A stretch of 53,864 nucleotides of DNA from a virus. Where the stretch lies: positions 1 through 53,864 of IMG/VR virus record IMGVR_UViG_3300045988_098128. The stretch is one strand, 5' to 3'. This document shows, in pieces, positions 1-53,864 of the stretch. A program made the translations under genes and the position numbers. Positions within the stretch are counted from its first letter, which is position 1, and each line of letters starts with the position of its first letter. The notes beneath the pieces are model-generated. The model was not told the DNA's origin, did no database searches, and saw only the letters and a program-made list of their open reading frames with translations.

Positions 1-55
1 GGAGGAAACAAATGGAACAGTATAACGAAATTCTAAAGCTGAAAACGATGCTCGA
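1..55. repeat. Terminal direct repeat, copy 1 (identical to 53810-53864)
   Basis: ggaggaaacaaatggaacag...aaaacgatgctcga occurs exactly at both ends. This is typical of an assembly overlap on a circular molecule, or of terminal redundancy. Confidence 0.95.
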
Positions 56-326
56 GGAAGCGGGAATAGTGTTCGACTTTTACCCGCGGAAAGAACTGCA
101 CGACGAATGGGATGGATATCAAATATGCTACCCCGCCGACGCAAGAAGAGTGTGTAGCGTGATAGAGGGAGCATTAACCTACGGCGGATTGTATGACAGA
201 CTGGAAATAATGGGACTGTTGACAAAAGAAGAACTCAAAGACGACACCGTAAAAGGATGGCTGACAGCGGAGGATGTGTTCGCGAGAATTAAGAAACATT
301 GGGAGGAAAACTATGGACGCGGTTGA
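12..326 (+). CDS. hypothetical early protein (104 aa)
   Basis: ATG at 12 is preceded by GGAGGAAA at 1-8. The gene start is duplicated at 53821, so the gene spans the circular junction. It is co-directional with the early operon. Confidence 0.7.
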   Translation: MEQYNEILKLKTMLEEAGIVFDFYPRKELHDEWDGYQICYPADARRVCSVIEGALTYGGLYDRLEIMGLLTKEELKDDTVKGWLTAEDVFARIKKHWEENYGRG

Positions 327-669
327 ATTTTTGAAAGCAAAAGTACGAATGTGTGAAAACATTCATTGCGAAGCCTGCGGGTTACACAGTGGGAATATTT
401 ACTGCGTCACCTACTGCTTCGTTTATCCCGATGAAGCCGTTGCTGCTGTGGAAAAGTGGGCAAAAGAACACCCTATCAAGACAAGGCAAAGCGAATTCCT
501 CAAAGTTATACCTAATGCGCCAATGAGAATTCCCGGGGATGTGCTTGACGTGTGTCCCAATGAAGTTGACGCAACACAAAGCTGCCCTACATCAACAAAA
601 CCGTCCGACCAGACTCTTGATATTTGCTACCTCTGCAAAAAGGCATATTGGCTTGCGGAGGTAGATTAA
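313..669 (+). CDS. hypothetical Cys-rich protein
   Basis: Track ORF 274..669 trimmed to the ATG at 313, which follows GGGAGGA at 301-307. It overlaps the upstream stop. Several CxxC-type cysteine pairs are present. Confidence 0.65.
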   Translation: MDAVEFLKAKVRMCENIHCEACGLHSGNIYCVTYCFVYPDEAVAAVEKWAKEHPIKTRQSEFLKVIPNAPMRIPGDVLDVCPNEVDATQSCPTSTKPSDQTLDICYLCKKAYWLAEVD

Positions 670-954
670 ATGAGAACAACATCCGATGAACTTCTTGAAA
701 AGTGCGGGCTAAGGTTCATTACGTCGCCAGAAGCGGATGAACTTGCGGGAGAATCCCCATGCATGAACTGCGCAAGAAAAGACTGCAACCTCAGCGGATT
801 TTTCGAACTTGCAAGACGGAGTTTGTACATTCACGCGATGCTTGTACGCAAAGAAGAGGGATTTAGCTCGCTGAATGTGTTCACCGAAGCACTTCCCTTT
901 TTGTTGATTGACTGCAAAGAAAGGATTGTACCGAACGAATGCACTGCAAAATAA
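670..954 (+). CDS. hypothetical protein (94 aa)
   Basis: The ATG directly abuts the previous stop (taaatg). It is packed within the operon. Confidence 0.55.
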   Translation: MRTTSDELLEKCGLRFITSPEADELAGESPCMNCARKDCNLSGFFELARRSLYIHAMLVRKEEGFSSLNVFTEALPFLLIDCKERIVPNECTAK

Positions 955-1391
955 GCGACTGCTTCAACTGCCCCTATCCCGACTGCATCAACGATACCTT
1001 TACCTCGCCGAGGGAGTTTACGCCGGAGCAGAAGAAACGGCAGTGTGAGCTGAAAAAGAAAATGCTTGCGCGGCGAAGAGAGGACGGAGTGTGTATCTAC
1101 TGCGGAAAGAAGCCCGCAGACAAAGGTTATAAATCCTGCATGGAGTGTCGGATAGAACGAACGAAGAAGAACCGCGAATACAGCCGCAAAACGGAAAGAT
1201 TTACTCCGCGTGAACTGATGGACGGCGTAAAACTGTGCAAGCTGTGTGGGAAAAGACCGCCTGTTGACGGAAGAACGATTTGTGAAGAGTGTTTTAAAAA
1301 ATGCCTTGACAATCTTAATCACGCCGACAGCAAAGAGCAGCCGAACAACGGCTTTAGAGCATCAATAGAAGCGTACTGGAGGGGGAGATAA
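939..1391 (+). CDS. zinc-ribbon repeat protein (two CxxC...CxxC modules)
   Basis: Contains CIYCGKK...CMEC and CKLCGKR...CEEC motifs. Basic composition. Confidence 0.65.
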   Translation: MHCKISDCFNCPYPDCINDTFTSPREFTPEQKKRQCELKKKMLARRREDGVCIYCGKKPADKGYKSCMECRIERTKKNREYSRKTERFTPRELMDGVKLCKLCGKRPPVDGRTICEECFKKCLDNLNHADSKEQPNNGFRASIEAYWRGR

Positions 1392-1663
1392 TGACAAGGG
1401 ATGGAATTATAAAAATCTTAGACAGAGCCATGCAACGCTATGTCGAGCGGAATCAGCAGCTTTTCCTCAGCAAGGGAAAAACCGACAAGGAAATGTGGGA
1501 GGAGCTTGAAGCTATAAACAATGCGCGGTATATTCTCTCACGCTTGCCGCAGGTCGTGAATTGCCCTGACTGCGGGAGAATGTACGATACCGATTATCTT
1601 CACTTCTGCGGAGGTGACGAGTGTGTGAGTGGAGGTGATAACGACGAAAACGGTAATGTTTAA
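1391..1663 (+). CDS. hypothetical protein (90 aa, CPDCG motif)
   Basis: ATGA start/stop overlap with the previous gene. Confidence 0.6.
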   Translation: MTRDGIIKILDRAMQRYVERNQQLFLSKGKTDKEMWEELEAINNARYILSRLPQVVNCPDCGRMYDTDYLHFCGGDECVSGGDNDENGNV

Positions 1664-2030
1664 AATCGACTACCCGCCGTCCAAAGCCGGAAAGACCGCA
1701 TGGAACAGACGCTACGGGCTGAACGCATACTACGCGGGAAAGCATTGGGCGGTACGCAAAAAGGACGCAGAGTATTGGCACACAATAACCCGCGCCGCAG
1801 TCAGAGAGTGCATTAAAAAGCCTGTCATCCTTGACAATCCTGTCGTGATAGAAGCATATTTCAATGACAACATGGACGCAAGCAATCACGCAGCCATTTT
1901 GAAAATGGTGGAAGATTCACTCAAAGGACTGCTGATACATGACGATAACCGAAGATACGTCAAAGGCGTGTCAATGTTCTTCCACAACGAGGACTACATA
2001 AAAGTAATATTAAGAGAGGTAAGCGCATGA
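1656..2030 (+). CDS. rusA: RusA-like Holliday junction resolvase
   Basis: The motif DASNHAAILKMVEDSLKGLLIHDDNRRYV matches the RusA pattern D.N..K...D.L....DD. The start was moved to the ATG at 1656 (MFKIDYPP). Confidence 0.75.
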   Translation: MFKIDYPPSKAGKTAWNRRYGLNAYYAGKHWAVRKKDAEYWHTITRAAVRECIKKPVILDNPVVIEAYFNDNMDASNHAAILKMVEDSLKGLLIHDDNRRYVKGVSMFFHNEDYIKVILREVSA

Positions 2031-2371
2031 GCAAAGAAAACCGCGAAACAATCCTTAGTGAAGTAAAGAAGATAATCTGCAACGACCGTAACGAGCAGTA
2101 CGGCGAGCCGGAAGACAGCTTTGAAAAAATAGCGGATTACTGGACAACGTATCTCAAGCACAATTGCGTTGCACCCGACGCGGACTGTTGTTTATGTGCG
2201 CGAGACGTAGCTATATTGATGGTGCTGTTCAAGCTCGGTCGCATGGAGACAAGCTGTTTCCAGAGCTACGACAGCTTTATAGACGCTATAGGCTATATGA
2301 CCTGCGCAACGGATATCACCACACCTGCATTCGAGGACATAAACCCAGATTCGGAAGTCCTGCCTTTCTAA
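2027..2371 (+). CDS. DUF1599/DUF6378-like helical phage protein carrying an SSB-type C-terminal tip
   Basis: The pattern QYG...F.KIADYW..YL...DVAILMVLFKLGR...DSFIDAIGY is typical of this phage replication-module family. The last 17 aa (TTPAFEDINPDSEVLPF) are identical to the C-terminus of the SSB at 2864..3286. Confidence 0.7.
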   Translation: MSKENRETILSEVKKIICNDRNEQYGEPEDSFEKIADYWTTYLKHNCVAPDADCCLCARDVAILMVLFKLGRMETSCFQSYDSFIDAIGYMTCATDITTPAFEDINPDSEVLPF

Positions 2372-2387
2372 AGCGAGGTGCATATGA
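2317..2387 (+). repeat. 71-bp direct repeat, copy A (70/71 identical to 3232-3302)
   Basis: caccacacctgcattcgaggacataaacc[c/a]gattcggaagtcctgcctttctaaagcgaggtgcatatga. It covers the acidic tail codons, the stop, the RBS and the start of the next ORF. Confidence 0.95.
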
Positions 2388-2632
2388 TAGAGTGCATAGA
2401 AACGTGCGAGCATATGCAGAGCGTGTTCCCCGATTATCCGTGTGGAAGAGAAAACTGTCGTTTCAAAGGAGACAGCGAGAAAGCGAACGCTTGTATATGC
2501 ACCGTGCAGTGCCAGTTGTTTGACGCATGGTTTTCGGAACACTGGCACAGAATACAAAAAAACGCACAATACCTGCGCAACGGATATCGAATACCCGAAA
2601 TCGACAAACTGGGGGGAAATCAATGCAGATAA
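2384..2632 (+). CDS. hypothetical Cys-rich protein, paralog of 3299..3487
   Basis: ATG at 2384 follows GAGGTG. It shares the M..FPDYPCGR..C...F.AWF..HW pattern with the ORF at 3299. Confidence 0.55.
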   Translation: MIECIETCEHMQSVFPDYPCGRENCRFKGDSEKANACICTVQCQLFDAWFSEHWHRIQKNAQYLRNGYRIPEIDKLGGNQCR

Positions 2633-2805
2633 TTAAAATAATCGTCGCAATACTGCTGTATGGGTATGCCGTCGGTTATTTCATCGGAGCGTTTGCACTA
2701 TATGAAGCACCGAACGCAAAACCTGTTAAGCCGAAAATAAAGGCGATGATGTACGGACAAATAGCGGCAGAGGTCATAGCCGCTACACTACTGCTTAAAA
2801 ATTGA
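2623..2805 (+). CDS. small membrane protein (60 aa)
   Basis: ATG at 2623 follows GGGGGGAAA. The hydrophobic sequence IIKIIVAILLYGYAVGYFIGAFALY is followed by a second hydrophobic segment. Confidence 0.55.
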   Translation: MQIIKIIVAILLYGYAVGYFIGAFALYEAPNAKPVKPKIKAMMYGQIAAEVIAATLLLKN

Positions 2806-2863
2806 AAGGAAGTGTTGACTTATCGCAAACTTTAATTTTAACCGCGTTATCCTCGGAGGACGT

Positions 2864-3286
2864 TTGACGGCAGACCCCGAGCTGAAAACCACACCGTCCG
2901 GAATTTCCGTAACATCATTTACCGTTGCGGTCAACAGACGTTACTCCGGCAAAGACGGAGAGGAAACTAAAGCGGATTTCTTCTGCGTAAACGCATGGCG
3001 GCAGACGGCTGAATTCATCACCCGCTATTTCAGAAAAGCAAGTTCCATCTGCGTAGTCGGAACCCTTCAGACAAGAACATGGACTGACCAGCAGGGACAG
3101 AAGCGTTTTGCTACAGATATTGTCGCTGACGAAGCACATTTTGTTGATGCAAAGTCGGAAATGCCGCAACCGCAAGCCGCTCCGCAGTCAAGCTACATTC
3201 CCGACGCATACACCCAACCGAAAACAGCTGCCACCACACCTGCATTCGAGGACATAAACCCCGATTCGGAAGTCCTGCCTTTCTAA
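2864..3286 (+). CDS. ssb: single-stranded DNA-binding protein (true start probably upstream, near 2822)
   Basis: The OB-fold SSB pattern (DPELKTTPSGISVTSFTVAVNR...FF.V.AWR..AE) and the acidic ...DSEVLPF tip are present. The in-frame codons upstream of the TTG at 2864 encode ANFNFNRVILGGR, the conserved first strand of the fold. Confidence 0.85.
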   Translation: MTADPELKTTPSGISVTSFTVAVNRRYSGKDGEETKADFFCVNAWRQTAEFITRYFRKASSICVVGTLQTRTWTDQQGQKRFATDIVADEAHFVDAKSEMPQPQAAPQSSYIPDAYTQPKTAATTPAFEDINPDSEVLPF

Positions 3287-3302
3287 AGCGAGGTGCATAT
3301 GA
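3232..3302 (+). repeat. 71-bp direct repeat, copy B
   Basis: See 2317-2387. Confidence 0.95.
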
Positions 3303-3487
3303 AAGAACTGCCAACGATAGAACAGATGCAAAAACTATTCCCCGACTATCCGTGCGGACGCGGAAAATGCAAATATCAAGGCAATCAGCTTTTCAGAGCA
3401 CGTCGTTGTTCGAATGTTGATTGCCCAGAATTTAAAGCATGGTTCGTAAAACACTGGGCTAAAATTTGTGGAAGAGAAGCCGAATAA
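3299..3487 (+). CDS. hypothetical Cys-rich protein, paralog of 2384..2632
   Basis: ATG at 3299 follows GAGGTG. It is the last gene of the plus-strand early operon. Confidence 0.55.
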   Translation: MKELPTIEQMQKLFPDYPCGRGKCKYQGNQLFRARRCSNVDCPEFKAWFVKHWAKICGREAE

Positions 3488-3526
3488 AAAAAGAGAGCAA
3501 GGAATCACTTCCCTGTTCTTTTCTAT
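3486..3526. terminator. bidirectional intrinsic terminator (about 90 percent identical to 40548-40586)
   Basis: An A-run is followed by the stem gagagcaaggaa/ttccctgttctt with loop tcac, then a T-rich run. It lies directly after the stop at 3487. Confidence 0.7.
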
Positions 3527-3687
3527 TTTGCGTGTCTTGCAATGCTTAGTACGGCTTTCTCCGAAAGTCCCGCTGTTCTGTCGGTCGCTGTGGCGAGAAC
3601 TGTTACAAGTCGCACAATCAGCTTTAGCCGTTCCTCGGAGTAGCTTTGTAGTATCTCTGCTATCTCGGTTATAATTTGTTCCTTCAT
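3523..3687 (-). CDS. possible small protein (54 aa, MKEQIITEIAEILQSYSEERLKLIVRL...)
   Basis: Not in the ORF track because it is under 60 aa. The ATG at 3687 is preceded by GAAGGGAAG. It ends at the bidirectional terminator. Confidence 0.35.
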   Translation of the reverse strand: MKEQIITEIAEILQSYSEERLKLIVRLVTVLATATDRTAGLSEKAVLSIARHAK

Positions 3688-3769
3688 TTTGCACTTCCCT
3701 TCTTTATTCTGCTGTCGATTATATCACACGAACGCTTGTTTGTAAATAGCTTTTGTGAAGAAAATGTGT

Positions 3770-3886
3770 TTATTTGAGAAGTTTTTTATTTTTCTCGAGA
3801 AGTTTCGCGAAGCGCAAAAGAAGGATTATGCCTTTGTCGTTTAGTTTGCTTACGATATTTGCTAACTCAAATCTGTAATGCTTCAT
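3770..3886 (-). CDS. possible small protein (38 aa, MKHYRFELANIVSKLNDKGIILLLRFAKLLEKNKKLLK)
   Basis: Not in the ORF track. The ATG at 3886 is preceded by GAAGGGACAGACAG. Its helical character resembles the ORF at 3523..3687. Confidence 0.25.
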   Translation of the reverse strand: MKHYRFELANIVSKLNDKGIILLLRFAKLLEKNKKLLK

Positions 3887-4069
3887 CTGTCTGTCCCTTC
3901 TTTGTTGGAAATGTTTTCTAATTCAAGTGTAACATGCTTTTCGAGAGAAGACAATAGCCGAGTTTAATATTCCGTATTAAAATCAGATACAAAAATATAC
4001 TGGTTTTACATTCGACAAATTTATGCACTTATCGGCGCACATTCAATGTTGACAAACATTTAACAACGT

Positions 4070-4104
4070 AAAAGAGCACCTCATCTAGAAGAGTGCTCTT
4101 TTAC
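4070..4104 (-). terminator. intrinsic terminator ending the ncRNA candidate
   Basis: Stem aagagcac/gtgctctt is flanked by an A-run and a T-run, so it can work in either direction. Confidence 0.65.
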
Positions 4105-4458
4105 ACAGCAAATTCATAAACAAAGGAGGAACATGACAGAAGTCACGAAAGGAAACGGAGGGATTTGAACCCTCAAAGGTAGCCTTTTGACCGCCATACA
4201 ACCGATTCGCCGTTCCCGTGCGCGACAGCCCTTGCGAACCGCCGCCAACAAATGAGAAAACAAGACCGAAAGGAATACGGGCATGTTAATTCGCGCCTTG
4301 CGGAGTTGAACCGCCGTTGTACACGTTATGGTATCGTCTGCCGTTGAACGTATAGGCGCGATATCCGAGCGGTCGCACAGCGGAATCATCCGCGTTGCTC
4401 GGATATTTTAAAAGAAAGGAGTTTCAATATGAAGAACAACCAGAGTTCATTGTTCCAC
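4105..4458 (-). ncRNA. candidate structured ncRNA (about 350-385 nt) with two tRNA-like minihelix plus T-arm modules
   Basis: A consensus promoter lies upstream and a terminator downstream, and there is no credible ORF. Module H1 (4361-4406) is a 10-bp stem, atatccgagc/gctcggatat, with a nested hairpin. Module 4291-4361 has an 8-bp closing stem plus GCGG-TTCAACT-CCGC. Module 4151-4217 has a 7-bp closing stem plus GAGGG-TTCAAAT-CCCTC. Confidence 0.5.
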
Positions 4459-4464
4459 AACAAT

Positions 4465-4493
4465 ATTATAGCACGTTTAAACGCGTTTGTCAA
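4465..4493 (-). promoter_or_regulatory. consensus sigma-A-type promoter driving the ncRNA candidate
   Basis: On the minus strand: TTGACA (4493-4488), a 17-nt spacer, then TATAAT (4470-4465). Confidence 0.6.
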
Positions 4494-4518
4494 CATATCT
4501 GTCAACGTTTAGTAACGT

Positions 4519-5136
4519 TTAATGTTTACTAAACAGCTTTGCAAACCAATTCAACTTACGCTTGTTACCTTGTTCAACATCGGATTCGTTTGTTGTCTCA
4601 ACGTTATTCTCGTCTGCGGCAGTGCTTTTGCCAACTGTGGCGTTCTGGGAGACGTTCTGAGGTGCATTAACAAACTTGTCAGATTCACTGACCGCATGGA
4701 GCGTTTGCGCCTGCACAGCGGTTTGTAGCGCGTTGTGGGCGAGTTCGGCAAACTTGCTGGCGTAGTCTGCAATCTGCCCATCACGTTCGTCAAGCATTTC
4801 CGTCTTCTGTTTCAGCTCGTCTGCCTGTCTGTCAATTATACCTCTGAGAGCTTCTACAGTCTCCTGTAGGCTCTTTATTGCTTCTGCGTTCAAATATTCG
4901 CGTCCTTCGTTTTCTACGCTCTCACAAGCCTGTGGTGCGTCACACACGTTTTCCGCAACTGCTTCTTGTTTTTTTGAGTTGCTATATAGTTTCAATGCAT
5001 CCTCGGAGATTTTTTTTACTCCGTCCTCGCTTGTCACTATATATTCTTCAAGACCGTTCCGCTTAATTCTTTGATATACCGATTGACTTGTCACTCCGGC
5101 TCTGTCGGCGAATTCGGCTATTGTGAGGTATTTCAT
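4519..5136 (-). CDS. replication-associated HTH (MerR/excisionase-like N-terminus) coiled-coil protein
   Basis: The N-terminus is YLTIAEFADRAGVTSQSVYQRIKRNGL. ATGA overlap with the Rep gene gives the same rep-orfX arrangement as theta plasmids of Firmicutes. Confidence 0.7.
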   Translation of the reverse strand: MKYLTIAEFADRAGVTSQSVYQRIKRNGLEEYIVTSEDGVKKISEDALKLYSNSKKQEAVAENVCDAPQACESVENEGREYLNAEAIKSLQETVEALRGIIDRQADELKQKTEMLDERDGQIADYASKFAELAHNALQTAVQAQTLHAVSESDKFVNAPQNVSQNATVGKSTAADENNVETTNESDVEQGNKRKLNWFAKLFSKH

Positions 5137-5825
5137 GGATTGCTCCTTGCTTTTGTGATTGAGAATTTAATGTGAGTTATACTTCTTCCCGTCCGCGTCG
5201 GCTCATAGGCTACACGCAAATCACTAACGGCGTTAATTTCGTCAACGGCAGTGTCGATTACGCGCTTGCGAAAATCAATAAAATCCGAATAACCGCCTAT
5301 TTGCATAAGCGTTTTCAAATTTTCAACAGAAACGGTATACTCGCCTATATTGGCATAGCTTTTAAGTATCTCGTACAAACGTATAGTGTGTTTCGATTCC
5401 ATGTTTAACACGGTTTGAAGCTGATATGCCGTATACGATTCTTTGAGTTCGAGCAAATAAGGCGCTAACCGCTTGTCAAGCTGAATCCTAACCCGCGATT
5501 CATTTTCGTATATTTCCGCACCCGAAATCCATGCGCATAGCTTTCTTACATTTCCGTCCACTATCCAGAATGACTTGTCGCGTATGGATTGCAGCGTTTC
5601 ACGGAGATTCTTGTAATTCTTGCCGTTTTGAGTAATTCCAAGTGATTCACACATATCTTGCAGATTGAAATCATACTCATAAAGTTCTTTATCATCGGGT
5701 TTTACCTTGCTTATCGTATACAATATGACTTTTTGCTCCTGTGTTGTCATTCCGTATCTTGACTTTTGAATTAGTTCGTTCTTTTTGACAACCAAATTAT
5801 TAATTTTTTTATCGCTATTTTCCAT
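5133..5825 (-). CDS. Rep_3 (RepB-type) plasmid replication initiator
   Basis: The N-terminal pattern NNLVVKKNELIQKSRYGMTTQEQKVILYTISKV... is typical of the Rep_3 family. The iterons lie immediately upstream. The start was set to the ATG at 5825, which follows AAGGGAG. Confidence 0.85.
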   Translation of the reverse strand: MENSDKKINNLVVKKNELIQKSRYGMTTQEQKVILYTISKVKPDDKELYEYDFNLQDMCESLGITQNGKNYKNLRETLQSIRDKSFWIVDGNVRKLCAWISGAEIYENESRVRIQLDKRLAPYLLELKESYTAYQLQTVLNMESKHTIRLYEILKSYANIGEYTVSVENLKTLMQIGGYSDFIDFRKRVIDTAVDEINAVSDLRVAYEPTRTGRSITHIKFSITKARSNP

Positions 5826-5840
5826 GGTTACTCCCTTCAT

Positions 5841-5884
5841 GTTGAAAACTCTGTGTAAAACCTTGTTGAAAACCTTGTTGAAAA
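5841..5884. repeat. short direct repeats (gttgaaaac x3, ccttgttgaaaa x2) between the rep start and the iterons
   Basis: Read directly: gttgaaaactctgtgtaaaaccttgttgaaaaccttgttgaaaac. Confidence 0.8.
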
Positions 5885-5926
5885 CTGCAAAAGAACAATT
5901 TTCCCGTGTGTTTTCTCGGTTTTACA

Positions 5927-6038
5927 GTTACCAAATGTCCTGTTTATCGTTACCAAGTGTCCTGTTTTACAGTTACCAAATGTCCTGCTATCCGTTACCA
6001 AATGTCCTGTTTATCGTTACTAAGTGTCCTGTTTAACA
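5927..6038. repeat. five tandem 22-23 bp iterons (GTTACCAARTGTCCTGYTWWHC)
   Basis: Copies lie at 5927, 5949, 5972, 5994 and 6016, contiguous and in direct orientation, upstream of the Rep_3 gene. Confidence 0.9.
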
Positions 6039-6039
6039 T

Positions 6040-6115
6040 TTCCCTACTTTAATTATATAAAAATAGTAAAATAATAAGTATTTCTTATAAAAGTAATAAG
6101 TATGTTGTTTCACGA
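6040..6115. promoter_or_regulatory. AT-rich putative DNA-unwinding region of the plasmid origin
   Basis: A very AT-rich stretch follows the iterons directly. aataagtat is repeated at 6073 and 6095. Confidence 0.5.
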
Positions 6116-6389
6116 ACTAAAGCGCATAAATTTTGCCTGTTGAAAACTCAAAAGCGAATACGCGGTTAGTAAGCAGGAAGAGAAAATTTTTACCATATTG
6201 TAATTTTAAGCTATCTGTCATGCCTTGTCAAGATGTTTTCTAAATATTGACAAACGTCTAAATAAACATTTTTCAACGCATTGGTAAACTGATTTACAAA
6301 CATATTGACAGGGAAGTGTATTTTAGGCAAATGCCGAAAATGGTTTGTTGAACAGCATTTGTAAACTTAAAGAAAGATTGACAAACCTA

Positions 6390-6418
6390 TTAACAAACCA
6401 CACTAAATAGTGTATACT
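6390..6418 (+). promoter_or_regulatory. possible promoter (TTAACA-17-TATACT) facing the convergent terminator at 6597-6632
   Basis: Spacing was read from the sequence. No ORF lies between it and the terminator. Confidence 0.35.
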
Positions 6419-6596
6419 GTTGAAGGAAACGAAATTAATGTAACTCAATCACGTTCCGCAACCAACTGTATAGAATCGCCCATTCTTTACAGTTTTTTCT
6501 TGCTATTCTTAAGTTCTATTAAAGCACCACTTATAAAGACAAGCGTGTTTATTGCTCATATCTTTAACGATTAAATCAACTTGCAGAAGATTAAAC

Positions 6597-6632
6597 AATA
6601 AAAGAGGGTAGTTTTACAACTATCCTCTTTTA
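6597..6632. terminator. bidirectional intrinsic terminator at the end of the minus-strand cargo block
   Basis: An A-run is followed by the stem agagggtag/ctatcctct, then TTTT. Confidence 0.7.
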
Positions 6633-6660
6633 AGATTTACTCGTGTTTACACAACATTTG

Positions 6661-7269
6661 TCAATGTTTCTCAACTATGCATTCATAGTATTTTGCGAGT
6701 TTATCTTCTCCCGCATCCTCATCGTCAAGGAAAGCGTGAGCCATTGCCGCATAGAAATCAACAGAGTTGAGATTAAACTCCTTGCCTATTTTGTAGTAAT
6801 CGGAGTACATCATGTTAATTGCAGCGTAAAATTCGGCAGGGTCGCAGTCATAGCCGTGCTGCCGTCTCACCTGCTCCGTCTGCTCAAAATTCCAGTGTCT
6901 CCCGGTCGAGCCATCGGCGTTTTTCATTTTCTCCGTCCACTCGTCCGCGTCCTCACGAGTAAGCTTGTCGTGCTTTTTCCCACGTTTGCCGTAGCTCTCA
7001 CGCTCACGCCCGTCATAATCGCGGCGGTCTCTCATGTCGTACTCACCGTAGTAGTCGCGCTTGCCGTAGCCGTCGTACTCGTCATAGTCAGGCTGACGGC
7101 GGCGGTCATAATCGGGGTATCTGTCCTCGCGTCTATCGTATCTGTCATAATCGCGCGGTCTATGGTCACGGTCATAGTCACGTTCTTGTCTGTCGTAGCC
7201 GCCGTATTCACTGCGCTTGTCCTTGCCGCTTGACATCATGAGCAGCCAGTTTGGATTCATCCTCTTCAT
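6661..7269 (-). CDS. hypothetical protein with about 100 aa of Arg/Asp/Tyr dipeptide repeats and a globular C-terminal domain
   Basis: A YDRQERDYDRDHRPRDYDRYDRREDRYPDYDRRRQPDYDEYDGYGKRDYYGEYDMRDRRDYDGRERE tract is followed by ...NMMYSDYYKIGKEF...AHAFLDDEDAGEDKLAKYY. ATGA overlap with the upstream gene. Confidence 0.7.
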   Translation of the reverse strand: MKRMNPNWLLMMSSGKDKRSEYGGYDRQERDYDRDHRPRDYDRYDRREDRYPDYDRRRQPDYDEYDGYGKRDYYGEYDMRDRRDYDGRERESYGKRGKKHDKLTREDADEWTEKMKNADGSTGRHWNFEQTEQVRRQHGYDCDPAEFYAAINMMYSDYYKIGKEFNLNSVDFYAAMAHAFLDDEDAGEDKLAKYYECIVEKH

Positions 7270-7676
7270 ACGGTTTCACCTCCCGTTGTGGTGGTGGTTG
7301 GTGCTGTGCCGTTGATTGAGCGCAGGTCGTTGTTAGGCGCACATGCCGGTCTGCCAAGCAGTCTAAAGCTGCCGCCCGTCGGTGTGGTGATTACAACCGC
7401 GCTATATCTCGTCCTCGTCCTTATCGAGCAAGCGGTCAGCTGAGCGCAACAACGGTTAGTCAGCGGGTATAGCGTAGTGCCATCTCCGATTGTGACGTAC
7501 ACGGGAGCGGTGATTGTCGTCGCCGTCGGAATTGCCTGAGCGACTACGACACAATATTTTTCCCCCGCGTTATACGCACCCGCCGGGAGATTGATTATCA
7601 GATTGCCGCCGGTAAAGGACACCGACTGAGACAGGATAAAGCGCGGGCAAAGTCTGCACACATTAGTACAAGCCAT
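7266..7676 (-). CDS. hypothetical Cys-containing beta-rich protein (136 aa)
   Basis: An N-terminal MACTNVCRLCP cluster, an internal RCCAQLTAC motif, a Thr/Val/Ile-rich body and a C-terminal TTTTTGG. The RBS GGAGGT lies 8 nt upstream. Confidence 0.7.
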   Translation of the reverse strand: MACTNVCRLCPRFILSQSVSFTGGNLIINLPAGAYNAGEKYCVVVAQAIPTATTITAPVYVTIGDGTTLYPLTNRCCAQLTACSIRTRTRYSAVVITTPTGGSFRLLGRPACAPNNDLRSINGTAPTTTTTGGETV

Positions 7677-7690
7677 TTTTTATACCTCCA

Positions 7691-7724
7691 AAAAATCAAA
7701 AGGGAAGCGGTACGCCGCTCCCCC
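7691..7724 (-). terminator. intrinsic-terminator-like hairpin between 7759..8613 and 7266..7676
   Basis: On the minus strand: ggggagcgg-cgta-ccgcttccc followed by ttttgatttttt. It ends about 5 nt before the RBS of the next gene. Confidence 0.6.
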
Positions 7725-7758
7725 GAAGTTGGTCACGGCTTAGAGCCGGAGTTGTGAA

Positions 7759-8613
7759 TCAATAGTTGCCGCAGCCGGAACAGCCGGAGTTGCAGCCGGA
7801 GTTGCAGCTGTAGTTGCCGTACTGCCAAGGTGTGGGGACGTTGAATGCGGGTACGGGAGCCTTATAGCCGAGCTGAGACACAAGGTACTGATTCTGTGCC
7901 TGCTGTGATGCTGCAAGCTCAAGTCCAAATATCTTCTGTGTCTGAGCCGCAATCTGTGCGTCCTTCGCCGCTATTTCCTGCGCCGTCAGTCTGTCGGATA
8001 TGCCGCGGAATCCGCTATTCATTGCGTCGATTATGTCGCGGGTGTTGTTAGCGGCGTTAGTGTTAATCGCGCAGGTGTCGGTTGCCATGCGGTAGCCAAC
8101 GTCGGCAAATCCGCGCTCCATCGCTCTGCCGTTTTCGCAACAGCACTGCTGGAGCTGTGTCGCAAGAGCCGCCTGTCCTCTCTCAACACCGTTAAATCCC
8201 TGCATCATAGCCACATTTGTGTCGTTAAATCCCTGCTGTGTCTGATAGCCGAGGTTGCAAATCGCGTTGCCGACGCCGTGGAAGCCGTTGAGCATTGACG
8301 AATTCATATCGTAAAATCCGTCGCAAAGTCCGTTTTGTACGCCGCGGACGGAATTCTCCAGTCCGTTGAATCCAAACTCGCTCTGTAGGTCTGCGCGGGT
8401 AAGTCCGCCCTGAGTGCCTGCCGCCATTACGTAGGGGAGTGCGCCCATGCCCGAGGAATCGCCGCCGTTTCCGCCGAAGCCGTTACGTCCCCAGCCGAAG
8501 ATGATGGCGAGAATGATTACCGCCCAAAGCCCCTCGTTTCCAAAGAATCCGCCGTCACGGTTGTTGCTGTCTCCCTGACCCGCAAGGAAACCTGTCAAAA
8601 GTTCGTTGCCCAT
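7759..8613 (-). CDS. hypothetical membrane-anchored Gly/Asn/Gln-rich protein with Cys-rich C-terminus
   Basis: One hydrophobic segment (LWAVIILAIIFGW), recurring NGF/QGF/NGL motifs, QQCCCENG, a coiled-coil-like AQ-rich stretch, and a C-terminal YSCNSGCNSGCSGCGNY. Confidence 0.7.
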   Translation of the reverse strand: MGNELLTGFLAGQGDSNNRDGGFFGNEGLWAVIILAIIFGWGRNGFGGNGGDSSGMGALPYVMAAGTQGGLTRADLQSEFGFNGLENSVRGVQNGLCDGFYDMNSSMLNGFHGVGNAICNLGYQTQQGFNDTNVAMMQGFNGVERGQAALATQLQQCCCENGRAMERGFADVGYRMATDTCAINTNAANNTRDIIDAMNSGFRGISDRLTAQEIAAKDAQIAAQTQKIFGLELAASQQAQNQYLVSQLGYKAPVPAFNVPTPWQYGNYSCNSGCNSGCSGCGNY

Positions 8614-8752
8614 GTTTTTTTCTCCTTTTCGGTTTATTTCATCCGCTTTCGCGTGATGTTCAAAAAATAATTTTTGGACAGTTTTTTAATCAGGTCGACT
8701 GCCAAACCGAAAAAGGGAAGTGTTATTTGTTGACATTTGCTTATATTTGTTG

Positions 8753-8980
8753 TTATTTGCTGATACCGAGTGAGCGCATTAAATCACCAAGGTCAATGCC
8801 GCGCTCTTTCGCCATATTTTGCGCCATGGTCTGGAGCTGGTGCGCGTCCTTGCCTTTGATAAGTTCGACGGCTTTTGCGTACTGCGCTCCTTGTCCCGCG
8901 AGATTGCCGAGGATATTATTCAGCGGCTGACCCGCGCCGAGAGCCTGCATTACGAGCATTGCGGGATTAATATTAGGCAT
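8753..8980 (-). CDS. hypothetical small protein (75 aa)
   Basis: ORF overlaps the upstream gene by 8 nt. Helical, Gln/Ala/Gly-rich. Confidence 0.55.
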   Translation of the reverse strand: MPNINPAMLVMQALGAGQPLNNILGNLAGQGAQYAKAVELIKGKDAHQLQTMAQNMAKERGIDLGDLMRSLGISK

Positions 8981-9395
8981 TTTCCGTTACCTCTTTCTTT
9001 CCCTTAGTGGGATTTTTCATCTTTTCGACCTCCGTTTGGAGAGCGGCAAAAGCTGCGCAAAGTTTGTCAAAATCCGCACGCGGTGTGTAGTCTGCCGTGT
9101 CCTTAGCCGGAGCTGTCGGAGGTGTATAAGCAAAATCCGCAAAATCCGACGCGCCGGTCTGCGAGTTGAATCTCTTGATATATACCATGCCGTGCGCCAT
9201 GTCGGGCATGATAACTCCCGCCGCCATAAAATCACAAGGTGTCGCGAGTGCTTCCTCACGGCTTGTGACGGGTCGGCAGATAAATCCGCTCTGCACCTGC
9301 GGTTGTGGTGCTGTCTGCTGAGGTTGCGCCTGCTGAATCTGCGGATTGTAACCGCTATAGTACGGATTTGTGTTATAACCAAAGTTGTACGCCAT
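8973..9395 (-). CDS. hypothetical protein with Tyr/Asn/Gln/Pro-rich N-terminus
   Basis: Track ORF trimmed to the ATG at 9395 (MAYNFGYNTNPYYSGYNPQIQQAQPQQ...), which follows GGAGGA. Confidence 0.6.
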   Translation of the reverse strand: MAYNFGYNTNPYYSGYNPQIQQAQPQQTAPQPQVQSGFICRPVTSREEALATPCDFMAAGVIMPDMAHGMVYIKRFNSQTGASDFADFAYTPPTAPAKDTADYTPRADFDKLCAAFAALQTEVEKMKNPTKGKKEVTENA

Positions 9396-9404
9396 ATATC
9401 CTCC

Positions 9405-9460
9405 ATACAAAAAATCTCTCTGTATCTGATACCATTGTACCATCGCAGAGAGATTTTTTC
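9405..9460 (-). terminator. terminator-like hairpin after the sigma-like gene
   Basis: A 9-10 bp stem (atctctctg/cagagagat) with a loop of about 23 nt, flanked by an A-run and a T-run. It ends about 10 nt before the RBS of 8973..9395. Confidence 0.55.
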
Positions 9461-9465
9461 TTTCG

Positions 9466-9735
9466 TTATTTTTGCGTATATTTTGCGTTTATTTTGCCTT
9501 GTTTTTGCAAGAGACGGACGAGCCGTATCAGTGCCGGTTTGTGCCACTTAGATACCGTCGAGTAGTCGCGCCCGACAGCATCACACACGTCCTCAAGACA
9601 CCCACGCTCCACATAGAGGATTTTCAAAAGTCGCTTGTATTCCGGTTTAAGATTGCACTTGTCGATAGCCGAGGATATCAGCTCCGTATCGTCTATCTCT
9701 TGCACTGCGTTTTTCTGCCGCACGTGCTCCGTCAA
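9466..9735 (-). CDS. small sigma-70 region-4-like / ArpU-RinA-like transcriptional regulator
   Basis: The pattern KRLLKILYVERGCLEDVCDAVGRDYSTVSKWHKPALIRL resembles the region-4 HTH. Only 89 aa. Confidence 0.55.
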   Translation of the reverse strand: MTEHVRQKNAVQEIDDTELISSAIDKCNLKPEYKRLLKILYVERGCLEDVCDAVGRDYSTVSKWHKPALIRLVRLLQKQGKINAKYTQK

Positions 9736-9738
9736 TCT

Positions 9739-10008
9739 TTACGCCTCCTTGTCCTCGCTTTCCGCTGATTCAATAATGCTTTTCACACCCTCCGCGTCAA
9801 TCCGCGCCGCGTCAACTTTGCTCTCACCGTAGATGTAGCCGATGATTGAGGATATCGCCGTAATCGCACCCGCAACCTTGCCCGCAATCTCTCCATAGTC
9901 GCTCTCACCAACGCCAAACGACATTGCAACGCCGATAATGATACCGATGATAGTCACCCACAGCTTTCTTGAGGTCAGCTTCTGTTTCCAGTTGATTTTG
10001 TTATCCAT
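9739..10008 (-). CDS. holin (two TM segments)
   Basis: Contains LWVTIIGIIIGVAMSFGV and VAGAITAISSIIGYIY with a charged C-terminus. It lies next to the endolysin. Confidence 0.7.
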   Translation of the reverse strand: MDNKINWKQKLTSRKLWVTIIGIIIGVAMSFGVGESDYGEIAGKVAGAITAISSIIGYIYGESKVDAARIDAEGVKSIIESAESEDKEA

Positions 10009-10011
10009 ACA

Positions 10012-10299
10012 CTATTCTCCTTTTTCATCCTCATAAGTAATTTCTTCCTCTCCATAATCGGAGTGATATTCCTGTTTGATTTTCTCGCGGTTTTCCATCG
10101 CCGACTTGATGAGATACGTCACCACGCCGCAACTCATGGGAGCACCGATGTAAGTCAACAGTCCGTCAAGGGAAGCCATGTCGGGAGCGATTATTAGCTG
10201 CACCACAAGGTAGCACATGCCGAATATCGCACCCGCAAACCACAGCTTCACAATTGCCGACAGCGTTCTCTTTGAGTATTCAACGTCCTTCTTTTTCAT
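10012..10299 (-). CDS. holin-like membrane protein
   Basis: Hydrophobic segments (VKLWFAGAIFGMCYLVVQLII, GAPMSCGVVTYLI) and an acidic C-terminal tail. Confidence 0.65.
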   Translation of the reverse strand: MKKKDVEYSKRTLSAIVKLWFAGAIFGMCYLVVQLIIAPDMASLDGLLTYIGAPMSCGVVTYLIKSAMENREKIKQEYHSDYGEEEITYEDEKGE

Positions 10300-10352
10300 G
10301 ATTTTTAGTTTTAAACAAGACTTAAATTAGTTTTAAACAGTCCGTTAATGCG

Positions 10353-11558
10353 TTAAAACGCAATAATGTTGTTGACCGCACGACTGCCGCCCGTTGACCG
10401 TCTCTTGATTCCCTCGACACGGATGTACGAGCCGCCGCCGTCAAGAGCGATAACGTCCTCAAAGCCTTCGCCTTGTATCTTCTTCCATACCTCGCCGGAC
10501 TTGATGTAGTTTGCCGAGGTGGTTTTGAGAGTGAGTACCCATATCTCGCCGCTTCTGATGCCGAGCATGTTTCTCGACGTGCCGTAGGTGGTGGAGCTGT
10601 CCCAGCCCTCCGCGTTAACATAGCTCATGTCGACAGGCTTTTTGCCGACCACAACAGGCACTCCGCTGACGGCGTACTTGATTCCCGACGGGATTTTGTC
10701 AACACGTTCGATTGTCGGCTTGCCCGAGTACGGCACGAGCAGTGTTGACACCTTTTTGCCCGCAAACTGCTTTGTCGCGTTGTCGGCGATACTGTACACA
10801 AGGTGGTTGCCGTAGACGTGTTCAAAAAGATTTCCCTTAGCCGCCGCCGGAATTTCCTTGATATCGCACGCGAGATTAGCGACGGGGAGCGTGTACACCT
10901 CGCCGTCCTCCGAGCGGTAATTTGCGAAGAAGCCGCCGTTGATGTATCTCTTCACTCCGCCCTTGCGCTTGTCCGCGTCATGATAGATTATCGCAAAGTT
11001 TTTAGCGCGGGTGTATGTGATGCCGTCCTTGTCGTAGCTGTCCTTGATGTTGGTATTGCCTTTTTTGCCGGACACATCGAGACTGATGTTTGTGTTCACG
11101 TTTTTTTCTCCTTTTGATGTGGATTTGATGTCGTACTGTCCCCACTCGTTAGGTATGCCGAGATATGGTGTCGGGTCTACGGATTCACCGTTTTTGCGGA
11201 CCTCAAAATGACAATGTGAGCCGAAGGAATATCCCGTGTTGCCCTCGATTCCTACTACGTCCCCCGCCTTGACCTTTTGTCCAACTTTGACTTTTCGCGC
11301 CGCCATGTGACACATGAATATCTTAAGTCCGTCCGGTGTGTCAATGCGAATGTAGTTGCCCCACTGCCATGTAAGATTAGACTTGTCCGTGATGATTGTC
11401 GACGAGCCGATAACTCCGTCACAAGGCGCAACAAGCGTTTTGTCCGTACCGCTGAGGTCTACGCCTTTGTGGTAGTCGCGCTGTCCGTTGAGCGTGCGCC
11501 AGCCAAAGTGTGATGTGAGCGTGACCTTGCCGCTCTTGTAAGGCAGATTCATTTTCAC
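10353..11558 (-). CDS. endolysin: N-terminal M23 peptidase plus C-terminal phosphodiester-glycosidase (NAGPA/DUF2233)-like domain
   Basis: M23 signature motifs HKGVDL and GNTGYSFGSHCHFEV. The C-terminal part has INGGFF... and ALDGGGS motifs. Confidence 0.75.
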   Translation of the reverse strand: MKMNLPYKSGKVTLTSHFGWRTLNGQRDYHKGVDLSGTDKTLVAPCDGVIGSSTIITDKSNLTWQWGNYIRIDTPDGLKIFMCHMAARKVKVGQKVKAGDVVGIEGNTGYSFGSHCHFEVRKNGESVDPTPYLGIPNEWGQYDIKSTSKGEKNVNTNISLDVSGKKGNTNIKDSYDKDGITYTRAKNFAIIYHDADKRKGGVKRYINGGFFANYRSEDGEVYTLPVANLACDIKEIPAAAKGNLFEHVYGNHLVYSIADNATKQFAGKKVSTLLVPYSGKPTIERVDKIPSGIKYAVSGVPVVVGKKPVDMSYVNAEGWDSSTTYGTSRNMLGIRSGEIWVLTLKTTSANYIKSGEVWKKIQGEGFEDVIALDGGGSYIRVEGIKRRSTGGSRAVNNIIAF

Positions 11559-11884
11559 TGCGCGTTACCTCCGTCGTGCGGCGGGTCTGTCGGTAAGTCC
11601 ATCACTTGATGATAGAGCTGTGTCGCAACGTCATTGCCGCCGAGGTTGTGGTAAGCCGCGTAGGCGCGTTTGAGAGCTTCCTTTGCATATATCGGGCAAT
11701 ATCCCCTGTCGAGATACTTGTCGTGATTGCGGATTATCTCTGCACGGAGAAGGCACTTTAAACCTTCCTCGAGCGCACTTTCACGCTTTTTTCGCAGCTT
11801 GATGTAAGTGACCGCCCATGTGATTATACCGCCGCACACAGCAGGGATGAGCCACTTCAAAATTATCATTATGACCTCTTTCAT
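11555..11884 (-). CDS. hypothetical membrane protein (one N-terminal TM)
   Basis: Contains IMIILKWLIPAVCGGIITWAVTYI. ATGA-type overlaps on both sides. Confidence 0.6.
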   Translation of the reverse strand: MKEVIMIILKWLIPAVCGGIITWAVTYIKLRKKRESALEEGLKCLLRAEIIRNHDKYLDRGYCPIYAKEALKRAYAAYHNLGGNDVATQLYHQVMDLPTDPPHDGGNAQ

Positions 11885-12402
11885 ATTTCCACAACCTCCA
11901 CATAGATTCCGACCAGCTCACTCAGTTTGTTATACACAGGATTGACGGTGTCTCGGTTGCAGAGGTACGTCACGTTGTCCTCGATGTAGTACTTGCCGCT
12001 CACGAGAGCCATGTTCCCCTCATACGGTATCGGGTCATACTTTGTACCGTCATGCACTTCGTCAATCCTTTCATATAGGCTTGCCGTGATGTCTGGTGTC
12101 CACGTCTCCTGCGAGGTGTGCGCCTGTATGACCTTGTAGAGCTTGCCGAGATACTGCACCTTGTAGCCGACAGTGTACGCCGTGTCTTTTGCCCACTCGG
12201 GATAAAACGCCGTCATTCGTACCGCCGTAGCGTCGTCGACTGACAAAGTGTTAATCTGCTCTTTGATGAGCATTGACATTACTTCGTTTTCGCTAATCGG
12301 ACGGTGCTTCGCTTCTGCTGCTTCTCTTGCCGCCATTTCGTTGTACTGTGCTTCTTCTTCCGCCGTCATGTCGCGGATTACTCCGTTGATACATATTTTC
12401 AT
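11881..12402 (-). CDS. tail-associated protein with CBM5/12-like carbohydrate-binding motif
   Basis: YTVGYKVQYLGKLYKVIQAHTSQETWTPDITASLYE matches the Y.VGD.V.Y.GK.Y....H.S...W.P pattern. Confidence 0.6.
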   Translation of the reverse strand: MKICINGVIRDMTAEEEAQYNEMAAREAAEAKHRPISENEVMSMLIKEQINTLSVDDATAVRMTAFYPEWAKDTAYTVGYKVQYLGKLYKVIQAHTSQETWTPDITASLYERIDEVHDGTKYDPIPYEGNMALVSGKYYIEDNVTYLCNRDTVNPVYNKLSELVGIYVEVVEI

Positions 12403-12418
12403 TTTTTGCCATCCTTTA

Positions 12419-12928
12419 TTATTGTCCTTCGACTTTTACTGTTGTCCCGCTAACTGGCGCGGTATCAAATGTGATTGTGATTTTAGTGGCGGGGTCGTCA
12501 GGCAAGTCTTGTGCCGTTACGCCTTGCTCTATTTTGCCTTGTATACTTCCCATATAAACTGTACTTTCGGCGGGAAGGAACATTGCAATCCGCGAGCTGC
12601 CATTGCCCATTATCACCATCACATTTTTAGGCGAATAGACGCTCGCGTTTAAATTCAGCGTCGCAAAATTGTTTGTCGTCCCTGATGCATGACTGAGTTT
12701 GACTGTGGCGGTCTTTGCACCCATTGCAGTTGTCGTACCAGCAATTGTAACGAGGATTGTTGTTTCTCCCGTCAAGTCCCACTGCACAACAGTGGTTTCT
12801 CCATCCATGGATGCCTTACCTATCGTCGTCAATCTCCCGCCCCCGCTCGGCAAATCCGTCGCGTCAACCTCCAACGCCTTGCCGTTTAACGTGACGAGCT
12901 GCCCGTTGTGTGTTACTACTTTTGGCAT
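12419..12928 (-). CDS. tail fibre-associated protein
   Basis: Shares the DLPSGGG hinge motif with the fibre gene upstream. Beta-rich composition. Confidence 0.55.
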   Translation of the reverse strand: MPKVVTHNGQLVTLNGKALEVDATDLPSGGGRLTTIGKASMDGETTVVQWDLTGETTILVTIAGTTTAMGAKTATVKLSHASGTTNNFATLNLNASVYSPKNVMVIMGNGSSRIAMFLPAESTVYMGSIQGKIEQGVTAQDLPDDPATKITITFDTAPVSGTTVKVEGQ

Positions 12929-12942
12929 TTATTTTCCTCCTT

Positions 12943-14619
12943 TTATCTGCCGTATATTGTGATTTTGCCTGATACTGGCGCATATGTGGTGTTTGCCGTT
13001 GCCATTTTTATCGATGTAGCTTTGCCAACTCCAAACACAACATTATATGGGATATATGCGGTTGATGGAGCGAGATTGGTTGCGGATATAGCTACGTTCG
13101 GCTTGTGGCATTCCCAGACTATTCCATTAAATTTTGCTATTGCGTAGTTATAAGCCAACCTGCCGCTCTTTGGTACATCCACAAAATTGACACATACTTG
13201 TATTCCATTTATGTATAAATTTTGCGCCGAGTCCGTGCTGGTGGCATTTTGCAGTCCGCTATTAATCACTAAAAATTCTGTGTAATTGTCTAATCCCGTG
13301 ACTTCAAAAGTTGCGGTTGCCTCCGTCACTTCTGTCTCGAGGATTTTAGTCCACTCTTTTTCGCCACCCCCGCCCCCACTCGGCAAATCAGTCAACGTCG
13401 CCGCAATTCCGTCCGCCACGACTTCCTCCGCCACAGCAGTTTTGTCCGCGTCAGTGAGAGTGTACGGTTTAGTCCTCATCTTTCCGTCCGCGCCGATTCT
13501 CACGGGTTGCGTGTCCTCTGCCGTAGCCGCGTCCGCCTTGATTCCGCCGAGAGCATCAGCCGTAGCCTGCGGGAGCGTGTACGTCGGCTTGTCCTGCGGA
13601 ATAACGTTTCCGTCTTCGCCAACGCCGAGGATTTTTCCCGCGTTGCCTGCGCCTTGATTTTTGTCGAGTTTTGTGGTGAGTGCTTGAGCAATTTCTTGTA
13701 AATTTTCTTCATAATTTTCAGCCGGTACATAGTTTTGGAGTATATCTGTCAAGGCGGTGTTTGTGACGTAGTCGCCTGTTTTGGTGACATCTGTTGTTTG
13801 TGAGGAAAGATTTAAACTTCCCCTCCAAACAGCTCCCGCACCATCATATACGGTTATATCTACTCTACCATAGTTCATTCTCCCAAATATTACGAGCATA
13901 GGAGACGACATTCCGGTTGGCACAGTTTGGTCATAGTCGACAGGAGAGATTATGCCATACCCAACACCCATGTTGTATAAATTAATGATATTATCAGCTT
14001 TAAGGTCTAACCAATATCTGACTGTTGGAATAGGCGAAGCTCCAATGTTGGTTCTCGCCTGCGCCTTCTGCTCGTCCGTCAGCGTTTGCTCCACGTACTG
14101 CACCGCGTTAGCCGAGCCGCCACCGCCCCCCTCTGCGGACAGCACACCGTTTTTATCCACCGACAGCCCGCTGCCGAGCGTGGAGAACGGCTTGTTCTGC
14201 ACCATCTCCCATGTGGGGGATGTGATGCTCTCGAGCATTGCTATAATCTGCTCGTATACGTCGGGTGTCGGGTCGGGTATAGGCTGACCGAGGTAGTCCG
14301 CGATACTGTCTTTGACTTTGAGACAGCACGGGCGCGTGGTTTTGAGTACACTCGGTTTTTCCGCTGAGCCTGCCTGCACGCCGACAAATATACGCCTGTG
14401 TTCTCCCGCCATCATAGGTACGTCGCATGAGTTTCCGCTCATCACAACCGCCTGATAGCTGCCGTCCTCGCAGACAAAGTATACGGTTTTTACCTTGTCC
14501 CGCCATTCTTCGTCAAACTCAAATTCCGCGACGTAGTCCGAGTTGTGCGATATAACGTCCTCGCCAGCCGTGATTGTCGGCACTCTGTCACACACCGTGA
14601 TGTGTATTGTGGTTAGCAT
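12943..14619 (-). CDS. tail fibre / receptor-binding protein
   Basis: 558 aa, located downstream of the large tail protein. Gly-run hinges (AEGGGGGS, LPSGGGGGE). Confidence 0.65.
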   Translation of the reverse strand: MLTTIHITVCDRVPTITAGEDVISHNSDYVAEFEFDEEWRDKVKTVYFVCEDGSYQAVVMSGNSCDVPMMAGEHRRIFVGVQAGSAEKPSVLKTTRPCCLKVKDSIADYLGQPIPDPTPDVYEQIIAMLESITSPTWEMVQNKPFSTLGSGLSVDKNGVLSAEGGGGGSANAVQYVEQTLTDEQKAQARTNIGASPIPTVRYWLDLKADNIINLYNMGVGYGIISPVDYDQTVPTGMSSPMLVIFGRMNYGRVDITVYDGAGAVWRGSLNLSSQTTDVTKTGDYVTNTALTDILQNYVPAENYEENLQEIAQALTTKLDKNQGAGNAGKILGVGEDGNVIPQDKPTYTLPQATADALGGIKADAATAEDTQPVRIGADGKMRTKPYTLTDADKTAVAEEVVADGIAATLTDLPSGGGGGEKEWTKILETEVTEATATFEVTGLDNYTEFLVINSGLQNATSTDSAQNLYINGIQVCVNFVDVPKSGRLAYNYAIAKFNGIVWECHKPNVAISATNLAPSTAYIPYNVVFGVGKATSIKMATANTTYAPVSGKITIYGR

Positions 14620-14987
14620 TCATTTTCACCTCCTGTGAGCTTGATGAATTTTCTTAGCGTGGTTAAGTCACTGTAGGATAGTTTTATTTCCTCGTTTTCC
14701 GATATTTCTATCGGAAGTTCGGTGTCTCCGAGGTCAACATCAAGGTTCATAAGCTCATTGAATCTTTGGTTGAACTCAGCTTCCGTTTCCGCAATAGGTT
14801 CATATCTGCCGTTTTCGAGCCTGCAATACTCGCCGAGGATTCGCATTCGCTGAACGTCGTAGAACTTCATCTGCGCTTCTATCTTGTCGAGAAAGCCGAA
14901 GAGCCTATATAACGTTTTCAGCGACAGGTTCTGCGCACACAGTTTTTTGAACGCTTCCTGCGCATAGATTAAATCTGACATTTTCAT
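14613..14987 (-). CDS. hypothetical tail-module protein
   Basis: 124-aa ORF packed between the tail genes. Confidence 0.55.
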   Translation of the reverse strand: MKMSDLIYAQEAFKKLCAQNLSLKTLYRLFGFLDKIEAQMKFYDVQRMRILGEYCRLENGRYEPIAETEAEFNQRFNELMNLDVDLGDTELPIEISENEEIKLSYSDLTTLRKFIKLTGGENEC

Positions 14988-14988
14988 G

Positions 14989-17900
14989 TTAATTACCTAA
15001 CGTTTCTTGTTTATTGTAATATATCGTGTCTACGTAAAGCCGATTGAAGTAGTTTAGCGTGCTTCCTATATCCCAAACTCCCTTTTTTCCGGGGACTATA
15101 CATTGGTTGGAGGTCTGTACTTGAAGTTGATAGCTTGCAGATGAATTGTCTGGGTCTTTGAAGTAGATAAACGAACCGTACAATTCAAGGAACGCCGCCA
15201 TTCCCGATATTGGAGACTGAACACCGACCTGAACAATGCCGTTTTCACCACTCATTTTAGATGTGACTATGGTGTAGTTCTCGTTTTCCGCAAAAAACAC
15301 CTTGTTGACATAAAGATTGTCTGTGGTAACATTGCCGCCGTCTATTGTTGTCGCACCGCTTGTTGACAGGTCTGTAAACGTTACAAGTCCGTTGAAATTA
15401 ATATCAGCTGATGAAATTTGAACATTTCCGCTTTTCAGAGATATTGTAGCCTTGCCGCGTGACTGCGTTGTTGTGAAACATTTGACTTTGAAATAGTCTC
15501 CGTTTTTGTCGTTCGAACCGTCTTTGATGTATTTGAACGACACGTAATGATTTCCTGCCGGAATTGTCATTGAAAACGTCTGTGGCGTTGCGCTCGATTC
15601 TCCTTTGAAGCTATGGTAAACTCCTGTTGAATCTGCAGTGTTATCACTTGATAAAGACGTGTCAAGGTTGGACATTATGCCGTAGTCATAATCGCTTTCA
15701 CCGTAGGATATGCAACGGAATTTTACCTGCGTCGGCTTAGTGAAAGTGAACTTAAATCCGCCATATGCGTATGAATTTGCAACACCCGCATTCTGAGAAG
15801 TGTAATACCCATCAGAGGTCAGCGTGAAATCATATGCTTCCTCGGGAGTTACGGGTATGTCATCACCGAAATACCAAGGTGTATTGCTCCATGTTCCCGC
15901 CGAAACTTCTGACGTGCTTCCCGCAGTTTCCGTAGCTGTAAGGTCAAGCGCGTTCGCAGAAAGACGTATGGATGAGCTGTCGGCATTTGCAAACAAAGTC
16001 AACAGCGCGCGGACGTTTGAACCGATTGTTCCCGAACCGTAGGAAGCTGATAGGGATATTTTTGATTCAATGCCTTTCTCGGTTTTTTGTATAAGCTGTT
16101 CGATTGCCGTTGTTGTGGTTATCGTGCTTCCGCTCGATACCTCAACGAATTTACCCTCTACAGCAGAGGTAATAGAAGCTTTGCCCTCCTGTGTGTTCAG
16201 ATAACTATCTACAGCTGTAGACAAATCCGTGCCGCGTAGCATTGACTTTTTGATTGCTTCAAGTTCACGCTGTTGTACCGGCTCAATCTCGCGTACCAGT
16301 CCGCCCGTTGATTCATATTCAACCTTGCCGAATCCATTCCACTTGATTGTTTGGGAGAATATCGGGAGCGTTTTTACCTCGTCATAATCATTAACTACGG
16401 TGATAATGTCTCCGCATTTAATTTCGGGATACCATTCGGCACGTACCGCAATAGGAGAATAAGCAGGGAAGAGTGAAGCCTTTGCAAAAATCGCGTTCAC
16501 ATAAGGCTGTAGCGCAGATATCTCCGTGTCGTTCTCGATGTACAGAAACGGATTGTCGCTGATAACATAGGTGTTTGTTCCCGTCCCCGCAGTCACGAGC
16601 TGGTCTCCGTATGACGTGTAACATTCGAGTTTGCCTATAACGGGAGTTTCAAATTCACTCTCGCTCATCTCAAATCGGTCTGTTTTGAGAATTTTGTAGG
16701 AGTTTGTTGTAAATGTGTTTAACTCAACTTTGCCATCCGCATTTATTCTCGAGTAACAGCCCGCCGCTTCCGCAATCCACGCAAGCACTTCACGCGCCGT
16801 GTAGTCCGAGGTTGAGAACGGATTGAAAGTAAAGTTTTTTGTAGAGTTTGTAAACGTTGTCGTGATAGGTTCAACACCCACTGCGGCGCAAAGGGAAGAG
16901 AAAACCGCGCCGAGAGTGACGGGGAACGTCATGTTTTCGATGAAATCCGAAGCAGAAACTTCAAACTTCTGCATACGGTCATAAGCGGTAAAGTCTATGA
17001 GCTTGCCGCGAACTTTGTCGGGTCTCTCGCCTTTGAAAACACCGACCGTCACATACTGAAATGCCGCGCCGACCTTAACGCCTATTTGCAAAGTAAATTC
17101 TTGTGTAAAATCGAAGTTGTTAAACTTGTTGTCAACATTGAACAACGTCATTTCAACTTGTTTACAAACAGCTTTGCCAAAGGTATAGTCAGTGTCTCCG
17201 TTCAGTATGTCCGTAATCTTAACACCGTCACCCGTTATCGCAACGTCAGCTTTCCCGAGAACCGTGTTGTCGGCAAATGTTATCTTGATATCCTGTTCGG
17301 TATGAGCGCGTATAGCTTCAAGTAAACTCGCGACAGGTTGAACAACGCTAAACACGTCTGAAGTCTTGTAGTCCGAATTGTTGTTGTTTGAATCGTAAGC
17401 GCATACTCTATACTGCACTGTAAGCCACGCAGAGCCTACTGTGTCGATGTAAGATGTGTTCTCGCCCCGATAAACCGTCATGTAGCTTGCGCCGTCCACG
17501 GAACGTTGTAGCGCATATCCCGCCGCATTTGAAACGCCCGCCCATGTGATTGTTGCCGATTCTCCCGCAGTGAGAGCAGGAACTGTTATAGTCTCGGGCA
17601 TTGACGGGATTGTCGGTTCGGGTTCTTTTGCTTCAACAGTTCTCTCTACACTTGTAGTCCATTTGGACGAAACATTGTCTTTTACGGAAGCAACTCTGTA
17701 TTGAACCTTGCTCCATGTTGCGAGGGCTGTGTCCGTGTATGAAGTCGCTGTGCCACTGTATATTTGAGTAAAGCCGCCGCCGTTTGCAGAACGTTCAAGT
17801 GTGTAACTGTCTGCGCCGGACACAGCACCCCACGAAACCGCTATGCTGTCTCCCGCCGTGATTGCCGAAGAAACAGTAATAGTCGCCGGAGCTGGAGGTG

Positions 17901-18765
17901 TTATCGTGCCAGCAAACACGACCGTATAGCATCCGTCAGCATCGGTGCTGTCAGATACCAAGAGAGAAGAGGAAAGATTCAAAGCGGGACGAACGCCATA
18001 ATTACCACGGTAAGCATTGTTGCCGCCCAAACTATCATCCGAGTTGACAGACCGAGCGATGTTGGCGATCGTGTGGTGAGGTGTTCTTAGCCACCAATAC
18101 CAAGCGGTAGTCTTTCTCGAAGGTTTGGAACTCGAAGGGGTATTACTGAAACACTGCTGCGTAACATACCCGATACGAGCGGTATTGCTCGTGTAGTAAC
18201 CCCACGCCGCACCTTCGGCGATACTGTTCTCATTCGAGAGACCGACTTCGGTTGTGGACGGCAGGAATACTTTGCGTACAACATCCTCATAAGAGCCACC
18301 GTCTATACTCGGCTTGACAACACGAATGGTTGTCGAGAGAATAGCGGCTTTTTCATCATCGGTAAAACCGTTCAGAAAACCGGGGCGAGCTGCGTACTGA
18401 GTGCCGTAACCACCTGTACCCGCCGTAGTATTGGGAGAATGGTCTGCGCTATGAGCTGCGCTATACCATGCGCCTCCGGCGGCATCTTTGTTGAGCCATT
18501 GGTCGAGGTTGGAGACTGAATAACGGTTGTTACCGTATTTCAGCCTATCAGAATTGCTGTTACTCGGCTCTTTTGCGTCGAAGCACCTTAAATCAAGGAT
18601 TTCAGCGGCGTGAAGAGTTACCGAGTTCGAAGGATAAGCGGGAGTGGAAACATGATTTTTCGCAACAATAGTCCATATTATAGGCTGCGCTTTCTCTGTG
18701 TTCACTTGATACTTGCCGAACTTGACTTTTGAGCCTACGGCAAGATTGGATAAAGCCTGCGACAC
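14989..18765 (-). CDS. large tail protein (DUF6273-like N-terminus, two Fn3 repeats, tail-tip/endopeptidase-like body)
   Basis: Two tandem Fn3-like repeats (...AVSWGAVSGADSYTLERSANGGGF...YTDT and ...TITWAGVSNAAGYALQRSVDGASY...YIDT). The start was set to the GTG at 18765, which follows AGGGGGGA and removes the 56-nt overlap in the track ORF (which starts at 18831). Confidence 0.7.
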   Translation of the reverse strand: MSQALSNLAVGSKVKFGKYQVNTEKAQPIIWTIVAKNHVSTPAYPSNSVTLHAAEILDLRCFDAKEPSNSNSDRLKYGNNRYSVSNLDQWLNKDAAGGAWYSAAHSADHSPNTTAGTGGYGTQYAARPGFLNGFTDDEKAAILSTTIRVVKPSIDGGSYEDVVRKVFLPSTTEVGLSNENSIAEGAAWGYYTSNTARIGYVTQQCFSNTPSSSKPSRKTTAWYWWLRTPHHTIANIARSVNSDDSLGGNNAYRGNYGVRPALNLSSSLLVSDSTDADGCYTVVFAGTITPPAPATITVSSAITAGDSIAVSWGAVSGADSYTLERSANGGGFTQIYSGTATSYTDTALATWSKVQYRVASVKDNVSSKWTTSVERTVEAKEPEPTIPSMPETITVPALTAGESATITWAGVSNAAGYALQRSVDGASYMTVYRGENTSYIDTVGSAWLTVQYRVCAYDSNNNNSDYKTSDVFSVVQPVASLLEAIRAHTEQDIKITFADNTVLGKADVAITGDGVKITDILNGDTDYTFGKAVCKQVEMTLFNVDNKFNNFDFTQEFTLQIGVKVGAAFQYVTVGVFKGERPDKVRGKLIDFTAYDRMQKFEVSASDFIENMTFPVTLGAVFSSLCAAVGVEPITTTFTNSTKNFTFNPFSTSDYTAREVLAWIAEAAGCYSRINADGKVELNTFTTNSYKILKTDRFEMSESEFETPVIGKLECYTSYGDQLVTAGTGTNTYVISDNPFLYIENDTEISALQPYVNAIFAKASLFPAYSPIAVRAEWYPEIKCGDIITVVNDYDEVKTLPIFSQTIKWNGFGKVEYESTGGLVREIEPVQQRELEAIKKSMLRGTDLSTAVDSYLNTQEGKASITSAVEGKFVEVSSGSTITTTTAIEQLIQKTEKGIESKISLSASYGSGTIGSNVRALLTLFANADSSSIRLSANALDLTATETAGSTSEVSAGTWSNTPWYFGDDIPVTPEEAYDFTLTSDGYYTSQNAGVANSYAYGGFKFTFTKPTQVKFRCISYGESDYDYGIMSNLDTSLSSDNTADSTGVYHSFKGESSATPQTFSMTIPAGNHYVSFKYIKDGSNDKNGDYFKVKCFTTTQSRGKATISLKSGNVQISSADINFNGLVTFTDLSTSGATTIDGGNVTTDNLYVNKVFFAENENYTIVTSKMSGENGIVQVGVQSPISGMAAFLELYGSFIYFKDPDNSSASYQLQVQTSNQCIVPGKKGVWDIGSTLNYFNRLYVDTIYYNKQETLGN

Positions 18766-18775
18766 GTTATCCCCC

Positions 18776-19159
18776 CTAAAATTCAATAATGTTGAACGAC
18801 AAATCGAACCGCGCAACTTCTTCTTTGTCAATCCAGTAGTATTTTGTTGTTGCCGACCTGTCGCCCGCGTAGTATGTGCCGGAGCGCGTACCGCCTTTTT
18901 GATACGGGTCTGGGCAGACTGCCGTGAAACTGTCGGAGTTGACGGCGTTGAGTATTGAAGCCATTTCAGCCCATGTCAGGCAGTTCCACTTGAAACCGAA
19001 GTTTATCTTCTGTCCCACACGGTTTCTGTGCAAAACAGAAGTCGCGTCTCTCTCTGCACTTTCATCAACATCTGCTATTGAGGGATTCCATTCGGAAGGG
19101 TCGGGAATACTAACCCCCCCGAACTTTATTCCCATTGTGTAATTGAGTAATGATATCAT
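18776..19159 (-). CDS. distal tail protein-like (127 aa)
   Basis: Called from its position directly after the tape measure gene. Confidence 0.5.
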   Translation of the reverse strand: MISLLNYTMGIKFGGVSIPDPSEWNPSIADVDESAERDATSVLHRNRVGQKINFGFKWNCLTWAEMASILNAVNSDSFTAVCPDPYQKGGTRSGTYYAGDRSATTKYYWIDKEEVARFDLSFNIIEF

Positions 19160-19161
19160 GT

Positions 19162-22035
19162 TTAACCACCCGTAACCTGTTCAACCATCTTCTGGGAGCG
19201 TTTTACCGCGCGTCCCAAAGCGACAGACGGAGAAATCGAAAGTTCCTTGTCAGCAATCTTTTGTAACAGTCTGTTTTGTTCTCTGAGAAGTTTGTTCTGC
19301 TCTGCGGTATCCTTGTCCGAGCCGGAGCTGTTCGCGCGTAGTACACCGTTCATAGCGTTTGTGACACTCGCCTGAATGCCCGCTATAATCTGACCGTTGT
19401 TCGCAACAGCGTTTCTGCCGCCTATAGTGCCTACCAGTTCGGGTCCGGCTTCACGCGCGACGAATAACTGTCCCATAGTCGGGAAACCGCCGTCCGCAAA
19501 CTGATTATCGAGAGAACCGAAAAGCAAATCGTCAACAATCGAATCCGTCTTATTCTTGCGAATCTTAGCTCTCGCTTCTTCAACCTTGTTCATATCAACG
19601 TCAACACCGATTTTTACTCCCACGCTCATGCCATCAACCTTCCAAAGAGTGTCTTTGAGGTTGTTAACCTTGTCTGTTGCTTTGTCAAATGCTTCCTGAG
19701 TGTCTTTTACGGCTTGCGTTGTGTCGTCCATGCCTTTTTTTGCTTCATACAACGCCTGCCTGTAATCGTAGAACTCCTGAACACCTTCATCTCCCAAAAA
19801 CCTTGCCCATGTCATTGCAGAGCTGTGTGAAGTTATAAGCGATTCGGTAGTAATTTCACTCGCGTCTTTTACATCAGCAAGTTCGCTATGAGCTTTACGC
19901 AGGTAATACTGTAGCGTCGTATCGTTTTGAATAAGGTCAAACAGTTTTTGCTGCGCTTCTTTGTATGTGTTTGTCGCGGTAGTATTTTCTTCTTGCGCAT
20001 CGCGAATGTTGAGCATTGCATCTGCTTGAACCTTGTATGCGTCTTTGATAACCTCGCTATAAGCTTGCTGTTTTAGTTGCTTGTCGAGAGCAGTATAAAG
20101 GTCTTCAACTTCTTGCCTTGTCCTTGACAGCGAACCGTCGTCGTTTATCGAAATGTCTATACCCATACCATTTATTTCGGAAATGAGCGTTTTTAATAGT
20201 TCTGCTTCGTCGGATGTCCTTTGTTCCTTTGGGATGGAAGCAATATCGAAAGCCGCGTCAATTATATTTTTCAAATATGCCATTTGACTTTCAACTTCTT
20301 TTACAGGAGCGTCGAGATTTTCAACGCGAAGTTTTAAGTCAGCGGCAACATCGAGATACACCTTAGCTTTGTCTGCGCTCTCTTTAGCTTTTTTGTATAG
20401 TTCATTTTCGTTAAGGCGCGCCTTTGTCTTTTCGTTGAAGCTTATGGTGAGTGCCGTAGCCGCAGTTGCAAGAGTAGCAACCAAACCTATAATCAGTCCA
20501 GCCTTGCCCCATTTAACGGTAAGCCCCGCTATAGTAGCAAGCGAACCGAGAACCGCTTTAAGTATATTTTCTTTCGTCACTTCGCCAGAGACGAGATTCT
20601 TTATACCGTCAAACTCAAACGCAAGTCCCGCAAAAGATATAGCAAGCGTAGCAGAAGTTCCAAACCCGCCGCCGAACAGCTCCGATACCTTTATGCCGAG
20701 AAGAGCCGCCACAATTTCTGTTGCATACTCTTTGATTTTCGCCCATGTGCTAAGCAGCCTGTCCGACCATTCCGTAACGCTTGACGAGATGTTCTCCATT
20801 GATACCTCTTCAAACATTCCGCTGTAGTCGGGTGTAGTCTTGCCGGAAGAACTGCCCGTGCTTGATATAACGTTAAGCTCGTCAAATCCCGCAAGGAGCT
20901 GTTTTTGAGCAGCCGCCGAATCCTTAGCCGCTTCCGCATATTCTTTCTGCTGGCGAATAGCCTTAGTCCACGAAGAAGCCCCAGTCATTTTCGCGACAAG
21001 CTGATTCAACCAGTTTACACCCTCGACTATTCTATCAATGAGCGAATCGAATACGGGAATGAGCGCGTTGAGTATCGGAGCTGTCATAGCGCCTACAGAG
21101 TTTCGGAAATATTGCAGTGAAGTGGCGGCGCTGTCCATACTGCTTGCAAAGTCAGTCCCGACCGCCTTACTGTATTGGTAAAGGTTGTTTACACCCTCGC
21201 TGAATGCCTTTGCAATCTGTTTCAAGAACTCATTCACGGTACGATAACGAAGGATTCTTTCAAGTGAACCCGCAACCTTGCCGATAGTCTCACCGAGAAC
21301 CGAGTTCTTGAAGTTCTTGCCCATCTGTTTGCCGAGGTCTTTTATGGACTTCGCAGCACCTTTTGCTTTGGCTTTGAGTTCGCCAAATTTCGCCGATATC
21401 GAAGCAAGCGGTTTTTCTACGGTGTCGAGTTGTTCCGCGTTTTTGATAAGGCTTTCGAGTATGTCGCTTTGACTTGTCTCTTTGCCCGCCGACTTGAGTA
21501 TGTCGTTAAACTGCTTCTTCATCGCCGCAGTCGGTTTGGCAAACATGGAATCAAGCGTTGAATCGAACATAGCTTTTTGTATTTCAGCTCTTTGCCTTTT
21601 CGCTTTGGCATTGTACTTTTCCCAATCAAACGGCACAGACATTCCGCCGGTATTAATTCCGTTGCCGATCATCTTGGCTTTTCTCGCGTCCATGTATCTT
21701 TTGACAGCTTCCATTATGCCATAATCGTCTGTGATTTTCCCGCTGTTTGATTTCAACTTTTTGCTCATCGCAATAAGCTGCTTATAAGAGCCTACAGTAA
21801 CTTTGTATTGTTTAGATACCTTCGCGGCTTCTTCACTCATTTTCCTAAGTGCAGACGTGCCGTTTTTGATACCGTTTGTATCAACCATCTTGTCGATGCC
21901 GCTTGCCGAACTCATTTCGCTTGCAAACTTTTTGAACGGTTCGAGCGTTTTCACAAGATTTTTCAGCGCACTTTCCGCTTTTTTTGTCTCGGCAGTGACT
22001 ACTATTTGTAGATTGTCTATTGTTCCGTCAGCCAT
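19162..22035 (-). CDS. tape measure protein
   Basis: About 957 aa, helical, with internal hydrophobic Gly-rich segments, located after the frameshifted chaperone pair. The start was set to the ATG at 22035, which follows AAAGGAG. Confidence 0.85.
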
Positions 22036-22830
22036 TGTTTTTGTTCTCCTTTCCACTGAATTTTTGTCGCATAGCGGAAAGCCACGAGAACGCTTGATTT
22101 TGAACTTCCGCTTGTTTTTTAGCTTTTTCCGCTTCTTCCTCGGCTTTCCTCTGCCTTTCGGTTACGGAATACGGCTTTTCGGGATATTTGCCGGGCTTTG
22201 TTCCGCGCTTTGCAAAAGCATGAAGAATAGGAGCGAGACAACCTACAGCCTCGTATACATAGATTCCTTGTAACCACGCCGCATAATTATCTCGCTCCTG
22301 TCTGTATTCTTCTGCTTCTCGGTAGTAGCGAAGTTCTGTAAAGTCTCCGTCCCAGTATGTGTCATAGGGAACTCCTATAGACATATAGTAGGAGCACAGA
22401 TTATCCGCATACTCCGCAAACCACGGCTTGTCAACTGTCGGTTCAGCGTCAGTTATGCCCGTATCGCCGGAAGATGGTGTTATCCCTTCACCGTCTTCCA
22501 CTTCACGTTTCCCTTGGGAGACATTTCTTCGATTACCTCATTTACCATTCTGAAGAGGATGTCGGAAAGAGTGTTTGCAGTTTCGCCTTCCTCTCCGTCT
22601 TCCGAATTGGCAAATTCCTTGTAAATAGCCATTCTTTCATTTCTCGGTACATTCTTGTGGAAAGCATCGAAAGCCGCGCAGAAAAGGTCTTCCTGCGCCG
22701 TCAGAAGATGGTCTTCAAGATTTCCGAAGGAAAATCCGCTCTTCTCAAGTCGTTTGAGCGACGCAATCGTGTAGCCGAGGGTATATGCTGTTCCGTTGTA
22801 TTCAAACTGAATTGTAGTTCTGTTAGCCAT
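22028..22830 (-). CDS. tail assembly chaperone, long gpGT-like form made by -1 programmed frameshift
   Basis: The slippery heptamer G GGA AAC sits in the 0 frame at 22513-22507. The -1 frame continues into ORF 22028..22501 (..[15 protein letters not shown]..). Confidence 0.65.
22480..22830 (-). CDS. tail assembly chaperone (short, gpG-like form)
   Basis: 116-aa ORF between the major tail protein and the tape measure. Confidence 0.75.
   Translation of the reverse strand: MANRTTIQFEYNGTAYTLGYTIASLKRLEKSGFSFGNLEDHLLTAQEDLFCAAFDAFHKNVPRNERMAIYKEFANSEDGEEGETANTLSDILFRMVNEVIEEMSPKGNVKWKTVKG
22507..22513 (-). promoter_or_regulatory. -1 ribosomal frameshift slippery site GGGAAAC
   Basis: Codon phase was verified against the 116-aa ORF (..P K G N V K..). 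Confidence 0.65.
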
Positions 22831-22852
22831 GGTTTATATTTCCTTTCTTTAA

Positions 22853-23299
22853 TCAGGTATCGTCTGAAAGTGAGGGAGCTGTCAGTGCGGTTACGGTGAC
22901 GGTGCAATGAACAACTTCGTTTACTCCCGCACCGTTTACTTTAAGAGAGTACATTCCCTTAAAATTGAACTTGCCGTTAATACCTGTTGCTGTGTATGTG
23001 CCGTCGTTCGCACTTGTACCGCCAAACCAAACGGAAAGGTCTGTTTCGGTGTTCTGACCCGCCTCAAGAGCCTTGTATTCCGTCTTGGTGTAGTTAGCTT
23101 CAAACTCAATGCTTTCCTGCTGCTGAATGCCGAGTACACTGACAGATACGTAATGCGAAAGAGTTGTAGCGTCAAGCGTTTCGGGAGTACCGCCGAGGTC
23201 GCCGAAAGAGTTTATATCAATGAGCTTTGTGTATGTGCTTCCTGTGTCCTTCTTCATCAGGAATACGCCCATCGAGGTTACAGGGGTAGGTATAGCCAT
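22853..23299 (-). CDS. major tail (tube) protein
   Basis: 148 aa, located directly before the chaperone pair. Contains the motif INSFGDLGGTPETLDATTL. Confidence 0.75.
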   Translation of the reverse strand: MAIPTPVTSMGVFLMKKDTGSTYTKLIDINSFGDLGGTPETLDATTLSHYVSVSVLGIQQQESIEFEANYTKTEYKALEAGQNTETDLSVWFGGTSANDGTYTATGINGKFNFKGMYSLKVNGAGVNEVVHCTVTVTALTAPSLSDDT

Positions 23300-23304
23300 C
23301 TAAA

Positions 23305-23706
23305 TTACCTCCTATAGATAACATTATTCTTGTCCGCACATCCTGTATAACGTGCGATAATTCTGTAAATCGTGCCGTCGTTTAAAGAAACAGGCTGCGC
23401 CGCAGTCCTCAAAAATCCGCGCATGGTGAGCTGTCGGTCTATTTCAGCAAGAATTGCTTTCGCTTCCGTTTTGCGCTCCCCCGCTTTGTTGGAGTAAATA
23501 TTCACCTCATAAAGCAGATTCACGTGATTCTCGCGGTTAGAGCTGTCAATCGTGTCCGAACGCACAAGATTGTCCGCTTCCACAATGCTCACAAACGGAA
23601 ATGACGAAGGCAAACGCTCTTCAATGCCCGATATAGACAGGGCAGGAAACTTCTCTTTGAGCGCATTGTAAAGCTCCGTGTAAAGCACATTTTCAATGTC
23701 AATCAT
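23305..23706 (-). CDS. tail completion / tail terminator-like protein
   Basis: Track ORF trimmed to the ATG at 23706 (ATGA overlap with the upstream stop). Confidence 0.55.
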   Translation of the reverse strand: MIDIENVLYTELYNALKEKFPALSISGIEERLPSSFPFVSIVEADNLVRSDTIDSSNRENHVNLLYEVNIYSNKAGERKTEAKAILAEIDRQLTMRGFLRTAAQPVSLNDGTIYRIIARYTGCADKNNVIYRR

Positions 23707-24206
23707 GAGAACACCTCCTTTGCGATGTCGTATATTCTTCGGCGCATTTCCTCGGAAGCGTCCCACATGCAGCGGTTGGCATTGTTGCCGTGAGTTCTTA
23801 TTCTTCCGTTGCCGAGGTCTTCACCGTTCGTTCCAGGGTCTCCGCGATAGTACCATGTGTAGTTTTGACCGTAGCCCTTGCCGTATGCACCACGAATCAT
23901 GCCGAGTTCGTCAGCCTTGGGATGCGTCACGGGATTATATACGCCGGTTCCGAATTCGATAAACAGTATTGATTCACCCGAAGCGTTTATGGCAAGCGTG
24001 TGTTCGTCAAGCCATGTCGGCGAAGAATCAACCACAACATCATTTACACCGTCATACTCCGCACTTTGAAAATGGATTGCCGCCTGCGTTATGCCTATGT
24101 CGGCGAGTTTTTCAAGAAACGTGTTCAGTTTTGCTCCGAGACTGCGCGTGTAGTCCTTTATCTGTCGCGCGACTTTCCACGTGTTTCTTATTCTGATGTT
24201 TATCAT
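23703..24206 (-). CDS. head-tail joining protein (HK97 gp10-like position)
   Basis: Called by synteny in the connector module. Confidence 0.5.
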   Translation of the reverse strand: MINIRIRNTWKVARQIKDYTRSLGAKLNTFLEKLADIGITQAAIHFQSAEYDGVNDVVVDSSPTWLDEHTLAINASGESILFIEFGTGVYNPVTHPKADELGMIRGAYGKGYGQNYTWYYRGDPGTNGEDLGNGRIRTHGNNANRCMWDASEEMRRRIYDIAKEVFS

Positions 24207-24595
24207 CCGTCGACCGTCACCCGCCTTATCGCATAGGAAACGCTGTTTAACGACCGTGCAGCTTTTGTCACAATGTAGTCGTATTCCATGCGCCCGTTCG
24301 CGTCATAGGTTAAAGGCTTGTCGATGCATAATACGGTGTGTTCGTCAATCTCAAAATTCGGTTCATCTATCACAATAATTTTGTCGTACTGTATATCCGT
24401 TCCGAACGTTTCAACTATAACGTCGCCATACATCGAAGCCGACTTAGCCGCCGATATGTTAGCCTTATACTTCTTCGGAGTTGAGTATTTCGCAGTGTGT
24501 TCTCCCGTGTACAGTCCGTTTTCGTCTTTTCCGTCCTCGTTTCCGAGATATAGTGCATACCAAAATTCGCGCTTGTTCTTTTTCAAACATCTCAT
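24203..24595 (-). CDS. head closure / head-tail adaptor protein
   Basis: Called by synteny, with ATGA overlaps on both sides. Confidence 0.5.
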   Translation of the reverse strand: MRCLKKNKREFWYALYLGNEDGKDENGLYTGEHTAKYSTPKKYKANISAAKSASMYGDVIVETFGTDIQYDKIIVIDEPNFEIDEHTVLCIDKPLTYDANGRMEYDYIVTKAARSLNSVSYAIRRVTVDG

Positions 24596-24897
24596 GTCGG
24601 TCTGCCTACTTTCGGAATGATTTCATTTAGAAGCTGTTCGGACACCCATTCGGAACTCCACTTTCGGTCAATACCGTTTTCGGAATGAGAGAGCTGCCCA
24701 GACGCGCCGAGCCTGTTGTACATGTCTTCCGCTATGCGTATTTTGAGGTCTCTGTACCGTTCTTCAAATGTAGCATTCTCTCCCCCAAAGGGGAAACGGC
24801 GGGAGATTATGATATTTTCCGCGCTTTCAAGCAGCTCATAGAGAATGCGTGTATCACTTTCTTCCGTTCTGATTTTCAAGCGTTCAATGTCGGTCAT
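24592..24897 (-). CDS. head-tail connector (gp6-like DNA-packaging) protein
   Basis: The N-terminal pattern IERLKIRTEESDTRILYELLESAENIIISRRFPFG is typical of the gp6-like family. Confidence 0.6.
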   Translation of the reverse strand: MTDIERLKIRTEESDTRILYELLESAENIIISRRFPFGGENATFEERYRDLKIRIAEDMYNRLGASGQLSHSENGIDRKWSSEWVSEQLLNEIIPKVGRPT

Positions 24898-24912
24898 TTT
24901 CTCCCGCCTTTC

Positions 24913-25104
24913 TCATTTCTTTTTGCGTGTGTTAGTTGTTGTCTTCGGCTTTTCTTCCGCTACAACAGTCTTTTCTTTCTCTTCGGTTATCACTCCGTGC
25001 GCCGAAAGTTCCGCAGTATCGGAGGAAGATATCTCAAACTTTTCTCCCGCATTGTGCCACACACCACGGTAATTAACCGAATATTTAGGTGTGAGGTAAA
25101 TCAT
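24913..25104 (-). CDS. hypothetical small protein (63 aa)
   Basis: ORF directly after the capsid gene. Confidence 0.45.
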   Translation of the reverse strand: MIYLTPKYSVNYRGVWHNAGEKFEISSSDTAELSAHGVITEEKEKTVVAEEKPKTTTNTRKKK

Positions 25105-26171
25105 CAGGCAGTTACCTTGAGAGTTACAACTTCGTTCATTCTCTCGTAGGAAGGAAGAACGATTTCGGAAGCGTAGATATTTGTGACGGCGGGATGAATT
25201 TGTACATTCTGTGTAATTGTGATGCCTGTATCAACAATGCTGACTTCTGTGTTCGCGCCGGAAATAAGTCTCGCTTCCTCGGGAGTTGTGCCGTACCAAG
25301 TTCTGCCCAGTGTACCTTCGGGAATGAATGTAACATATCCGTCGGGAACGAATGATTTGGTTGCGCCGCTTTCGTTCTTATACTTCTTCGAGTAAACAAT
25401 AGGTCTGATTCCGGTTTCGTTTTCGATAACATCAGAAGCTCTTGCGCCTGTTACATAGCTCTGAACAACGCCCGATGTTGAAATAATGGAGTTCTTAACA
25501 GCGGAGGTGGCTTTCAGAAGGTTGAATGTTGCGGAGGACATAATGGCATATCTTATTTCAGAACCTGAAACGTCAGCTGCCTTGTTCTTCATATCCTCGA
25601 AGTCCTTAATCGGGTCCGCCGTGGAAGCCGCTGACCAAAGAGCTGTAGAGGTAAGTGCAGAATAGTTGTTAGTCTTCCATGTATCGTTGGGGTCGTAGTC
25701 GTATTCATAGGCTACACCGTTCGCTTTTATTGAAATAGCCATATCGCCACTTTCGGGGAAAAGAAGAGACATTCTCATACGTTCAGAGACAACGTGAGCG
25801 CCGTCAATGAGGTCTCTTAAATAGTCAAAAGTGCGATTAAGTATAGCCAGTGCGTAAGGTTCATTAGAATCTCGCACCTGAAGGAATTCCTGAATGTCAT
25901 TTTCAGAGAGCTTATGAGCTGCGCGGAAAAAAGGCATTTCTGTTTCGAATCTTGAAAGTTCGCCAATCTCACGATAAGTTGCCTGAGCGTCAAAAGCTGA
26001 AGGAGCGAGAGAAACAGGAAGTCCACCGTATCCTTTTACCCAAGCAAGACGCAGTCCTGTCTTCTTTTCGGCAGGGAAAAGTCCTTCGCCGAAATATGGA
26101 ATTCTGTTAGAGGCTGTCTGCTCATAGTTGGCTGCAATTACGCGCGGCGTGATAAATTCGCTAAGATTCAT
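25104..26171 (-). CDS. major capsid protein (phage capsid E-like)
   Basis: 355 aa, located after the scaffold. The N-terminal pattern ...NRIPYFGEGLFPAEKKTGLRLAWVKG... is present. Confidence 0.8.
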   Translation of the reverse strand: MNLSEFITPRVIAANYEQTASNRIPYFGEGLFPAEKKTGLRLAWVKGYGGLPVSLAPSAFDAQATYREIGELSRFETEMPFFRAAHKLSENDIQEFLQVRDSNEPYALAILNRTFDYLRDLIDGAHVVSERMRMSLLFPESGDMAISIKANGVAYEYDYDPNDTWKTNNYSALTSTALWSAASTADPIKDFEDMKNKAADVSGSEIRYAIMSSATFNLLKATSAVKNSIISTSGVVQSYVTGARASDVIENETGIRPIVYSKKYKNESGATKSFVPDGYVTFIPEGTLGRTWYGTTPEEARLISGANTEVSIVDTGITITQNVQIHPAVTNIYASEIVLPSYERMNEVVTLKVTA

Positions 26172-26191
26172 TATTCAAGTCTCCTTTCAAA

Positions 26192-26524
26192 TTAAACGTT
26201 AGTCTCTGTGTCGGTTCTTATAACAAGTCCCGAAACAGCAGTGCCAAGAGTTGAAATGTCTATGCCGGAGTGAGCCTTTGCTTTAACACCGTCTATAACG
26301 CCCTGTACAACGATTGCACCGTTGGGATTGACTGTCGGGTCAACGTCATAAAGAAGTACGCCTACAGCACCCGTAACACCGCTTGTGGGAGCTGTGCCGT
26401 CTGCTGTGAGCGGAGTTCCGGCTTTAACAAGGGATGTGCCACCCACTGTAATGGGAATTGCATTGTAGTTATTAGTCGCAAGAATAGTGAACATCTTGCC
26501 GGATTTTGTTTCTTTTACCTGCAT
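26192..26524 (-). CDS. capsid accessory / decoration-like protein
   Basis: 110-aa, Gly/Thr/Val-rich ORF between the scaffold and capsid genes. Confidence 0.5.
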   Translation of the reverse strand: MQVKETKSGKMFTILATNNYNAIPITVGGTSLVKAGTPLTADGTAPTSGVTGAVGVLLYDVDPTVNPNGAIVVQGVIDGVKAKAHSGIDISTLGTAVSGLVIRTDTETNV

Positions 26525-26549
26525 TTTCTATCTCCTTTTTTAAAATTTT

Positions 26550-27119
26550 TTAAAACTTCAAATAATGTTCAAGTGCGTTCTTATTGACTTGATTAGCTTC
26601 TGCGGTACGTTTGCCGAGCTGTTTTGCGAGAGCAATTTCAGGACTGTCTTTTTCAGTGTTGCTCCCACCGTTTGGATGAAGCCCGCGTTCAATATTTTCC
26701 TTGAACCTCTTTTCACATTCGGCGTTATATTTCTTCTGATTTTCGAGAACCGCGTCCATGTCACCGTTGAATATTGCTTCTGCGGTAGACTTTGCAAGTT
26801 CGGGAGAGTATCCGACTTCCAGGTATTTAGCGGTGTTCTCGGCAATAGAGGTCTTTTTCAGCAGTTCATTGTATTTGTCCTGTAGTTCCTTCATTGCTTC
26901 GTCGGACTGAGCCTTAGCCGCTTCTTCGGAGGTCATTTTCTCTTTAAGGCTTCTCTTTGCCGCCGCGAGGTCAGACGCGGTCTTGTCAAGCAGCTCTTTC
27001 TTTACATATCCCGATAAGTCGACTTTTTCAGGGATATCAAGTCCGAGAAGAGCCTTGACCTGGTCTTCCGCGCTCATTGCGTCGAATCCTTCGATTGTTG
27101 AGGTGTCAATGTTAGGCAT
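26550..27119 (-). CDS. scaffolding protein (DUF4355-like)
   Basis: Helical and Lys/Glu-rich. Called from its position upstream of the capsid gene. Confidence 0.7.
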   Translation of the reverse strand: MPNIDTSTIEGFDAMSAEDQVKALLGLDIPEKVDLSGYVKKELLDKTASDLAAAKRSLKEKMTSEEAAKAQSDEAMKELQDKYNELLKKTSIAENTAKYLEVGYSPELAKSTAEAIFNGDMDAVLENQKKYNAECEKRFKENIERGLHPNGGSNTEKDSPEIALAKQLGKRTAEANQVNKNALEHYLKF

Positions 27120-27255
27120 AATAAATTCTCCTTGCGTTTTTCGGTCTTCTCTGACCTGATATTTTTTGCGCTTTTATACTGCATCTCCGCAGTCTGCGAA
27201 TTTTATAAAGCGACTTCTCTGCCGCTGATATATTAAGGCATGAGCCGTATATCCG

Positions 27256-27906
27256 TTATTTTCTTTCTATAGGTGCGAGGTAACATCTGCAATGCCAGTG
27301 TTGCTTGTCGGGCGCTTCGTTAATAGGGAATATTTCTCCGTCAAGCGGCTTGCAAATCTCGCACACCTTTTCGTCCTCTTGCGTCACCCACATCACATAC
27401 TCAACTCCCGCGTCCTTGTATGCTCTGAGTACCGTCTCGTCAGTCACTATATCGGCGTATTGGGCGGTCATATTCGACCATAGGCTTACTGCACGTCTCC
27501 ACTCGCTGTTAACGTCCGAACGCGTCCTGAGAGCTTCTGAAAGCCTGTCGCGCTTTCTTAAGACTTCGTTCTCGTATTCGTACTTTGTTACGGAATTCGG
27601 AGACGAGAGGACAGTCTCAACAAGGGTCTTTTTTGCTTTTGCGGAAATTTTTCCGATGTCCTTGTAACCGTATCGGCTTACTTCTTCGCCTATTTCTTCA
27701 TATATGGCAAAGGCAAGTTCTAACATCGTGTCCCGTAAATCGCTGTCAAGGTTCTTGTAAAGCGTCGCGACGGTCTTTATAATGTGAAGCTCGTCGAATT
27801 TAGCAAGTCTTATTGAGGACTTAGCTTTTTCAAACCGCCGTATTGTCTTCTTCCGCAGTATTTCTATCGCCCTGTCCGTCGTTATGTACCGTTCTTGCAT
27901 TCTCAA
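27256..27906 (-). CDS. head morphogenesis protein (SPP1 gp7 / Mu F-like)
   Basis: The C-terminal motif VMWVTQEDEKVCEICKPLDGEIF...HWHCRCYLAPI is present. Confidence 0.8.
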   Translation of the reverse strand: MRMQERYITTDRAIEILRKKTIRRFEKAKSSIRLAKFDELHIIKTVATLYKNLDSDLRDTMLELAFAIYEEIGEEVSRYGYKDIGKISAKAKKTLVETVLSSPNSVTKYEYENEVLRKRDRLSEALRTRSDVNSEWRRAVSLWSNMTAQYADIVTDETVLRAYKDAGVEYVMWVTQEDEKVCEICKPLDGEIFPINEAPDKQHWHCRCYLAPIERK

Positions 27907-29353
27907 GCTCCTTTTCTAAGCTGTTTTCAAGTTCGGACTGTGCTTCTTCATACCACTCCATACCGCGCTGGTATGCATTCTCTACATCTGTAAACAAGCC
28001 GGAAATGTCGTAAGCGTCGCGCGGATGAACCTTTTCGTTGTTGAGCAGTTCGCAAAGAACCTGTGCTTTCGATTGAATGTCGGTGAGGTTTTCGCGGGTA
28101 AACTGAATCTTAACATCGTTCGGGTCGAGGTCGAGAATGCCCTTGTCTTTGTAGATTTTGAGAATCAGCTTCAAAATCTCTCTTTCCGAACGCGCAAATA
28201 GCTTTTCAGTGTCGTTTGCTCGCGCGGAAGCATCCTGCCAACCGTTGCGGAATCTCGTTCCCATGCCCGTGTCCGCGGCAGAAGAGTTTCCGGCTCTTGT
28301 CGGCATACCCGTTATTTCGTCAATGTAATCGTACAGCGCGTCTATTTCCGTCTGAACGCCAGTCTGAGAGATTTCAGAGGATATGCGGTAAACCTTTGCT
28401 TCCGTTCCCTGACCGCTTCTGATACAGATACACTGACCGCCCCTTGCAAGCTCCTTGTATGTGTTCTCGTCGATTTCGCAGTTTTGGAACACGTCATAGG
28501 CGTTCACAAAGTCAACAACATTGTCAACGCGAGCGGATTCAAGAGTGTTTATCATATTGATAGGCGAGAGAACCGTCTCAAACGCTCCTAAACGAGCTTC
28601 ATTCAGCGGATATTCCACTATCGGAACGCGCCCGAAGTCGTAAGCAAGCCAGTCTACAACGTCGTTGCCCTTTACGGTGTATCTTCCTTCCGGCACATAA
28701 ACGTAGTAAATGCGGTTGTCATCCTCGTCATACTGTTTCAGCACACCCGCAAGAGGTTTTCTGCCGATACCCGAAGAGTAGATAACAAACGCTTCTCTCG
28801 GGTCGAGTGAGTAAAGCGCGGCGGGGCTTCCGTCTTTTTCGTTGTCTGGGTCGGGAAGAACCATTCGTGGCTCAACTCCGCATATGTGCATCCAGTCGGA
28901 ACACTCTTTATCCTTCGATTCTTTGCCTTCGGAAGTCATAAGAACGTTCAAATAAGCTACCTTGTCGGATACGTCTTCTTTTCCGTTCGCCGCTACATAC
29001 TGAATGGGAGAGCTGAGAAAAAACGAGGATTTAAAAGTGACTATCTTGTTTGGAAGGTTGACAGTGACCTTGTTGTTGTTGTCGGGTCTTACAGTCTTGT
29101 CTTTATAGCGGATATCCATTATTCCGCGATAAACGTCATATAAGTAATTTATTTCCGCGACATTTGCGCTGTCAAAGCCGAGCGAATCTTCAAGCACGGA
29201 CACAACGTTGTCGGCGGTTATTTTTTGTTTGTTCGTTAGTATCTTTCGCCGACCATGAAGGCTATCACAAGTAGTAAGGCGAACAATATCATTTTCAAGC
29301 ACGTGGAAAACCTCCGTGTAAACAAAAATAGGGGCTACCCGTATGTTTTCCAT
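27830..29353 (-). CDS. portal protein
   Basis: 507 aa, downstream of TerL and upstream of the gp7-like gene. Confidence 0.8.
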   Translation of the reverse strand: MENIRVAPIFVYTEVFHVLENDIVRLTTCDSLHGRRKILTNKQKITADNVVSVLEDSLGFDSANVAEINYLYDVYRGIMDIRYKDKTVRPDNNNKVTVNLPNKIVTFKSSFFLSSPIQYVAANGKEDVSDKVAYLNVLMTSEGKESKDKECSDWMHICGVEPRMVLPDPDNEKDGSPAALYSLDPREAFVIYSSGIGRKPLAGVLKQYDEDDNRIYYVYVPEGRYTVKGNDVVDWLAYDFGRVPIVEYPLNEARLGAFETVLSPINMINTLESARVDNVVDFVNAYDVFQNCEIDENTYKELARGGQCICIRSGQGTEAKVYRISSEISQTGVQTEIDALYDYIDEITGMPTRAGNSSAADTGMGTRFRNGWQDASARANDTEKLFARSEREILKLILKIYKDKGILDLDPNDVKIQFTRENLTDIQSKAQVLCELLNNEKVHPRDAYDISGLFTDVENAYQRGMEWYEEAQSELENSLEKELENARTVHNDGQGDRNTAEEDNTAV

Positions 29354-29391
29354 ACGAATAGCCCCTATCGGCTCTTACTGTAACCCGATTG

Positions 29392-29574
29392 TTACAGCGT
29401 TTTTATAGTGTATTTAGCTTTTCTCGAAGCGGTTATTTCAAGTATAGTGACCTCTTCGCGCGATTTCTTAATTTTAACGTCATTGCCGCGTTCCAAAATC
29501 TCGTTGATTATGAGAAGCGCGTCTTCTTTGACATACTTGTGACGGTGCGCGTGTTTCTCTTCTTCCATAGCCAC
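29392..29574 (-). CDS. hypothetical small protein (60 aa)
   Basis: ORF fills the gap between TerL and the portal gene. Confidence 0.45.
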   Translation of the reverse strand: MAMEEEKHAHRHKYVKEDALLIINEILERGNDVKIKKSREEVTILEITASRKAKYTIKTL

Positions 29575-29575
29575 C

Positions 29576-31282
29576 TCAATAAGGTCTTTGTATTACTCTT
29601 ACCGTCTGCGTCTCAAACGATTGAATGAAGTCTGCAAGCATTGAGAATGCATCGGGTACATCGTCATGTGCGTTTCTTCCCGCCATAGTATAACTGCAAA
29701 GCATACCGAGCGCGCGTTTATACTCTTTGTTGTTCTTTATAACACTATTGTCCTTGAAAAGGAAATGCTCTTTGACAAATGGAGAATCAACTATAATTCG
29801 CGTAGCCTTGTTTGCTGTCGAATATTTTGTAGTGATTCTTGTTATGCCGCCGCGCGTTTTTACCTCTTTTTGAACCTTTTCCGCGATTTTTCCACCCGCA
29901 GAGTTTGATTCAAAACGGCTCAATTTGACTTTGTGCCGTAAAAGAATCTCGACAAGCCTTGTTTCAACTATTTCGGGATTATTGTTGTCGCAGATTATTT
30001 CTTCGATGTAGAAGTCATTGCCGTACTGGTAAGCAATAGGCATTACGCAGTAGTCCGCCCCTTTGTCCTTTGTGTCGCAAACCGATATGATAGCATCCGG
30101 CGAATCCGAGGGAAGTTCAAAATAACGTCTGAGTTCGTCCTCGTTGTAGAGAAGTCCCTCGCGCTCTATAGGTTGATTCATGAACAAAGCTCGCCACGAG
30201 CAGTCGTCAAGGTTGTTTTTCATGTCCTCGAAGTATTCCTTATCAAAGCCGACACCATAGCGGTAATTGAAATTGCTTTCGCCGTCCTCGTCAACCGCAG
30301 GCATCACCAAAAACTGAGCTTTCGGAGAATCCGCGTACATTGTTTGCAGTCTCCCTATAGGGTCATGCACCGACCATCTTGTAGCAAGGTGCAATTCTTT
30401 GCAGTTTAGTTTCTTTCTCGACTTCAAATCGTTCGTGTAAGCCGTCCAGAGCTTGTCAAGTCGTTCAATGCTCAATGCTTCCTCAATACCCGACACAAGG
30501 TCATCAGCGGTCAGAAGTTTTTCACAACGCGTAGCACCCGTAAGGGAAGCGCCTATAGCACGGCAGGTGAGCGACGAAAATCGGTGTTTCTTGCCGAGGT
30601 CTATCGTCTGTTCCTTTGCATTGGTTATAATTGTGCCTGCCGCAGGATACACGTCGTGCCATAAATAATCAGGGTCTGACAGAATGCTGTTTACGCCGTC
30701 ATATATTGAGTTAGTGAGCGTTCCCGAATGTCCCGAAGCAAGGGAACAGCTGTCGGGAAACGCGCCTATCATCATCGAATGCAGGAAAATTTCGAGAGTT
30801 GACTTTCCCGTTCCAGGCGGAAGAGAGATTGATAATATGTCAAGTTCTCCGTCCACAAGCTTTTGCATTGCACGGCAGACAGGTTCGAGCTGCTTTCTTC
30901 TCGGTATCCAGAATCTTTTCTCAGGCTCTCGCTGAAGTTCTATATACTGCATGTAGCTGTCGAGCCTTAATCCTTGCGCTTCAAGCAAAAGCACAGCCTT
31001 AAAAAGAGAATTCGCGTCTTTCGATTTATTTTGTATAATTCGCTCCGTGCAATATCTCTTCAAAGTCTCCGAATACCGCCACTTTTCAGCACAGTTATTC
31101 ATCGAAGACAGCACCGAATACAATGCCGTATAATGCTTCATGTTTTCAGGTTCGGCTTTGATGTGAGAGAGAATATTGTCCGCTACGTCAAGATAACGCT
31201 TGTCTGTATGCTCACCTGCCATTATCTCCGCTTGCAGTGCTTCCATTCTCGCCCACCTCTTCCATTCGCCTGAAATAATCAC
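29576..31282 (-). CDS. terL: terminase large subunit
   Basis: Walker A motif SLPPGTGKST and a size of about 560 aa. The true start may be an internal Met (31246 or 31222), which would reduce the overlap with the upstream ORF. Confidence 0.85.
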   Translation of the reverse strand: MIISGEWKRWARMEALQAEIMAGEHTDKRYLDVADNILSHIKAEPENMKHYTALYSVLSSMNNCAEKWRYSETLKRYCTERIIQNKSKDANSLFKAVLLLEAQGLRLDSYMQYIELQREPEKRFWIPRRKQLEPVCRAMQKLVDGELDILSISLPPGTGKSTLEIFLHSMMIGAFPDSCSLASGHSGTLTNSIYDGVNSILSDPDYLWHDVYPAAGTIITNAKEQTIDLGKKHRFSSLTCRAIGASLTGATRCEKLLTADDLVSGIEEALSIERLDKLWTAYTNDLKSRKKLNCKELHLATRWSVHDPIGRLQTMYADSPKAQFLVMPAVDEDGESNFNYRYGVGFDKEYFEDMKNNLDDCSWRALFMNQPIEREGLLYNEDELRRYFELPSDSPDAIISVCDTKDKGADYCVMPIAYQYGNDFYIEEIICDNNNPEIVETRLVEILLRHKVKLSRFESNSAGGKIAEKVQKEVKTRGGITRITTKYSTANKATRIIVDSPFVKEHFLFKDNSVIKNNKEYKRALGMLCSYTMAGRNAHDDVPDAFSMLADFIQSFETQTVRVIQRPY

Positions 31283-31625
31283 GAAATACAGATTTTATCT
31301 TCTGATACCACCTATACTGTACCGTGTGAACAGCCGCAGAATCGTCTATTACCATCCACAAGTCAAGATTGCTTTTCCTTTTCCACCCGATTTCAAACGT
31401 TTTCGGGATGAAATCGCATTGCGTATACACTGTAACATTGCACGGTTCTTTCAATGCTTTCAGCCCTTCGGCTATAGCAACCATTGTACAACGTATTGAG
31501 TTCCATCCGGCAATTCTTCCGCTAATGTATTTCTCATGCTTGCCATACCTCAACAGTGTCTGCCAATACCCAATTCCGCTATCTTCGATAAAACCTCCGA
31601 AAACGTATATATCGACATATCTCAT
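31212..31625 (-). CDS. RNase H-like (DEDD) protein
   Basis: VDIYVFGG..., ...MVAIAEGLKAL..., ...VYTQCDF... and ...NLDLWMVIDD follow the spacing of the RNase HI catalytic residues. The ATG at 31625 follows GAGGTG. Confidence 0.5.
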   Translation of the reverse strand: MRYVDIYVFGGFIEDSGIGYWQTLLRYGKHEKYISGRIAGWNSIRCTMVAIAEGLKALKEPCNVTVYTQCDFIPKTFEIGWKRKSNLDLWMVIDDSAAVHTVQYRWYQKIKSVFRDYFRRMEEVGENGSTASGDNGR

Positions 31626-31963
31626 ACACACCTCAGAGGTCTTTTTTGTTTTTGCGCGATTTTTGAAAAACAGAGCAAAGACATTTACAAAATCCTGATT
31701 ACAAAAGCCCTAAGTTTTTTAGTTTTTGAGAATATTTGAGGGGCTAACACGCGCCTCGGCGTTCTACGGCCGTCAACCACCCAGTGTCGCATATCGGGCA
31801 TCTCTTCCCCGAATTATACAAAATCTTCATTTTGCCTAATTGGATATGTGTTTGTCTGGGTGTGTCTGTACGCTCTCATAATGCTTTATACGCTTAACTA
31901 AGTCCTTCCCTGCCCTGTCGGTTAATCCGTGAATATATCGCTCTCGCGGCATTGTGGCGCGTC

Positions 31964-32596
31964 TCATGTGTCGCTTGTGTCCTTGATGTCGTATATCTCT
32001 ATTACATCATCAAGTTTTGGCGCGTCTATTTGCTTTGTGGGCGTTTGTGCGACCTCTAAGCGGGTGTTGTTTGAAAAGCCTTGCGAACTGTTGTTGAGCA
32101 AAAACATTGCGTACACGGGATTGAGTGAGCCGTCAGCACCTTTTTGGACGGTGTTTGCGGCTATGAGCGTCTTCATTCTTTTTATAATTGTAGAATGACG
32201 CTGACCTATACGCGACTTAGTCCCCCACTCTATAAGTGTAACACGGTCGACACCGAGAGCAACGGCGAGACTTGCCAGCGACGGGAAGGCGTGGTAACGG
32301 CTGCACCATGTAATATAGTCGTTGCAGCGCCGCTCGACCTCGTCCGCGCTGTCCAGGTCAACAGCCGGCAGCGCCATGAGCTCTTGTAGAGCGGTAATCG
32401 TATCGGGGTTTACTTCGGTAAGCGGCGTTCTCGGGTCGGAACATCCGTTTAATTCACACTCCAAACGTTCTCTTGCCGCAATCGCTTTGTTGTGATTGCT
32501 TGTCTTGCGCCCTTGCTTCTTCCGCTTCTTTTTCGGTTGTTCTACATTTGTAAGTTCCTCCGCCGTCTCAAAGCCTGCTATATGCTCAACTTCCAC
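31964..32596 (-). CDS. terS: terminase small subunit
   Basis: A basic N-terminus (KKKRKKQGRK) and the pattern ...CNDYITWCSRYHAFPSLASLAVALGVDRVTLIEW. It is the first gene of the late operon. Confidence 0.7.
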   Translation of the reverse strand: MEVEHIAGFETAEELTNVEQPKKKRKKQGRKTSNHNKAIAARERLECELNGCSDPRTPLTEVNPDTITALQELMALPAVDLDSADEVERRCNDYITWCSRYHAFPSLASLAVALGVDRVTLIEWGTKSRIGQRHSTIIKRMKTLIAANTVQKGADGSLNPVYAMFLLNNSSQGFSNNTRLEVAQTPTKQIDAPKLDDVIEIYDIKDTSDT

Positions 32597-32721
32597 TTCG
32601 CTTTCTCCCTTCCGTTTAATTTATTATATAACTATATTATAACAATAATATTGCAAATTAACATAATCCCATTTATTACTATAATATAACCATATTGGTA
32701 ATAGTGATATATTAAGGCTGA

Positions 32722-32761
32722 TTTCCTTTTACTTTCCTTTTCTTCCTCTCCCCCCTCCCCC
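32722..32761. repeat. pyrimidine tract ending in C-runs (tttccttttactttccttttcttcctctcccccctcccc)
   Basis: Read directly. It is the mirror counterpart of the purine tract at 39706-39817. Confidence 0.85.
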
Positions 32762-32835
32762 GTGATTGATTATAGCACTAAACTATACGTTTGTCAAGTG
32801 TGGAGCGGGAGTAAATTGTGTCTGAAATATTAACG

Positions 32836-32868
32836 GCAAAAAGAAAAGAGGCTTGCGCCCCCCTCTTG
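32836..32868 (-). terminator. intrinsic terminator of the RHH gene
   Basis: On the minus strand: stem aagagg/cctctt followed by ttctttttg. Confidence 0.55.
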
Positions 32869-32869
32869 C

Positions 32870-33193
32870 TTATATAAGCCCCTGCAACCGCTTTTTTATA
32901 GCCTCGTCAAAGTCTGATTTGTCCGGCTGCCTATCCGGCTTTAGCGCGTCCGCAACTCTCGCCAGGACTTCCCGCCGCGCTTCTTCTTTCGCTTTTTCTT
33001 CTACCTTTGTAAAATCCTCTATCCCTGCATAGTTGTCGACCGCTCTTGTAATATAAGCGTTGAGCGACAGCCCCGCCGCCTTGGCTTTCTCCGCCCACTG
33101 GCTTTTCTTCCCCTTTTCGGTCGTCAAATTAATGCGGTCATATGACTGCTTTATGTAGTCGTTTGCGTATTTTGTAGCGTCAAATTCTGCCAT
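32870..33193 (-). CDS. ribbon-helix-helix (CopG/Arc-like) DNA-binding protein
   Basis: YANDYIKQSYDRINLTTEKGKKSQWAEKAKAAGLSLNAYITRAV fits the RHH pattern (beta-strand, helix, helix). The ATG at 33193 follows GGAGGTGG. It is transcribed divergently from the cargo operon. Confidence 0.7.
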   Translation of the reverse strand: MAEFDATKYANDYIKQSYDRINLTTEKGKKSQWAEKAKAAGLSLNAYITRAVDNYAGIEDFTKVEEKAKEEARREVLARVADALKPDRQPDKSDFDEAIKKRLQGLI

Positions 33194-33217
33194 TTTCACC
33201 ACCTCCATTTTTCCCCA

Positions 33218-33247
33218 ATTTTAGCACACGCAAAACGCAAATGTCAA
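33218..33247 (-). promoter_or_regulatory. promoter of the RHH gene (TTGACA-18-TAAAAT)
   Basis: Read on the minus strand. Confidence 0.45.
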
Positions 33248-33251
33248 TATA

Positions 33252-33336
33252 CTATTTGCACAAAATAGATGCAATATATTTGTGTAATATTATTCGAAAT
33301 ATTTGCGCAAAACCTATTGACTATTTGCGCAAATAG
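33252..33336. promoter_or_regulatory. three TTTGC-GCAAA palindromic operator-like sites
   Basis: CTATTTGCGCAAATAG (33321-33336) is a perfect 16-bp palindrome lying inside the promoter spacer. atatttgcgcaaaa lies at 33298-33312 and ctatttgcacaaaatag at 33252-33268. Confidence 0.55.
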
Positions 33337-33345
33337 TGGTATAAT
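33317..33345 (+). promoter_or_regulatory. near-consensus promoter of the accessory operon (TTGACT-17-TATAAT)
   Basis: Spacing was verified. About 40 bp of it is shared with the promoter at 35146. Confidence 0.7.
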
Positions 33346-33425
33346 ATAAGTGTCAAAGGGAGAGAGCAAAAGCAACTCCCCCAAAAATAAAAAATGAAAA
33401 ATGAAAAAAATCAAGGAGAACAAAA

Positions 33426-33683
33426 ATGAAATACTACACACAGATGATTATCTCTACAGCCAGCTACACTACCGAGCTTGACCAGCCGCAGGAAATCGAA
33501 AAAAAGGAATTTACCCAAAAAAACGTCAATGACTGGTGCGAGCAGTACGCCGCCGACACTGGTGACAGCTCTGACATTGACTGCCTCGGCTTTGTCCTCA
33601 CCGACGAGAACGAAAACGAGATAGAAACGCTCTATTACCGAGAGCGTCGCGCCGATTATCACGGCTCACACAAAACCCACTAA
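33426..33683 (+). CDS. hypothetical acidic protein (85 aa)
   Basis: The RBS AAGGAGAA lies upstream. It is the first ORF after the promoter. Confidence 0.6.
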   Translation: MKYYTQMIISTASYTTELDQPQEIEKKEFTQKNVNDWCEQYAADTGDSSDIDCLGFVLTDENENEIETLYYRERRADYHGSHKTH

Positions 33684-33768
33684 GCAGAGTGACGGGAGCA
33701 ATCCCGTTAATGCGGTCCGGCAGACGGTCACAAACCCCGAAAGCCGAAAAGAAAGGAATTATCAAAAA

Positions 33769-34566
33769 ATGACAAATTATGAAATCCGTGAAAATCATCA
33801 ATACAACAGTCGCGAGGTTTATTTTGACGGCAAGCCGTCCCGCGCAACTCTCGACGCGCTGAAAGCGTTGAAAATGCGTTGGAATCACGTTAAGGCGTGC
33901 TGGTACGGCTACGCGCAGGAACATGAGCTTATCAACGCCATCATCGCCAACGACAGAGACGGCGAGGACATCACCGGAGAAAAGACGGAGGGCGCGACGG
34001 TCTACACAGACGGCTACCTCGGCGGCGGCGCGGTCTACGGCTCAAAGTCCGATAAACACCTCTACGGCGCGGACTTATCAAAAGCAATCAGGGAGGACAT
34101 CAAAGCGGCGGGAATCAAAGGCGCATCCGTGCGCTGCAAATCTTATTCCGGCGGGCAGTCAATCACCGTCACGCTCTCACTCCCCACGACAGCGTACATC
34201 AGCAAAGAACAGTTTGCTGTCGATTATCGCATTCCCACGTCCGCAAGCTGGATTTACTACGAGGACGAGGACGGGAAAAGCCAAACAATACACATCAACA
34301 AATACTACAGCGAGATATCAGCCGACGAGCAGGAGAAAATCCGAATTGCCGCAGCGAAATGCGAATACAGTCGCGAAGCCGAAAGCGAAAACGATTTGAA
34401 CATTTACCACCTCGACAAATATAAAGTATACACAGCCGAAACAATGGAAATCATCAAAAAAGTGAATTCCATCATCAGCGCATACCGCTATGATGAGTCA
34501 AATAGCATGGTGGACTATTTTGATACCAACTTTTATTATAACATCCACACAAAGCCGATATCGTAA
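33769..34566 (+). CDS. hypothetical protein; N-terminus resembles the short domain seen in polyvalent proteins of conjugative elements and phages
   Basis: Contains the motif YNSREVYFDGKPSRATLDALKALKMRWNHVKACWYGY. The family assignment is from memory only. Confidence 0.55.
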   Translation: MTNYEIRENHQYNSREVYFDGKPSRATLDALKALKMRWNHVKACWYGYAQEHELINAIIANDRDGEDITGEKTEGATVYTDGYLGGGAVYGSKSDKHLYGADLSKAIREDIKAAGIKGASVRCKSYSGGQSITVTLSLPTTAYISKEQFAVDYRIPTSASWIYYEDEDGKSQTIHINKYYSEISADEQEKIRIAAAKCEYSREAESENDLNIYHLDKYKVYTAETMEIIKKVNSIISAYRYDESNSMVDYFDTNFYYNIHTKPIS

Positions 34567-34644
34567 TATCCCTTCTCCCGCTTCGGCGGGAATCGTCAGC
34601 CGGTAAAAGTCCGGCTCTGAAGAGCAAGAGCGAAACGAAAAGCA

Positions 34645-34851
34645 ATGGAGCAAACAACAATGAAAAAATATCGAATCAAGGGTACATGGTACACCATAAA
34701 AGCAAGCTGTATCAAGCAAGCACTTTTGAAGCTCGTGGACGAGGGCGGCGACTTTACATACACCCCGCATTGGTACACAAAAAGCAATCGTAAGTCATGG
34801 GCAGAGTTTGAAACATCCTACGGCTACAAAGGAATCCTCGAAGAGGTTTGA
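34645..34851 (+). CDS. hypothetical protein (68 aa)
   Basis: ORF within the operon. Confidence 0.5.
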   Translation: MEQTTMKKYRIKGTWYTIKASCIKQALLKLVDEGGDFTYTPHWYTKSNRKSWAEFETSYGYKGILEEV

Positions 34852-34854
34852 ATC

Positions 34855-35112
34855 ATGAAGAAACTTACATCACTCGCCCTCATCATCCTGCTGGGCATAG
34901 TCTCCTGCTCCCCTATCAAGCAGGAGCGTTACCAAAGCGGCGTTTACACCGAAGTAAACAGTGGCTGCGGCTACATCATCACCGACGACGGCAACGTATG
35001 GAGTTACTTCGACCGGTCAATCTCCAGCGGCTCTTCCGTCCTCGTCACCATTTCCGACGAGGGCACGGAAGAAATCGAAGACGACGTAATCACAAACGTT
35101 GTCGAAAAATAA
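34855..35112 (+). CDS. small lipoprotein
   Basis: The signal peptide MKKLTSLALIILLGIVSC carries a lipobox-like IVSC. Confidence 0.65.
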   Translation: MKKLTSLALIILLGIVSCSPIKQERYQSGVYTEVNSGCGYIITDDGNVWSYFDRSISSGSSVLVTISDEGTEEIEDDVITNVVEK

Positions 35113-35145
35113 ATCAAAAAAATCTAAAAATTTATACGAAACCTA

Positions 35146-35174
35146 TTGACAAATGCGCCAATGGGTGGTATAAT
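35146..35174 (+). promoter_or_regulatory. consensus promoter (TTGACA-17-TATAAT), duplicate of the 33317 cassette
   Basis: aacctattgacaaatgcgccaatgggtggtataatataa compared with aacctattgactatttgcgcaaatagtggtataatataa. Confidence 0.65.
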
Positions 35175-35214
35175 ATAATCACAGCAAGGGAATAAAACAA
35201 AAGGAGAAAAGAAA

Positions 35215-35508
35215 ATGACTACATACGAGAGGGTAAAGAAGGCATTAGAAAGTTATAACTTTGACGACGAAAACGGAAACGGCGTCAACGAATTGATTGC
35301 ATACGCTTACTTTTTGGGCAAGTGTGAAAAATCGAAAGAATTGTGCGACAAGGCACATTCTATGCTTGAAGCACAACACAATCGAGCCAAGGGTTGCAGA
35401 TACCATAAAATGGCTGAAGATGTTGTGGGCAGACAAACTATTCTCTATGACGGAGATTATGACCAGTGGATTGGGATGTTTTCCCAAGACAAGACGGAAG
35501 TCAATTAA
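35215..35508 (+). CDS. hypothetical protein (97 aa)
   Basis: The RBS AAAGGAGAA lies upstream. Confidence 0.6.
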   Translation: MTTYERVKKALESYNFDDENGNGVNELIAYAYFLGKCEKSKELCDKAHSMLEAQHNRAKGCRYHKMAEDVVGRQTILYDGDYDQWIGMFSQDKTEVN

Positions 35509-35616
35509 GAAGTCAATTAATAAAAAAGCCGACCGAGCGGCTATAAATAGGGTTTAGGCTCGGTGCGTTCCCTCTTCGGAGGGAGGTATCTAACAAAATC
35601 GAAAGGTGAATCAAAA

Positions 35617-36213
35617 ATGAGAATCATATCATATTCAACGAGCAAACCTATAACAACCGAAACTGATACCTACACGGTTATCTACGACCTTCCGAGCAAA
35701 ATAGCCACCGAACCGATTGTCATTCACTCTCGCGGCTTCGACAGTTGGAAAAAAGGCGAAATAATCACTTTTTCCGAGTTCGACGCAAACAGAAGTTATG
35801 AGCTTGTTTGCGAGTTTGACTTAACGCGGTGCTACGACGATTACTACGGCATTGCTCTCAAATTAGCCGGATACAAGCCGAAATTTCAATTCCGCCGTAA
35901 CAACCTTAATGATTCTCCCATGTCCTTTAATAATCCGGCAGCCGACTGGGAAAATAAAATAGTCGATGAGATTGTGAACTCCAACGAAGAGTTGAAATTG
36001 CAAGCTGCCGCAGTTCAGCTTATGCTCCACGATAGAGTGAAAGCAGCTCTTGAAGAACCGTATTTCACCACTCTCGGACGGACGCTTGAAGATATAGATT
36101 GGCATCTGCCTAAGTACTCGTATATAAAAAATGTCGAGCATAACGGAAGAAAATATCTTCTCACCATTGATTATAAGACACTCAGAGTATCGTTTAACTT
36201 ACAGGAGGAATAA
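35617..36213 (+). CDS. hypothetical protein (198 aa)
   Basis: Track ORF trimmed to the ATG at 35617, which follows AAAGGTGA. Confidence 0.6.
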   Translation: MRIISYSTSKPITTETDTYTVIYDLPSKIATEPIVIHSRGFDSWKKGEIITFSEFDANRSYELVCEFDLTRCYDDYYGIALKLAGYKPKFQFRRNNLNDSPMSFNNPAADWENKIVDEIVNSNEELKLQAAAVQLMLHDRVKAALEEPYFTTLGRTLEDIDWHLPKYSYIKNVEHNGRKYLLTIDYKTLRVSFNLQEE

Positions 36214-36217
36214 AAAC

Positions 36218-37087
36218 ATGTTTAGCTTTGCAACAAAATCATCCCACCTCTTCGCCCCCGTCAACGGAGCAACAACGTTTTTCATCCACTGTTCCGCGTT
36301 TTTCCGTTCCCTCGGAGAAACCGAGAACGACCGCGCATCCGCCTACGTCGAGGAAATCCGCATAGGCGACACATCCTACCTCTGCCTGTGGCGGGAGGAA
36401 GACGCGCGTTTCTTCCTCAACCGCGAGTGGCGCGACAGCTCCCGCACCTGTCCCGACAGATGGGGTTCGGACAACGCTTTCGACCTTACGACCGTTGTTT
36501 TTGACAACGGGGACAAGCTCGACCTCTCCGTTGTTCACCCTGTCGGAGATATCGTTTTCTCCGACTATATCAAGGCGGGAGTTGCTGATTTTGGTTGTCT
36601 CTCCGACATCGCGGCAACTCTCGATGTTATCCGTAGCACGTCGAGAGCCGGAGAAGCGGATAACATCATCAGCTCCGCGTCTTCTCACCCCATTTCCGCG
36701 CTTGCGGGTATCGAAATCGCGCAAGCCGTCGCAAAGCTCGACAAGCTCTACGCCGAGCGGGACGAGAGTGAGGAAGAGGACGATGAGCGCGAGGACGCTA
36801 TCATGTCATGGTCGGCGGTGCTCAACGGTCAAAACCGTGAGACGCTGTCCCGCCTGACGCTTGCTCTCTCCCGTCAGCTTCACACGCTTGCGGTTAAAGC
36901 CTACGCCGACAACTTTGCAGAGAGCGACATTCCCGCTCTCCGTAAGCTGGCAAAGATGCCGCACTTCTTTGAGCCTATCACCCTCTTTTGGCGAGAAGAA
37001 GACCGCGACGTCTACCCCAACCCCGTCGACGACCCGCGATACGTCACAATTGACGAAATCATCAAAAATATATCGAAAGGAGAATAA
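36218..37087 (+). CDS. hypothetical protein (289 aa)
   Basis: Track ORF trimmed to the ATG at 36218, which follows GGAGGAATAAAAAC. Visibly GC-rich. Confidence 0.6.
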   Translation: MFSFATKSSHLFAPVNGATTFFIHCSAFFRSLGETENDRASAYVEEIRIGDTSYLCLWREEDARFFLNREWRDSSRTCPDRWGSDNAFDLTTVVFDNGDKLDLSVVHPVGDIVFSDYIKAGVADFGCLSDIAATLDVIRSTSRAGEADNIISSASSHPISALAGIEIAQAVAKLDKLYAERDESEEEDDEREDAIMSWSAVLNGQNRETLSRLTLALSRQLHTLAVKAYADNFAESDIPALRKLAKMPHFFEPITLFWREEDRDVYPNPVDDPRYVTIDEIIKNISKGE

Positions 37088-37092
37088 TAATC

Positions 37093-37452
37093 ATGCTATT
37101 ATCTGAATTTCACAGACTTCGCATCGACGCGGAGGACTGCTCATCATTGGAGCAGTATATCGCCGAGGAAGGCGGCAGCCTGCCGGAGGAATGCTATTCC
37201 GCCGACGGAAGCGGAGACGCTCCAATCAAGATTTTAACAATAATCTGGGAGCTGGCGCACGATTTTTGTGCATCAAAAGTCCGCGCCGTCAGCGGCATGA
37301 CGCAAGCGGAATTTGTCCGCGAGTACCGCATCCCAAGACGAACAATCGAGCATTGGGCTGCGGACGAAAGAACGCCGCCGCCCTACGTTCTCGAGCTGCT
37401 GGCGGCGGATGTTGTGTCGGCGAAAATTAAGGAGGTGATGGAAGAAAACTAA
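37093..37452 (+). CDS. HTH (XRE-like C-terminal) protein
   Basis: The sequence SGMTQAEFVREYRIPRRTIEHWAADERTPPPYVLELLA is a typical antitoxin/regulator HTH. Confidence 0.6.
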   Translation: MLLSEFHRLRIDAEDCSSLEQYIAEEGGSLPEECYSADGSGDAPIKILTIIWELAHDFCASKVRAVSGMTQAEFVREYRIPRRTIEHWAADERTPPPYVLELLAADVVSAKIKEVMEEN

Positions 37453-37767
37453 AAAAACAGAATGGCAACGGATTGGCGAAGCTACGCGGAGACTAATAAT
37501 GCATGGAAAAGCAGAGAAACGGCGAGGCGACGGAATAGAATCGCACTGTATAGTTGGAAATGCTGTGAAAAGCGAAGAAACGGCATCGCACTGCAACCAA
37601 TAGATGGAAAAGCAAAGGATAAGCAGGGCGCTGATTCGCTCAGTGTGCCAAGAAAAGCAAAGGCATTGCGACGAAGAGCTTAGCGTGGACCAGAAACGAA
37701 AAGGAAATGCACTGCATTGCATCTAAAAGAAGGAAATGCGGCGAAAAGGAAAAGAAAGGACTAAAAA
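37453..37767 (+). repeat. T-poor purine-rich intergenic element R1 (315 nt)
   Basis: It shares many 8-12-mers with R2 at 50083-50404 (acggaatagaa, gaagaaacg, gaatggcaacgga, gaaacgaaaagg). Internal repeats include tggaaaagca and atcgcactg. Confidence 0.7.
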
Positions 37768-38370
37768 ATGTCGGAATTTGTAGCAAAAGAGTTAAAAGTT
37801 AGATTGACGTTTGTAGAAGAGGTGTTAGGCTCGTCTCCATCAAGCGAGAAAATCTATAGTGAGTACATAGCAAGCAAAGCGCCGGACTCGCTTGACACAG
37901 AGGACGAAATAGAAGCAATAGGCAACGAAGAAGACAACAAAGGCGTGACAGTTTTCCCGAAGCAGGACGGCAAGCCTGGTGTGTGGGATTATCAGGTAAA
38001 AGGCGCGTTCAAGGACGCCTGCGGTGGTCTCTCCCGCGTAAAAACGACGGAATCAGCCAAAATCAAGGCTTATAAAAAGGTCATTGATAAGCTGATTTTC
38101 GTCGAGCCGCGTTTCGCTCCGTATCAAGTCAACGGTGAGATTGGCATATGCGAACGCCCGTTGAGAACCAACGGCGCGACAGGCGAAAGAACAGCACTCG
38201 CCGCATCGGAAACACTTCCCGCCGGTTCTTCCGTCGAATTCACAATCCTGCTGTTCGACGAAAAGCTTGAACCGGCAGTCCGCGAATGGCTTGACTACGG
38301 CAAATACAGCGGCTTCGGACAGTGGCGGAATTCCGGAAAAGGCAGATACACCTGGGAAGAAAGCAAATAA
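37768..38370 (+). CDS. hypothetical protein, diverged paralog of 48736..49392 (RAMP-like Gly loop?)
   Basis: Both proteins share an N-terminal beta-strand (LKVRLTFVEEVLG vs VTLRIVGETPLIM), a central G.P...YQVKGAFKDA vs FGFPVTAFKQAA, and a C-terminal SGFGQWRNSGKGRY vs GVGEWRPERDGQYGKF. Confidence 0.65.
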   Translation: MSEFVAKELKVRLTFVEEVLGSSPSSEKIYSEYIASKAPDSLDTEDEIEAIGNEEDNKGVTVFPKQDGKPGVWDYQVKGAFKDACGGLSRVKTTESAKIKAYKKVIDKLIFVEPRFAPYQVNGEIGICERPLRTNGATGERTALAASETLPAGSSVEFTILLFDEKLEPAVREWLDYGKYSGFGQWRNSGKGRYTWEESK

Positions 38371-38380
38371 AAGCAAAAAA

Positions 38381-38440
38381 AGAGAGCCGAAAGGCTCTTT
38401 TTTATACAGAAATAGAGCGGACTTACCGCTCTATTTTTAT
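38381..38440. terminator. pair of convergent intrinsic terminators
   Basis: agagcc-gaaa-ggctct followed by TTTTTT, and aatagagcgg-actta-ccgctctatt followed by tttat. Confidence 0.7.
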
Positions 38441-38442
38441 TC

Positions 38443-38883
38443 TCACAGTAAGTCTTTCCGCAGTTGCTTTACACCGTCGTAAAGCATCTCATAGTCCGCT
38501 TTGTTTATACGCCCTTTGCCGTACATCTTCTTGAGTATCTCATCTGCGTAGTCAAATAATGTGCGGTTTTCTGGATAAGCGTCTATATCTCCACGCGCCG
38601 CTCTGTACTCAAGTACCCCTATTACTGCTATGAGCATAACACAATATTGTGCCATCTTATGGTTGACATAAGTGTTTTTTGCTTTTGCGTCTTCATACTT
38701 CAAGCGAAGTATTTCGCCAAAATCGGTAGATTTGATATCTTCCCATTCCATTCCGTCCGGCAGTATCCGCAAAACCGCCGTCCACAAACCCGTTTCACGG
38801 TCATCCGGCAACTTGTAGACGTGCCGGAGAATCCACCAGCTTAAAAGCCTCTTGTTCATCGTATTTGGTTTATGCTTTTTCAT
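38443..38883 (-). CDS. hypothetical protein (146 aa)
   Basis: ATGA-type overlap with the upstream gene. Confidence 0.6.
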   Translation of the reverse strand: MKKHKPNTMNKRLLSWWILRHVYKLPDDRETGLWTAVLRILPDGMEWEDIKSTDFGEILRLKYEDAKAKNTYVNHKMAQYCVMLIAVIGVLEYRAARGDIDAYPENRTLFDYADEILKKMYGKGRINKADYEMLYDGVKQLRKDLL

Positions 38884-39581
38884 CAGTTTATGTTCCCGCT
38901 AAATTGCACATCGTAACTGTAGTAAAAATAGCCGTCTTGGAAATGTACAGTTTGCGAATCATCCCAAACATCCAGTTTGCCGCTGATTTTAGATACAGTC
39001 ATAGGGAGTTCGACATTGTTATCGGAATAATATCTTATATATCCCGACGAATCAGCTGCTATACGGTAGGAATCATTACTTACATCATAGCTAAAACCGT
39101 TTATCGATATGGCAGATGAAGTTGCTTTCAGCTCAACACTTGTTTTGTTGGTTGCCAAAAACTCAACGTAGTATTTAATCTCGCCCCAGTAGTTTTCTTC
39201 GGAGTAAACACGGCTGAACGAAATAGTGATAAAATCATCATCATACAGCACGTTGCTCGTATTTTGATAACCGCTATCATTTTCATATCCGCCATAACCG
39301 CCGGAACTTGACACCGTAGCCATACGCCGGTCGGAATCATAGCCGACTTCAAGTCCGTATGCTTCGGCAAGCGCGCGGAGCGGTGCATAAGTCGTGCCGT
39401 TGTAGGAAAACGTCATTACATCATTTCCGTTCGCGTCTTTCGGGCGGAATTCTTCTCCGTCAACGAGTATCTTTATCGACGGGTCTACATCAATCGTCAT
39501 GAGCTGCCCCGCCGCCAATATCGAGGTTGATAATGCGGTAACAATTCCGCAGGCTATAAGTATCTTCGTGCTGTTCTTCAT
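38883..39581 (-). CDS. secreted protein with copper-amine-oxidase N-terminal (stalk)-like domain
   Basis: A signal peptide (MKNSTKILIACGIVTALSTSILAAG) and the motifs KILVDGEEF...YNGTTYAPLRALAEAYGLEVGYD. Confidence 0.7.
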   Translation of the reverse strand: MKNSTKILIACGIVTALSTSILAAGQLMTIDVDPSIKILVDGEEFRPKDANGNDVMTFSYNGTTYAPLRALAEAYGLEVGYDSDRRMATVSSSGGYGGYENDSGYQNTSNVLYDDDFITISFSRVYSEENYWGEIKYYVEFLATNKTSVELKATSSAISINGFSYDVSNDSYRIAADSSGYIRYYSDNNVELPMTVSKISGKLDVWDDSQTVHFQDGYFYYSYDVQFSGNIN

Positions 39582-39705
39582 TTGTTGTCACATCCTTTCG
39601 GATAAAGGGTATCACAAAATCAATTCTCAGTCAAGAGCTTAGACAAAAGTTTATCAACAAAACGCAAAAAAACGTAAAAAAATACCGCAAAAACCCCGCT
39701 GTTAC

Positions 39706-39817
39706 GAGAAAAGAAAAAAGAGAGAGAAAGAAGAAAGAAGAAAAAGAAAGAAAAGAACCAAAAGAAAGAATAAAGAAGAAAGAAGAAATAGAGAGATAAA
39801 AGAAAAGAGTAAGGGGG
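39706..39817. repeat. about 110-bp purine (GA) tract ending in a G-run
   Basis: gagaaaagaaaaaagagagagaaagaagaaagaagaaaaagaaag...aagagtaaggggg, with only a handful of pyrimidines. Confidence 0.9.
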
Positions 39818-39884
39818 CTCTATAGCCGCCCCCCAGCCCCGGCACTGTTCAGCAGAGCTGAACGACTTATAAGAGAAAAGAAGA

Positions 39885-39990
39885 CAAGTATAACTATATA
39901 TTATAGTATTGACTATAGATTTAAGTACATACCATCAAGTATAGTATATCTAAATTTTAAGTATTAATTATAGTATATCTTTATATAATA
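39885..39990. repeat. AT-rich block with short direct repeats
   Basis: tatagtatatct occurs at 39940 and 39969. tataactatat at 39889 also occurs at 32627. Confidence 0.7.
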
Positions 39991-40004
39991 TACGCAGTTT
40001 TCAA

Positions 40005-40105
40005 TATTTTTCTTTTTTCGCCGTCGCGTCGCCTTTCTGCGTTTCCGCTTTTACCGCTTGTTTTTCGTCCGATTGCGTTCTCGCACCCTCGCGTCCGTTT
40101 AAAAC
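40005..40105 (-). repeat. purine-rich (on the minus strand) element R3, related to R1/R2
   Basis: The reverse complement reads ...aagcggaaacgcagaaaggcgacgcgacggcgaaaaaag. Compare ggcgaggcgacggaatag in R1. Confidence 0.45.
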
Positions 40106-40267
40106 GCTCCACAACGTGCCAGAACCATCTGTGGTGCGTGTTGTTTGCTTTTTAGTGATTTACCTGTCTTGAATAATAACACGCTTTAAACGGCTTCTGT
40201 GACGTTCAGAACGCGTTCCGTCAAATCAGTTTCCCGCAAAAGTTTTACCGGATAGCGAACTTTGACA

Positions 40268-40333
40268 GTCAAACGAATGTCAATTTGACGTCAAACGGAA
40301 GTCAAATTGAATTCAATCGGAATTCAAACGATG
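40268..40333. repeat. three tandem 22-bp repeats (GTCAAACGRAWGTCAAWTTGA-like)
   Basis: gtcaaacgaatgtcaatttgac / gtcaaacggaagtcaaattgaa / ttcaatcggaattcaaacgatg. Confidence 0.75.
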
Positions 40334-40362
40334 TTTAACCGCTAATTAACAGTGATTTAACT

Positions 40363-40430
40363 GTTACAGTAACGTTACAGTAACAGTTACAGTAACGTTA
40401 CAGTAACAGTTACACTAACGTTACAGAAAC
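40363..40430. repeat. six tandem 11-bp palindromic units GTTAC-A-GTAAC (putative origin or operator array)
   Basis: Copies at 40363, 40374, 40386, 40397, 40409 (gttacactaac) and 40420 (gttacagaaac). Confidence 0.9.
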
Positions 40431-40512
40431 ACCGTTCCAAGAACGTTCCAAAGACGTTTTAAAAACAGAAAGTCACCGTGACCGCTTAATCTGACAGTCA
40501 GACAATTTTCAG

Positions 40513-40548
40513 CCTTACAGAAGTCTTACAACCGTCTTACAGTAAGAC
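40513..40548. repeat. three CTTACA boxes at 11-bp spacing, the last inside the perfect palindrome GTCTTACAGTAAGAC
   Basis: Boxes at 40514, 40525 and 40536. The palindrome spans 40534-40548. Confidence 0.8.
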
Positions 40549-40586
40549 AAAAAAGAGCAAGGAATCGCTTCCCTGCTCTTTTTTAT
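40548..40586 (-). terminator. intrinsic terminator of the repressor gene (duplicate of 3486-3526)
   Basis: Stem agagcaaggaa/ttccctgctct with loop tcgc, flanked by an A-run and a T-run. Confidence 0.7.
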
Positions 40587-41002
40587 TTGCTTTGTTCTTT
40601 TGGTTCGCCACCGCCTGCTTGTTTTCGCCATTTCGCGACGTTCAAAGCGAATTTCTCTATCACTTTCCAGTCTTCCGGCTCAAGTTCGGCAAGTGCCATC
40701 ACAAATTGCTTCACAAAAGATTCATCGGATTCATTCACTAATTTTCCGAACGCATCTATCAATGCATCTTCTGTGTCTTTCGGGCGGAACATATCTCCCT
40801 TGCCCGTTCTAAGCCAATTTTCGGCAACACCGTATGTATTGCATATATCGGAGATAACTCTATCAGTGACACCTATTCTGCCTATCTCTATATTGCCTAA
40901 GTTCGAACGCGATATGTTAATTCCCGCCGCGAACTCTTCCTGTGTTATCTTGCAGGCTTTTCTGACAGCGCGGATTCTTTCACTGATTTTATCTTCGCTC
41001 AT
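40583..41002 (-). CDS. CI-like XRE-family HTH repressor (no S24 peptidase domain)
   Basis: Contains ITQEEFAAGINISRSNLGNIEIGRIGVTDRVISDICNTYGV. It is divergent from the early operon. The RBS AAAGGAG lies 9 nt upstream. Confidence 0.8.
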   Translation of the reverse strand: MSEDKISERIRAVRKACKITQEEFAAGINISRSNLGNIEIGRIGVTDRVISDICNTYGVAENWLRTGKGDMFRPKDTEDALIDAFGKLVNESDESFVKQFVMALAELEPEDWKVIEKFALNVAKWRKQAGGGEPKEQSK

Positions 41003-41029
41003 TGATGTATCAACTCCTTTCCGTACTTA

Positions 41030-41058
41030 AATTATACCATCATTGCAATTGTTTGTCA
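41030..41058 (-). promoter_or_regulatory. consensus promoter for the repressor (TTGACA-17-TATAAT)
   Basis: Read on the minus strand. Spacing verified. Confidence 0.65.
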
Positions 41059-41103
41059 ATGACATTGGATAAAAATATTTTTTTATTTTTTGCTCGAAAA
41101 TGC

Positions 41104-41132
41104 TTGACAAGCGCATTTAAGAGTGATATAAT
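41104..41132 (+). promoter_or_regulatory. consensus early promoter (TTGACA-17-TATAAT)
   Basis: Spacing verified. Its -35 box lies 45 bp from the -35 box of the repressor promoter. Confidence 0.7.
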
Positions 41133-41185
41133 GATTACAGCAAACAAATTTAAGGCTTTCACAAACATTTTATACGGAGGTAAAA

Positions 41186-41365
41186 ATGAAAAAGTATCAA
41201 TTACAAGAGATTGACAATCCCGTTCTTGAAAGCATTCAATCAGCTTGCCTTGAATCAGGCGATATAGGACGCGCAATCATTCTCGCGTACGCCCAAGGCT
41301 ATGCAGAAGGAAAAAAGCACCGCGAAGAGCGTAAAGACGGTGAAAAGAAAGAGGATGAAGAATGA
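41186..41365 (+). CDS. small first early protein (59 aa; occupies the Cro position, no obvious HTH)
   Basis: Missing from the ORF track because it is 59 aa. The ATG at 41186 follows GGAGGTAAAA. ATGA overlap with the next gene. Sequence: MKKYQLQEIDNPVLESIQSACLESGDIGRAIILAYAQGYAEGKKHREERKDGEKKEDEE. Confidence 0.6.
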   Translation: MKKYQLQEIDNPVLESIQSACLESGDIGRAIILAYAQGYAEGKKHREERKDGEKKEDEE

Positions 41366-41973
41366 ACGAAGCGCAGATTTTCAAAAACCTCAAAGACATT
41401 CAGTTCGATGAGACTTTTGGAAGAGAAAAAAGCATCGGAGTAATCTACGCCGTGGAATATGGCGATTTGGTAAAAATCGGATGCACAAGAAACCCTAAAA
41501 TCAGATTGTTTGCTTTGAAGTCGCAATGCGAAAAGTATTCCAATAAAAGGTTTGGCAGAGTGCTGATATCCGAATTTCATTGTGGATATAGCGGAACCGA
41601 ACATGAGCTACATGCTGCTTTTTCCCCCAAAAGAATAACCGACACCGAATTGTTTACCGTGACTTTGGAAGAAGTACAAAAAGCTATAAAACAAATGCCT
41701 GACCTAAAAGGCAAACAAGCGGCAGTAAAGAAGCCCACACCCGAAAAAAATAAGAACACAGATCACGATGAAGTACGGCATTCATCAATGACAGAAAAAC
41801 AGCGAGAACAGGCTCGAAGAATTGCTGAAACAATAAAGGACGCATCCGAGTATCAAAAGAGGCTTATAACGGCATTCGCTGAGGGACTTATACATGGAAT
41901 AGAAATCACCAAGCAAGCTAACGAAACGATTAATTCCATACTCGCAGAAAAGGATGAATCCGACAATGAGTAG
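41362..41973 (+). CDS. T5orf172/Mug113 (GIY-YIG superfamily) domain protein
   Basis: Contains the motif GVIYAVEYGDLVKIGCTRNPKIRLFALKS. Confidence 0.65.
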   Translation: MNEAQIFKNLKDIQFDETFGREKSIGVIYAVEYGDLVKIGCTRNPKIRLFALKSQCEKYSNKRFGRVLISEFHCGYSGTEHELHAAFSPKRITDTELFTVTLEEVQKAIKQMPDLKGKQAAVKKPTPEKNKNTDHDEVRHSSMTEKQREQARRIAETIKDASEYQKRLITAFAEGLIHGIEITKQANETINSILAEKDESDNE

Positions 41974-42259
41974 CCCCTACAAATTCAGCGAGTGGACATA
42001 CGTTGATAAGGCAATCGCCGAAAATCGCCACGTATGCACCCGCTGTCACAGCGATATCACATCAGACCGCATCGGAGAACCCGTCCTCATCACATACGAC
42101 GGAGACAATATCGAGTATATCTGCCCCGACTGCACAGCAGACTTCTTCTTCTACTCCCTCGGCGAGACGTTGGAAGCACTGAACTGCGACCCCGTAGACA
42201 CCGTGCAGGACGAAGAAGACCGAAAGGAGCGGATGAAGAATGCCGAGATACCTTTATGA
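41966..42259 (+). CDS. hypothetical zinc-ribbon protein
   Basis: Contains CTRCHS...CPDC. The start was trimmed to the ATG at 41966. Confidence 0.55.
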   Translation: MSSPYKFSEWTYVDKAIAENRHVCTRCHSDITSDRIGEPVLITYDGDNIEYICPDCTADFFFYSLGETLEALNCDPVDTVQDEEDRKERMKNAEIPL

Positions 42260-42434
42260 TGTGACCAATCTGCACACCCAGCCGCCGGAAGTAAAGCCAC
42301 GCAATGGACGCAAAGCCGCATCACATAACAAAATAGACCCGACAGATACAGCCGTCTGCCTGACCTGCACCGCAAAGAAATGCACAGGTGCATACGCTTG
42401 CTTTAAGAGAAGAAAAAAGGAGTTGGCAGGATGA
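42240..42434 (+). CDS. hypothetical basic Cys-containing protein (64 aa)
   Basis: ORF within the operon. ATGA overlap with the next gene. Confidence 0.45.
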   Translation: MPRYLYDVTNLHTQPPEVKPRNGRKAASHNKIDPTDTAVCLTCTAKKCTGAYACFKRRKKELAG

Positions 42435-43249
42435 AACGCAAAGAATCACTGAAAGAGTATCATTCCCAGCACTGTCTTTCCAAAACAAAGTTGTTCCGTA
42501 TCATCGACAAATGCCCCGAATGGTTCAAATACTGCGAAGACCACCCCGAAGCGGCAGAGGAATCCAAATCACTTCTGTTCGGCGCGGCACTTCACAAGTA
42601 CGTACTTGAGCCGGAATCATTCTTCGACGAATACGCGGTAATGCCGAACGTCGACAGGCGAACAAAAGCGGGTAAAGAAGAGTACATCGCATTTTCCGAA
42701 AGCATAGGCGAAAGAGATGTGATATCGAACGACGATTTCACCGTTATTCAGCAGATGGACGCAAAAATCAAATCATTCCCCCTCGCGAAATACCTGCTGA
42801 CAGGTGAAATCGAAACCTCGTACTACTATAAAGACAGTCTGACAGGAATAGACCTGCAAGCAAGACCCGACGTTTACAAGCGTGTCGGAGAGCGCGGATT
42901 GATAGTCGACCTCAAAACGTGTGCAAGCGCAGACAGCGATACTTTTCGCAAATCCGCAGTAAACTACGGCTACGATATGCAAGCCGCGATGTTTATCGAC
43001 GCTTGTACCACCGAATACGGTATCCCGTGCGACTTTGTGTTCGTTGCAGTCGAAAAAACACCGCCATATATGATAAATGTGCTGTCGGCTGACGAACTGC
43101 TTATCAAGTACGGCAGAGACAGGCTGAGAGAAGCCATAGGAATTTACAAAGAATGCTCCGAATCCGGCAACTGGTACGGTTACAACGGATTCTCAGGCAT
43201 TATAAACAACCTCGGATTACCATCATATTTAGCAAAGGAGATACAGTAG
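42431..43249 (+). CDS. PD-(D/E)XK recombination exonuclease (DUF3799/RecE-C-like)
   Basis: Contains ...ARPDVYKRVGERGLIVDLKTC... (D...D.K). It is adjacent to the annealase gene. Confidence 0.7.
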   Translation: MKRKESLKEYHSQHCLSKTKLFRIIDKCPEWFKYCEDHPEAAEESKSLLFGAALHKYVLEPESFFDEYAVMPNVDRRTKAGKEEYIAFSESIGERDVISNDDFTVIQQMDAKIKSFPLAKYLLTGEIETSYYYKDSLTGIDLQARPDVYKRVGERGLIVDLKTCASADSDTFRKSAVNYGYDMQAAMFIDACTTEYGIPCDFVFVAVEKTPPYMINVLSADELLIKYGRDRLREAIGIYKECSESGNWYGYNGFSGIINNLGLPSYLAKEIQ

Positions 43250-44112
43250 TGAGAAACGAAGAATCCACCACAAACGTTCAGGAATACGCACAAGCCCCGA
43301 ATATGCCGCAGTCGGCTAATGTACCCACAGGAGACATAAATCAAGGCACGGTGCTCATAGAGAGCCAGAGAGCCATTGCAGAAGCGCAGGGCAAACTTAT
43401 AATTGCACAACGTTTCCCGCGTGACCCCATCAGAGCATACGCGAAGGTCATGGAAGCTTGTCAGAGACCTTCACTTGCAAATTCAGCTTTCTACAGCTAC
43501 AGCCGCGGCGGGGCTTGCGTTTCCGGTCCTACTATCAGATTTGCGGAAGAGCTTGCAAGATGCTGGGGAAACATAGACTACGGCATTAAAGAACTTTCTC
43601 AGGATACCGGAAAATCGGAAATGCAGGCTTATGCATGGGATTTGGAAACAAATACAATCAGCACCCAGAACTTTACCAATCCGCATATACGCGAGACAAA
43701 GACAGGTTCGGTGCAGCTCACGTCACAGCGCGATATATACGAGCTTAACGCAAACATGGGCGCAAGACGCTTAAGAAGTCGCATTCTCGCGATTCTTCCC
43801 GCCGACCTCGTTGAAGACGCAATCAAGAAGTGCAAAGAGACTATAGCCGGAAAGTCAGATGAACCGCTTGTTGACAGAGTAAGAAAGATGGTTGTTCAGT
43901 TCTCGAAGTTCGGCGTAACGCAGGAACAGATAGAAAAACGCCTCGGCAGAAAAATAGACACCATGAACACAGAAGACTTCGTTGAGTACGTCGGAATTTT
44001 CAATTCGCTCAAAGAGGGCGCGTCGAAAATCGCAGAATGGTTTGAATCAGCTCCCGAAGCAAACGAACTCACAGCTAATATCGAAGCGGCAATGAAAGCA
44101 GAGCAGAAATGA
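43249..44112 (+). CDS. RecT/Red-beta-like single-strand annealing protein (probable)
   Basis: Called from its position after the exonuclease. The GTG at 43249 follows AAAGGAG and overlaps the upstream stop. The family call rests on weak pattern similarity only. Confidence 0.55.
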   Translation: MRNEESTTNVQEYAQAPNMPQSANVPTGDINQGTVLIESQRAIAEAQGKLIIAQRFPRDPIRAYAKVMEACQRPSLANSAFYSYSRGGACVSGPTIRFAEELARCWGNIDYGIKELSQDTGKSEMQAYAWDLETNTISTQNFTNPHIRETKTGSVQLTSQRDIYELNANMGARRLRSRILAILPADLVEDAIKKCKETIAGKSDEPLVDRVRKMVVQFSKFGVTQEQIEKRLGRKIDTMNTEDFVEYVGIFNSLKEGASKIAEWFESAPEANELTANIEAAMKAEQK

Positions 44113-44564
44113 AGATTATAGTCGACACAAGAGAAAAGCCGAGAGCAATAGCGCAAATCCTCGCATATTTCGAGCAAAACGGAATTGAGTACGAAAAGCG
44201 AAAGCTCAATACGGGAGACTACATGAGAGAAGATAACCCGCTACTCACAGTCGACCGCAAACAAAATCTCGGTGAAGTCGCGAACAACCTTACGAACGAC
44301 AACGGAAGATTCATGCGTGAGGTGCGTAGAGCTTCTGAGAGCGGACAAAAGCTAATAGTCCTTGTAGAACACGGTGGCAGGATAAAGACGCTCACAGACG
44401 TTCACAGTTGGCAGAATCCAATCCGCGCAAAGCACCCCGAAGCGATAGACGGCAGAGCACTTTTAGAGCGTATGCACAGAGTGTCGGTAATGTACGGTGT
44501 CGAATGGTGGTTTTGCGATAAGTCGAACACGGGAGCAGAAATAGTGAGGGCTTTAAATGCCTAA
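44109..44564 (+). CDS. ERCC4-type nuclease
   Basis: Contains IVDTREK...GDY...VDRK, the ERCC4 motifs. Confidence 0.7.
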   Translation: MKIIVDTREKPRAIAQILAYFEQNGIEYEKRKLNTGDYMREDNPLLTVDRKQNLGEVANNLTNDNGRFMREVRRASESGQKLIVLVEHGGRIKTLTDVHSWQNPIRAKHPEAIDGRALLERMHRVSVMYGVEWWFCDKSNTGAEIVRALNA

Positions 44565-44784
44565 GCGCGGAAGCGGTAAACTGTACGAGCTGAACGGCGA
44601 ACGGAATACGCTGACGGAGTGGTGCAGGCTATACGGCGTTCCCGTGCAGAGGACGCAGGGAAGAATCAGCCGCGGCAACTATACCCTCCACGAAGCACTC
44701 ACAACACCGCAGGAGAACCCTATACAATCACGCAGGCGAAAGGAGGCACGGACACATGAAAAAGGTAACGGAGATAATAGATGA
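44557..44784 (+). CDS. small DNA-binding-like protein (75 aa)
   Basis: The pattern NGERNTLTEWCRLYGVPVQRTQGRISRGNYTLHEALTTP is common in phage HTH modules. Confidence 0.5.
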   Translation: MPKRGSGKLYELNGERNTLTEWCRLYGVPVQRTQGRISRGNYTLHEALTTPQENPIQSRRRKEARTHEKGNGDNR

Positions 44785-45022
44785 GAGACAGCTTGTAGAT
44801 GAGCTGCACAGAAACTGGAAAACACGCGGCTACACCGACGGCGGAATGGCGGAATTGCTCGAAATAACACCGAAAACAATTCATTACAAACTCAGCGGAA
44901 ACTTCCCTCACAACGGCTACAAAGCGCATTTTAAGGTCAACGAGATATTACAGATAATACACTATCTCGGCTTCAAACTCTATCTTGTGAGAGAGGATGG
45001 AGAACATGGCATTAATCAGTGA
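44756..45022 (+). CDS. hypothetical HTH-like protein (88 aa)
   Basis: ORF within the operon. Contains GMAELLEITPKTIHYKLSG. Confidence 0.5.
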   Translation: MKKVTEIIDERQLVDELHRNWKTRGYTDGGMAELLEITPKTIHYKLSGNFPHNGYKAHFKVNEILQIIHYLGFKLYLVREDGEHGINQ

Positions 45023-45812
45023 CAAGTGGAAAAACGAACTCAACTCGCTCTCTCAAAAGGACTATATTACGCTGACAAAAGCCATTTTGTTTGACCTTCC
45101 AGAACCACAGATATCCGCGAACAATCAGTACATAGCAGACAGGATATATGCAAGTCTGAAGGAAAGGACAAGAGCTAAAGAGGGAATGCAAAAAACGAGA
45201 AGGGAACGTAACAACTCCGTAACGTTACAAGAATGTTACAGTAACAACTCCGTAACGTTACAAGAATGTTACGGACAAGAAGAGAGAAAAGAAGGTGTCC
45301 CCCCTTGTTCCCCCCTTCCTCTTTCCCCCACACCCCCTATTACTAACCCCCCTATAATCCCCCCTTACCAAGAAAAAAGAGAAGAAGCACTAACGGGCGT
45401 GTGCGCGGGCGCGTGTGAGGACGAGCAGATTTCCTTTGAAGGCTTTGAACCCCTTGACCCGCCGGAATCCGAGGTTAAGCACAGAAAACCGACGATAGCG
45501 GAGCGTTTTGATGCATTATGGGCAGAATACCCCAAGAAAAACGGCAAAAAGAACGCTTTTGAGAGCTATCAGAGAGCTATAGCAGCCGGAGTGACCGACG
45601 AGACTATTGCCGACGGTATCAGGAGGTACAAGGACTACATAGCCGCAAAGCGCACGAGCGAACAGTACATACTTGCAGGCTCGACATACTTCTACCAGTG
45701 GCGTTGGCAAGACATATACGACACAAACACAGCCGACGGAAAAGACGAAAACGGAAAGCCGGCATGGATGTCGCAGGAAGACTGGGAGGAAATGAATGCA
45801 GTATTCGGATAA
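44997..45812 (+). CDS. replisome organizer / replication initiator-like protein with internal repeat array
   Basis: The C-terminal pattern FDALWAEYPKKNGKKNAFESYQRAI...YILAGSTYFYQWRWQD, a Pro-rich linker and an in-gene 2 x 33-bp repeat. It is followed by the DnaC-like loader. Confidence 0.65.
   Translation: MENMALISDKWKNELNSLSQKDYITLTKAILFDLPEPQISANNQYIADRIYASLKERTRAKEGMQKTRRERNNSVTLQECYSNNSVTLQECYGQEERKEGVPPCSPLPLSPTPPITNPPIIPPYQEKREEALTGVCAGACEDEQISFEGFEPLDPPESEVKHRKPTIAERFDALWAEYPKKNGKKNAFESYQRAIAAGVTDETIADGIRRYKDYIAAKRTSEQYILAGSTYFYQWRWQDIYDTNTADGKDENGKPAWMSQEDWEEMNAVFG
45208..45273. repeat. 2 x 33-bp exact-like tandem repeat rich in GTAAC/GTTAC boxes, inside the organizer gene
   Basis: gtaacaactccgtaacgttacaagaatgttac(a/g) occurs twice, encoding NNSVTLQECY twice. 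Confidence 0.9.
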
Positions 45813-46638
45813 TCCGTTCGCAGACACACTTACGAAAATAGCGCAAGCCGCAAAAGAAGCGAATCCGCGAGAGGACGGAGACTATACCGAAAACGGACTG
45901 CTGTATTGCGGAAAATGCCACACTCCGAAAGAGACAACAGTCACACTCGGAGGACGCGAAACAAAAGTGGCGTGTATGTGCAAATGCCGAGAAGAACAAG
46001 CGGAAGCCGAACGGAAAAAGTTCATCCACGACAGCCGAGCGGAAGCACTCAAAGACAGCGCATACGGTGACAAGGCACTGCGTAACTGCTGCTTTGAGAA
46101 CGACGACGGCACAAACCCAGAGCTGACAAAGAAATGCCGGAACTACGTTGAAAACTTCGAGAGGTTCAGCGAAAGCGGAAAAGGACTTCTGTTCTTCGGC
46201 TCATGCGGAACAGGCAAAACATATGCCGCTCTTGAAATTGCCAACGCGCTGATGGATAAGCTCTATTCCGTCAAGTTCGCAACGTTCACGGCGATAGCGA
46301 ACGAACTCTTTGATAACCCCGAAAAGCAAGGATACATAAACCGCCTTGCACAGGACTATGACCTCTTGTGCATCGACGACTACGCGGCAGAGAGAAACAC
46401 CCCATGGATGAACGAACAGCTTTTTGCAGTGATAGACGCACGGTGCAAAGCTCACAAACCGCTCATAGTCACCACAAACCTCACGAGAGACGAAATGTTT
46501 GACAGAAAGAACATAGACCGATACCGTATCTGCTCCCGCCTGATGGAGCTGTGTATCGCGGTAGAGGTAAACGGCAAAGACCGAAGAATATCGGACTATA
46601 TCAAAACCAAAGCAGAGTTTGAAGACCTGAACCAATGA
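45796..46638 (+). CDS. DnaC/IstB-like AAA+ helicase loader with N-terminal zinc finger
   Basis: Walker A motif FFGSCGTGKTY, Walker B motif LLCIDDYAAE, and N-terminal CGKCHTP...CMCKC. Confidence 0.8.
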   Translation: MQYSDNPFADTLTKIAQAAKEANPREDGDYTENGLLYCGKCHTPKETTVTLGGRETKVACMCKCREEQAEAERKKFIHDSRAEALKDSAYGDKALRNCCFENDDGTNPELTKKCRNYVENFERFSESGKGLLFFGSCGTGKTYAALEIANALMDKLYSVKFATFTAIANELFDNPEKQGYINRLAQDYDLLCIDDYAAERNTPWMNEQLFAVIDARCKAHKPLIVTTNLTRDEMFDRKNIDRYRICSRLMELCIAVEVNGKDRRISDYIKTKAEFEDLNQ

Positions 46639-46651
46639 AAGGACAAATACC

Positions 46652-46882
46652 ATGACTGATAACATAGAACTCACCGAATTTGCACTCTCCTCTTGGAATC
46701 TCCCGAGCAAAAAACCGAAAGTGTCCGGTGATTACCTCATTTGGACTTCCAACGGCATAGCAACCGTAGCGAACTACTCCGCAAAGTACGACGGATGGGG
46801 AATCACGAGCGACGGAAGAAGAGATTACGAAATCAAAGACGTTGAGAGATGGGCAAGCATTATCCTCCCGACAATGTACTAA
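46652..46882 (+). CDS. hypothetical protein (76 aa)
   Basis: ORF within the operon. Confidence 0.5.
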   Translation: MTDNIELTEFALSSWNLPSKKPKVSGDYLIWTSNGIATVANYSAKYDGWGITSDGRRDYEIKDVERWASIILPTMY

Positions 46883-46899
46883 CCGAAAGGACACAGGCA

Positions 46900-47208
46900 A
46901 TGAAACAAAGGCTGATACAGAATACACTGATATCGAGCGGCGTGACAATGCTCGGAGTTATAACCTCATGCGGAATGTGGTACTACACCGCCCCCTCGTG
47001 CGTCGTGTTCGCCGTAAGCGCATTGACAATGTGTCTGCTCACCATAGCAATAACAGCCGTCAGAGAGCTTTTCAGAGTGTATGAGCGCACACTGCCGAGA
47101 AAGCGCAGGAGAATCCGCATGAGATACGACAGCCGCGGAATGCACACCGACAGTCAGCGTCTCGGCTACGTATCGGCGGAAACAATCAGAGAGGTGTGCA
47201 GAAGATGA
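46900..47208 (+). CDS. small membrane protein
   Basis: The ATG at 46900 follows AAAGGACA. Two hydrophobic segments are present. Confidence 0.5.
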   Translation: MKQRLIQNTLISSGVTMLGVITSCGMWYYTAPSCVVFAVSALTMCLLTIAITAVRELFRVYERTLPRKRRRIRMRYDSRGMHTDSQRLGYVSAETIREVCRR

Positions 47209-47486
47209 AAAACGAAAGGAGCAAAACAATGACTGACGCAGAAAGATGTGTAACGTGCGGAGCTGTGATTCCCGAAGGGAGACAGGTATGCCCGATATGC
47301 TATGCGAAATACCACAACGACTACTCGGAAGAGCTGGCGTACCTCTGGAAGGTGCTGAAAAAGACCGAAAGCAGTCTCAAAACTGCCGACAAGAGAAACG
47401 CGCCGAACGAAGAACGCGCAAACCTCCGCAAAAGGCGCGATATGCTGTACACGATAATCAACATTGTGGAGGACGCGGGAGCATGA
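47205..47486 (+). CDS. zinc-ribbon protein
   Basis: Contains CVTCGAVIPEGRQVCPIC. ATGA overlaps on both sides. Confidence 0.55.
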   Translation: MKNERSKTMTDAERCVTCGAVIPEGRQVCPICYAKYHNDYSEELAYLWKVLKKTESSLKTADKRNAPNEERANLRKRRDMLYTIINIVEDAGA

Positions 47487-48277
47487 AGTGCTTGGCAAAG
47501 AAAACGCAGTACCAAAAGGCGGAGAACGCACTCACCACCGAATACGGAATGTGGCTTCTCGAATACGTTGACGTTGCTTTCGGCGTAACGCTTGCCGAGA
47601 ACTACGGCTTCCGCGAAAAGCGACTGCAAAGGTTTTACGACGGCAACCGCAACGGACTTTGCGAAATGGTTAACGCCAATATGCCGACGGCAATGTTTGT
47701 TGACAAAGGCAAGGGCAGACGCAAGGGAGACAGTTCAGACCTCATTGACGATGGCGTAGACACGACGGAGTACATGATAAAGCGCGAACTCCGAAACATA
47801 GGCTTCTCGGACTGTGATTTTGAAGCACTGTCGCCGGAGAACCGCTACAACGAGAGCGAACGCCACACACAGCTCGATGTCATGTCTCACAACGTGAGAA
47901 CGGCGTGGTATGAAGCAAACGCAAGACGCGCTGTTAGGCTCTACGCGGCGTATACTCTGCTTTATATGCATGACACCTACAACTACGGCGCGGAGAGATT
48001 AAACCGCCTGTACGCGCTCGTAGCCCCTCAGATAAAGTCTTACGTCGAACGATTCTTAATAGGCAGCCGCCGCGTCGACAGAGAGCTGCACAAGGAACTG
48101 GACGAGATGCACGGCAAACTTGAGAAATGCGGACTGCACCTCGAAGAAGTTGTAAAGGAAGACGCGGTAGCGGTAAGCCGAAAAGAACCGCCGAAAGAAC
48201 CAAAGAACCCGCCGATACACCTTGACATAGGCGAATACGAAAAAATCATGAAAGAAGTTGCCCGAGTGGCGTTATAG
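47483..48277 (+). CDS. hypothetical protein (264 aa)
   Basis: Track ORF 47246..48277 trimmed to the ATG at 47483 (ATGA overlap). Confidence 0.6.
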   Translation: MKCLAKKTQYQKAENALTTEYGMWLLEYVDVAFGVTLAENYGFREKRLQRFYDGNRNGLCEMVNANMPTAMFVDKGKGRRKGDSSDLIDDGVDTTEYMIKRELRNIGFSDCDFEALSPENRYNESERHTQLDVMSHNVRTAWYEANARRAVRLYAAYTLLYMHDTYNYGAERLNRLYALVAPQIKSYVERFLIGSRRVDRELHKELDEMHGKLEKCGLHLEEVVKEDAVAVSRKEPPKEPKNPPIHLDIGEYEKIMKEVARVAL

Positions 48278-48287
48278 GGAGATACAC

Positions 48288-48698
48288 ATGAACTTCAAAC
48301 TTAAAGCAGGAGCGTTCGCGCCGATAAGAGCGCACAAGCAGGACGCGGGAGTAGACCTCTTATCCCCCGTCACGGTCACGATATACCCTGGAGACAGCGC
48401 GACAATAGATACAGGAGTGTGCGCGGAGATACCCGAGGGATTCTGCGGTCAGATATGGTCAAAGAGCGGACTGAACGTCAACCACGGCATTCTCTCGACA
48501 GGAATGGTGGACAGCGGTTACGGCGGCAGTATCAAGATTAAGCTCTACAACCACTCTCACGAGATTTACACGGTAAATCGCGGAGACAAGATATCACAGC
48601 TTGTGGTAACACCTTGCGACACAAGCGACGTGGTCATAGTAGACGAAATAGCAAGCGGAGAGCGCGGAGAAAACGGCTTCGGCAACACGGGAAGATAA
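48288..48698 (+). CDS. dut: dUTPase
   Basis: The motifs AGVDL, KSGL, DSGYGG and ERGENGFGNTG are present. The ATG at 48288 follows GGGAG. Confidence 0.85.
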   Translation: MNFKLKAGAFAPIRAHKQDAGVDLLSPVTVTIYPGDSATIDTGVCAEIPEGFCGQIWSKSGLNVNHGILSTGMVDSGYGGSIKIKLYNHSHEIYTVNRGDKISQLVVTPCDTSDVVIVDEIASGERGENGFGNTGR

Positions 48699-48735
48699 TC
48701 GCAAATTAAACAAAACACAAAGGAGAAAACAATAA

Positions 48736-49392
48736 ATGGCTACGAAAACAGAACAGAGCGCACTGGAAATTAAGGAAATTATACTTGAAACGGTTACGTT
48801 GAGGATTGTCGGCGAAACTCCGCTGATTATGCACGCATGGAGTGAAAAGGCAAAGCGTGAAATCCTCGACAAGCAGATGAAAGCAACAAAGACAAGCGCG
48901 AAAAAAGCAAAGAATCCTGTGGAAGACTTCATCAGGTCAATGTATTGGCTCACACCAATGCCCACAGACATGACCGAAGACGGATTTAACGAAGCTATAG
49001 CAAACGGAGCAAGGTTTGGCTTCCCTGTCACGGCATTCAAGCAAGCCGCAATTTCCGCTTCCTACCGCATGGGATGGAGCAAGGACAAGGCTTCTTTGAG
49101 AGGTGTGTTCTTCATAGAGGGAGACGAAAATCAGATGATTGAAATCAAAAGTGACGTTCCCGTAATGCGCGAAGATATGGTAAAAATCGCGGGAGGAACG
49201 GCGGACATTCGTTTCCGCGGCGAGTTCAGGAAGTGGTACGCAGACATGAAGATAACATACAACAAGAATGGACAGTACACACTTGAACAGATAATCAACA
49301 TCATAAATGCAGGCGGTTATTGTTGCGGTGTGGGCGAATGGAGACCCGAGCGAGACGGTCAGTACGGCAAGTTCAGAGTAGCTACAATCTAA
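48736..49392 (+). CDS. hypothetical protein, diverged paralog of 37768..38370
   Basis: See 37768..38370. The RBS AAAGGAGAA lies upstream. Confidence 0.65.
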   Translation: MATKTEQSALEIKEIILETVTLRIVGETPLIMHAWSEKAKREILDKQMKATKTSAKKAKNPVEDFIRSMYWLTPMPTDMTEDGFNEAIANGARFGFPVTAFKQAAISASYRMGWSKDKASLRGVFFIEGDENQMIEIKSDVPVMREDMVKIAGGTADIRFRGEFRKWYADMKITYNKNGQYTLEQIINIINAGGYCCGVGEWRPERDGQYGKFRVATI

Positions 49393-49398
49393 CCTCTT

Positions 49399-49566
49399 GG
49401 CAGGCGAGGTGGGGCACGGCGCGGCTTGGCAAGGTAAGGTAAGGTTCGGCAGGTGTGGTGTGGTGAGATGGGGTATGGTATGGCAAGGTCCGGCCTGGTA
49501 TGGTATGGCAGGCATGGCATGGCAAGGCGCGGCACGGTGAGGTGAGGTTTGGTAAGGTTCGGCAGG
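49399..49566 (+). repeat. degenerate pentanucleotide array (about 33 x GGNNN)
   Basis: A GG dinucleotide recurs every 5 nt from 49399 to about 49562, with three single-nt phase slips (at about 49403, 49452 and 49511). Many adjacent duplicated pentamers occur (aaggt x3, ggtgt x2, ggtat x2 twice, gcatg x2, gtgag x2). Confidence 0.9.
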
Positions 49567-49611
49567 TATGGATATACCAAAATTATTAACAGTTAACAAA
49601 GGAGCAAAACA

Positions 49612-50082
49612 ATGGTTTACGAATGGAAAGAAGCGGCGCAGATTAAAGCGGACGCACAAAAAGCAGGAGAAATGTTAGAAAATTTGGAGAAGACTGTAGG
49701 GATTACTCCAAAGAATTTAGTCGAAGCAAACAGAGATGAATCAGCACCTCTGCACAATGAATTCGAGTGGAACGACACAAAAGCCGCCGAAAAATACCGC
49801 GAAACACAAGCAGGCTATATCATCCGCAACATATGTGTTGTGAGAGAAAGCGAAGAGAAACCGCCCGTCAGAGCGTTCTATTCCGTTACAACCGACGAAG
49901 AACGCAAATACGAAAGTCTGAATGTGATTATAAAAAGTGAGGACAAAACAAAGAAACTTCTTGAATCCGCATTAAGAGAACTTATCGCGTTCAAAGCGAA
50001 GTATTCAATGCTTTCCGAAATAGCGAATGTAATTAAAGCTATTGACGAAGTCCAGTGCGCAGAAGCGCAACGGAACAGATAA
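49612..50082 (+). CDS. hypothetical protein (156 aa)
   Basis: The RBS AAAGGAG lies upstream. Contains the motif SAPLHNEFEWNDTKAAEKYRETQAGYIIRNI. Confidence 0.6.
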   Translation: MVYEWKEAAQIKADAQKAGEMLENLEKTVGITPKNLVEANRDESAPLHNEFEWNDTKAAEKYRETQAGYIIRNICVVRESEEKPPVRAFYSVTTDEERKYESLNVIIKSEDKTKKLLESALRELIAFKAKYSMLSEIANVIKAIDEVQCAEAQRNR

Positions 50083-50404
50083 GCTACGACACGATTAGCA
50101 ACGGAATAGAAACGAATCGAGAAGAAACGCACCGCGCCGAAAAGGAATCGAATGGACAGGCGGCGAAAGGCACAGCAACGGAGAAGACAGGCGTCGCAGA
50201 GAGCGGCAATGGAATGGCGCTGAGACGCAACGATTGGCACAGCAACGGAAAGGCAACGTAAGGAATCGAGTCGCGACGAAAGGTGTAGCAACGGAACAGC
50301 AGTGCTAAGATACGCCACGGAATGGCACCGAATCGCTACGACAGGACCCGAAACGGAAAAGCAAAAATACCGCGCCGGCGGAATCCGGCAGAAAGGAAGA
50401 TAAT
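50083..50404 (+). repeat. T-poor purine-rich intergenic element R2 (322 nt)
   Basis: agcaacgga occurs at 50097, 50174, 50241 and 50287. gctacgaca occurs at 50083 and 50334. It shares words with R1. Confidence 0.7.
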
Positions 50405-51001
50405 ATGGCAAAGTTTAAAGTTGGGGATAGAGTTATTGTGGTAGTAGACGGGAATACGGTTCCACGTGGCACGACGGGTGTCATTAAATACTTTGGCAAA
50501 GACGCGGATAAAGGAAAAATAGATATAGCAATAGAACTTGACCGCCCAATATCGTACCACGACTGTGGAGGGAGAACCAAATACGGCTGCGGCTGGTGGG
50601 TAGCAGAAAGAGATATCGAACTCATAAAAACCGCAGAACCCGAATTTAAACTGATTATCACCTCAAAGGGCGATACCACTACGGCAAAGCTGATACACGG
50701 CGAAAGAACTGTAGTAAAAGAAGCAACCGTGACAAGATACAGCAAAGACGAATACAGCGAGAAAGCCGCCGTTGAAGCTGTTGTGAAGAAGATTTTCGGC
50801 GAGGACGAGAAAAAGAACGAAGCAAACAAGCCGTACACTGGCAAGGCTGTGTGGATATGCGACAACGAGAGCGTTTATACAAAAGGCAAAATATATGAAT
50901 TTGTTGACGGCAAATTCAAACACGATTTAGGATTTACAGTTGTCGGATACACCCTCGAAAAAATGAAACGGCTCGGCTGCTTTCTCCCGATAGTGGAATG
51001 A
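50405..51001 (+). CDS. hypothetical protein (198 aa)
   Basis: The RBS GAAAGGAAG lies upstream. Confidence 0.6.
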   Translation: MAKFKVGDRVIVVVDGNTVPRGTTGVIKYFGKDADKGKIDIAIELDRPISYHDCGGRTKYGCGWWVAERDIELIKTAEPEFKLIITSKGDTTTAKLIHGERTVVKEATVTRYSKDEYSEKAAVEAVVKKIFGEDEKKNEANKPYTGKAVWICDNESVYTKGKIYEFVDGKFKHDLGFTVVGYTLEKMKRLGCFLPIVE

Positions 51002-51016
51002 TGGAGGACGAATGAA

Positions 51017-51313
51017 ATGTCGATGAGAGATTACGAAGACCTCAAAGATATAGAGATTCCGCGCAAACAAGAAATGATGATGGATATCATGTGCAAAGCG
51101 TGGGAAGAATGCCGAGAATTGCATTGCGCACACTGCCAGGACAGACCGAAAAAGTATATGCGCATGATGGAGTGTACCGCGCTAAAGTATGCGCGACTGC
51201 TTTACGAAGCAGGATTGACATACACCGAAGAAGACGTGCGCTACGCATACAACGACGGTTACGCTTGCGGAATGGAACAAGGTATAGAAGCAGAAAGGAG
51301 CAGAAAAGGATGA
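51017..51313 (+). CDS. hypothetical protein (98 aa)
   Basis: ORF within the operon. Confidence 0.55.
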   Translation: MSMRDYEDLKDIEIPRKQEMMMDIMCKAWEECRELHCAHCQDRPKKYMRMMECTALKYARLLYEAGLTYTEEDVRYAYNDGYACGMEQGIEAERSRKG

Positions 51314-52041
51314 ATAACTACGAAGAAGAATACTTTGAAGATGAAAATGACCTTGAAGAAGAGCATTTTGGAGATTTTGTAGATTTTTGGGACGATACGC
51401 CCGAATTTGATGAACAGATAGAGGAATTTAAAACTGCGCTTAGAGCGGATGTCAAGCGTGAAATCAAGGAACTTATAGAAAGGCTCCAAAAGGAACTCGA
51501 CGAGCTGAAAGACTATAAAGCATGCAAAAACGAAATCGAAGCCGGATACCGTAATGCAGTAGCGAAGTTAAAAAAAGCCGAATTGGAACTCGAAGACAAG
51601 TACCGCAACAAGAAAGCGCAGGAAATACTTGCTGAATGCTGTACGGTAGGATGGAAAGCGGCATGGCGATACGACGAACCGAAAGAAAAATGCGACAAGT
51701 GCGATGAGGACGGATATATCACGTTTTACTCTCCGCAAGGCACGAAATACCGTGAACAGTGCAAATGCCGCCATAAAGACGTGATATATTACCCTGCCGA
51801 GACAAGACTTGCGCGTATTTACGCAAGCAAATCGCCTGAAACAGTACAGTTTTACTACGACAAGGTACGGGGAGACGGTCAGAGTTACAGCGATTATGTG
51901 CGCTGTTACGTAGTGCGCAGCAGCGATTTCAAACCCGAAAAAATAGATAGTTATGATTATTGTGTAACGGTATTTGCCAACAAAGAGGACTGCGAAAAAT
52001 ACTGCGAATGGCTTAACAATAAGGAGAAAAACAATGAATAA
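51310..52041 (+). CDS. acidic coiled-coil protein with C-terminal zinc-finger-like motif
   Basis: Track ORF trimmed to the ATG at 51310 (ATGA overlap). Contains KCDKCDEDGY...CKC. Confidence 0.6.
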   Translation: MNNYEEEYFEDENDLEEEHFGDFVDFWDDTPEFDEQIEEFKTALRADVKREIKELIERLQKELDELKDYKACKNEIEAGYRNAVAKLKKAELELEDKYRNKKAQEILAECCTVGWKAAWRYDEPKEKCDKCDEDGYITFYSPQGTKYREQCKCRHKDVIYYPAETRLARIYASKSPETVQFYYDKVRGDGQSYSDYVRCYVVRSSDFKPEKIDSYDYCVTVFANKEDCEKYCEWLNNKEKNNE

Positions 52042-52246
52042 CTTTATCGAACTGCACAGACACGACGGCGTACTCGTGCTGATTAACACGCGGCATATAT
52101 CGGCAGTGACACCGAGTGAGCGAACTACTACAATTTTTTTAGATATAACAGAAGACTCTTATGTCACCGCCATCGAATCCTACGAAGAAGTAAAGCGGCT
52201 GCTCGCGGCGGTCGAGTATGTGTACAAGGAGGAAGAGAATGACTGA
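52034..52246 (+). CDS. hypothetical protein (70 aa)
   Basis: The ATG at 52034 follows GGAGAAAAAC. Confidence 0.5.
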   Translation: MNNFIELHRHDGVLVLINTRHISAVTPSERTTTIFLDITEDSYVTAIESYEEVKRLLAAVEYVYKEEEND

Positions 52247-52562
52247 TTGGATTAGCGTAAAAGACAAAATGCCCGAAGTAGAAGAAAGAGTGCTCTTGCA
52301 CACAGTAAATGATGTGGGCGACAAAAAGTTTTATCACATTACAATAGGTATGTACGAGGACGGCACTGTCAACGCGGAATACAGCAAATATTCGTGGGAT
52401 GAGAGCGCATATGACAGTGTAATTGATTATGACGAGGAAATGGATGCGGACTTTGTGTGTAAGGGATGGTGGGAGATGGGCGAGTATTCTGAAAAAGTCG
52501 CTTGGATTGATGATGAAGTTATAGGGTGGTTGCCGTTGCCGTCAGATCCACAGGAGGAATAG
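52239..52562 (+). CDS. DUF551-like protein
   Basis: The N-terminus MTDWISVKDKMPE is typical of DUF551. The RBS AAGGAGGAAG lies upstream. Confidence 0.6.
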   Translation: MTDWISVKDKMPEVEERVLLHTVNDVGDKKFYHITIGMYEDGTVNAEYSKYSWDESAYDSVIDYDEEMDADFVCKGWWEMGEYSEKVAWIDDEVIGWLPLPSDPQEE

Positions 52563-52563
52563 A

Positions 52564-52908
52564 ATGGATGAATTTCGCAAGGAAACAACACCACGCGCAA
52601 GGAAAGAGCATAAATGCGACCTGTGTCACGGGACAATACCAAAAGGCGAAAGATATGTGCATATTACACAGTCAGACAGCGGAGATATCTTCGACTACAA
52701 ATATCATATAGGTTGCAATAATCTAGTAGACCGATATGTGAGAAATGAGGGCGGTTATGTTGACGATTTTAAAGAGTATGACGTAATCGATGATATATTT
52801 GACAGAGTTTGCTTTGACTGTATTCACAGAGCAGGATGTGAGATACCGCACACGAGATATTGCGAAATCGCCACTTGCCCACACGTTGTCGAGAGGTATT
52901 TGAAATGA
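52564..52908 (+). CDS. hypothetical Cys/His-rich protein
   Basis: Contains CDLCHG...HIGC...CFDCIH...C. Confidence 0.55.
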   Translation: MDEFRKETTPRARKEHKCDLCHGTIPKGERYVHITQSDSGDIFDYKYHIGCNNLVDRYVRNEGGYVDDFKEYDVIDDIFDRVCFDCIHRAGCEIPHTRYCEIATCPHVVERYLK

Positions 52909-53369
52909 ATTACAAACGCTACTGGGAGCAAAACAGGACTCGCCGACCATTCCCGCCATTATATGAAGCCGCAAAAGTATACGGGAACGAGATATATTAT
53001 CCAGCACCCAAATATGTTAAATCAGGCTTATGCAAATGGTGTGGGAATCCGATCATAAACAAGCGTAGGAAATCATTTTGCTGTGATGAATGCCGAGATG
53101 AATTTGAACGAATGACAGTGTGGAATCGTGGCAGAGACGCATATTCTTTGCGGATTCTATACCGCGACAATTTCACTTGTCAGGACTGCGGAGAATTTCA
53201 CGCGCGCAAAAACGAATACGGTATTTTCGTCCCGATAGATGACGGAAAACTAAACGTACATCATATAGTGCCAGTATCAGAAGGCGGCGGCGATGAACCA
53301 TCAAACCTTGTCACACTGTGCATCGACTGCCATCTCAAAAGGCACGGAAAGGTAAAACATGACACGTAA
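52905..53369 (+). CDS. HNH endonuclease
   Basis: Contains HHIVPVSEGGGDEPSNLVTLCIDCHLKRH. The ATG at 52905 gives an ATGA overlap. Confidence 0.8.
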   Translation: MNYKRYWEQNRTRRPFPPLYEAAKVYGNEIYYPAPKYVKSGLCKWCGNPIINKRRKSFCCDECRDEFERMTVWNRGRDAYSLRILYRDNFTCQDCGEFHARKNEYGIFVPIDDGKLNVHHIVPVSEGGGDEPSNLVTLCIDCHLKRHGKVKHDT

Positions 53370-53592
53370 AAGATATATCAAGTTGCTCATGGGGCGTCAA
53401 GGTTATAGCCGCAACGAGGCGCGAGAGGATGCAAAAATCTTTATGAATTATCATGAGACTATGGCTAAATACCATAGACAAGCAGTCGGTTATCATACAA
53501 GATACCGTCTTAGGTTTTGCAAAGACGAGATTTTAATGCGTTTGGCTCAAATAATGGAGATTTTGGCAAATGAAGAAGAAAAGATTCGTTAA
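53359..53592 (+). CDS. hypothetical protein, tandem paralog 1
   Basis: MTRKRYIKLLMGRQGYSRNEAREDA compared with MKKKRFVKLLMGKFRYPRNKARVYA in the next ORF. Confidence 0.55.
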   Translation: MTRKRYIKLLMGRQGYSRNEAREDAKIFMNYHETMAKYHRQAVGYHTRYRLRFCKDEILMRLAQIMEILANEEEKIR

Positions 53593-53845
53593 ATTACTCA
53601 TGGGGAAATTCCGCTATCCCCGAAACAAGGCGAGAGTTTACGCCGATGATATTGTTAGATGGCGTGAAAAAGCAAACATCAACAACGCCATATGGAAAAG
53701 CGAGGGAGACTTTATGCGGGAAATGCCGCCGACATATTCAGGATATTTCGCTTACTTTCAGATAAACGAGCTGGCAAAAGATTTTGCGGAAAGCCTTGTC
53801 GCAAACAACGGAGGAAACAAATGGAACAGTATAACGAAATTCTAA
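53570..53845 (+). CDS. hypothetical protein, tandem paralog 2
   Basis: See the previous entry. It ends inside the terminal repeat. Confidence 0.55.
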   Translation: MKKKRFVKLLMGKFRYPRNKARVYADDIVRWREKANINNAIWKSEGDFMREMPPTYSGYFAYFQINELAKDFAESLVANNGGNKWNSITKF

Positions 53846-53864
53846 AGCTGAAAACGATGCTCGA
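53810..53864. repeat. Terminal direct repeat, copy 2 (identical to 1-55)
   Basis: Exact 55-bp identity with the start of the window. Confidence 0.95.

Follow-up and report, generated by a model that had tools for sequence, protein, structure and literature searches.

The 53,864-nt viral sequence analysed here (IMG/VR record IMGVR_UViG_3300045988_098128, hereafter the window) holds on its minus strand what sequence comparison identifies as a non-coding RNA gene of about 390 nt in a gut phage, with its own promoter and its own terminator. Comparison with homologous loci establishes that the gene exists and is conserved, on which strand it lies, how it is built and that it is non-coding, in agreement with the sequence-only reading, which had proposed a promoter-to-terminator structured RNA with two tRNA-like modules and no protein gene. 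The RNA looks like a member of an undescribed family of phage tRNA mimics. We further infer processing of the transcript and a decoy role: our preferred reading, to which we give a probability of about 0.5, is an independently transcribed tRNA-mimic RNA gene whose transcript would be processed and whose first tRNA-like element, module 2, would be a decoy effector. No description of this RNA was found in the full-text literature, and parts of it may be among the 10,006 candidates in a published catalogue of structured phage RNAs (PMC10690425).

The gene is delimited by two conventional transcription signals. Its sigma-70 promoter (4465..4493, minus strand) has 12 of 12 consensus matches and a TG-extended -10 element, the hexamers being placed just as they had been read from the sequence alone: TTGACA at 4493-4488, a 17-nt spacer and TATAAT at 4470-4465. 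Both hexamers are invariant across alignment A1, and equivalent consensus promoters lie 5' of the cassette, at the same distance, in two other families of homologues, which we call B and C (the window type being family A). Transcription is predicted to start at about 4458, giving a minus-strand primary transcript from about 4458 to 4069. AAACG/GTTTAAAC repeats are found in and upstream of this promoter, and in families A and C the repeats beside the cassette promoter resemble protein-binding sites. Facing the promoter, the intrinsic terminator that had been proposed was recovered at 4068..4104 (minus strand), where a 12-bp stem closes a loop of 13 nt and is followed by a U run. Its stem is a perfect inverted repeat that pairs 4104-4093 with 4079-4068 (repeat I18, 100% complementary); a pattern scanner overlooked it solely because of the 13-nt loop, it also appears in folds of the transcripts, and the homologous locus L014 shows compensatory changes in it (GAGCGU/ACGCUC). 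The minus strand can be taken as the RNA strand because T loops of consensus UUCRANY occur on that strand only, and because G·U accounts for 10 of the 39 pairs in the alignment of the 3' part of the RNA (hairpin 3, module 3 and hairpin 4), pairs that would become A·C mismatches on the opposite strand.

From 5' to 3', the transcript is predicted to consist of a hairpin (hp1), a CU-rich stretch, a second hairpin (hp2), module 2, a spacer, a GNRA hairpin (hp3) and module 3, followed by a last hairpin (hp4), a CCUCC stretch and the terminator. The 5' hairpin hp1 (4433..4456, minus strand; 8 bp, GGAACAAU/GUUGUUCU) is paired in 98% of alignment cells, and five of its pairs show one-sided changes, each leading to a standard pair (A-U to G-U, U-G to C-G). 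The hairpin hp2 (4361..4406, minus strand) had been anticipated with its 10-bp stem (AUAUCCGAGC/GCUCGGAUAU), and the alignment confirms it: it is 99% paired, with a variable tip for which three unrelated sequences are seen on invariant stems, these being 100% identical in the L014 comparison. Further downstream, hp3 (4222..4245, minus strand) has 10 bp and a GCAA tetraloop, ends 4 nt before module 3 and is 100% paired, with a two-sided change in one pair and one-sided changes in four, while hp4 (4132..4147, minus strand; CGUGAC-UUCU-GUCAUG) is 98% paired and shows one A-U to G-C compensatory change. Taken together, hp3, module 3 and hp4 are paired in 98.6% of cells, against 42-53% in slid controls, and four pairs are changed on both sides. 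Compensatory changes in homologues support the hairpins as well as the third arm of each module.

Module 2 (4292..4360, minus strand) is a 69-nt tRNA-like cloverleaf that has neither an anticodon loop nor an encoded CCA. Behind a 7-bp acceptor (CGCGCCU/AGGCGCG, with C3-G70 at position 3:70) it has a putative D-arm, CGUU/GACG with loop CAACGGCA, and then a short third arm, UAC/GUA, whose 8-nt loop is CAUAACGU. A 4-nt linker leads to the T arm, GGCGG-UUCAACU-CCGCA, in which pair 49:65 differs among variants, being G·A in the window and U-A or G-C elsewhere. The 8-bp closing stem and T arm described from the sequence are largely borne out, with 7 of 7 acceptor pairs and GCGG-UUCAACU-CCGC, but an eighth closing pair is not conserved. 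Across variants pairing reaches 92% in the D-arm, whose loop reads (C/U)AACGG(G)(C/U)A; this arm shows no compensatory change and has a competing helix; the third arm has 3-4 bp and a variable loop CANAAYGY. Compensatory pairs were found in the third arm and the T stem, and the cloverleaf has a covariation score of 0.139, against 0.062 for shuffles (0/500), although the compensatory changes stem essentially from one lineage split, families A/B versus C, and thus represent few independent events. The competing helix is the ACGUU/AACGU arm of the sequence-only reading: it is 95% paired, but with one-sided changes only, and compensatory support goes to the alternative of a D-arm plus a short third arm. 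Module 2 may instead hold this helix, which competes with the D-arm fold. An initial model of our own, with a UACGU/GUGUA stem and GG/CC, fitted families A and B, failed in family C and was discarded.

Module 3 (4151..4217, minus strand) is a 67-nt tRNA-like cloverleaf, again with no CCA encoded. The 7-bp closing stem, GGGAACG/CGUUUCC, and the T arm, GAGGG-UUCAAAU-CCCUC, are present as first described; the stem forms an acceptor with G1-C72, G2-C71, G3·U70 and A-U at 4:69. Between them lie a D-like arm (GCGA-AUCGG-UUGU; 100% paired, one-sided changes only) and a 7-bp third arm closed by the tetraloop AAAA and followed by the linker UUU. The discriminator is a U (4150), followed by UU. Among 10 distinct variants the acceptor, D-like arm and T arm are invariant, whereas the third arm varies in length and sequence, from 7 to 10 bp with an AANA tetraloop or a hexaloop (AAAA, AACA, AAUA, UAAUAA or UUAUAA), and contains four compensatory pairs. 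Module 3 is 97.9% paired across families and 85% identical in L014.

Common to both modules are an acceptor of 7 bp that runs directly into a T stem of 5 bp, a 7-nt UUCRANY loop and, in the predicted folds, a GG in the D-like loop. The initial view that neither is a full cloverleaf has to be revised, as both are predicted to fold into four-arm cloverleaf-like structures. The combination of a T arm with perfect 7-bp acceptor closure occurs at only these two sites in the 53.9-kb window; in 858 kb of fetched phage and metagenome DNA, such modules that are not called as tRNAs are these two and two others, one a lambdoid-phage element and one located in a tRNA cluster. No variation is seen in the acceptor and T helices of either module, so that covariation is uninformative on those helices. 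In their acceptor/T-stem geometry, UUCRANY loop and predicted GG-bearing D-like loop the modules resemble canonical tRNA (RF00005), and the lack of an encoded CCA is common to many Firmicute tRNAs. They differ from it in that neither has an anticodon arm of the canonical kind, with a stem of 5 bp, a loop of 7 nt (U33, purine 37) and a conserved anticodon, and in that both stay below detection thresholds. Neither module can decode, because a short or tetraloop-capped arm stands at the anticodon-arm position. ARAGORN with default settings found no tRNA gene and no tmRNA in the window. Under relaxed settings it rendered module 2 as a cloverleaf with an abnormal 6-nt loop and proposed the anticodons Tyr(gta) and Leu(caa), which are broken by the homologue L085 and contradicted by covariation, so that we reject genuine tRNAs. 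A known RNA family was likewise set aside, as Rfam yielded nothing at gathering threshold and, in E-value mode, only weak tRNA-flavoured local matches of at most 27 bits.

The homologous cassettes show what is constant in this architecture and what is exchangeable. DNA-pattern scans of viral, metagenome and genome collections recovered families A and B only; family C came to light by way of proteins homologous to the product of the upstream HTH gene. In family B, module 2 is 95.6% identical to that of the window while the flanks are otherwise unalignable, and a genuine tRNA-Gln(UUG) takes the place of module 3 (ARAGORN call; Rfam tRNA score of 59.7 bits). The two lie in one transcription unit and the end of the cassette is the end of the tRNA, which has no encoded CCA and must itself be processed. 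In families B and C, a hairpin of other sequence occupies the hp2 position and unrelated long hairpins the hp3 position. The hairpins of family C are replaced by unrelated sequences, the equivalent of hp4 being GCAGC-UUCG-GCUGC, and its transcripts fold with z-scores of -4.9 and -5.7, with the same order of elements and with both modules as four-arm cloverleaves. The 3' slot is thus filled by module 3 in families A and C and by a real tRNA in family B. In curated phage and plasmid collections the cassette has no sequence relative, and the nearest relatives of the adjoining Rep3 protein among sequenced phages are less than 32% identical; the carriers are a clade of uncultivated gut phages, in which the cassette is moron-like. 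A single genome bin was hit, labelled Eubacteriales, and the host is probably a member of the Clostridia.

This pattern bears on the reading in which the modules are functionless remnants of a decaying phage tRNA cluster. Pseudo-tRNAs are frequent in such clusters, the last 24 nt of module 3 match the 3' end of a genuine tRNA-Ser(GCU) of a phage without a difference (24/24), and in family B this position is held by a real tRNA. The modules are however far more conserved than neutral sites: module 2 is 94% identical to that of L014, compared with 56% at third-codon positions of the adjacent gene. With helices maintained by compensatory changes and an architecture that persists after wholesale replacement of the hairpins, we disfavour decay and regard it as highly improbable.

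We give as little credence to a small protein gene or a DNA site, in the form of a plus-strand ORF, an attP matching the 3' end of a host tRNA or a replication origin. The sense frame of 91 amino acids is broken in homologues. A plus-strand ORF ending in ...RLAELNRRCTRYGIVCR is open in all members of family A and has a good ribosome-binding site in family B, and module 2 shows nucleotide-level conservation without much covariation within family A, as could be expected of coding or DNA-level constraint. Yet the start codon of this ORF is ATG, TTG, GTG or missing, family A offers it no ribosome-binding site, and six of its eight substitutions are non-synonymous (hand count, alignments A2 and A6). 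Several antisense mini-ORFs were rejected on such grounds, and no ORF of either strand shows a coding signature. The changes in family C are paired substitutions that preserve helices, and the many G·U pairs argue for a minus-strand RNA. The original statement that 3527-4518 has no credible long ORF stands for the 91-aa frame; 3527-3900 is not empty, as two small conserved genes (3770-3886 and 3523-3687) have ribosome-binding sites and a TTTACA-17-TATAAT promoter. As to DNA sites, an attP is rejected for want of an integrase in a Pfam scan of 76 window ORFs, and would not need both acceptor strands, which are present. An origin within the RNA interval was excluded by the position of the iterons (five 22-bp copies, 5927-6035, within 5840-6035), which lie upstream of rep.

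Our preferred reading rests on the tRNA parts that the two mimics keep, which are those read by processing enzymes: an acceptor stacked on the T stem, a canonical T loop, and a predicted GG-bearing D-like loop that would be able to form an elbow with the T loop. It is plausible, as judged from the modelled folds, that this acceptor/T-arm geometry and elbow are recognised by RNase P, RNase Z and CCA-adding enzyme. Host RNase P would then cut at the 5' side of each module and RNase Z after the discriminator, a site suggested by the lack of an encoded CCA and the U-rich sequence downstream, before CCA-adding enzyme finishes the ends; the predicted 5' ends are at 4360 and 4217 and the predicted 3' ends at 4291 and 4150. 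RNase P may meet an obstacle in family A, where the pairing of hp2 extends to position -1 of module 2. Processing would yield a pair of stable RNAs of about 70 nt with the shape of a tRNA, together with three CU-rich fragments, each capped by a hairpin. Module 2 would be the conserved effector, binding a specific tRNA-recognising partner as a mimic or decoy, because even its loops hardly change between cassettes in which the other parts have been replaced; the 3' position, taken by module 3 or by a genuine tRNA-Gln, would be interchangeable. Against this reading, the Pfam scan of the 76 window ORFs revealed no tRNA-related protein such as a CCA-adding enzyme, RtcB, Ro60 or SmpB.

A pure decoy model leaves the conserved CU-rich motifs unexplained. 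The leader (4407..4430, minus strand) has a core, AACUCCUUUCUUUU at 4423-4410, that is similar to the 3' end of 16S rRNA (anti-Shine-Dalgarno); it is 92-96% identical among homologues, compared with 56% at third-codon positions of the neighbouring gene, and a YUCCUY motif is present at the same position in families B and C. The spacer (4246..4291, minus strand) contains the conserved motifs UUCCUUUCGG (4275-4266) and UUGUUUUCUCAUU, and its UYCCUUUCG recurs in each of the four cassette types (A, B, C1 and C2) amid differing surroundings. In the trailer (4105..4131, minus strand; core UUCCUCCUUUG at 4131-4121), a CCUCC or CCACC core is retained despite differing flanks and spacing in L014, L085, L106, L108, L102 and L104. 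These observations are the basis of a tentative alternative, which we consider possible at rather long odds: the transcript would be a small-RNA precursor punctuated by tRNA-like elements, in which the CU-rich segments are the effectors and the modules are cutting signals for RNase P and RNase Z. The released RNAs, each with a protective 3' hairpin, would repress translation at ribosome-binding sites. It would account for the layout of every segment between modules, in which an unpaired YUCCUY or CCUCC motif precedes a stable hairpin reaching almost to the next module, for a leader as conserved as module 2, and for a 3' module that a real tRNA can replace, which is what one would predict if any processing signal sufficed there. 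Against it, a cutting signal would need neither the near-invariant loops of module 2, that of the third arm included, nor the invariant acceptor of module 3, and no target stands out: among the 72 listed phage translation start regions, the best duplexes with the CU-rich seeds were no better than those of shuffled seeds, and the one 13-nt match (42216-42228) lies inside a coding region. We therefore rejected phage mRNAs as targets of these seeds.

The genomic setting raises a further possibility, that of an RNA for immunity or copy control, as first suggested for this locus. The phage is plasmid-like, with a Rep3/iteron replicon adjoining the cassette (Rep3 at 5133-5840 and the five iterons), so that the reported location beside a plasmid replicon is correct, and with no integrase among the 76 ORFs scanned. 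Small RNAs of phage-plasmids, such as the c4 RNAs of P1 and P7, the CI RNA of P4 and the anti-immunity RNA of N15, are matured by RNase P and lie near immunity or replication functions; an RNA of this type would pair with a nearby operon to block its translation or terminate its transcription. The family B cassette begins in a genetic switch region, at an operator-bearing promoter divergent from an XRE-type repressor gene, and in families A and C the cassette lies downstream of a rep-HTH operon, with putative protein-binding repeats by its promoter. The c4, CI and N15 RNAs differ, however, in acting through defined complementarity in the operon that they control. Here a genome-wide duplex scan, and a scan of translation start regions against shuffled controls, detected no above-background complementarity between the exposed segments and other phage sites or start regions. 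Antisense control of rep, suggested by a 34-nt inverted repeat with the rep start region (I1, 71%), was rejected because this match does not track the RNA: related loci keep the RNA and have no such rep leader. Moreover, the position of the family B promoter predicts expression in the absence of repressor, the opposite of what an immunity RNA requires, and the window's own switch region (41031-41132) has no such cassette. To our knowledge, c4/CI-type RNAs also have no canonical T loop, cloverleaf or acceptor geometry. On balance the immunity or copy-control claim is not sustained, and we hold it to be very unlikely.

The acceptor of module 3 raises a different question, namely whether this module is an anticodon-less alanine acceptor akin to the tRNA-like domain (TLD) of tmRNA, which, once processed, would either be a substrate for charging by AlaRS or sequester SmpB or AlaRS, to the detriment of host ribosome rescue. 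G3·U70 is the major AlaRS determinant that confers alanine acceptance when transplanted into another tRNA (PMC9976931). This pair is present in 10/10 variants of module 3, behind G1-C72 and G2-C71; among 23 distinct phage tRNAs from the fetched loci, G·U at 3:70 occurs in tRNA-Ala only, and the tRNA-Ser that shares the 3' strand of module 3 has A3-U70. The freely varying third arm, next to a frozen acceptor, D-like arm and T arm, fits the same idea. There is also a precedent in mycobacteriophage DS6A, whose tmRNA gene is of the TLD-only type; inhibition of tmRNA by a similar molecule has been described, as has a decoy role against SmpB/tmRNA (PMC4131195). We located the DS6A gene at 28478-28556 of JN698994, where it has G3·U70 and a closed interior helix; like module 3 it is phage-encoded, has about 70-80 nt and no anticodon, and combines a G3·U70 acceptor and a T arm with a helix-closed interior.

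Other features speak against an alanine mimic. The discriminator is U rather than A73 and 4:69 is A-U rather than G-C, these two being secondary determinants of bacterial AlaRS (PMC9976931), and family B has no module 3. The whole acceptor is invariant, so that the constancy of the G·U pair is that of its surroundings and shows no special selection. The Rfam tmRNA model (RF00023) gives module 3 10-13 bits, on the T arm alone, against 34.7 bits for the DS6A control, which it matches end to end (model positions 1-374), and tmRNA membership was rejected on this ground. Module 3 differs from tmRNA in having no 5' D-loop motif, no GGAC before the T arm and no ACCA, in its discriminator U, and in being placed, unlike the DS6A gene, inside a longer multi-element transcript beside a second, unrelated mimic. 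No tag reading frame with a resume codon accompanies it, as judged from default ARAGORN runs on the window; the sole tmRNA call needed a very relaxed setting, falls on the other strand and is spurious, and a TLD-only form needs no tag frame. An alanine-accepting mimic by itself thus appears quite unlikely. Somewhat less so, though still improbable, is a view of the locus as an operon of mimics, in which module 3 would be a free-standing, alanine-accepting analogue of the tmRNA TLD and module 2 a second, sequence-specific elbow-and-acceptor decoy, the two jamming or hijacking tRNA-recognising host machinery early in infection. In that case a gene of the tRNA-Ser type would have become module 3, independently of tmRNA, by a single change of A3 to G and by losing its anticodon arm. 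Candidate targets would be AlaRS, SmpB with ribosome rescue, or defence toxins that are directed at tRNAs and read the acceptor end.

Several known systems help to place the RNA as we prefer to read it, that is, as a processed tRNA-mimic transcript. Among them are mascRNA/MEN-beta and the TMERs of murine gammaherpesvirus 68, tRNA-like cloverleaves with a reduced anticodon loop that are embedded in longer transcripts, where cleavage by RNase P and RNase Z defines the ends of the neighbouring RNAs; the TMER elements are virus-encoded, combine a tRNA-like part with a hairpin and are not aminoacylated. These are eukaryotic nuclear systems with no sequence relationship to the phage RNA: the Rfam mascRNA model (RF01684) reaches 17 bits, against a gathering threshold of 42.5 bits, and the resemblance is functional and architectural only. 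In bacteria, spacer and trailer small RNAs of tRNA operons such as 3'ETS-leuZ are released from tRNA precursors by the tRNA-processing machinery, and the T4 tRNA cluster contains the stable RNAs C and D, which are tRNA-like and of unknown function. Here, by contrast, the tRNA positions are taken by non-decoding mimics in a dedicated, conserved cassette with its own promoter and terminator. The bacterial Y RNA YrlA is a non-coding RNA with a tRNA-mimicking module that is reported from some phages too (PMC4201824); the cassette differs from it in that there is no Ro60 (rsr)/TROVE gene among the 76 window ORFs, no terminal Ro-binding stem and no Rfam match.

As the cassette is absent from Rfam and missed by standard tRNA finders, similar elements are probably under-counted in viromes. 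Phage tRNAs are now mainly discussed as codon supplements or as replacements for tRNAs destroyed by defence systems. A conserved pair of non-decoding, tRNA-shaped elements would point to another use of the tRNA fold by DNA phages, as is suggested by the alanine identity pair of one module, the near-invariance of the other and the real tRNA that can be swapped into the 3' slot. Possible roles of the tRNA fold in this use are those of a decoy, of a charged non-ribosomal substrate or of punctuation in the making of small RNAs.

The minus-strand cassette RNA is bounded by a promoter (4493-4465) that scores 12/12 and also carries a TG extension, and by an intrinsic terminator (4104-4068) consisting of a perfect 12-bp inverted repeat and then a U run. 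Both signals had been claimed in the sequence-only reading, as had a 10-bp hairpin (hp2, 4406-4361) and two T-arm-plus-closing-stem modules, here module 2 (4360-4292) and module 3 (4217-4151), and all are present where it placed them. Apart from modules 2 and 3, the whole window has no T arm leading into a 7-bp acceptor that closes perfectly; in 858 kb of other fetched DNA, with sites called as tRNAs set aside, only their homologues, a single lambdoid-phage element and a single site in a tRNA cluster show the pattern. The combination is not a chance pattern.

No relatives of the cassette were found in curated phage and plasmid collections; those recovered come from uncultivated material and fall into three homologous types. 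Family A, the window type, shows 80-98.5% identity and is represented by 15 IMG/VR contigs, about 12 contigs from metagenomes and a single genome bin that carries the label Eubacteriales. Its members are mosaic (alignment A2, the window with L001-L096): variant types of the first hairpin (hp1), the hp2 tip, modules 2 and 3 and the trailer have recombined in different combinations. In L004, for instance, a type II hp2 tip is joined to modules of type I, and in L100 the 5' part is that of family C and the trailer that of family A. Family B (six loci) keeps module 2 at 95.6% identity, the rest of the cassette being unalignable: the 5' hairpin, the CCUCC stretch, a second hairpin, the spacer and an 11-bp hairpin are its own, its starting point is a consensus promoter bearing operators, and a genuine tRNA-Gln(UUG) takes the module 3 position (ARAGORN; Rfam tRNA, 59.7 bits). 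In these phages, near-invariance extends from the -10 hexamer as far as the 3' end of the tRNA, between divergent flanks. Family C, found via distant homologues (40-55% identity) of the neighbouring helix-turn-helix (HTH) protein, retains the order of elements, with unrelated hairpins in place of hp1, hp2, hp3 and hp4 and with the third arms of both modules rebuilt. Its transcripts have folding z-scores of -4.9 and -5.7, and in their minimum-energy structures both modules are four-arm cloverleaves.

Covariation in homologues, suggested earlier as a check, was found in both modules as compensatory changes. For module 3 with its flanking hairpins hp3 (4245-4222) and hp4 (4147-4132), 98.6% of cells are paired, against 42-53% in slid controls; four pairs changed on both sides and covariation exceeded 499/500 shuffles. 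Across families, module 3 has 97.9% of cells paired and four compensatory pairs, all in the third arm; in family A this arm is 7 bp long and capped by an AANA tetraloop, in family C it is 9-10 bp long and capped by a hexaloop. No change occurs in the acceptor, the D-like arm (GCGA-AUCGG-UUGU) or the T arm. Module 2 fits a cloverleaf model in which the acceptor is joined by a D arm with loop (C/U)AACGG.., a third arm of 3-4 bp and the T arm (89.3% of cells paired; covariation 0.139 vs 0.062 for shuffles, 0/500). Here compensatory pairs lie in the third arm, where A-U and C-G pairs become G-C and A-U, and in the T stem, where G-C becomes A-U or G-U. An earlier alternative model of module 2 (86.3% of cells paired) was rejected, its interior helices being broken in family C. 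Both modules form cloverleaf-like four-arm structures, contrary to the initial view that neither is a full cloverleaf. Of the 8-bp closing stem first drawn for module 2, the 7-bp acceptor closure holds and the eighth pair is not conserved; the ACGUU/AACGU helix drawn inside it is paired in 95% of cells, with one-sided changes only. Changes in the 5' hairpins are exclusively pair-preserving. Since 10/39 pairs in the hp3/module 3/hp4 test are G·U and the T loops match the consensus, the RNA lies on the minus strand.

Selection on the cassette is apparent in comparison with the most divergent family A member: identity is 56% at third-codon positions of the neighbouring gene, 85% in module 3, 92% in the CU-rich leader, 94% in module 2 and 100% in the hp2 stems. 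This conservation, together with the compensatory changes and the frequency of G·U pairs, speaks against two other explanations, that the modules are decaying tRNA genes and that the interval is a small protein gene or a DNA site, both of which we regard as extremely unlikely. The 91-aa sense frame, already doubted, is interrupted in homologues. An antisense ORF ending ...YGIVCR lacks conserved start codons, and 6/8 of its substitutions are non-synonymous (hand count, alignments A2 and A6); its frame remains open simply because there is so little change in the sequence beneath it. Two plus-strand mini-ORFs were likewise discarded: behind the leader motif, ATG becomes ACG in many homologues, and behind the trailer motif, the GGAGG-ATG spacing varies from 3 to 9 nt. 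The larger stretch 3527-4518, described as free of credible long ORFs, does include two minus-strand small genes within 3523-3886, of 54 aa (3523-3687) and 38 aa (3770-3886; product containing LNDKGIILLLRFAKLL), preceded by good ribosome-binding sites and served by a promoter of their own (TTTACA-17-TATAAT, 3746-3718); the family B phage L053 has a homologue of the 38-aa product at 7100-7200.

The features that tRNA-processing enzymes read are kept in both modules: the acceptor stacked on the T stem, the T loop, and a loop with GG that could form the elbow. Neither has an anticodon loop or an encoded CCA, and neither is recognized by default ARAGORN or by Rfam; anticodons proposed by relaxed ARAGORN are contradicted by covariation. 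The discriminator of module 3 is followed by U-rich sequence. A genuine phage tRNA, tRNA-Ser(GCU), ends in the same 24 nt as module 3, and its 5' strand differs at position 3 (A3-U70); with this shared 3' strand and differing 5' strand, module 3 has G3·U70, invariant in all variants. G3·U70 is the principal alanine identity element, and another tRNA into which it is transplanted becomes able to accept alanine (PMC9976931). Among phage tRNAs of the fetched loci (23 distinct tRNAs), only tRNA-Ala carries it. A precedent for a phage-encoded alanine-type tRNA mimic without an anticodon is mycobacteriophage DS6A, whose tmRNA is reduced to the tRNA-like domain (TLD); a similar molecule inhibits tmRNA (PMC4131195). 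The DS6A gene, which has G3·U70, lies on the plus strand in the gp33-gp34 gap (JN698994, 28478-28556); it is not annotated in that GenBank record and is missed by default ARAGORN. Used as a positive control for the Rfam tmRNA model, it scores 34.7 bits end to end (gathering score, 47 bits), whereas module 3 scores 10-13 bits through its T arm alone and is therefore not a member of the tmRNA family.

The window is a siphovirus-type phage genome of roughly 54 kb, with minus-strand genes for an M23 lysin (10353-11558), capsid (25104-26171), SPP1-type portal (27830-29353) and terminase (29576-31282); a Pfam scan of its 76 ORFs found no integrase. A plasmid-type replicon encodes a Rep3 initiator (5133-5840), upstream of which four 12-bp repeats TGTTGAAAACCT (5840-5885) and five 22-bp iterons GTTACCAAATGTCCTGTTTATC (5927-6035) likely form the replication origin (5840-6035). 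Rep3 is followed by a 205-aa protein with an N-terminal excisionase-like HTH (4519-5136), and the cassette lies directly downstream on the same strand. In families A and C, AAACG / GTTTAAA(C) repeats run from the end of the HTH gene through the sequence immediately before the RNA promoter and into the promoter itself (window, 4474-4520; L100, 3540-3630, at least six copies; L102, 3540-3625); they are likely regulator binding sites, perhaps for the adjacent HTH protein. A 12-nt perfect inverted repeat, ATGTTGACAAAC, brackets the cassette (4046-4057 and 4485-4496), one arm containing the -35 hexamer, and near-copies lie upstream of rep (6244-6256, 6371-6386, 6654-6669); it may be a shared promoter/operator module or mark cassette boundaries. 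Gathering-level Rfam matches comprise a Pistol ribozyme (35527-35591, plus, 62.7 bits) and a type-P5 twister ribozyme (33683-33740, plus, 38.1 bits), both also present in the family B phages L053 and L078, and a gut-2 RNA (29354-29401, minus, 51.1 bits). About 1 kb is without ORFs (39600-40580). In it lie a long purine tract built of (AAAGAA)-type repeats (near 39700-39810), AT-rich repeats of TATAGTAT (near 39880-39990), repeats of the GTCAAA type (near 40265-40310) and ACAGTAACGTT repeated in tandem (near 40345-40425), and it finishes in a terminator-like hairpin (near 40550-40585). This stretch is a candidate for a second origin, or for a partition or packaging site. Next to it, 40585-41135 has a genetic-switch layout, with an XRE-type repressor-like gene (about 40585-41003, minus) and back-to-back 12/12 promoters (41059-41031, minus; 41104-41132, plus); the cassette occupies the rightward switch promoter in family B phages, not in the window.

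The module 2 T hairpin, GCGG-UUCAACU-CCGC, also recurs as a separate motif in about 25 other viral contigs (L023, L024, L026-L029, L033, L036, L041, L043, L044, L046, L049-L051, L054, L055, L058, L061, L068, L072-L074), closed by a covarying 5-bp stem (GCGUC/GACGC, GUGUC/GACAC, GCGAC/GUCGC) and preceded by a conserved hairpin. It has no gathering-level Rfam match in L023 and L024 and may be another undescribed phage RNA. At L031 8229-8325 (also L037 and L063), the same T hairpin sits within a long closing stem (~15 bp), without a tRNA call, between a putative Q-type antiterminator ORF plus terminator and the holin/lysin genes of a lambdoid-type prophage. The cassette family itself is absent from Rfam, and we found no description of it in full-text literature; fragments of it may be included in a large catalogue of candidate phage RNAs (PMC10690425). 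Known kinds include tRNA-like RNAs, TLD-only tmRNA and tRNA-linked small RNAs; what we did not find described is the present combination, a dedicated cassette that holds two cloverleaves unable to decode, one of them with the alanine pair, and that can swap a mimic for a real tRNA.

On the likeliest reading, the cassette RNA would be a self-contained transcript, early or separately regulated, whose maturation by RNase P, RNase Z and the CCA-adding enzyme into two stable tRNA-shaped RNAs is predicted. The same maturation would also yield hairpin-capped CU-rich fragments, and a serious rival is that the cassette is a tRNA-punctuated precursor of small RNAs: the CU-rich motifs resembling the 16S 3' end are clearly under selection, with UYCCUUUCG common to all families and CCUCC in leader and trailer, but a complementarity search of the phage genome gave no target above background. 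The one 13-nt perfect match, between 42216-42228 (plus) and the RNA spacer at 4273-4261 (AAGACCGAAAGGA with UCCUUUCGGUCUU), lies within the 3'-terminal part of a 101-aa gene (41954-42259) and shortly before a possible 64-aa ORF, and is probably coincidental. An immunity or copy-control RNA of the c4/CI type, as originally envisaged, would need complementarity that is not detectable in the phage, and the polarity of the family B promoter, which bears operators and diverges from the gene for an XRE-type repressor, is wrong for such an RNA to confer immunity; we consider this reading very unlikely. To return to tRNA mimicry, the near-invariance of module 2, loops included, across three rebuilt cassettes, beside a 3' slot that accepts either module 3 or a real tRNA, suggests that module 2 is the effector, a putative tRNA mimic that would bind a specific tRNA-recognising partner.

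Follow-up and report, generated by a model that had tools for sequence, protein, structure and literature searches.

Genes and origin of the replicon

On the minus strand of the DNA analyzed here (the window, 53,864 nt) lies rep, a gene at 5133..5825 for a 230-aa initiator of the Rep_3 family (WH1 + WH2). The initial annotation had placed this product among the Rep_3/RepB-type initiators, and the profile search bore this out, with both Rep_3 domains scoring well above their curated cut-offs (Rep3_N at 8.5e-35 and 120.6 bits against a cut-off of 22.4, Rep3_C at 1.6e-18 and 67.1 bits against 21.1) and a match at 1e-43 to PHROG 4402 ‘replication initiation protein’. An AAGGGAG ribosome-binding site favors the ATG at 5825 over that at 5840 as the start, and the nearest non-phage relatives of the protein are plasmid initiators 35–42% identical to it (from rumen plasmidome plasmids and from Butyrivibrio and Clostridium plasmids). 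Immediately downstream, a partner ORF of the DNA-binding type (4519..5136, minus strand, 205 aa) is translationally coupled to rep, its ATG overlapping the rep TGA (5133–5136, tcat on the plus strand and ATGA on the minus strand). Coupling to a helix-turn-helix ORF had also been proposed at the outset, and the overlap is now joined by HTH_17 matches across the partner family, found in 20 of 20 homologues (best 1.9e-5).

Upstream of rep, repeat and composition analyses located five iterons, short gttgaaaac-type repeats and an AT-rich block, each where it had first been placed. The iterons are direct 22-bp repeats at 5927..6038 with the core GTTACCAARTGTCCTG (GGACAYTTGGTAAC in the sense of rep), beginning at 5927, 5949, 5972, 5994 and 6016 with a spacing of 22, 23, 22 and 22 bp, and the TRF scores of the array (151 and 171) are the top among all tandem repeats of the window. 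Next to them, the AT-rich block (6039..6115) holds AATAAGTAT twice, 22 bp apart, and has a GC content of 18%, or 12% at 6045–6110, against 46.6% genome-wide; it is likely the DNA-unwinding element. The short repeat TGTTGAAAAC runs with a period of 12 through 3.8 copies at 5840–5885, in the gap between the iterons and the rep start, and has a further copy at 6138–6153. Motif searches of these stretches gave four DnaA-box-like 9-mers at 12-bp spacing (5840..5885, minus strand; TTTTCAACA three times and TTTTACACA) and a lone TTTTCAACA beyond the AT-rich block (6138..6146, minus strand). Five of the window's 15 TTWTMMACA sites fall in the origin, all oriented as rep is; the DnaA-box-like 9-mers of the window have two mismatches to TTATCCACA, and just one fits TTWTNCACA. 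A promoter-like TTGACA-17-TAAAAT (6203..6231, minus strand), which matches the consensus at 11 of 12 positions, is directed through the origin toward rep.

This layout is conserved among relatives. The full succession, from the promoter through the DnaA-like box, AT-rich block, iterons and box array to rep and its partner, is found again in relatives with Reps 71, 70 and 55% identical; a relative at 50% shares the AT-rich block, the iterons, rep and the partner. Across these Reps the iteron sequences are GGACATTTGGTAAC (5 copies), GGACATTTTGTAA (4 copies), GGGACGTTTGGTTATTGTAGA (2 copies) and GGGTACAAATTCCCCATCTGAA (about 3 copies), such that the architecture stays constant while the iteron sequence shifts with Rep, with four distinct cores for Reps at 100 and 71, 70, 55 and 50% identity. 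The AT-rich block is conserved in L035, L037 and L057; the position of the box array holds TTTTCCACA or TTATCAACA in relatives, that of the lone box holds one TTTTCCACA in each of L035 and L037 and two in L057, and at the place equivalent to the rep promoter L035 and L037 have TTGACA-17-TATAAT.

The lactococcal repB-orfX plasmids are iteron-controlled Rep_3 theta plasmids with a rep-orfX pair. Acinetobacter Rep_3/OrfX plasmids (PMC13141974) are of the same iteron-controlled rep-orfX type. The window module resembles rep-orfX theta plasmids in its two-domain Rep_3 protein, its ~22-bp iterons, which adjoin an AT-rich block just upstream of rep, and its small DNA-binding ORF immediately downstream; unlike them, it is embedded in a 54-kb tailed-phage genome.

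The surrounding phage genome and its integrase slot

That genome is a complete siphovirus of 53,809 bp, which together with a 55-bp assembly overlap makes up the window; the exact 55-bp repeat joins both window ends and indicates a circular assembly. Family matches identified an SPP1-type portal (2e-60), a capsid protein E (7e-39), Phage_Mu_F and an M23 endolysin, alongside a P22 gp3-like small terminase (GP3_package match), a large terminase (TerL) that shares about 47% identity with the TerL annotated in phage Maintenon, and a tape-measure-sized ORF of 964 aa without a family match. Maintenon, which is integrative, is the closest cultured phage by TerL (46.6% identical), and no plasmid-borne close relative by TerL was found in PLSDB, where identity was at most 25%. 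Two marks of a phage-plasmid in the sense of Pfeifer et al. 2021 (PMC7969092) are present in this one genome, namely a plasmid replication gene, here the Rep_3 initiator, and a full set of virion, packaging and lysis genes; a recognised partition system is expected in large phage-plasmids and is not required by their screen definition.

Besides these, the genome encodes a lysogeny switch and a replication set of its own. Missed in the initial annotation, a CI-type repressor of the XRE family with a helix-turn-helix (40583..41002, minus strand, 139 aa; HTH_3 at 6.1e-11 and 42.6 bits, cut-off 23) is accompanied by the back-to-back promoters of a lysis-lysogeny switch (41031..41132), which diverge from 41059–41031 on the minus strand and 41104–41132 on the plus strand, each with 12 of 12 matches and a TG extension. 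Because the repressor comes with perfect divergent promoters, we take the phage to be temperate. The second, phage-type replication set that the initial annotation had described was recovered as well, in a PHROGs search confined to early genes, as an initiator/organizer (44997..45812, plus strand; PHROG 270 ‘replication initiation protein’ at 2.8e-25) and a DnaC-like helicase loader (45796..46638, plus strand; PHROG 50 at 1.5e-55, with IstB_IS21 at 1.5e-9). The rep module sits where the late and early operons converge and has its own promoter, and in three relatives (L035, L038 and L044) the rep-partner pair adjoins a CI-like HTH_3 gene, followed in L044 by a Cro-like HTH_3 gene.

No tyrosine or serine recombinase and no ParA/ParB or ParM pair had been recognized initially, and Pfam profiles, supplemented by PHROGs on the early genes, agree, with no match to an integrase, ParA, ParB, ParM or a TubZ/TubR-type partition system among the window's called ORFs (the scan covered these plus 10 of the 25 remaining skipped ORFs of at least 120 aa, picked as likely genes). 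For recombinases the same answer came from six-frame tblastn of the window with two tyrosine and two serine integrases from related phages, in which the sole match was 60 aa long (E = 0.003) and inside rep's own frame, in the WH2 domain, with none beyond it. Searches of the window for a dimer-resolution recombinase or a recognised partition NTPase likewise found none.

What occupies this slot in other phages is an integrase. The IMG/VR phages L055, L056 and L058 are 90–93% identical in nucleotide sequence to the window through the tail-fiber and lysis genes up to 6664–6667, the stop codon of the last late gene before the origin, and the similarity breaks off exactly there. Past the breakpoint, these three sisters carry, in place of the replicon, a large serine recombinase of 558 aa (Resolvase 6.5e-25, Recombinase 1.2e-17, Zn_ribbon_recom), and in more distant phages the homologous gene is directly followed by a tyrosine-integrase-like ORF. 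Replicon and integrase module have thus been swapped at one position, and since a plasmid-style origin fills the integrase slot of its relatives, the phage most likely persists as a plasmid.

Probable lysogeny as a plasmid and its alternatives

We therefore consider it probable that the window derives from a temperate siphovirus of uncultured gut Clostridia that has no integration module and carries an iteron-type theta replicon in the integrase position of its relatives, i.e., a phage-plasmid. The initial annotation had read the Rep_3 replicon in the same way, with two replication systems in one phage, and this reading gains support from the replicon anatomy, the CI-type switch, the serine-integrase sisters and the contig statistics. 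For the last of these, the exact Rep was found on 59 public contigs, none longer than about 56 kb (the longest being 56,164 bp), and is indexed in 102 blocks of an assembly collection, none of which holds a contig >200 kb. A stand-alone 53-kb contig is present in an NCBI assembly, and a search against one genome per GTDB species gave a single close match to Rep, on a 36.9-kb contig that had been binned into a MAG of uncultured Eubacteriales in Hadza samples. A headful-packaging phage would likewise yield a circular assembly and genome-length contigs from its virion or lytic DNA.

From these features we infer how such a plasmid would be maintained. In the lysogen, the CI-type repressor would silence the lytic promoters while the promoter at 6231–6203 would transcribe through the origin into rep and the partner gene. 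Rep_3 monomers would occupy the five 22-bp iterons and, jointly with host DnaA bound to the neighboring DnaA-box-like sites, would melt the block of 12–18% GC, after which the host replisome would copy the circle in theta mode. Copy control by Rep-iteron binding, through handcuffing and autorepression, is established for pPS10, F RepE and R6K pi, and by analogy with these the same binding would limit copy number here. Upon induction, lytic replication for headful packaging would fall to the phage-type initiator, the DnaC-like loader, SSB and an exonuclease that may have an annealing partner.

The strongest competing explanation, which we regard as unlikely, is that the Rep_3 origin serves the phage as a lytic or early origin rather than as a lysogenic replicon, with the phage being virulent or in an unstable carrier state. 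Rep_3-like genes do occur in records of Lactococcus Skunavirus, a Microcystis phage and small Acinetobacter phages, whose lifestyles these searches do not establish, and the genome-length contigs and circular assembly would fit a purely lytic phage equally well. However, the genome already has a phage-type initiator and DnaC-like loader as well as a CI-type repressor switch, and the rep module lies exactly in the integrase slot that a serine integrase fills in sisters 90–93% identical. Its siting at the convergence of late and early operons, with its own promoter, and beside CI-like genes in three relatives, also argues for the phage-plasmid.

Far less probable is that the phage integrates after all, through a recombinase that is host-encoded or was missed by the profiles, with a tRNA-like element at 4150–4217 as an attP-like site. 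This element lies 300 bp beyond the partner gene and reaches 20.7 bits against the Rfam tRNA model, whose cut-off is 29 (by ARAGORN the window has no tRNA or tmRNA, and the sub-threshold match was all that Rfam gave), but it is located within a promoter-to-terminator unit and looks like a transcribed RNA. Likewise, the ORF at 49612..50082 has a sub-threshold match to an integrase arm-binding domain (E = 0.0075), and yet no catalytic recombinase domain appeared among the scanned ORFs of at least 120 aa or in the six-frame searches. A 73.6-kb contig with a variant of the partner (P0233) might suit integration, whereas the size limit on all 59 contigs with the exact Rep speaks against it. That the replicon is inert cargo, a captured plasmid fragment that no longer functions, is equally hard to credit, since phage-plasmid gene exchange and defective hybrids have precedents (PMC12977533) but rep and partner are intact in every relative examined, at Rep identities of 50–100%, the origin layout is kept while iterons change alongside Rep, and the exact protein recurs on 59 contigs.

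A phage-plasmid of this kind would join a lifestyle, the extrachromosomal prophage, that is already known from other phages. P1, the archetypal phage-plasmid, replicates in lysogeny from a plasmid origin of iterons and DnaA boxes served by a dedicated initiator, and keeps a second replicon for lytic growth. The gene content of the window phage follows the same two-replicon logic; the ParA/ParB/parS system, Cre-lox dimer resolution and addiction module of P1 were not found in it. Burkholderia phage KS14, a P2-like proteobacterial myovirus whose prophage was recovered experimentally as a plasmid (PMC3091744), is tailed and temperate as well, and its gp37 is an initiator of the Rep_3 type (E = 4e-14 and 23% identity to the window Rep); it also has genes for a ParA-like partition protein and for a serine recombinase, both absent from the window phage, which in turn has a separate phage-type replication module unlike KS14. 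Temperate phages of Clostridia, too, are the Clostridioides phages phiSemix9P1 and phiCD38-2, C. difficile prophages reported as extrachromosomal (PMC6127314). Of these, phiSemix9P1 encodes a RepB-family protein 26.5% identical to the window Rep; it differs in the length of that protein (404 aa), in a reported parA (PMC6127314) and in structural genes that are unrelated to those of the window phage, and it is absent among the top TerL matches listed.

The lineage itself offers a natural experiment on switching between plasmid and integrated lysogeny, given near-identical sisters in which an integrase takes the place of the replicon. The literature documents phage-plasmids well for Enterobacteria, Bacillus and C. 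difficile, and to our knowledge hardly so for the dominant uncultured Clostridia of the human gut, where the Rep-bearing element is widespread judging by its 59 contigs and 102 assembly-collection blocks. Such switching matters for lifestyle calls in viromes because “no integrase” is often taken as “virulent”. In addition, the 2-kb cassette of origin, rep and partner is a candidate minimal replicon for vectors in gut Clostridia that are hard to transform.

The partner as a candidate segregation protein

Of the partition candidates named in the initial annotation, neither fared well. The ribbon-helix-helix ORF at 32870 has no partition-related match, and of the repeat fields at 39.6–40.6 kb, the one at 40.26–40.54 kb was rejected as a centromere since its palindrome GTAACGTTAC occurs elsewhere only inside the phage-type initiator gene (45219 and 45252); this shared 10-bp palindrome makes the repeats at 40.3–40.4 kb look like part of the phage replication system. 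The likeliest candidate for a segregation factor is instead the rep partner, whose predicted structure resembles that of RacA, pSK1 Par and RocS, single proteins that anchor or segregate DNA (PMC11500499).

In its AlphaFold2 model, the partner has a winged helix-turn-helix at residues 3–52, a long helix at 84–156 (pLDDT 80–97) and a further helix at 187–201, with disordered stretches. A fold search returned as best PDB match the DNA-binding domain of RacA (5i44, TM 0.63–0.68 over target), with further matches for the winged helix to MerR-family regulators, BldC and Xis; searches of PDB chain sequences with the single sequence and with a profile gave nothing significant, and in PLSDB plasmids there was nothing significant beyond two weak matches (E = 3e-4 and 1e-2). 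The C-terminal helix is amphipathic, with a hydrophobic moment of 0.63–0.68; residues W197, L201 and F202 are invariant, as are Q138, Q142 and Q144 in the close family, and the wider family keeps a tail of the form K/R-x-F/W-F/W-x-R-L-F-G. The model thus suggests the three-part build of RacA, pSK1 Par and RocS, with a MerR-type winged helix-turn-helix at the N terminus, a long helix in the middle and an amphipathic helix at the C terminus.

The partner differs from pSK1 Par and RocS in having no match to DUF536 (PF04394), a family marked by three conserved glutamines, as is also true of its 19 close homologues. Five of 32 wider-family members do match DUF536, and the three inspected cover just the first 17–18 of the 43 profile positions, including the best scorer, P0093 (26.4 bits against a cut-off of 20.7, positions 1–18 of 43). 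At E <= 0.001 the family comprises 1,188 clusters at 50% identity, and the partners on all contigs with a Rep at least 98% identical have one HTH type in common, which leaves no variation among these close relatives to set against the upstream repeats.

We accordingly regard the partner as a candidate segregation or regulatory protein. In the former role, it would bind DNA through its MerR-type winged helix, oligomerise through the long helix and anchor the plasmid through the amphipathic C-terminal helix, stabilizing its inheritance with no need of a ParA or ParM motor, in the way put forward for pSK1 Par and RocS. A more speculative extension, which we put forward tentatively and with more doubt than confidence, is that the partner typifies a large unnamed family of motor-free DNA-segregation proteins (MerR-type winged helix, coiled coil, MinD-like C-terminal membrane helix), which share remote ancestry with pSK1 Par and RocS or have converged on them, and that temperate phages of Clostridia combine one such protein and a Rep_3 origin in a small two-gene cassette that can trade places with an integrase. 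If so, swaps of cassette for integrase would flip a phage lineage between plasmid and chromosomal lysogeny. The cassette also offers a test case for NTPase-free segregation.

Upstream of the rep promoter, a field of short A/T-rich repeats at 6240..6400 (TTGACAAAC, TTTACAAAC, TTAACAAAC and GGTAAAC) may hold binding sites for the partner protein, or these may simply be promoter -35 boxes. As a specific operator, TTGACAAAC was set aside, since the repressor promoter has an exact copy at its -35 and terS has one ~190 bp upstream, promoter-like positions that suggest it may be a mere extended -35 box. The matching region of L035 and L037 carries a different repeat motif, TGTTAAA at 11-bp spacing.

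The Rep_3 replicon and its conserved origin

By its domain content, the 230-aa ORF at 5133..5825 (-) is a two-domain Rep_3 initiator, as the initial annotation had proposed: the Pfam domains Rep3_N (8.5e-35) and Rep3_C (1.6e-18) both score far over their curated cut-offs, and the protein also matches PHROG 4402 'replication initiation protein' (1e-43). An ATGA overlap links the end of rep to its partner, an ORF of 205 aa (4519..5136 (-)), in line with the suggested translational coupling, and the five iterons and AT-rich block reported upstream of rep were likewise recovered. The upstream-most origin element is a promoter-like site in the rep sense (TTGACA-17-TAAAAT, 6231-6203), followed by a single DnaA-box-like 9-mer (6138-6146), the AT-rich block (6039-6115; 12-18% GC, with AATAAGTAT twice), the iterons (5927-6038; five copies of 22 bp each), four further DnaA-box-like 9-mers at 12-bp spacing (5840-5885) and, last before rep, the ribosome-binding site AAGGGAG. 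The iteron array is the top-scoring tandem repeat of the whole 54-kb window, and 5 of the window's 15 TTWTMMACA sites fall within the 300-bp origin stretch, all in the same orientation.

The exact Rep protein is present on 59 public contigs, and Rep identity falls to 71, 70, 62, 55, 54 and 50% in the more distant relatives found. Every relative with upstream DNA available has an AT-rich block and iterons as well as rep and partner, and the promoter and DnaA-like boxes likewise recur where Rep is 55-71% identical. Iteron sequence varies along with Rep: the window (Rep 100%) and relative locus L037 (71%) share the core GGACATTTGGTAAC in five copies each, with GGACATTTTGTAA in L035 (70%, four copies), GGGACGTTTGGTTATTGTAGA in L057 (55%, two copies) and GGGTACAAATTCCCCATCTGAA in L044 (50%, about three copies). 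Because the relatives' box arrays contain canonical-looking TTTTCCACA and TTATCAACA, reading the window's TTTTCAACA repeats as DnaA boxes is plausible but unproven. The closest non-phage Reps are plasmid initiators (35-42% identical) from the rumen plasmidome and from Butyrivibrio, Clostridium and Geobacillus plasmids.

The stretch that separates the late operon from the rep promoter carries a promoter-like site of opposite orientation to that promoter (TTAACA-17-TATACT, 6390-6418 (+)), with a hairpin (6464-6494) and T-run after it, and this unit (6390-6500 (+)) may specify a small RNA of ~75 nt.

Exchange of replicon and integrase in a temperate lineage

The window's first 55 bases are identical to its last 55, which identifies it as a circular assembly with a unit length of 53,809 bp. 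Its genes include those for virion and packaging (SPP1-type portal, capsid protein E, Phage_Mu_F, large terminase, P22 gp3-like small terminase, a tape-measure-sized ORF, large tail proteins), lysis (M23 endolysin) and DNA metabolism (SSB, PDDEXK exonuclease, ERCC4 nuclease, RusA, dUTPase, HNH). The exonuclease (DUF3799, 4.5e-34) adjoins an uncharacterised PHROG 3657 protein (2.9e-103; together 42431-44112 (+)) that, judged by position, may be its RecT-like annealing partner. A CI-type XRE repressor (40583..41002 (-); HTH_3, 6e-11) is followed by a terminator and flanked by two back-to-back consensus promoters, both perfect (12/12, TG-extended; region 40583-41132), and the phage is therefore temperate, a feature that the initial annotation had missed. 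On the repressor's strand, beyond the terminator and a repeat field, a secreted Cu_amine_oxidN1-domain protein (38883..39581) and a 146-aa ORF may be prophage-expressed accessory genes.

Profile searches matched no tyrosine or serine recombinase, ParA, ParB or ParM in any scanned ORF of the window, in agreement with the initial annotation, and six-frame tblastn with four integrases from related phages found no integrase. The sole tblastn exception (60 aa, 31.7%, E = 0.003) aligned the large serine integrase from L055, a sister phage, with Rep WH2 (5169-5342, - strand, in the rep frame), and probably reflects a winged-helix fold common to both proteins rather than the remains of a recombinase.

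With the DUF7841 gene (6661..7269), which closes the late operon, as query, we fetched 78 IMG/VR loci. Three sister phages (L055, L056, L058) are 90-93% identical in nucleotides to the window through the tail-fibre and lysis genes; this identity stops at 6664-6667, the DUF7841 stop codon, beyond which the sisters have, in place of origin, rep and partner, a large serine recombinase of 558 aa (domains Resolvase, Recombinase and Zn_ribbon_recom) among other genes. More distant phages carry a serine integrase or a tyrosine-integrase-like ORF directly after the DUF7841 homologue. From these comparisons, the Rep_3 cassette sits in the slot that integrases otherwise fill in this temperate lineage, and recombination exchanges the two. 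A CI-like HTH_3 gene follows rep-partner in L035 and L038 and also in L044, a more distant relative, which adds a Cro-like gene. CI-like or otherwise unassigned ORFs beside rep-partner or integrase in relatives (L035:11707-12162, L038:1920-2366, L067:8934-9488) end in hydrophobic, transmembrane-like stretches (e.g., AALAVCLAAILIGLLLY); those of L035 and L038 match HTH_3, that of L067 has no Pfam match, and if repressors they would be membrane-anchored.

The phage-plasmid interpretation thus gains support from the cassette in the integrase slot, the CI repressor and the conserved origin, from which we infer maintenance as a plasmid, the best-supported reading and a likely one. Contig sizes fit a free element: the longest contig with the exact Rep is 56,164 bp, many are 51-54 kb, one is a 53-kb stand-alone contig in an NCBI assembly and none in any index block exceeds 200 kb; this is only supportive, since headful packaging would likewise yield circular assemblies of genome length. 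One public contig with the partner variant P0233 is 73,621 bp, ~20 kb beyond genome size; the extra length may be flanking host DNA or a concatemer, or the element may be a larger variant.

A partner protein with a proposed Par/RocS-like role

No Pfam family scored above threshold for the partner; HTH_17 (MerR/excisionase-type HTH) matches 20/20 of its close homologues (best 1.9e-5). Its AlphaFold2 model runs from a winged helix (residues 3-52) through an acidic, disordered linker into one long helix (84-156, pLDDT 80-97), followed by a second disordered stretch and a terminal helix (187-201). The RacA DNA-binding domain (5i44) is the top PDB fold match, ahead of MerR-family regulators, BldC and Xis. 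Within the amphipathic tail KRKLNWFAKLFSKH, residues W197, L201 and F202 are invariant. Among 1.84 billion representatives, a profile search returned 1,188 clusters, and a 32-member alignment kept the partner's build, with a K/R-x-F/W-F/W-x-R-L-F-G tail in many members.

This build resembles that of RacA, pSK1 Par and RocS, proteins described as anchoring or segregating DNA without an NTPase by means of a MerR-type wHTH, a coiled coil, DUF536 and a MinD-like amphipathic helix (PMC11500499). We did not file the partner in the Par/RocS family because the window protein has no DUF536 match and the distant matches are partial (5/32 members, the three inspected covering the first 17-18 of 43 profile positions). 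Alternatively, the partner could be purely regulatory, for example in copy control of rep. On architectural grounds we propose that it works like Par/RocS, with DUF536 family membership not established.

Phage-plasmids are an established class (PMC7969092). KS14, a plasmid prophage as shown by plasmid preparation (PMC3091744), likewise encodes a Rep_3 homologue, but has a ParA and a serine recombinase, which the window phage lacks; C. difficile phiSemix9P1 and phiCD38-2 are also reported to be kept extrachromosomally (PMC6127314). The closest cultured phage by TerL among the matches listed (46.6%), Clostridium phage Maintenon, is integrative and has a LexA-like repressor. The window element would be a further member of this known class, from uncultured gut Clostridia, set apart by having no partition NTPase, by its Par/RocS-like partner and by the clean cassette-integrase exchange in sister phages.

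Phage-type replication and RNA-like elements

The separate phage-type replication set held up, with an initiator and a DnaC-like loader both identified by profile. Neither earlier partition candidate did: for the RHH ORF at 32870, which heads the packaging operon, the sole match is NikA-like and below threshold, and the repeat field at 40.26-40.54 kb, past the repressor gene's terminator, has a 10-mer in common only with the phage-type initiator gene. This exact 10-mer (GTAACGTTAC) occurs elsewhere only in that gene's exact, in-frame 33-bp duplication (45208-45272). The field holds six GTAAC(N)GTTAC palindromes (40357-40424, 11-12-bp spacing) beside 11-bp GTCAAACGRA repeats (40262-40330); nearby, 39870-40010 is only 19% GC and carries TATAGTAT repeats, and 39706-39808 is a polypurine tract of 100 nt. 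Field and 19% GC stretch are better read as components of the phage-type replication system, and the array with its neighbouring elements is possibly the lytic origin.

Just past the partner stop codon, a perfect promoter (TTGACA-17-TATAAT with TG, 4493-4465 (-)) precedes ~300 nt with no called gene (unit 4055-4493, - strand). Toward its end lies a cloverleaf-like, tRNA-like domain (4150-4217) that has a 7-bp acceptor stem and T-arm GAGGGTTCAAATCCCTC, lacks an anticodon loop of 7 nt and scores 20.7 bits against Rfam tRNA, below the cut-off of 29, with a second T-arm-like hairpin (GCGGTTCAACTCCGC) upstream, and a strong terminator hairpin (~4068-4100) closes the unit. Sixteen sequence variants share a common fold (-96.7 kcal/mol) with several one-sided and zero double-sided changes, and in L035 and L038 a CI-like HTH_3 gene occupies this slot. 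A new phage RNA may be made from this unit; to assign it an immunity function, as for the RNase P-processed P1 c4 or P4 CI RNAs, would be speculation. Two small, conserved and mutually similar ORFs with no family assignment (3523-3687 (-), 54 aa; ~3772-3885 (-), 38 aa) have L035 homologues (E = 9e-13 and 8e-4) and always lie between the rep module and the early operon end.

Elsewhere in the window, Rfam matches at or above gathering score were a gut-2 RNA (29354-29401 (-), 51.1 bits), a type-P5 twister ribozyme (33683-33740 (+), 38.1 against 37.6) and a Pistol ribozyme (35527-35591 (+), 62.7 bits), the two self-cleaving ribozymes sharing one early-gene block.

Follow-up and report, generated by a model that had tools for sequence, protein, structure and literature searches.

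Moron genes and lysogenic conversion are exemplified by bor and lom of phage lambda, gp15 of HK97 and the immune-evasion cluster of Staphylococcus aureus, which lies downstream of an amidase gene. Phages also encode membrane-anchored organiser or exclusion proteins, among them phi29 p16.7 and T4 Imm and Sp, and in Bacillus the C-terminal domain of BclA (Pfam PF18573) forms the C1q/TNF-like tip of the exosporium nap. The locus described here consists of five genes, P1 to P5, carried by a 53,864-nucleotide stretch of viral DNA (IMG/VR record IMGVR_UViG_3300045988_098128), the whole of which is referred to as the window. A first-pass annotation had tentatively interpreted these genes as lysogenic-conversion cargo by which the surface of the host cell or spore would receive material like that of the spore coat, crust, exosporium or appendages. 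P1-P5 are the window's copy of a conserved accessory module of five to seven genes, which is widespread in tailed phages of gut and rumen Clostridia and related Bacillota and is carried by thousands of phages. The earlier interpretation as a whole was partly supported.

Gene content and conservation of the module

An ORF check of the window recovered all five ORFs of the first-pass annotation on the minus strand, with coordinates unchanged (Table 1). In the module a sigma-70-region-4-like gene is followed by P1, P2, P3, a small beta-sandwich protein and a protein with a disordered charged tract, with a mini-protease gene as an occasional last member; the same gene order was observed in approximately 115 related loci. 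A core set of 90 loci was fetched using P3 as the search anchor, and P3 is thus present in 90/90. The P3 and P4 families comprise at least 7305 and at least 3671 related 90%-identity clusters respectively, and every one of their thousands of members is named "hypothetical". Given these large families and a gene order kept in approximately 115 loci, P1-P5 are real genes rather than chance ORFs, and the cargo is common to thousands of phages instead of idiosyncratic. Profile searches of P1-P5 against virion, lysis, defence, Ena, CotG and CotY families gave no match, in agreement with the earlier view that the block encodes neither virion nor lysis proteins.

Table 1. Features of the module and its flanks in the window, in the direction of transcription.
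Feature	Position	Strand	Description
Regulator gene	9466..9735	-	small HTH protein of 89 aa, similar to sigma-70 region 4; gene immediately precedes the module
Direct repeats	9467..9497	-	three copies of ~11 bp, CGCAAAAT-type (Tandem Repeats Finder)
Hairpin + T-run	9409..9459	-	between regulator gene and P1; -24.4 kcal/mol, z = -6.5 (RNA fold)
Extended -10 element	9434-9442		TGgTACAAT
P1 ribosome-binding site	9400-9404		GGAGG
P1	8973..9395	-	140 aa; Tyr/Asn/Gln/Pro-rich N-terminus, conserved domain, coiled-coil stretch, Lys-rich tail
P2	8753..8980	-	75 aa; small, with much Ala, Leu, Gly, Gln and Met; helical on visual inspection
Direct repeats	8724..8765	-	four copies of (A/G)CAAAT at 10-bp intervals; 139-nt spacer upstream of P3
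P3	7759..8613	-	284 aa; membrane segment, helical region, Cys/Gly tail
Terminator-like hairpin + T-run	7690..7724	-	P3/P4 gap; GGGGGAGCGG-CGTA-CCGCTTCCCT, z = -2.3
P4	7266..7676	-	136 aa; small beta-sandwich, N-terminal C-x3-C-x2-C motif, Thr/Gly-rich tail
P5	6661..7269	-	202 aa; ~90-residue mixed-charge Arg/Asp/Tyr tract, then DUF7841 domain
Intrinsic-terminator-like hairpin + U-run	6593..6632	-	after P5, ending the module; -21.1 kcal/mol, z = -5.6 (RNA fold)

The regulator gave sub-threshold matches to HTH_23 (0.0012), DUF1492 (0.013), TIGR02937 (0.0026) and phrog_36 (8e-8), and its positional homologue in locus L001 passed the Pfam Sigma70_r4 threshold. With a profile built in this analysis, the family was found to precede P1 in 30 of the 90 loci; Sigma70_r4 was the commonest Pfam family among genes upstream of the module, and faint GerE-type matches were seen in relatives. 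With respect to P1, the longest ORF reaches 9443, but the start at 9395 is preferred because GGAGG lies 5 nt upstream and public gene callers give the same 140-aa product. The N-terminal composition previously described for P1 was confirmed, and a small conserved domain was recognized (FICRPVTSREEA...YIKRFN). P1 matched phrog_21718 at 2.5e-6, had no Pfam or PDB relative, and its family was found in 77 of 90 loci. The P1 stop and P2 start overlap by 8 nt. The P2 homologue of Butyrivibrio virus Ceridwen matched phrog_22984 at 2.8e-18, and the slot between P1 and P3 is occupied in nearly all loci.

P3 (phrog_16490, 6e-39) begins with a short acidic N-terminus, a hydrophobic membrane segment (residues ~28-42) and a Gly-rich linker; after a long helical region and a PVPAF-type motif it ends in a Cys/Gly tail, the C-terminus being CNSGCNSGCSGCGNY. 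It is rich in Gly (16%), Asn (10%) and Gln (8%), with GF/GY motifs at residues 99, 110, 122, 128 and 139 and conserved Cys at 97, 119, 157-159 (CCC) and 181; the single hydrophobic segment, the composition, the motifs and the CCC all agree with the first description. The Cys/Gly tail is near-universal, with on average ~4 Cys in the last 30 residues (85 loci). An AF2 model was helical but of low confidence (pLDDT 50). Only P3 has a strongly hydrophobic 19-residue window (Kyte-Doolittle 1.70). The soluble members showed no obvious N-terminal hydrophobic signal-like segment, as judged by hydropathy scan and inspection rather than by a signal-peptide predictor. Spore-coat proteins likewise have no N-terminal signal-like segment. 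We infer that P3 is a single-pass membrane protein whose Cys-bearing helical part and Cys/Gly tail would face the cytoplasm, an orientation suggested by the few charges beside the segment and by partners that carry no obvious signal-like segment; the opposite topology is possible.

P4 carries MACTNVCRLCP, RCCAQLTAC and a Thr run, as first reported, and has 8 Cys in total, of which C3, C7 and C10 were invariant in 40 aligned sequences. Identity was 66-97% across the best 120 clusters, and nearly all of 362 representatives at 50% identity are stand-alone proteins. The AF2 model of P4, with 8-9 strands and medium confidence (pLDDT 64), had no match in the PDB by Foldseek (best of any kind E = 0.06), and neither Ena nor BclA structures were among the PDB results. 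In BFVD it resembled the C-terminal tip domains of phage tail-fibre, hyaluronidase-fibre and collagen-like proteins, at E 1e-4 to 1e-2 and a TM-score normalised to query of 0.40-0.51. A 294-aa DUF7841 protein in BFVD also aligned structurally with the P4 model and would fit a fusion of P4 and DUF7841. In approximately half of the relatives the P4 slot is occupied instead by a ~140-aa protein that matches Pfam BclA_C below threshold (best match 4.4e-7, 30 bits against a threshold of 38). Of this BclA_C-like family 6/29 members matched BclA_C at E<0.01, and the protein of one near-twin phage did so at 5.9e-5. Position 4 is occupied by P4 in 41 loci and by the BclA_C-like protein in 42, never by both, and no homology between the two families was detectable. 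The suggested analogy with BclA gained weak support from this stand-in; the window's own proteins gave no BclA_C match at E<=1.

The P5 tract (residues 17-105), which precedes the C-terminal domain as originally noted, contains 20 Asp, 21 Arg and 15 Tyr, with a charged-residue fraction of 0.61 and a net charge of 0; YD, DR, RD and DY are its commonest dipeptides. The C-terminus matched Pfam DUF7841 at 3.8e-27, and DUF7841 accompanies P4 in 25 of 27 loci. In other phages the P5 slot is filled by unrelated proteins with similar linkers and short motifs such as RDSxGRY and DGRFAP. The P4 and P5 frames also overlap, the P5 start overlapping the P4 stop (ATGA), which suggests coupled translation.

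The block had been described as visibly GC-richer than the neighbouring tail and lysis genes. Total GC of the five genes (0.51-0.56) did exceed the window mean of 0.47. However, GC3 (0.54-0.65) equalled that of the holins, endolysin and distal tail genes (0.58-0.66), so that, compared with the lysis genes, the block does not form a GC island. What P3 and P4 have in additional GC was at codon position 2 and reflects their Gly/Ala/Thr/Pro content.

Transcription signals and genomic setting

The hairpins divide the module into two parts, P1-P2-P3 up to the second and P4-P5 up to the third. A terminator-like hairpin before the first module gene was found in 37 of 68 loci, versus 8/90 and 5/54 in controls (9%), and 43 of 89 loci have, after the stop codon of P3, a hairpin and T-run comparable to that in the P3/P4 gap. 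The extended -10 element sits in the loop of the pre-P1 hairpin, at a non-canonical distance from any -35-like hexamer. The stem differs between the window and loci L011 and L012 at paired positions (TCTCTCTG/CAGAGAGA versus TCCCTTG/CAAGGGA), while TGGTA(C/T)AAT is invariant in the window and its closest relatives. The ~11-bp repeats lie just upstream of this promoter element and are a possible regulator binding site; other loci carry different threefold repeats at the same place. In a scan of the window the (A/G)CAAAT repeats were the only cluster with four copies at exact 10-bp spacing, and L009 has extra copies.

Upstream of the module, genes for Amidase_2, M23, GH25, CHAP and holins were found across loci, and the module is usually downstream of an endolysin gene. 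The window itself holds two holin-like genes and one endolysin. The same cassette was present in 18 of the 21 close relatives with contigs extending past the regulator gene. At the same spot near-identical phages bear an alternative cassette without P1-P4, which follows the same plan and encodes a protein with a hydrophobic N-terminus, coiled coil and Cys/Gly tail, then a BclA_C-like protein and a DUF7841 protein. A moron is an insert in a phage operon that is transcribed independently. The variation at this spot, the terminators on either side and the conserved -10 element support the moron architecture that had been proposed from the position after the lysis genes. Homing-endonuclease-like genes were also found inserted within the cassette.

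With respect to distribution, the module is intact in Ceridwen, a plaque-forming phage for which only lytic growth has been seen and whose hosts belong to a genus of non-spore-formers. Further copies were found on a contig of at least 148 kb, which codes for a DNA polymerase III alpha subunit and a ribonucleotide reductase of its own, and in MAGs labelled Bacilli, Mollicutes and Selenomonadaceae. These occurrences make a spore-specific role unlikely as the general function. In L006 the cassette is at a prophage end and adjoins host spoVAC, spoIVB and spo0A; in L038 it is likewise at a prophage end, adjoining a gene read by eye as ruvC. In Dulem virus 35 it lies between head genes and is accompanied by membrane and coiled-coil proteins.

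Possible roles of the module

Our preferred reading, to which we give a probability of about 0.35, is that the module is transcribed separately and that its products assemble into a complex on the inside of the host cell membrane. This assembly model draws on composition, gene order and overlapping reading frames. The one hydrophobic segment near the N-terminus of P3 would hold this protein in the cytoplasmic membrane, P4 would form a small beta-sandwich oligomer with the shape of a fibre tip, its slot taken elsewhere by the BclA_C-like protein, and P5 would supply the disordered Arg/Asp/Tyr tract and the DUF7841 domain. Together with the P1-P2 pair these could form a multivalent, possibly metal- or disulfide-bridged assembly at the inner membrane face. 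Such a process would have a mechanical parallel in spore-coat and exosporium assembly, where proteins without export signals are laid on the membrane from the cytoplasmic side; the module is neither homologous to coat proteins nor tied to spores. We lean towards a function in phage fitness during both infection and carriage, for example keeping other phages out at the membrane or organising the envelope of the infected cell. The upstream regulator could place the module in a very late lytic class, which would fit a role in cell lysis or the virion, and the conserved Cys could instead mean metal cofactors for an enzymatic or sensing role.

Among the alternatives, the one that ranks highest, though unlikely, is a superinfection exclusion or abortive infection system at the usual prophage cargo site; P3 would be its effector in the membrane, and the tip-shaped protein would serve as a sensor or decoy. 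The moron-type architecture at prophage ends by host DNA (L038, L006), the conserved host-type -10 element, the membrane protein and the alternative cassettes of near-identical phages would suit such a system, and the homing-endonuclease-like insertions hint at phage-phage competition. However, PADLOC defence models gave no match except one marginal hit (0.0046) to a candidate family, the module lacks nuclease, NTPase and other typical effector domains, its conservation is far wider than that of usual defence cargo, and known exclusion systems have one or two genes. We regard as less likely again a lysis or release accessory, whose very late expression would depend on the sigma-like protein encoded where the lysis operon ends, and which would act at the membrane with the holins on lysis timing or escape through the envelope. 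The module adjoins holin and endolysin genes in most loci, its GC3 matches that of the lysis genes, P3 is of the single-pass membrane type, membrane and coiled-coil proteins are its companions in Dulem virus 35, and putative regulator-binding repeats precede P1 and P3. Yet holin, spanin, endolysin and XhlA profiles matched no module member, the window is already equipped for lysis, near-identical phages cope with a cassette lacking P1-P4, and a lysis system of five to seven genes whose products include disordered and Cys-rich proteins has no known precedent.

The fibre-tip resemblance of the P4 model, the exchange between P4 and the BclA_C-like protein at a single position, as is usual for receptor-binding proteins, the location between head genes in Dulem virus 35 and the retention in a phage known only from the lytic cycle point towards virion accessories, in which the exchangeable protein would be a receptor-binding or decoration tip, P3 a fibre-like stalk and the others assembly factors. 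We consider this improbable. Terminators set the module apart from the structural and lysis operon, mostly downstream of the endolysin; P3 has a membrane-type hydrophobic segment; P4 is conserved, unlike receptor-binding proteins, and nearly all its relatives stand alone instead of ending long fibres. Among near-twins the cassette type did not track with the distal tail gene variant, and the module proteins matched no virion PHROG or Pfam family. Least probable, and quite doubtful, is the original proposal of spore or surface cargo. The weak BclA_C match of the P4 replacement in half of the loci, soluble members without an obvious signal-like segment (hydropathy scan, inspection), module proteins that are rich in Cys, Tyr and Gly like coat proteins, a small HTH regulator with faint GerE-type matches in relatives, the moron-type architecture, and hosts some of which sporulate, with host sporulation genes beside the L006 cassette, can be cited for it. 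Against this, P1-P5 matched no DUF3992, CotY/CotZ, BclA_C or other coat profile at E<=1, the P4 model found no Ena or BclA structure in the PDB, and P4 is not detectably homologous to its BclA_C-like counterpart. The comparison of P5 with CotG also failed, Tandem Repeats Finder showing no CotG-like tandem repeat in its tract. Carriage by a phage of non-spore-forming Butyrivibrio, by a large contig with its own replication genes and in the MAGs listed above argues in the same direction.

Comparison with known systems

The module shares with BclA_C and the exosporium a small beta-sandwich, in the form of the sub-threshold match in the P4 slot of half of the relatives, soluble members without obvious export signal and Cys-rich partners. 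It differs in that P4 itself matches neither BclA_C nor the BclA_C-like family, no collagen-like stalk or ExsY/CotY-type partner match is present, and hosts include non-spore-formers. P4 resembles Ena subunits (DUF3992) in being small (~120-140 aa) and beta-rich with an N-terminal Cys cluster, but an Ena relationship was supported neither by profile (E<=1) nor by PDB structure. The likeness of P4 to tail-fibre tip domains and small siphophage receptor-binding proteins is at fold level (E 1e-4 to 1e-2); in contrast to these, P4 stands alone, is conserved rather than hypervariable and has a Cys cluster, and its gene lies beyond a terminator and outside the tail genes. With phi29 p16.7 and T4 Imm/Sp there is a functional analogy only, namely a P3-type single-pass coiled-coil membrane protein, a host-type promoter and the inner membrane face. 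These systems have no sequence relation to the module and consist of one or two proteins each, with no partners of a Cys-rich, tip-shaped or disordered kind. As in morons, the module lies at the end of the late region by the prophage boundary, with terminators on both sides and its own promoter element, and close relatives have different content at the site. Unlike them, it comprises five to seven genes in a fixed internal order, is conserved across thousands of otherwise unrelated phages, and is kept in a phage known only from the lytic cycle.

The five genes and their surroundings in the window

Five minus-strand open reading frames running in the same direction, here P1 to P5, were present in the ORF listing exactly where a first-pass annotation, made by a model from the sequence only, had proposed a spore-coat-like or surface-like cargo. 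The proposed start of P1 at 9395 is better than that of the longest ORF, at 9443, since it has GGAGG 5 nt upstream, and the resulting 140-aa product is the one in public gene calls, where it occurs on 140 contigs. The reading frames of P1 and P2 overlap, as do those of P4 and P5. Protein features that had been picked out by eye were recovered as well. P3 (Gly 16%, Asn 10%, Gln 8%) has a single hydrophobic segment, the strongest of the entire block, GF/GY motifs about 11 residues apart, a CCC motif and, as its tail, CNSGCNSGCSGCGNY; P4 has eight Cys, three of them in a C-x3-C-x2-C motif at residues 3-10; and residues 17-105 of P5 include 20 Asp, 21 Arg and 15 Tyr and carry no net charge. Residues 92-196 of P5 are a DUF7841 domain (PF25223; 95.2 bits against a gathering score of 25.2, E = 3.8e-27). 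Judged from sequence alone, the Cys/Gly tail of P3 was set aside as a RiPP/TOMM core peptide, modifying enzymes being absent nearby, and the P4 Cys motif as a radical-SAM site, P4 being too small and a beta-sandwich.

With respect to base composition, the block had been described as more GC-rich than the neighbouring tail and lysis genes, which holds for the head and tail core genes (GC3 0.42-0.52) and fails for the holin, endolysin and distal tail genes, whose GC3 of 0.58-0.66 is close to the 0.54-0.65 of the five genes. The GC excess of P3 and P4 sits at codon position 2. Since GC3 equals that of the lysis genes, the idea of a foreign GC island was dropped.

The window, which is a complete contig of 53,864 bp, also encodes a terminase small subunit (GP3_package), a recombination nuclease-like protein and a DnaC-like loader. 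Directly upstream of the Rep3-type initiator gene lie five 22-bp iterons (GTTACCAAATGTCCTGTTTATC) and a 12-bp repeat array, a predicted plasmid-type origin, and none of the 20 window ORFs scanned is an integrase, so that the assumption of a phage-plasmid fits. A divergent control region near 33.3 kb, probably the operator region of a repressor, contains a pair of perfect palindromes (ATTTGCGCAAAT) and additional half-sites; its near-consensus promoter (TTGACA, 17 nt, TAAAAT) reads into the minus-strand packaging/structural operon.

Coordinates of features in the window and in related loci (L-numbers)
Feature	Record	Position (nt)	Strand	Remark
P1	window	8973-9395	minus	
P2	window	8753-8980	minus	
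P3	window	7759-8613	minus	
P4	window	7266-7676	minus	
P5	window	6661-7269	minus	
Small sigma-70-region-4-like gene	window	9466-9735	minus	
Lysis-type gene	window	9739-10008		
Lysis-type gene	window	10012-10299		
Endolysin	window	10353-11558		401 aa; lysis-type match; Peptidase_M23-like by eye; close homologues match M23 and NAGPA
Distal tail protein	window	11881-12402		CBM_5_12 carbohydrate-binding module
Rep3-type initiator gene	window	5133-5840		
Iterons and repeat array	window	5840-6035		
Divergent control region	window	33209-33425		
Direct repeats upstream of P3	window	8724-8765		10-11 bp phase
Direct repeats upstream of P1	window	9467-9497		10-11 bp phase
HNH/homing-endonuclease-like ORF	L089 (Butyrivibrio virus Ceridwen)	7912-8775		by eye; between intact module genes
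HNH/homing-endonuclease-like ORF	L047	2333-3376		by eye; between intact module genes
HNH/homing-endonuclease-like ORF	L049	11026-11865		by eye; between intact module genes
HNH/homing-endonuclease-like ORF	L037	6762-7217		by eye; between intact module genes
Reverse transcriptase gene (RVT_1)	L003	~2155-3312		few kb upstream of module; possibly from a diversity-generating retroelement
Alternative cassette	L096	10169-12069		

Conservation, gene order and transcription signals of the module

Gene sets of the P1-P5 type recur widely. P3 has at least 7305 related clusters at 90% identity and P4 at least 3671; they are free of Pfam domains, and the handful of source names listed read "hypothetical protein". 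A full profile search gave 362 P4 representatives at 50% identity, nearly all of them stand-alone proteins of 120-180 aa. When P3 was used in tblastn, 21 phage records were found, and two annotated ones keep the gene order of the module, which comes after holin and endolysin in bajarodcaudo virus 5 and is flanked by head genes in Dulem virus 35. A scan of one genome per species produced 246 relatives, from which 80 loci were kept; profiles built from these were applied across 90 loci to obtain the counts tabulated below. The two protein types at position 4 are mutually exclusive, with zero co-occurrence in the 90 loci. Counts at position 5 overlap, as some proteins match the profiles of families A and B alike; the position-5 families are mutually unrelated, yet all have Arg/Asp/Tyr/Gly-rich linkers in which the short motifs RDSxGRY, DGRFAP[KR] and HYVRGHYSRD recur. 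The genes immediately upstream of the module are chiefly lysis enzymes, holins and Sigma70_r4 proteins.

Occupancy of module positions across 90 loci
Position	Protein	Loci
In front	sigma-region-4-like gene	30/90
1	P1	77/90
2	P2, plus unlabelled ~70-aa ORFs	50/90
3	P3	90/90
4	P4	41/90
4	weakly BclA_C-like protein, ~140 aa	42/90
5	DUF7841 protein	27/90
5	helical-linker-helical family A	34/90
5	helical-linker-helical family B	32/90
Extra	HExxH protein, ~104 aa, marginal Peptidase_M78 match	18/90
Extra	Cys..His protein, ~120 aa (phrog_3754)	34/90
Extra	helical protein, ~105 aa	16/90

Before P1 there is a hairpin with a T-run (-24.4 kcal/mol, z = -6.5), the loop of which contains the extended -10 element TGGTACAAT. 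In two related loci (L011 and L012) the stem is changed at paired positions while TGGTA(C/T)AAT is kept, and this element is invariant in the four loci aligned. A GC-rich hairpin with a T-run follows P3, and a third hairpin with a U-run (z = -5.6) follows P5. Using a rule that called a terminator-like site wherever a hairpin of -14 kcal/mol or stronger ended at a T-run, such sites were found upstream of the first module gene in 37 of 68 loci and just after P3 in 43 of 89; the controls, inside P3 and 1.24-1.5 kb upstream, gave 8/90 and 5/54. Upstream terminators are thus enriched, at 54% versus 9% in controls. Together, the hairpins and the overlapping frames suggest that the module is divided into two insulated units, P1-P2-P3 being the conserved one and position 4, position 5 and the extras the variable one.

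Upstream of P3 and of P1 there are direct repeats of two types, (A/G)CAAAT and CGCAAAAT, and in that place related loci have other threefold repeats (ATGATAAAA in L010, TGACGTAAAA in L076). These may be binding sites of the small sigma-like regulator, and it is suggestive only that GCAAAT-type repeats would be a regulator motif common to the module and the late promoter region at ~33.3 kb. The regulator protein of the window itself has sub-threshold matches only (HTH_23, 0.0012; TIGR02937, 0.0026). Its positional homologue in the related locus L001 passes Sigma70_r4 with 26.7 bits against a gathering score of 24.1, and seven upstream proteins in relatives match the same family, the best at 2.4e-8.

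Near-twin phages, defined by an endolysin 88-99% identical to that of the window and a contig reaching far enough, numbered 21. Sixteen have the cassette of the window and two more a truncated or slightly broken copy, and in five loci (L090, L096, L104, L105 and L109), with endolysins 90-99% identical, a shorter, different cassette occupies the same site. This cassette lacks P1-P4 and begins with a 183-aa protein having a Gly-rich hydrophobic N-terminus, a coiled coil and the Cys/Gly tail CNTGCGTCNGNM. After it come a BclA_C-like protein, a protein of 112 aa and a DUF7841 protein devoid of the Arg/Asp/Tyr tract, so that the cassette keeps the same logic as the module of the window. By inspection, cassette type showed no correlation with the distal tail gene variant. 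The block had been placed at a classical moron position, which agrees with the predicted terminators on both sides and a predicted promoter element of its own, and with the variation of the module at a single site among close relatives (5/21 with a different cassette).

Nearly all relatives of the module come from Clostridia (Oscillospiraceae, Acutalibacteraceae, Ruminococcus, Lachnospiraceae, Christensenellales), with Anaerotruncus colihominis DSM 17241, whose prophage lies at 1.668-1.689 Mb of the chromosome, and Muriventricola aceti among the isolates carrying it; some module-bearing MAGs are labelled Bacilli, Mollicutes, Erysipelotrichaceae or Selenomonadaceae. Integrated prophages have the module as the final block before host DNA, the classic cargo site, adjoining spoVAC, spoIVB and spo0A in locus L006 and a gene read by eye as ruvC in L038. 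This location beside host genes, sporulation genes included (L006), indicates that some hosts sporulate. An intact variant is also present in the cultured Butyrivibrio virus Ceridwen, in the order endolysin, small membrane protein, sigma-like gene, annotated terminator, Cys..His protein, P1, P2, P3, BclA_C-like protein, inserted HNH-like gene, position-5 protein and helical protein. The Ceridwen proteins have the accessions QHJ73765-QHJ73772. Only lytic growth of Ceridwen has been seen, and its authors think it probably virulent despite an antirepressor gene (PMC7372960). A further variant lies in a contig of at least 148 kb (L003) encoding DNA polymerase III alpha and an anaerobic ribonucleotide reductase (NrdD).

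Comparison with known families and folds

Searches of P1-P5 and the regulator against Pfam, NCBIfam, PHROGs and PADLOC returned only DUF7841 and PHROG families of unknown function, P3 matching phrog_16490 (6e-39) and P1 phrog_21718. The likenesses to spore proteins suggested by composition were not borne out at the level of families. For the Ena fibre subunits, P1-P5 had no Pfam DUF3992 match (hmmscan, E<=1) and no Ena entry appeared among the PDB Foldseek matches of the P4 model; for CotY/CotZ/ExsY, no coat profile in Pfam or NCBIfam was matched at E<=1. The P5 tract, compared by description with the CotG-type tandem repeats, whose short units are rich in Lys, Ser, Arg and Tyr, differs in being of Asp/Arg/Tyr and mixed charge without a repeat unit, and Tandem Repeats Finder reported one weak array only in the gene, of 2.5 copies of a 12-bp unit. 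P4 had no match to BclA_C (PF18573), the C1q/TNF-like tip domain of the exosporium, nor did PDB Foldseek of its model give any BclA. The proteins that replace P4 resemble BclA_C consistently and below threshold (at most 30.3 bits versus a gathering score of 38; 6/29 at E<0.01), and a search of the PDB with their family profile (E<=1) gave no chain of BclA. Whereas BclA has a collagen-like (GXX)n stalk before its tip, P4 and its replacements stand alone at 120-180 aa, and none of the module's proteins shows a visible GXX repeat. P4 as a divergent BclA_C-like protein was also rejected, hhalign finding no relation between the two.

The AF2 model of P4 is an 8-9-strand beta-sandwich of medium confidence (pLDDT 64, pTM 0.58). 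Nothing significant was found for it in the PDB by Foldseek, the best match being a phage baseplate chain at E = 0.06. Within BFVD its own family ranked first, and next came C-terminal tips from three sorts of phage protein (tail-fibre, hyaluronidase-fibre and collagen-like; E 1e-4 to 1e-2). A 294-aa DUF7841 protein was another match, for which a P4-P5 fusion would fit. P4 as the tip of long fibres was rejected, the rare long matches being assembly chimeras or a low-complexity artefact. One protein from the representative search, P0380 (1611 aa), has about 20 copies of an 80-residue Cys/His/Ser/Leu-rich unit, and its match to the middle of the P4 profile (1.9e-17) looks like such an artefact. 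P3 was modelled as all-helical at low confidence (pLDDT 50), too poor for a fold search. The Cys/Gly tail at its C-terminus is found almost throughout, averages about four Cys over the last 30 residues, and is the same whichever protein type holds position 4, so that co-variation of the two was rejected. Family profiles of P4, P3, P1 and the BclA_C-like proteins had no meaningful match among PDB sequences, and 47 homologues of P1 gave only chance coiled-coil matches in Pfam.

Possible roles of the module

The module is a widespread, conserved and modular gene set with separate transcription signals. It includes one membrane-type protein, whose partners have no comparable hydrophobic segment, and a predicted fibre-tip-like beta-sandwich, while positions 4 and 5 are filled by interchangeable analogues. 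Our main reading, to which we give a probability of roughly 0.35, is an assembly of these proteins on the cytoplasmic side of the membrane, where P3 would act as anchor, the position-4 protein as an oligomeric hub and the position-5 proteins as multivalent linkers, with the Cys clusters possibly forming metal or disulfide bridges. Coat and exosporium layers are built in such a manner, and the spore-coat analogy of the first-pass annotation therefore describes a plausible mode of assembly.

As an explanation of purpose the analogy fares worse. Remodelling of the spore surface would be in keeping with sporulation in some hosts and with the classic cargo site; however, the tests for coat-family membership failed, and a spore-specific purpose is argued against by the distribution, which takes in the contig of at least 148 kb and Ceridwen, whose host genus, Butyrivibrio, forms no spores according to its description (PMC6249431). 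In its specific form, the spore hypothesis from which study of the module started is weak, and we regard it as the least probable of the roles named here. Exclusion or defence heads these other roles while still being unlikely: in PADLOC-DB 2.0 (E<=0.1) nothing matched the six proteins of the window or three of the four from Ceridwen, and the sole match, to candidate family PDC-M36B, was marginal (0.0046). An accessory role in lysis is also improbable and comes next; in Pfam and PHROGs, lysis-type matches belong to the neighbouring genes and to none of P1-P5. An accessory of the virion would be rather less probable again, and the remaining probability goes to possibilities outside those listed.

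Assembly at the inner face of the membrane can be drawn more specifically, in a form that we put forward as speculation and think unlikely to hold as a whole: gut-Clostridia phages would encode a kit for a proteinaceous matrix or condensate tethered there. It would comprise the P3 anchor with its Cys/Gly tail, a fibre-tip-shaped oligomeric hub (P4 or BclA_C-like), multivalent disordered proteins with short Arg/Tyr motifs (P5 and analogues), the P1-P2 pair, one of which has a prion-like low-complexity N-terminus, and sometimes a small remodelling protease. If true, tailed phages of ordinary size would be making an intracellular structure of a new kind, built in the fashion of a spore coat and serving infection; it might keep out competitors, organise replication or assembly, or control the envelope.

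Among multi-gene blocks of gut and rumen Clostridia phages, a dominant and little-studied portion of the mammalian virome, this module ranks as one of the more widespread. Solving its function would bring annotation to tens of thousands of "hypothetical" genes and could show a new phage action on Gram-positive hosts, and it is testable in two cultured systems, one being B. fibrisolvens DSM 3071 infected with Ceridwen and the other Anaerotruncus colihominis DSM 17241 with its prophage. Its families are known in databases solely as entries of unknown function (phrog_21718, 22984, 16490, 20016, 3754, 1233 and DUF7841). The literature searched gave no description of the module, including that on phage-encoded exosporium or coat genes and on sporulation genes in gut phages, and did not mention DUF7841, a family without known function. 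No known system has the same parts: a putative membrane anchor and Cys clusters are here combined with a beta-sandwich protein shaped like a tip, with disordered proteins of mixed charge, in some loci with mini-proteases, and with transcription signals of the module's own.

What the first reader, a model, noticed from the sequence alone, without database searches (positions are those of the whole stretch)
49399..49566. Intergenic array of about 170 bp with strict 5-nt periodicity (about 33 x GGNNN)
Between the stop of 48736..49392 and the RBS of 49612..50082, a GG dinucleotide recurs every fifth base from 49399 to about 49562. There are three single-base phase slips, near 49403, 49452 and 49511.

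Pentamers are often duplicated side by side: aaggt x3, ggtgt x2, ggtat x2 (twice), gcatg x2 and gtgag x2. This gives a 15-nt super-period.

A 5-nt period is incompatible with coding. It explains the Pro-rich pseudo-repeats seen in all minus-strand frames. It is also neither a CRISPR array nor an iteron array.

Three readings are possible:
- An RNA with a (N)GG triplet every 5 nt wraps a ring-shaped or helical RNA-binding protein. Compare the TRAP 11-mer, which binds GAG/UAG triplets with 2-3 nt spacers.
- The G2N3 tracts on the non-template strand form arrays of two-tetrad G-quadruplexes or R-loops.
- The array is a recombination or replication signal.

The array lies in the middle of the early operon, so it is certainly transcribed.
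Basis: seen in the sequence. Interest (0 to 1): 0.7.

Follow-up and report, generated by a model that had tools for sequence, protein, structure and literature searches.

The report
Phage VIPR guide-RNA array (vrRNAs)
The 5-nt GG repeat is real; it is the guide-RNA array of a VIPR system, a CRISPR-related phage weapon first described in two 2026 preprints, so this is an unannotated new example of a known kind.

Summary
GG recurs at +5 nt 29 times in 49399-49571, against 8.2 +/- 2.5 in dinucleotide shuffles, and no other part of the window comes close.

It is a VIPR (Viral Interference Programmable Repeat) locus.
- The upstream gene 48736-49392 encodes a Vipr RAMP protein. Its family profile hits the solved SUSP1 Vipr (PDB 36pp, E=1e-9). 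Its AlphaFold model matches only Cas7/Csm3 proteins.
- The repeat unit is GGYNN, with GGY fixed and NN hypervariable.
- The "phase slips" are GGCAGG junctions. They cut the array into three guides of 9, 11 and 10 units, the "staggered" vrRNA layout.
- The downstream gene 49612-50082 is the conserved accessory gene (vap) candidate.

About 120 related phage loci share this layout, and the array always lies on the coding strand. Phages with 100% identical Vipr carry quite different guide sets.

Guides from relatives obey the published 1-nt-skip code. Two of them match rival vipr genes in frame, and one matches this window at 49269-49307.

I found no natural target for this window's own three guides.

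The G-quadruplex and replication-signal readings are not supported.

Novelty: new member of a known kind.

The parts
48736..49392 (+). vipr gene: 218-aa Vipr protein, a minimal Cas7-like RAMP that binds one GGYNN repeat per protomer
   Evidence: A profile of 20 relatives hits PDB 36pp_D 'SUSP1 Vipr protein', E=9.7e-10, over residues 141-204. The AF2 model (pLDDT 71) gives only Csm3/Cas7/Cas7-11 as top PDB matches, prob 0.97-1.0. The G-loop CGVGEWRP is invariant. No Pfam or NCBIfam hit; phrog_4652 of unknown function.
49399..49404 (+). first GGCAGG junction (leader end); the 4-nt unit GGCA causes the first phase slip
   Evidence: GGCAGG-to-GGCAGG distances in 45 related loci plus the window fall in the 5n+4 class in 130 of 153 cases.
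49403..49447 (+). vrRNA guide 1: 9 GGYNN units; NN code GA GG AC GC TT AA AA AA TC
   Evidence: Parsed. The same guide is present in L048 and L215, and absent from other phages with 98-100% identical Vipr.
49448..49453 (+). second GGCAGG junction (boundary between guides 1 and 2)
49452..49506 (+). vrRNA guide 2: 11 units; NN code GT GT GA GG AT AT AA CC CT AT AT; unit 4 (49467-49471, GATGG) is degenerate
49507..49512 (+). third GGCAGG junction (boundary between guides 2 and 3)
49511..49560 (+). vrRNA guide 3: 10 units; NN code AT AT AA GC AC GA GA TT AA TC
   Evidence: L048 carries the same guide with one extra unit (AA), i.e. a 5-nt indel polymorphism.
49561..49578 (+). last GGCAGG junction plus the conserved array end GGCAGGTATGGATATACC
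   Evidence: Identical in the close relatives L001-L007, L009 and L042 whatever guides precede it.
49612..50082 (+). candidate vap (vipr-accessory protein), 156 aa, conserved PLHxxFEWND..AA..YR..QAR motif
   Evidence: A homologue follows vipr and the array in 41 of 45 loci. It directly follows vipr in the most distant relative L045 and in Mycobacterium phage Saal. phrog_15946 of unknown function. The AF2 model has pLDDT 92 but no significant PDB match. The weak top hits include winged-helix MarR/ArsR/RQC proteins, prob <=0.06. In BFVD it matches only uncharacterised phage proteins.
49269..49307 (+). site inside this phage's own vipr gene (codons for GQYTLEQIINIIN) matched by a rival phage's guide under the 1-nt-skip code
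   Evidence: The 13-unit guide of L012/L059 matches 23 of 26 NN positions here and 24 of 26 in L014/L061, but only 17 of 26 in its own vipr gene. The skipped bases fall on third codon positions.

Best explanation
The array is a staggered vrRNA array of a VIPR system.

**Proposed mechanism.**
1. The locus vipr (48736-49392), array (49399-49578) and vap candidate (49612-50082) is transcribed rightward as part of the early operon. This step is inferred: no + strand terminator-like site was found across it.
2. The transcript is cut at or next to the GGCAGG junctions into three guides of 9, 11 and 10 GGYNN units. This step is inferred from the published description of staggered arrays.
3. Vipr protomers polymerise along each guide, one per pentamer. 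They bury G1, G2 and Y3 and expose the two variable bases. This was shown for SUSP1 Vipr; here it is inferred from homology and from conserved contact residues.
4. The exposed NN dinucleotides pair with double-stranded DNA that carries NN-x-NN-x..., skipping one base per unit. This clamps the DNA in an R-loop triplex and blocks transcription of a competing phage or mobile element. The skip rule is supported here only for guides of relatives.
5. The skipped base usually sits on the codon wobble position, so synonymous escape mutations do not help the target.

The specific targets of this window's three guides are unknown.
For: **Protein.**
- The family profile hits the solved SUSP1 Vipr at E=9.7e-10.
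- In that alignment, E201-W202-R203 lie under SUSP1 D177-W178-R179, C197 under C173 and R161 under R138. Four of these SUSP1 residues (R138, D177, W178, R179) are named GGY contacts in the cryo-EM paper; C173 is listed there as shaping the pyrimidine pocket.
- H33 is invariant in the family and sits on a beta-strand, like SUSP1 H17.
- The Foldseek top 50 are all RAMPs: Csm3, type VII Cas7, Cas7-11 and Cmr.

**RNA.**
- Over 1146 units the composition is G 96%, G 84% (T 13%), Y 92%, then two near-random positions.
- Guides have 6-16 units, mostly 9-11. The published range is 9-16.
- The RNA fold is no better than shuffles, z=0.02, as expected for an unstructured, protein-bound guide.

**Architecture.**
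- 130 of 153 GGCAGG spacings are 5n+4. This fits 'staggered arrays' in which neighbouring vrRNAs overlap by 1 nt.

**Comparative evidence.**
- The array is present next to vipr in nearly all of the roughly 120 loci examined, across 30-100% Vipr identity. It is always on the coding strand: 237 versus 0.
- It is also present in cultured Gordonia phage Pipp and Mycobacterium phage Saal.
- Phages with 98-100% identical Vipr carry unrelated guide sets. Near-identical arrays differ by single NN substitutions or by one 5-nt unit.

**Code.**
- I searched 1.22 Mb of related loci with 212 guides, allowing up to 3 mismatches and using guides of at least 10 units. The 1-nt-skip model gives 41 hits from 15 guides. 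The 0-skip, 2-skip and reversed controls give 2, 3 and 4 hits.
- At P<1e-9 the 1-nt-skip model gives 28 hits from 2 guides and the controls give none.
- Both strong guides hit conserved parts of rival vipr genes, in frame, with the skip on the wobble base.
Against: - No target was found for the window's own guides.
  - Exact 1-nt-skip patterns gave no match in IMG/VR for all three guides and for two variants.
  - Guide 2 gave no match in the metagenome collection.
  - Guide 2 gave one GTDB hit, in a Streptococcus LysR-type gene with the skip on the first codon position. About 0.1 hits were expected by chance (my rough estimate, not a tool result), and I judge it chance.
  - Guide 3 gave five metagenome hits in unrelated contigs of 26-69% GC, also judged chance.
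  - The best local hits are 15/18, 16/22 and 16/20, which is chance level.
- The sequence match to SUSP1 Vipr covers only the C-terminal 64 residues.
- The Vipr model is of moderate confidence (pLDDT 71), with the loops that should bind RNA below 50.
- There is no invariant structured 3' tail like that of the characterised type II vrRNAs.
- The authors did not confirm staggered arrays by RNA sequencing.
- Expression, processing and RNP formation were not testable here.
- The vap assignment rests on synteny alone.
Confidence: 0.9

Rival explanations
1. The transcript is a protein-binding platform or sponge without a guide function. The RAMP-like protein, or another GG-binding protein, coats it to regulate translation or stability of the downstream gene. 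This would be TRAP- or CsrA-like regulation.
For: - The array sits 40 nt upstream of the RBS of 49612-50082 in the same operon.
- No DNA target of the window's own guides was found.
Against: - A binding platform needs only the GGY part. It does not explain hypervariable NN with wholesale guide turnover between phages that have identical proteins.
- It does not explain why relatives' guides match coding DNA under the 1-nt-skip rule far above controls.
- In relatives the array can lie upstream of vipr or downstream of vap, so its position relative to the vap RBS is not conserved.
- The triplet is GGY, not (G/U)AG or A(N)GGA in hairpin loops, and no structure is predicted.
Confidence: 0.05
2. It is a DNA- or RNA-level G-quadruplex or R-loop element. 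The G2N3 tracts form two-tetrad quadruplexes that pause polymerases or mark the region.
For: - The sequence has more than 30 GG tracts with 3-nt loops and 48% G on one strand.
- That is formally compatible with weak two-tetrad G4s. This statement rests on my own knowledge; no G4 test was run.
Against: - A G4 would not need a pyrimidine at position 3 (92%).
- In relatives GG often decays to GT while the register is kept (13% T at position 2). That breaks G-tracts but not a protein-read repeat.
- The GGCAGG punctuation at 5n+4 spacing has no G4 rationale.
- The obligate linkage to a RAMP gene has no G4 rationale either.
Confidence: 0.02
3. It is a hypervariable microsatellite, or a recombination, replication or packaging signal, with no RNA function.
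For: - Array length varies between near-identical phages, and unit-sized indels occur, as in slippage-prone repeats.
Against: - Replication-type iterons lie elsewhere in the window (40262-40431 and 45205-45272, next to the initiator and loader genes).
- A neutral microsatellite would not keep GGY fixed while randomising NN.
- It would not stay on one strand in 237 of 237 cases.
- It would not persist beside the same gene from gut phages to actinophages.
Confidence: 0.02

Closest known systems
VIPR systems (Viral Interference Programmable Repeat), in particular the 'staggered vrRNA array' architecture. Sources: bioRxiv 10.64898/2026.04.26.720920 and 10.64898/2026.04.26.720927, 2026.
   Same: - Phage-borne minimal locus of a ~20-kDa RAMP (Vipr) plus an accessory gene.
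- Guides made of tandem YNNGG/GGYNN pentamers, with fixed GGY and hypervariable NN.
- 9-11 units per guide here.
- Neighbouring guides offset by one nucleotide.
- Guides of relatives match coding DNA with one skipped base per unit, on the wobble position.
- Some guides aim at other VIPR loci.
   Different: - This is not the characterised type II (SUSP1, P. fulva). Vipr aligns to SUSP1 Vipr only over the C-terminal G-loop region.
- There is no pseudoknotted 3' tail. Guides are separated only by GGCAGG.
- The array lies between vipr and vap here, whereas in SUSP1 one vrRNA lies upstream of the protein-coding genes and three in an array downstream of them.
- I could not assign the type (I-VII), because the paper's supplementary data are not held.
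- The authors state that staggered arrays were not confirmed by RNA-seq.
Class 1 CRISPR-Cas backbone (Cas7/Csm3 filament on crRNA)
   Same: - Same fold: the top structural matches are Csm3, type VII Cas7 and Cas7-11.
- Same logic: a RAMP filament holds an RNA and periodically flips bases out with a thumb.
   Different: - The period is 5 nt with three bases sequestered, against 6 nt with one base flipped.
- Targeting information is interleaved with the repeat, rather than held in a contiguous spacer between repeats.
- No CRISPR repeat-spacer array is present at this locus.
- cas genes were not searched for systematically, and none turned up among the ORFs I scanned.
TRAP-trp leader RNA
   Same: An oligomeric protein reads a short triplet that recurs about every 5 nt on an unstructured RNA.
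   Different: - TRAP is an 11-mer ring that reads (G/U)AG and controls attenuation. That statement is from my own knowledge.
- Here the triplet is GGY, the protein is a RAMP helical filament of open length, and the spacer bases carry the information.

Membership tests
VIPR system | Vipr protein with a RAMP fold: RRM core, glycine-rich loop and thumb | tested here: met
   The AF2 model has a beta-alpha-beta core, a beta-hairpin at 143-164 and a C-terminal G-loop. The Foldseek PDB top 50 are all Cas7/Csm3/Cmr-type RAMPs, prob up to 1.0.
VIPR system | Sequence homology to an experimentally characterised Vipr | tested here: met
   The profile of 20 relatives against PDB sequences gives one hit only: 36pp_D 'SUSP1 Vipr protein', E=9.7e-10. 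The alignment covers query 141-204 and chain 120-181. The N-terminal two thirds are not aligned.
VIPR system | Residues that read GGY (SUSP1 H17, R138, D177, W178, R179, C173) | tested here: met
   In the HMMER alignment, R161, E201 (D to E), W202, R203 and C197 fall under R138, D177, W178, R179 and C173. R161, E201, W202 and R203 are invariant and C197 is nearly invariant (>=90%) across 20 relatives. The H33 to H17 equivalence is inferred only: H33 is invariant and lies on a beta-strand, but was not aligned.
VIPR system | vrRNA of 9-16 tandem YNNGG repeats with conserved GGY and hypervariable NN | tested here: met
   The three guides have 9, 11 and 10 units. Family unit composition is G96/G84/Y92/N/N. 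Guide sets are unrelated between phages with identical Vipr.
VIPR system | Minimal non-CRISPR locus (vipr plus vap) on a phage | tested here: met
   The window encodes terminase, portal, major head, tape measure and endolysin-like proteins. The vap candidate is syntenic in 41 of 45 loci. No CRISPR-type repeats are present. The vap function is unverified.
VIPR system | Targets follow the 1-nt-skip code (NN-x-NN-x) | tested here: inconclusive
   Met for the family: 41 hits from 15 guides against 2-4 in three control models, and two guides at P<1e-9 on rival vipr genes with the skip on the wobble base. Not shown for this window's three guides, for which no credible target was found.
VIPR system | vrRNAs are expressed, processed and co-purify with Vipr; the complex silences transcription | not testable with these tools
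   This needs small-RNA-seq, pull-down and reporter assays.
VIPR type II (SUSP1 / P. fulva clade) | Each vrRNA ends in an invariant structured 3' tail (a pseudoknot in SUSP1) | tested here: not met
   Guides abut through GGCAGG only. The whole intergenic RNA folds no better than shuffles, z=0.02. The locus is therefore not type II.
VIPR staggered-array architecture | Adjacent vrRNAs share or overlap by 1 nt, so the register shifts by one at each boundary | tested here: met
   There is a 4-nt GGCA unit at every boundary in the window. 130 of 153 junction spacings are 5n+4. The published figure (S18) could not be inspected; only its legend was read.
CRISPR-Cas (class 1) | Array of identical 24-48-nt repeats separated by unique spacers, with an adaptation module | tested here: not met
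   TRF, the repeat finder and Rfam find no such array at the locus. Only a Cas7-like fold is shared. cas1/cas2 were not searched for specifically.
TRAP-type RNA-binding attenuation | (G/U)AG triplets spaced by 2-3 nt and bound by an 11-mer ring | tested here: not met
   The triplet is GGY. The neighbouring protein is a RAMP, not a TRAP-fold protein.

The most novel reading that the evidence does not exclude
This phage clade may carry two different RAMP-guide systems at once.

A second RAMP-like gene lies at 37768-38370. Its family profile hits type VII Cas7 and Csm4 through the G-loop.

It is accompanied by arrays of single-G pentamers (GNNNN).
- One array lies upstream of that gene, at 37471-37703.
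- The other is a very regular staggered array of eight guides, at 50073-50355, directly behind the first system's vap.

The VIPR paper mentions NNNNG-type repeats, but its main text gives no recognition code for them.

If real, one 54-kb phage would run two orthogonal repeat codes, with the second system's guides lodged inside the first system's locus.
Probability: 0.45. Interest if true: 0.55.

Novelty: new member of a known kind. Interest (0 to 1): 0.42.

Why it matters
VIPR is an RNA-guided DNA-recognition principle described only in 2026. This locus matters for four reasons.

- **Size of the family.** It belongs to a very large metagenomic family of phages. 5015 Vipr relatives reach E<=0.001 in the protein collection, all without a functional name in the 120 listed. 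One relative comes from a Faecousia MAG and the window carries a gut-2 RNA, so the setting is probably the gut.
- **Architecture.** It uses the staggered, tail-less array layout that has not yet been confirmed experimentally.
- **Natural variation.** Phages with identical Vipr proteins carry different guide sets, which gives a natural record of guide turnover.
- **VIPR against VIPR.** Rival guides aim at conserved vipr codons, while the attacker's own allele has diverged.

The same architecture occurs in cultured Mycobacterium and Gordonia phages, next to their immunity genes. In Gordonia phage Pipp the array is annotated as a protein-coding gene. These phages offer tractable systems for testing.

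Tried and rejected
**Searches that gave nothing useful for the array.**
- Rfam at gathering thresholds found nothing at the array. There are no tRNAs.
- blastn of 47000-52000 against INPHARED phages found no match.
- Pfam and NCBIfam found nothing for Vipr. For vap they gave only sub-threshold noise.

**Target searches for the window's guides.**
- Exact 1-nt-skip patterns in IMG/VR gave no match. I tried all three guides, the 11-unit L048 variant of guide 3, and guide 2 with its degenerate unit masked.
- Metagenome scans gave nothing for guide 2. Guide 3 gave five hits that I rejected as chance: unrelated contigs of 26-69% GC with no common gene.
- The GTDB genome scan for guide 2 gave one hit, in a Streptococcus LysR-type regulator beside glmS. 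The skip falls on codon position 1 and I estimated about 0.1 chance hits, so I rejected it.
- Local mismatch-tolerant searches gave only chance-level scores. I searched 1.2 Mb of vipr-centred loci and 0.5 Mb of loci around the second RAMP.
- Self-targeting within the window is at most 16/22.

**vap.**
- The structure search found no significant PDB match. In BFVD it matched only uncharacterised viral proteins.

**GNNNN arrays of the second system.**
- Nine simple pairing models gave no excess over reversed controls.

**Ideas considered early and dropped.**
- TRAP, CsrA or Hfq-type binding.
- Chi-site clusters.
- Telomere-like repeats.
- A terminase pac site.
- ParR- or omega-type centromeres.
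- A link between the pistol and twister ribozymes and the arrays. The ribozymes lie between early ORFs about 2 kb and more from any array.

Full report
**1.

Window 49399-49571 reads as consecutive pentamers beginning with GG.
- GG is followed by GG five bases later 29 times. In 5000 dinucleotide-preserving shuffles the mean is 8.2, the sd 2.5 and the maximum 18.
- The period-5 power of G is 2.58, against a shuffle mean of 0.26 and maximum of 1.96.
- No other 168-nt stretch of the window has more than 4 such pairs.
- The odd spot at 49467-49471 is a degenerate unit (GATGG) that keeps register.
- The unit is GGYNN.
- A 15-nt super-period is not supported. The real higher order is the 49/59/54-nt spacing of the GGCAGG motifs.

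**2. The array is conserved beside one gene.**

The upstream ORF 48736-49392 (218 aa; no Pfam hit; phrog_4652 of unknown function) has relatives on 45 IMG/VR contigs at 30-100% identity.
- Nearly all of them carry a GG-period-5 array next to the gene, always on the gene's strand, with lengths from about 100 to 600 nt.
- A second, profile-based scan with 10-kb flanks gave 80 loci.
- Among 81 non-redundant sequences, 237 GGCAGG-delimited guides lie on the coding strand and none on the other.
- GGCAGG-to-GGCAGG distances are 5n+4 in 130 of 153 cases.
- Over 1146 units, position 1 is G in 96%, position 2 is G in 84% (T in 13%) and position 3 is a pyrimidine in 92%. Positions 4 and 5 are close to random.
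- The downstream ORF 49612-50082 has a homologue after vipr and the array in 41 of 45 loci.

**3. Identification.**

A profile of the upstream protein family, searched against all PDB chain sequences, gave a single hit: 36pp_D, 'SUSP1 Vipr protein', E=9.7e-10.

That name led to two 2026 preprints describing VIPR systems. Their main points are these.
- A phage-encoded minimal RAMP protein (Vipr) polymerises on vrRNAs made of 9-16 YNNGG repeats, one protomer per repeat.
- The protomers sequester GGY and present the NN dinucleotides.
- The NN dinucleotides pair with double-stranded DNA while skipping one target base per unit.
- The complex silences transcription of competing phages.

Support from the window protein:
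- In the HMMER alignment, R161, E201, W202, R203 and C197 lie under SUSP1 R138, D177, W178, R179 and C173. R138, D177, W178 and R179 are named GGY contacts in the cryo-EM paper and C173 shapes the pyrimidine pocket. The window residues are invariant or nearly invariant in the family.
- An AlphaFold model (pLDDT 71) finds only Cas7-type RAMPs in the PDB: Csm3, type VII Cas7, Cas7-11 and Cmr, with prob 0.97-1.0. The structure library predates release of the Vipr entries.
- The intergenic RNA has no predicted structure beyond shuffles, z=0.02.
- No + strand terminator-like site separates the three parts.

**4. Anatomy in the window.**

| Coordinates | Part |
|---|---|
| 48736-49392 | vipr |
| 49399 | leader junction (GGCAGG) |
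| 49403-49447 | guide 1: GA GG AC GC TT AA AA AA TC |
| 49452-49506 | guide 2: GT GT GA GG AT AT AA CC CT AT AT |
| 49511-49560 | guide 3: AT AT AA GC AC GA GA TT AA TC |
| 49561-49578 | conserved end, GGCAGGTATGGATATACC |
| 49612-50082 | vap candidate |

- The one-base register shift at each boundary matches the paper's 'staggered arrays', where neighbouring vrRNAs overlap by 1 nt. I could read only the figure legend. The authors say this layout was not confirmed by RNA sequencing.
- The locus lacks the structured 3' tail of the characterised type II, so it is not type II.
- I could not assign a type, because the supplementary data are not held.
- The vap candidate folds confidently (pLDDT 92) but has no significant structural or family match. 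Its weak, non-significant hits include winged-helix proteins.

**5. Does the family use the published code?**

I converted 212 unique guides from relatives into gapped patterns and searched 1.22 Mb of related loci plus the window.
- With at most 3 mismatches (guides of at least 10 units), the 1-nt-skip model gave 41 hits from 15 guides. The 0-skip, 2-skip and reversed controls gave 2, 3 and 4 hits.
- At P<1e-9 per position, the 1-nt-skip model gave 28 hits from 2 guides, and the controls none.
- Both strong guides hit conserved parts of other phages' vipr genes, in frame, with the skipped base on the third codon position.
- One (from L083) matches the DMVRIGMGTADIR thumb region in L093, L103 and L106.
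- The other (from L012/L059) matches the G-x-Y-x-L-E-Q-I-x-N-I-I-N region. It scores 23/26 in this window at 49269-49307 and 24/26 in L014, but only 17/26 in its own vipr.
- This reproduces the published statements that skips fall on wobble positions and that some vrRNAs aim at other VIPR systems.

**6. Guide turnover.**

- Phages whose Vipr is 98-100% identical to the window's carry unrelated guide sets.
- Only L048 and L215 share the window's three guides, and L048 has one extra unit in guide 3.
- Near-identical arrays differ by single substitutions in NN positions.

**7. What this array targets is not known.**

- Exact-pattern scans for all three guides and two variants found nothing in IMG/VR.
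- Guide 2 found nothing in the metagenome collection.
- Guide 2 found one GTDB hit, in a Streptococcus LysR-type gene with the wrong codon phase.
- Guide 3 found five metagenome hits in unrelated contigs.
- I judge all of these hits to be chance.

**8. Context and relatives.**

- The window is a tailed phage genome.
- The Vipr family has 5015 members at E<=0.001 in the metagenomic protein collection. None of the 120 listed carries a functional name, and one comes from a Faecousia MAG.
- tblastn finds full-length relatives at 35-38% identity in cultured Gordonia and Mycobacterium phages. It also finds C-terminal matches in Felixounavirus-type coliphages; SUSP1 itself was not among the 40 rows shown.
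- In Mycobacterium phage Saal a GGCAGG-punctuated array precedes gene 51 (vipr), and gene 52 is the vap homologue. The locus sits beside the immunity repressor and antirepressor genes.
- In Gordonia phage Pipp the array follows gene 42 and is annotated as protein-coding gene 43.

**9. Verdict.**

The finding is real and is a VIPR vrRNA array with its Vipr gene. The class has been public since April 2026, so this is a new, unannotated member of a known kind.

**10. Side finding.**

- A second RAMP-like gene lies at 37768-38370. Its family profile hits type VII Cas7 at E=0.003 and Csm4 at E=0.006.
- Its 80 IMG/VR relatives show a period-5 G signal beside the gene.
- In the window, GNNNN-type arrays lie upstream of it (37471-37703).
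- Directly behind the first system's vap there are eight consecutive runs of 7-10 GNNNN units (50073-50355). Each run is shifted by +1 nt at an ACGGAA junction.
- Among the loci examined before that script stopped (L047-L066), such arrays follow vap only in the clade that also has this second gene.
- No pairing rule emerged from simple models.

Noticed in passing
window 37453-38370 and 50073-50355: Probable second VIPR-like system. It has a 200-aa RAMP-like gene (37768-38370; the family profile hits type VII Cas7 at E=0.003 and Csm4 at E=0.006 via the G-loop). It also has arrays of single-G pentamers (GNNNN). One lies upstream of the gene (37471-37703). The other is a very regular staggered series of eight runs of 7-10 units at 50073-50355, each shifted +1 nt at an ACGGAA junction, directly behind the first system's vap. 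GCAACGGA occurs 12 times in the window against 1.9 expected. Among the loci examined (L047-L066), these arrays follow vap only in the clade that also carries the second RAMP. No target rule was found.
   Followed up: partly
window 35527-35591 (+), 33683-33740 (+), 29354-29401 (-): Rfam matches above gathering score: Pistol ribozyme (62.7 bits), type-P5 twister ribozyme (38.1 bits) and gut-2 RNA (51.1 bits). The two ribozymes sit between early ORFs, not next to any repeat array.
   Followed up: partly
window 40262-40431 and 45205-45272: Iteron-like tandem repeats, with 11/22-23-nt units such as TAACAGTTACAG and a perfect 33-nt duplication. The second block overlaps the start of the replication-initiator gene (44997-45812), which is followed by the DnaC-like loader gene (45796-46638). 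This is probably the replication origin.
   Followed up: no
window 5919-6035: Tandem repeat of a 22-nt unit (GTTACCAAATGTCCTGTTTATC), 4.9 copies, in a low-GC stretch. Not examined.
   Followed up: no
L209 3117-3386 (Gordonia phage Pipp, MN234179.1 33093-33362) and L210 2094-2341 (Mycobacterium phage Saal, NC_023580.1 36584-36831): Cultured actinophages carry the same vipr, GGCAGG-punctuated array and vap layout beside their immunity and integration genes. In Pipp the array is annotated as a hypothetical protein (gene 43). In Saal the annotated start of gene 51 runs into the array.
   Followed up: partly
L007 5152-5385: In a close relative, an ORF downstream of the locus consists of 6-nt GGC-NNN repeats. 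It reads as Gly-X dipeptide repeats in one frame and as Ala/Met/Leu repeats in the frame of the ATG at 5152. The window has a different gene at that position.
   Followed up: no
L211-L216 (contigs encoding a Vipr 100% identical to the window's): The exact Vipr protein is indexed in 66 blocks of the assembly collection. The vipr-vap intergenic length ranges from 116 to 279 nt, and the guide sets are wholly different. L215 (ENA ERZ28618384, 52.75-kb contig) has the window's exact guide set.
   Followed up: partly
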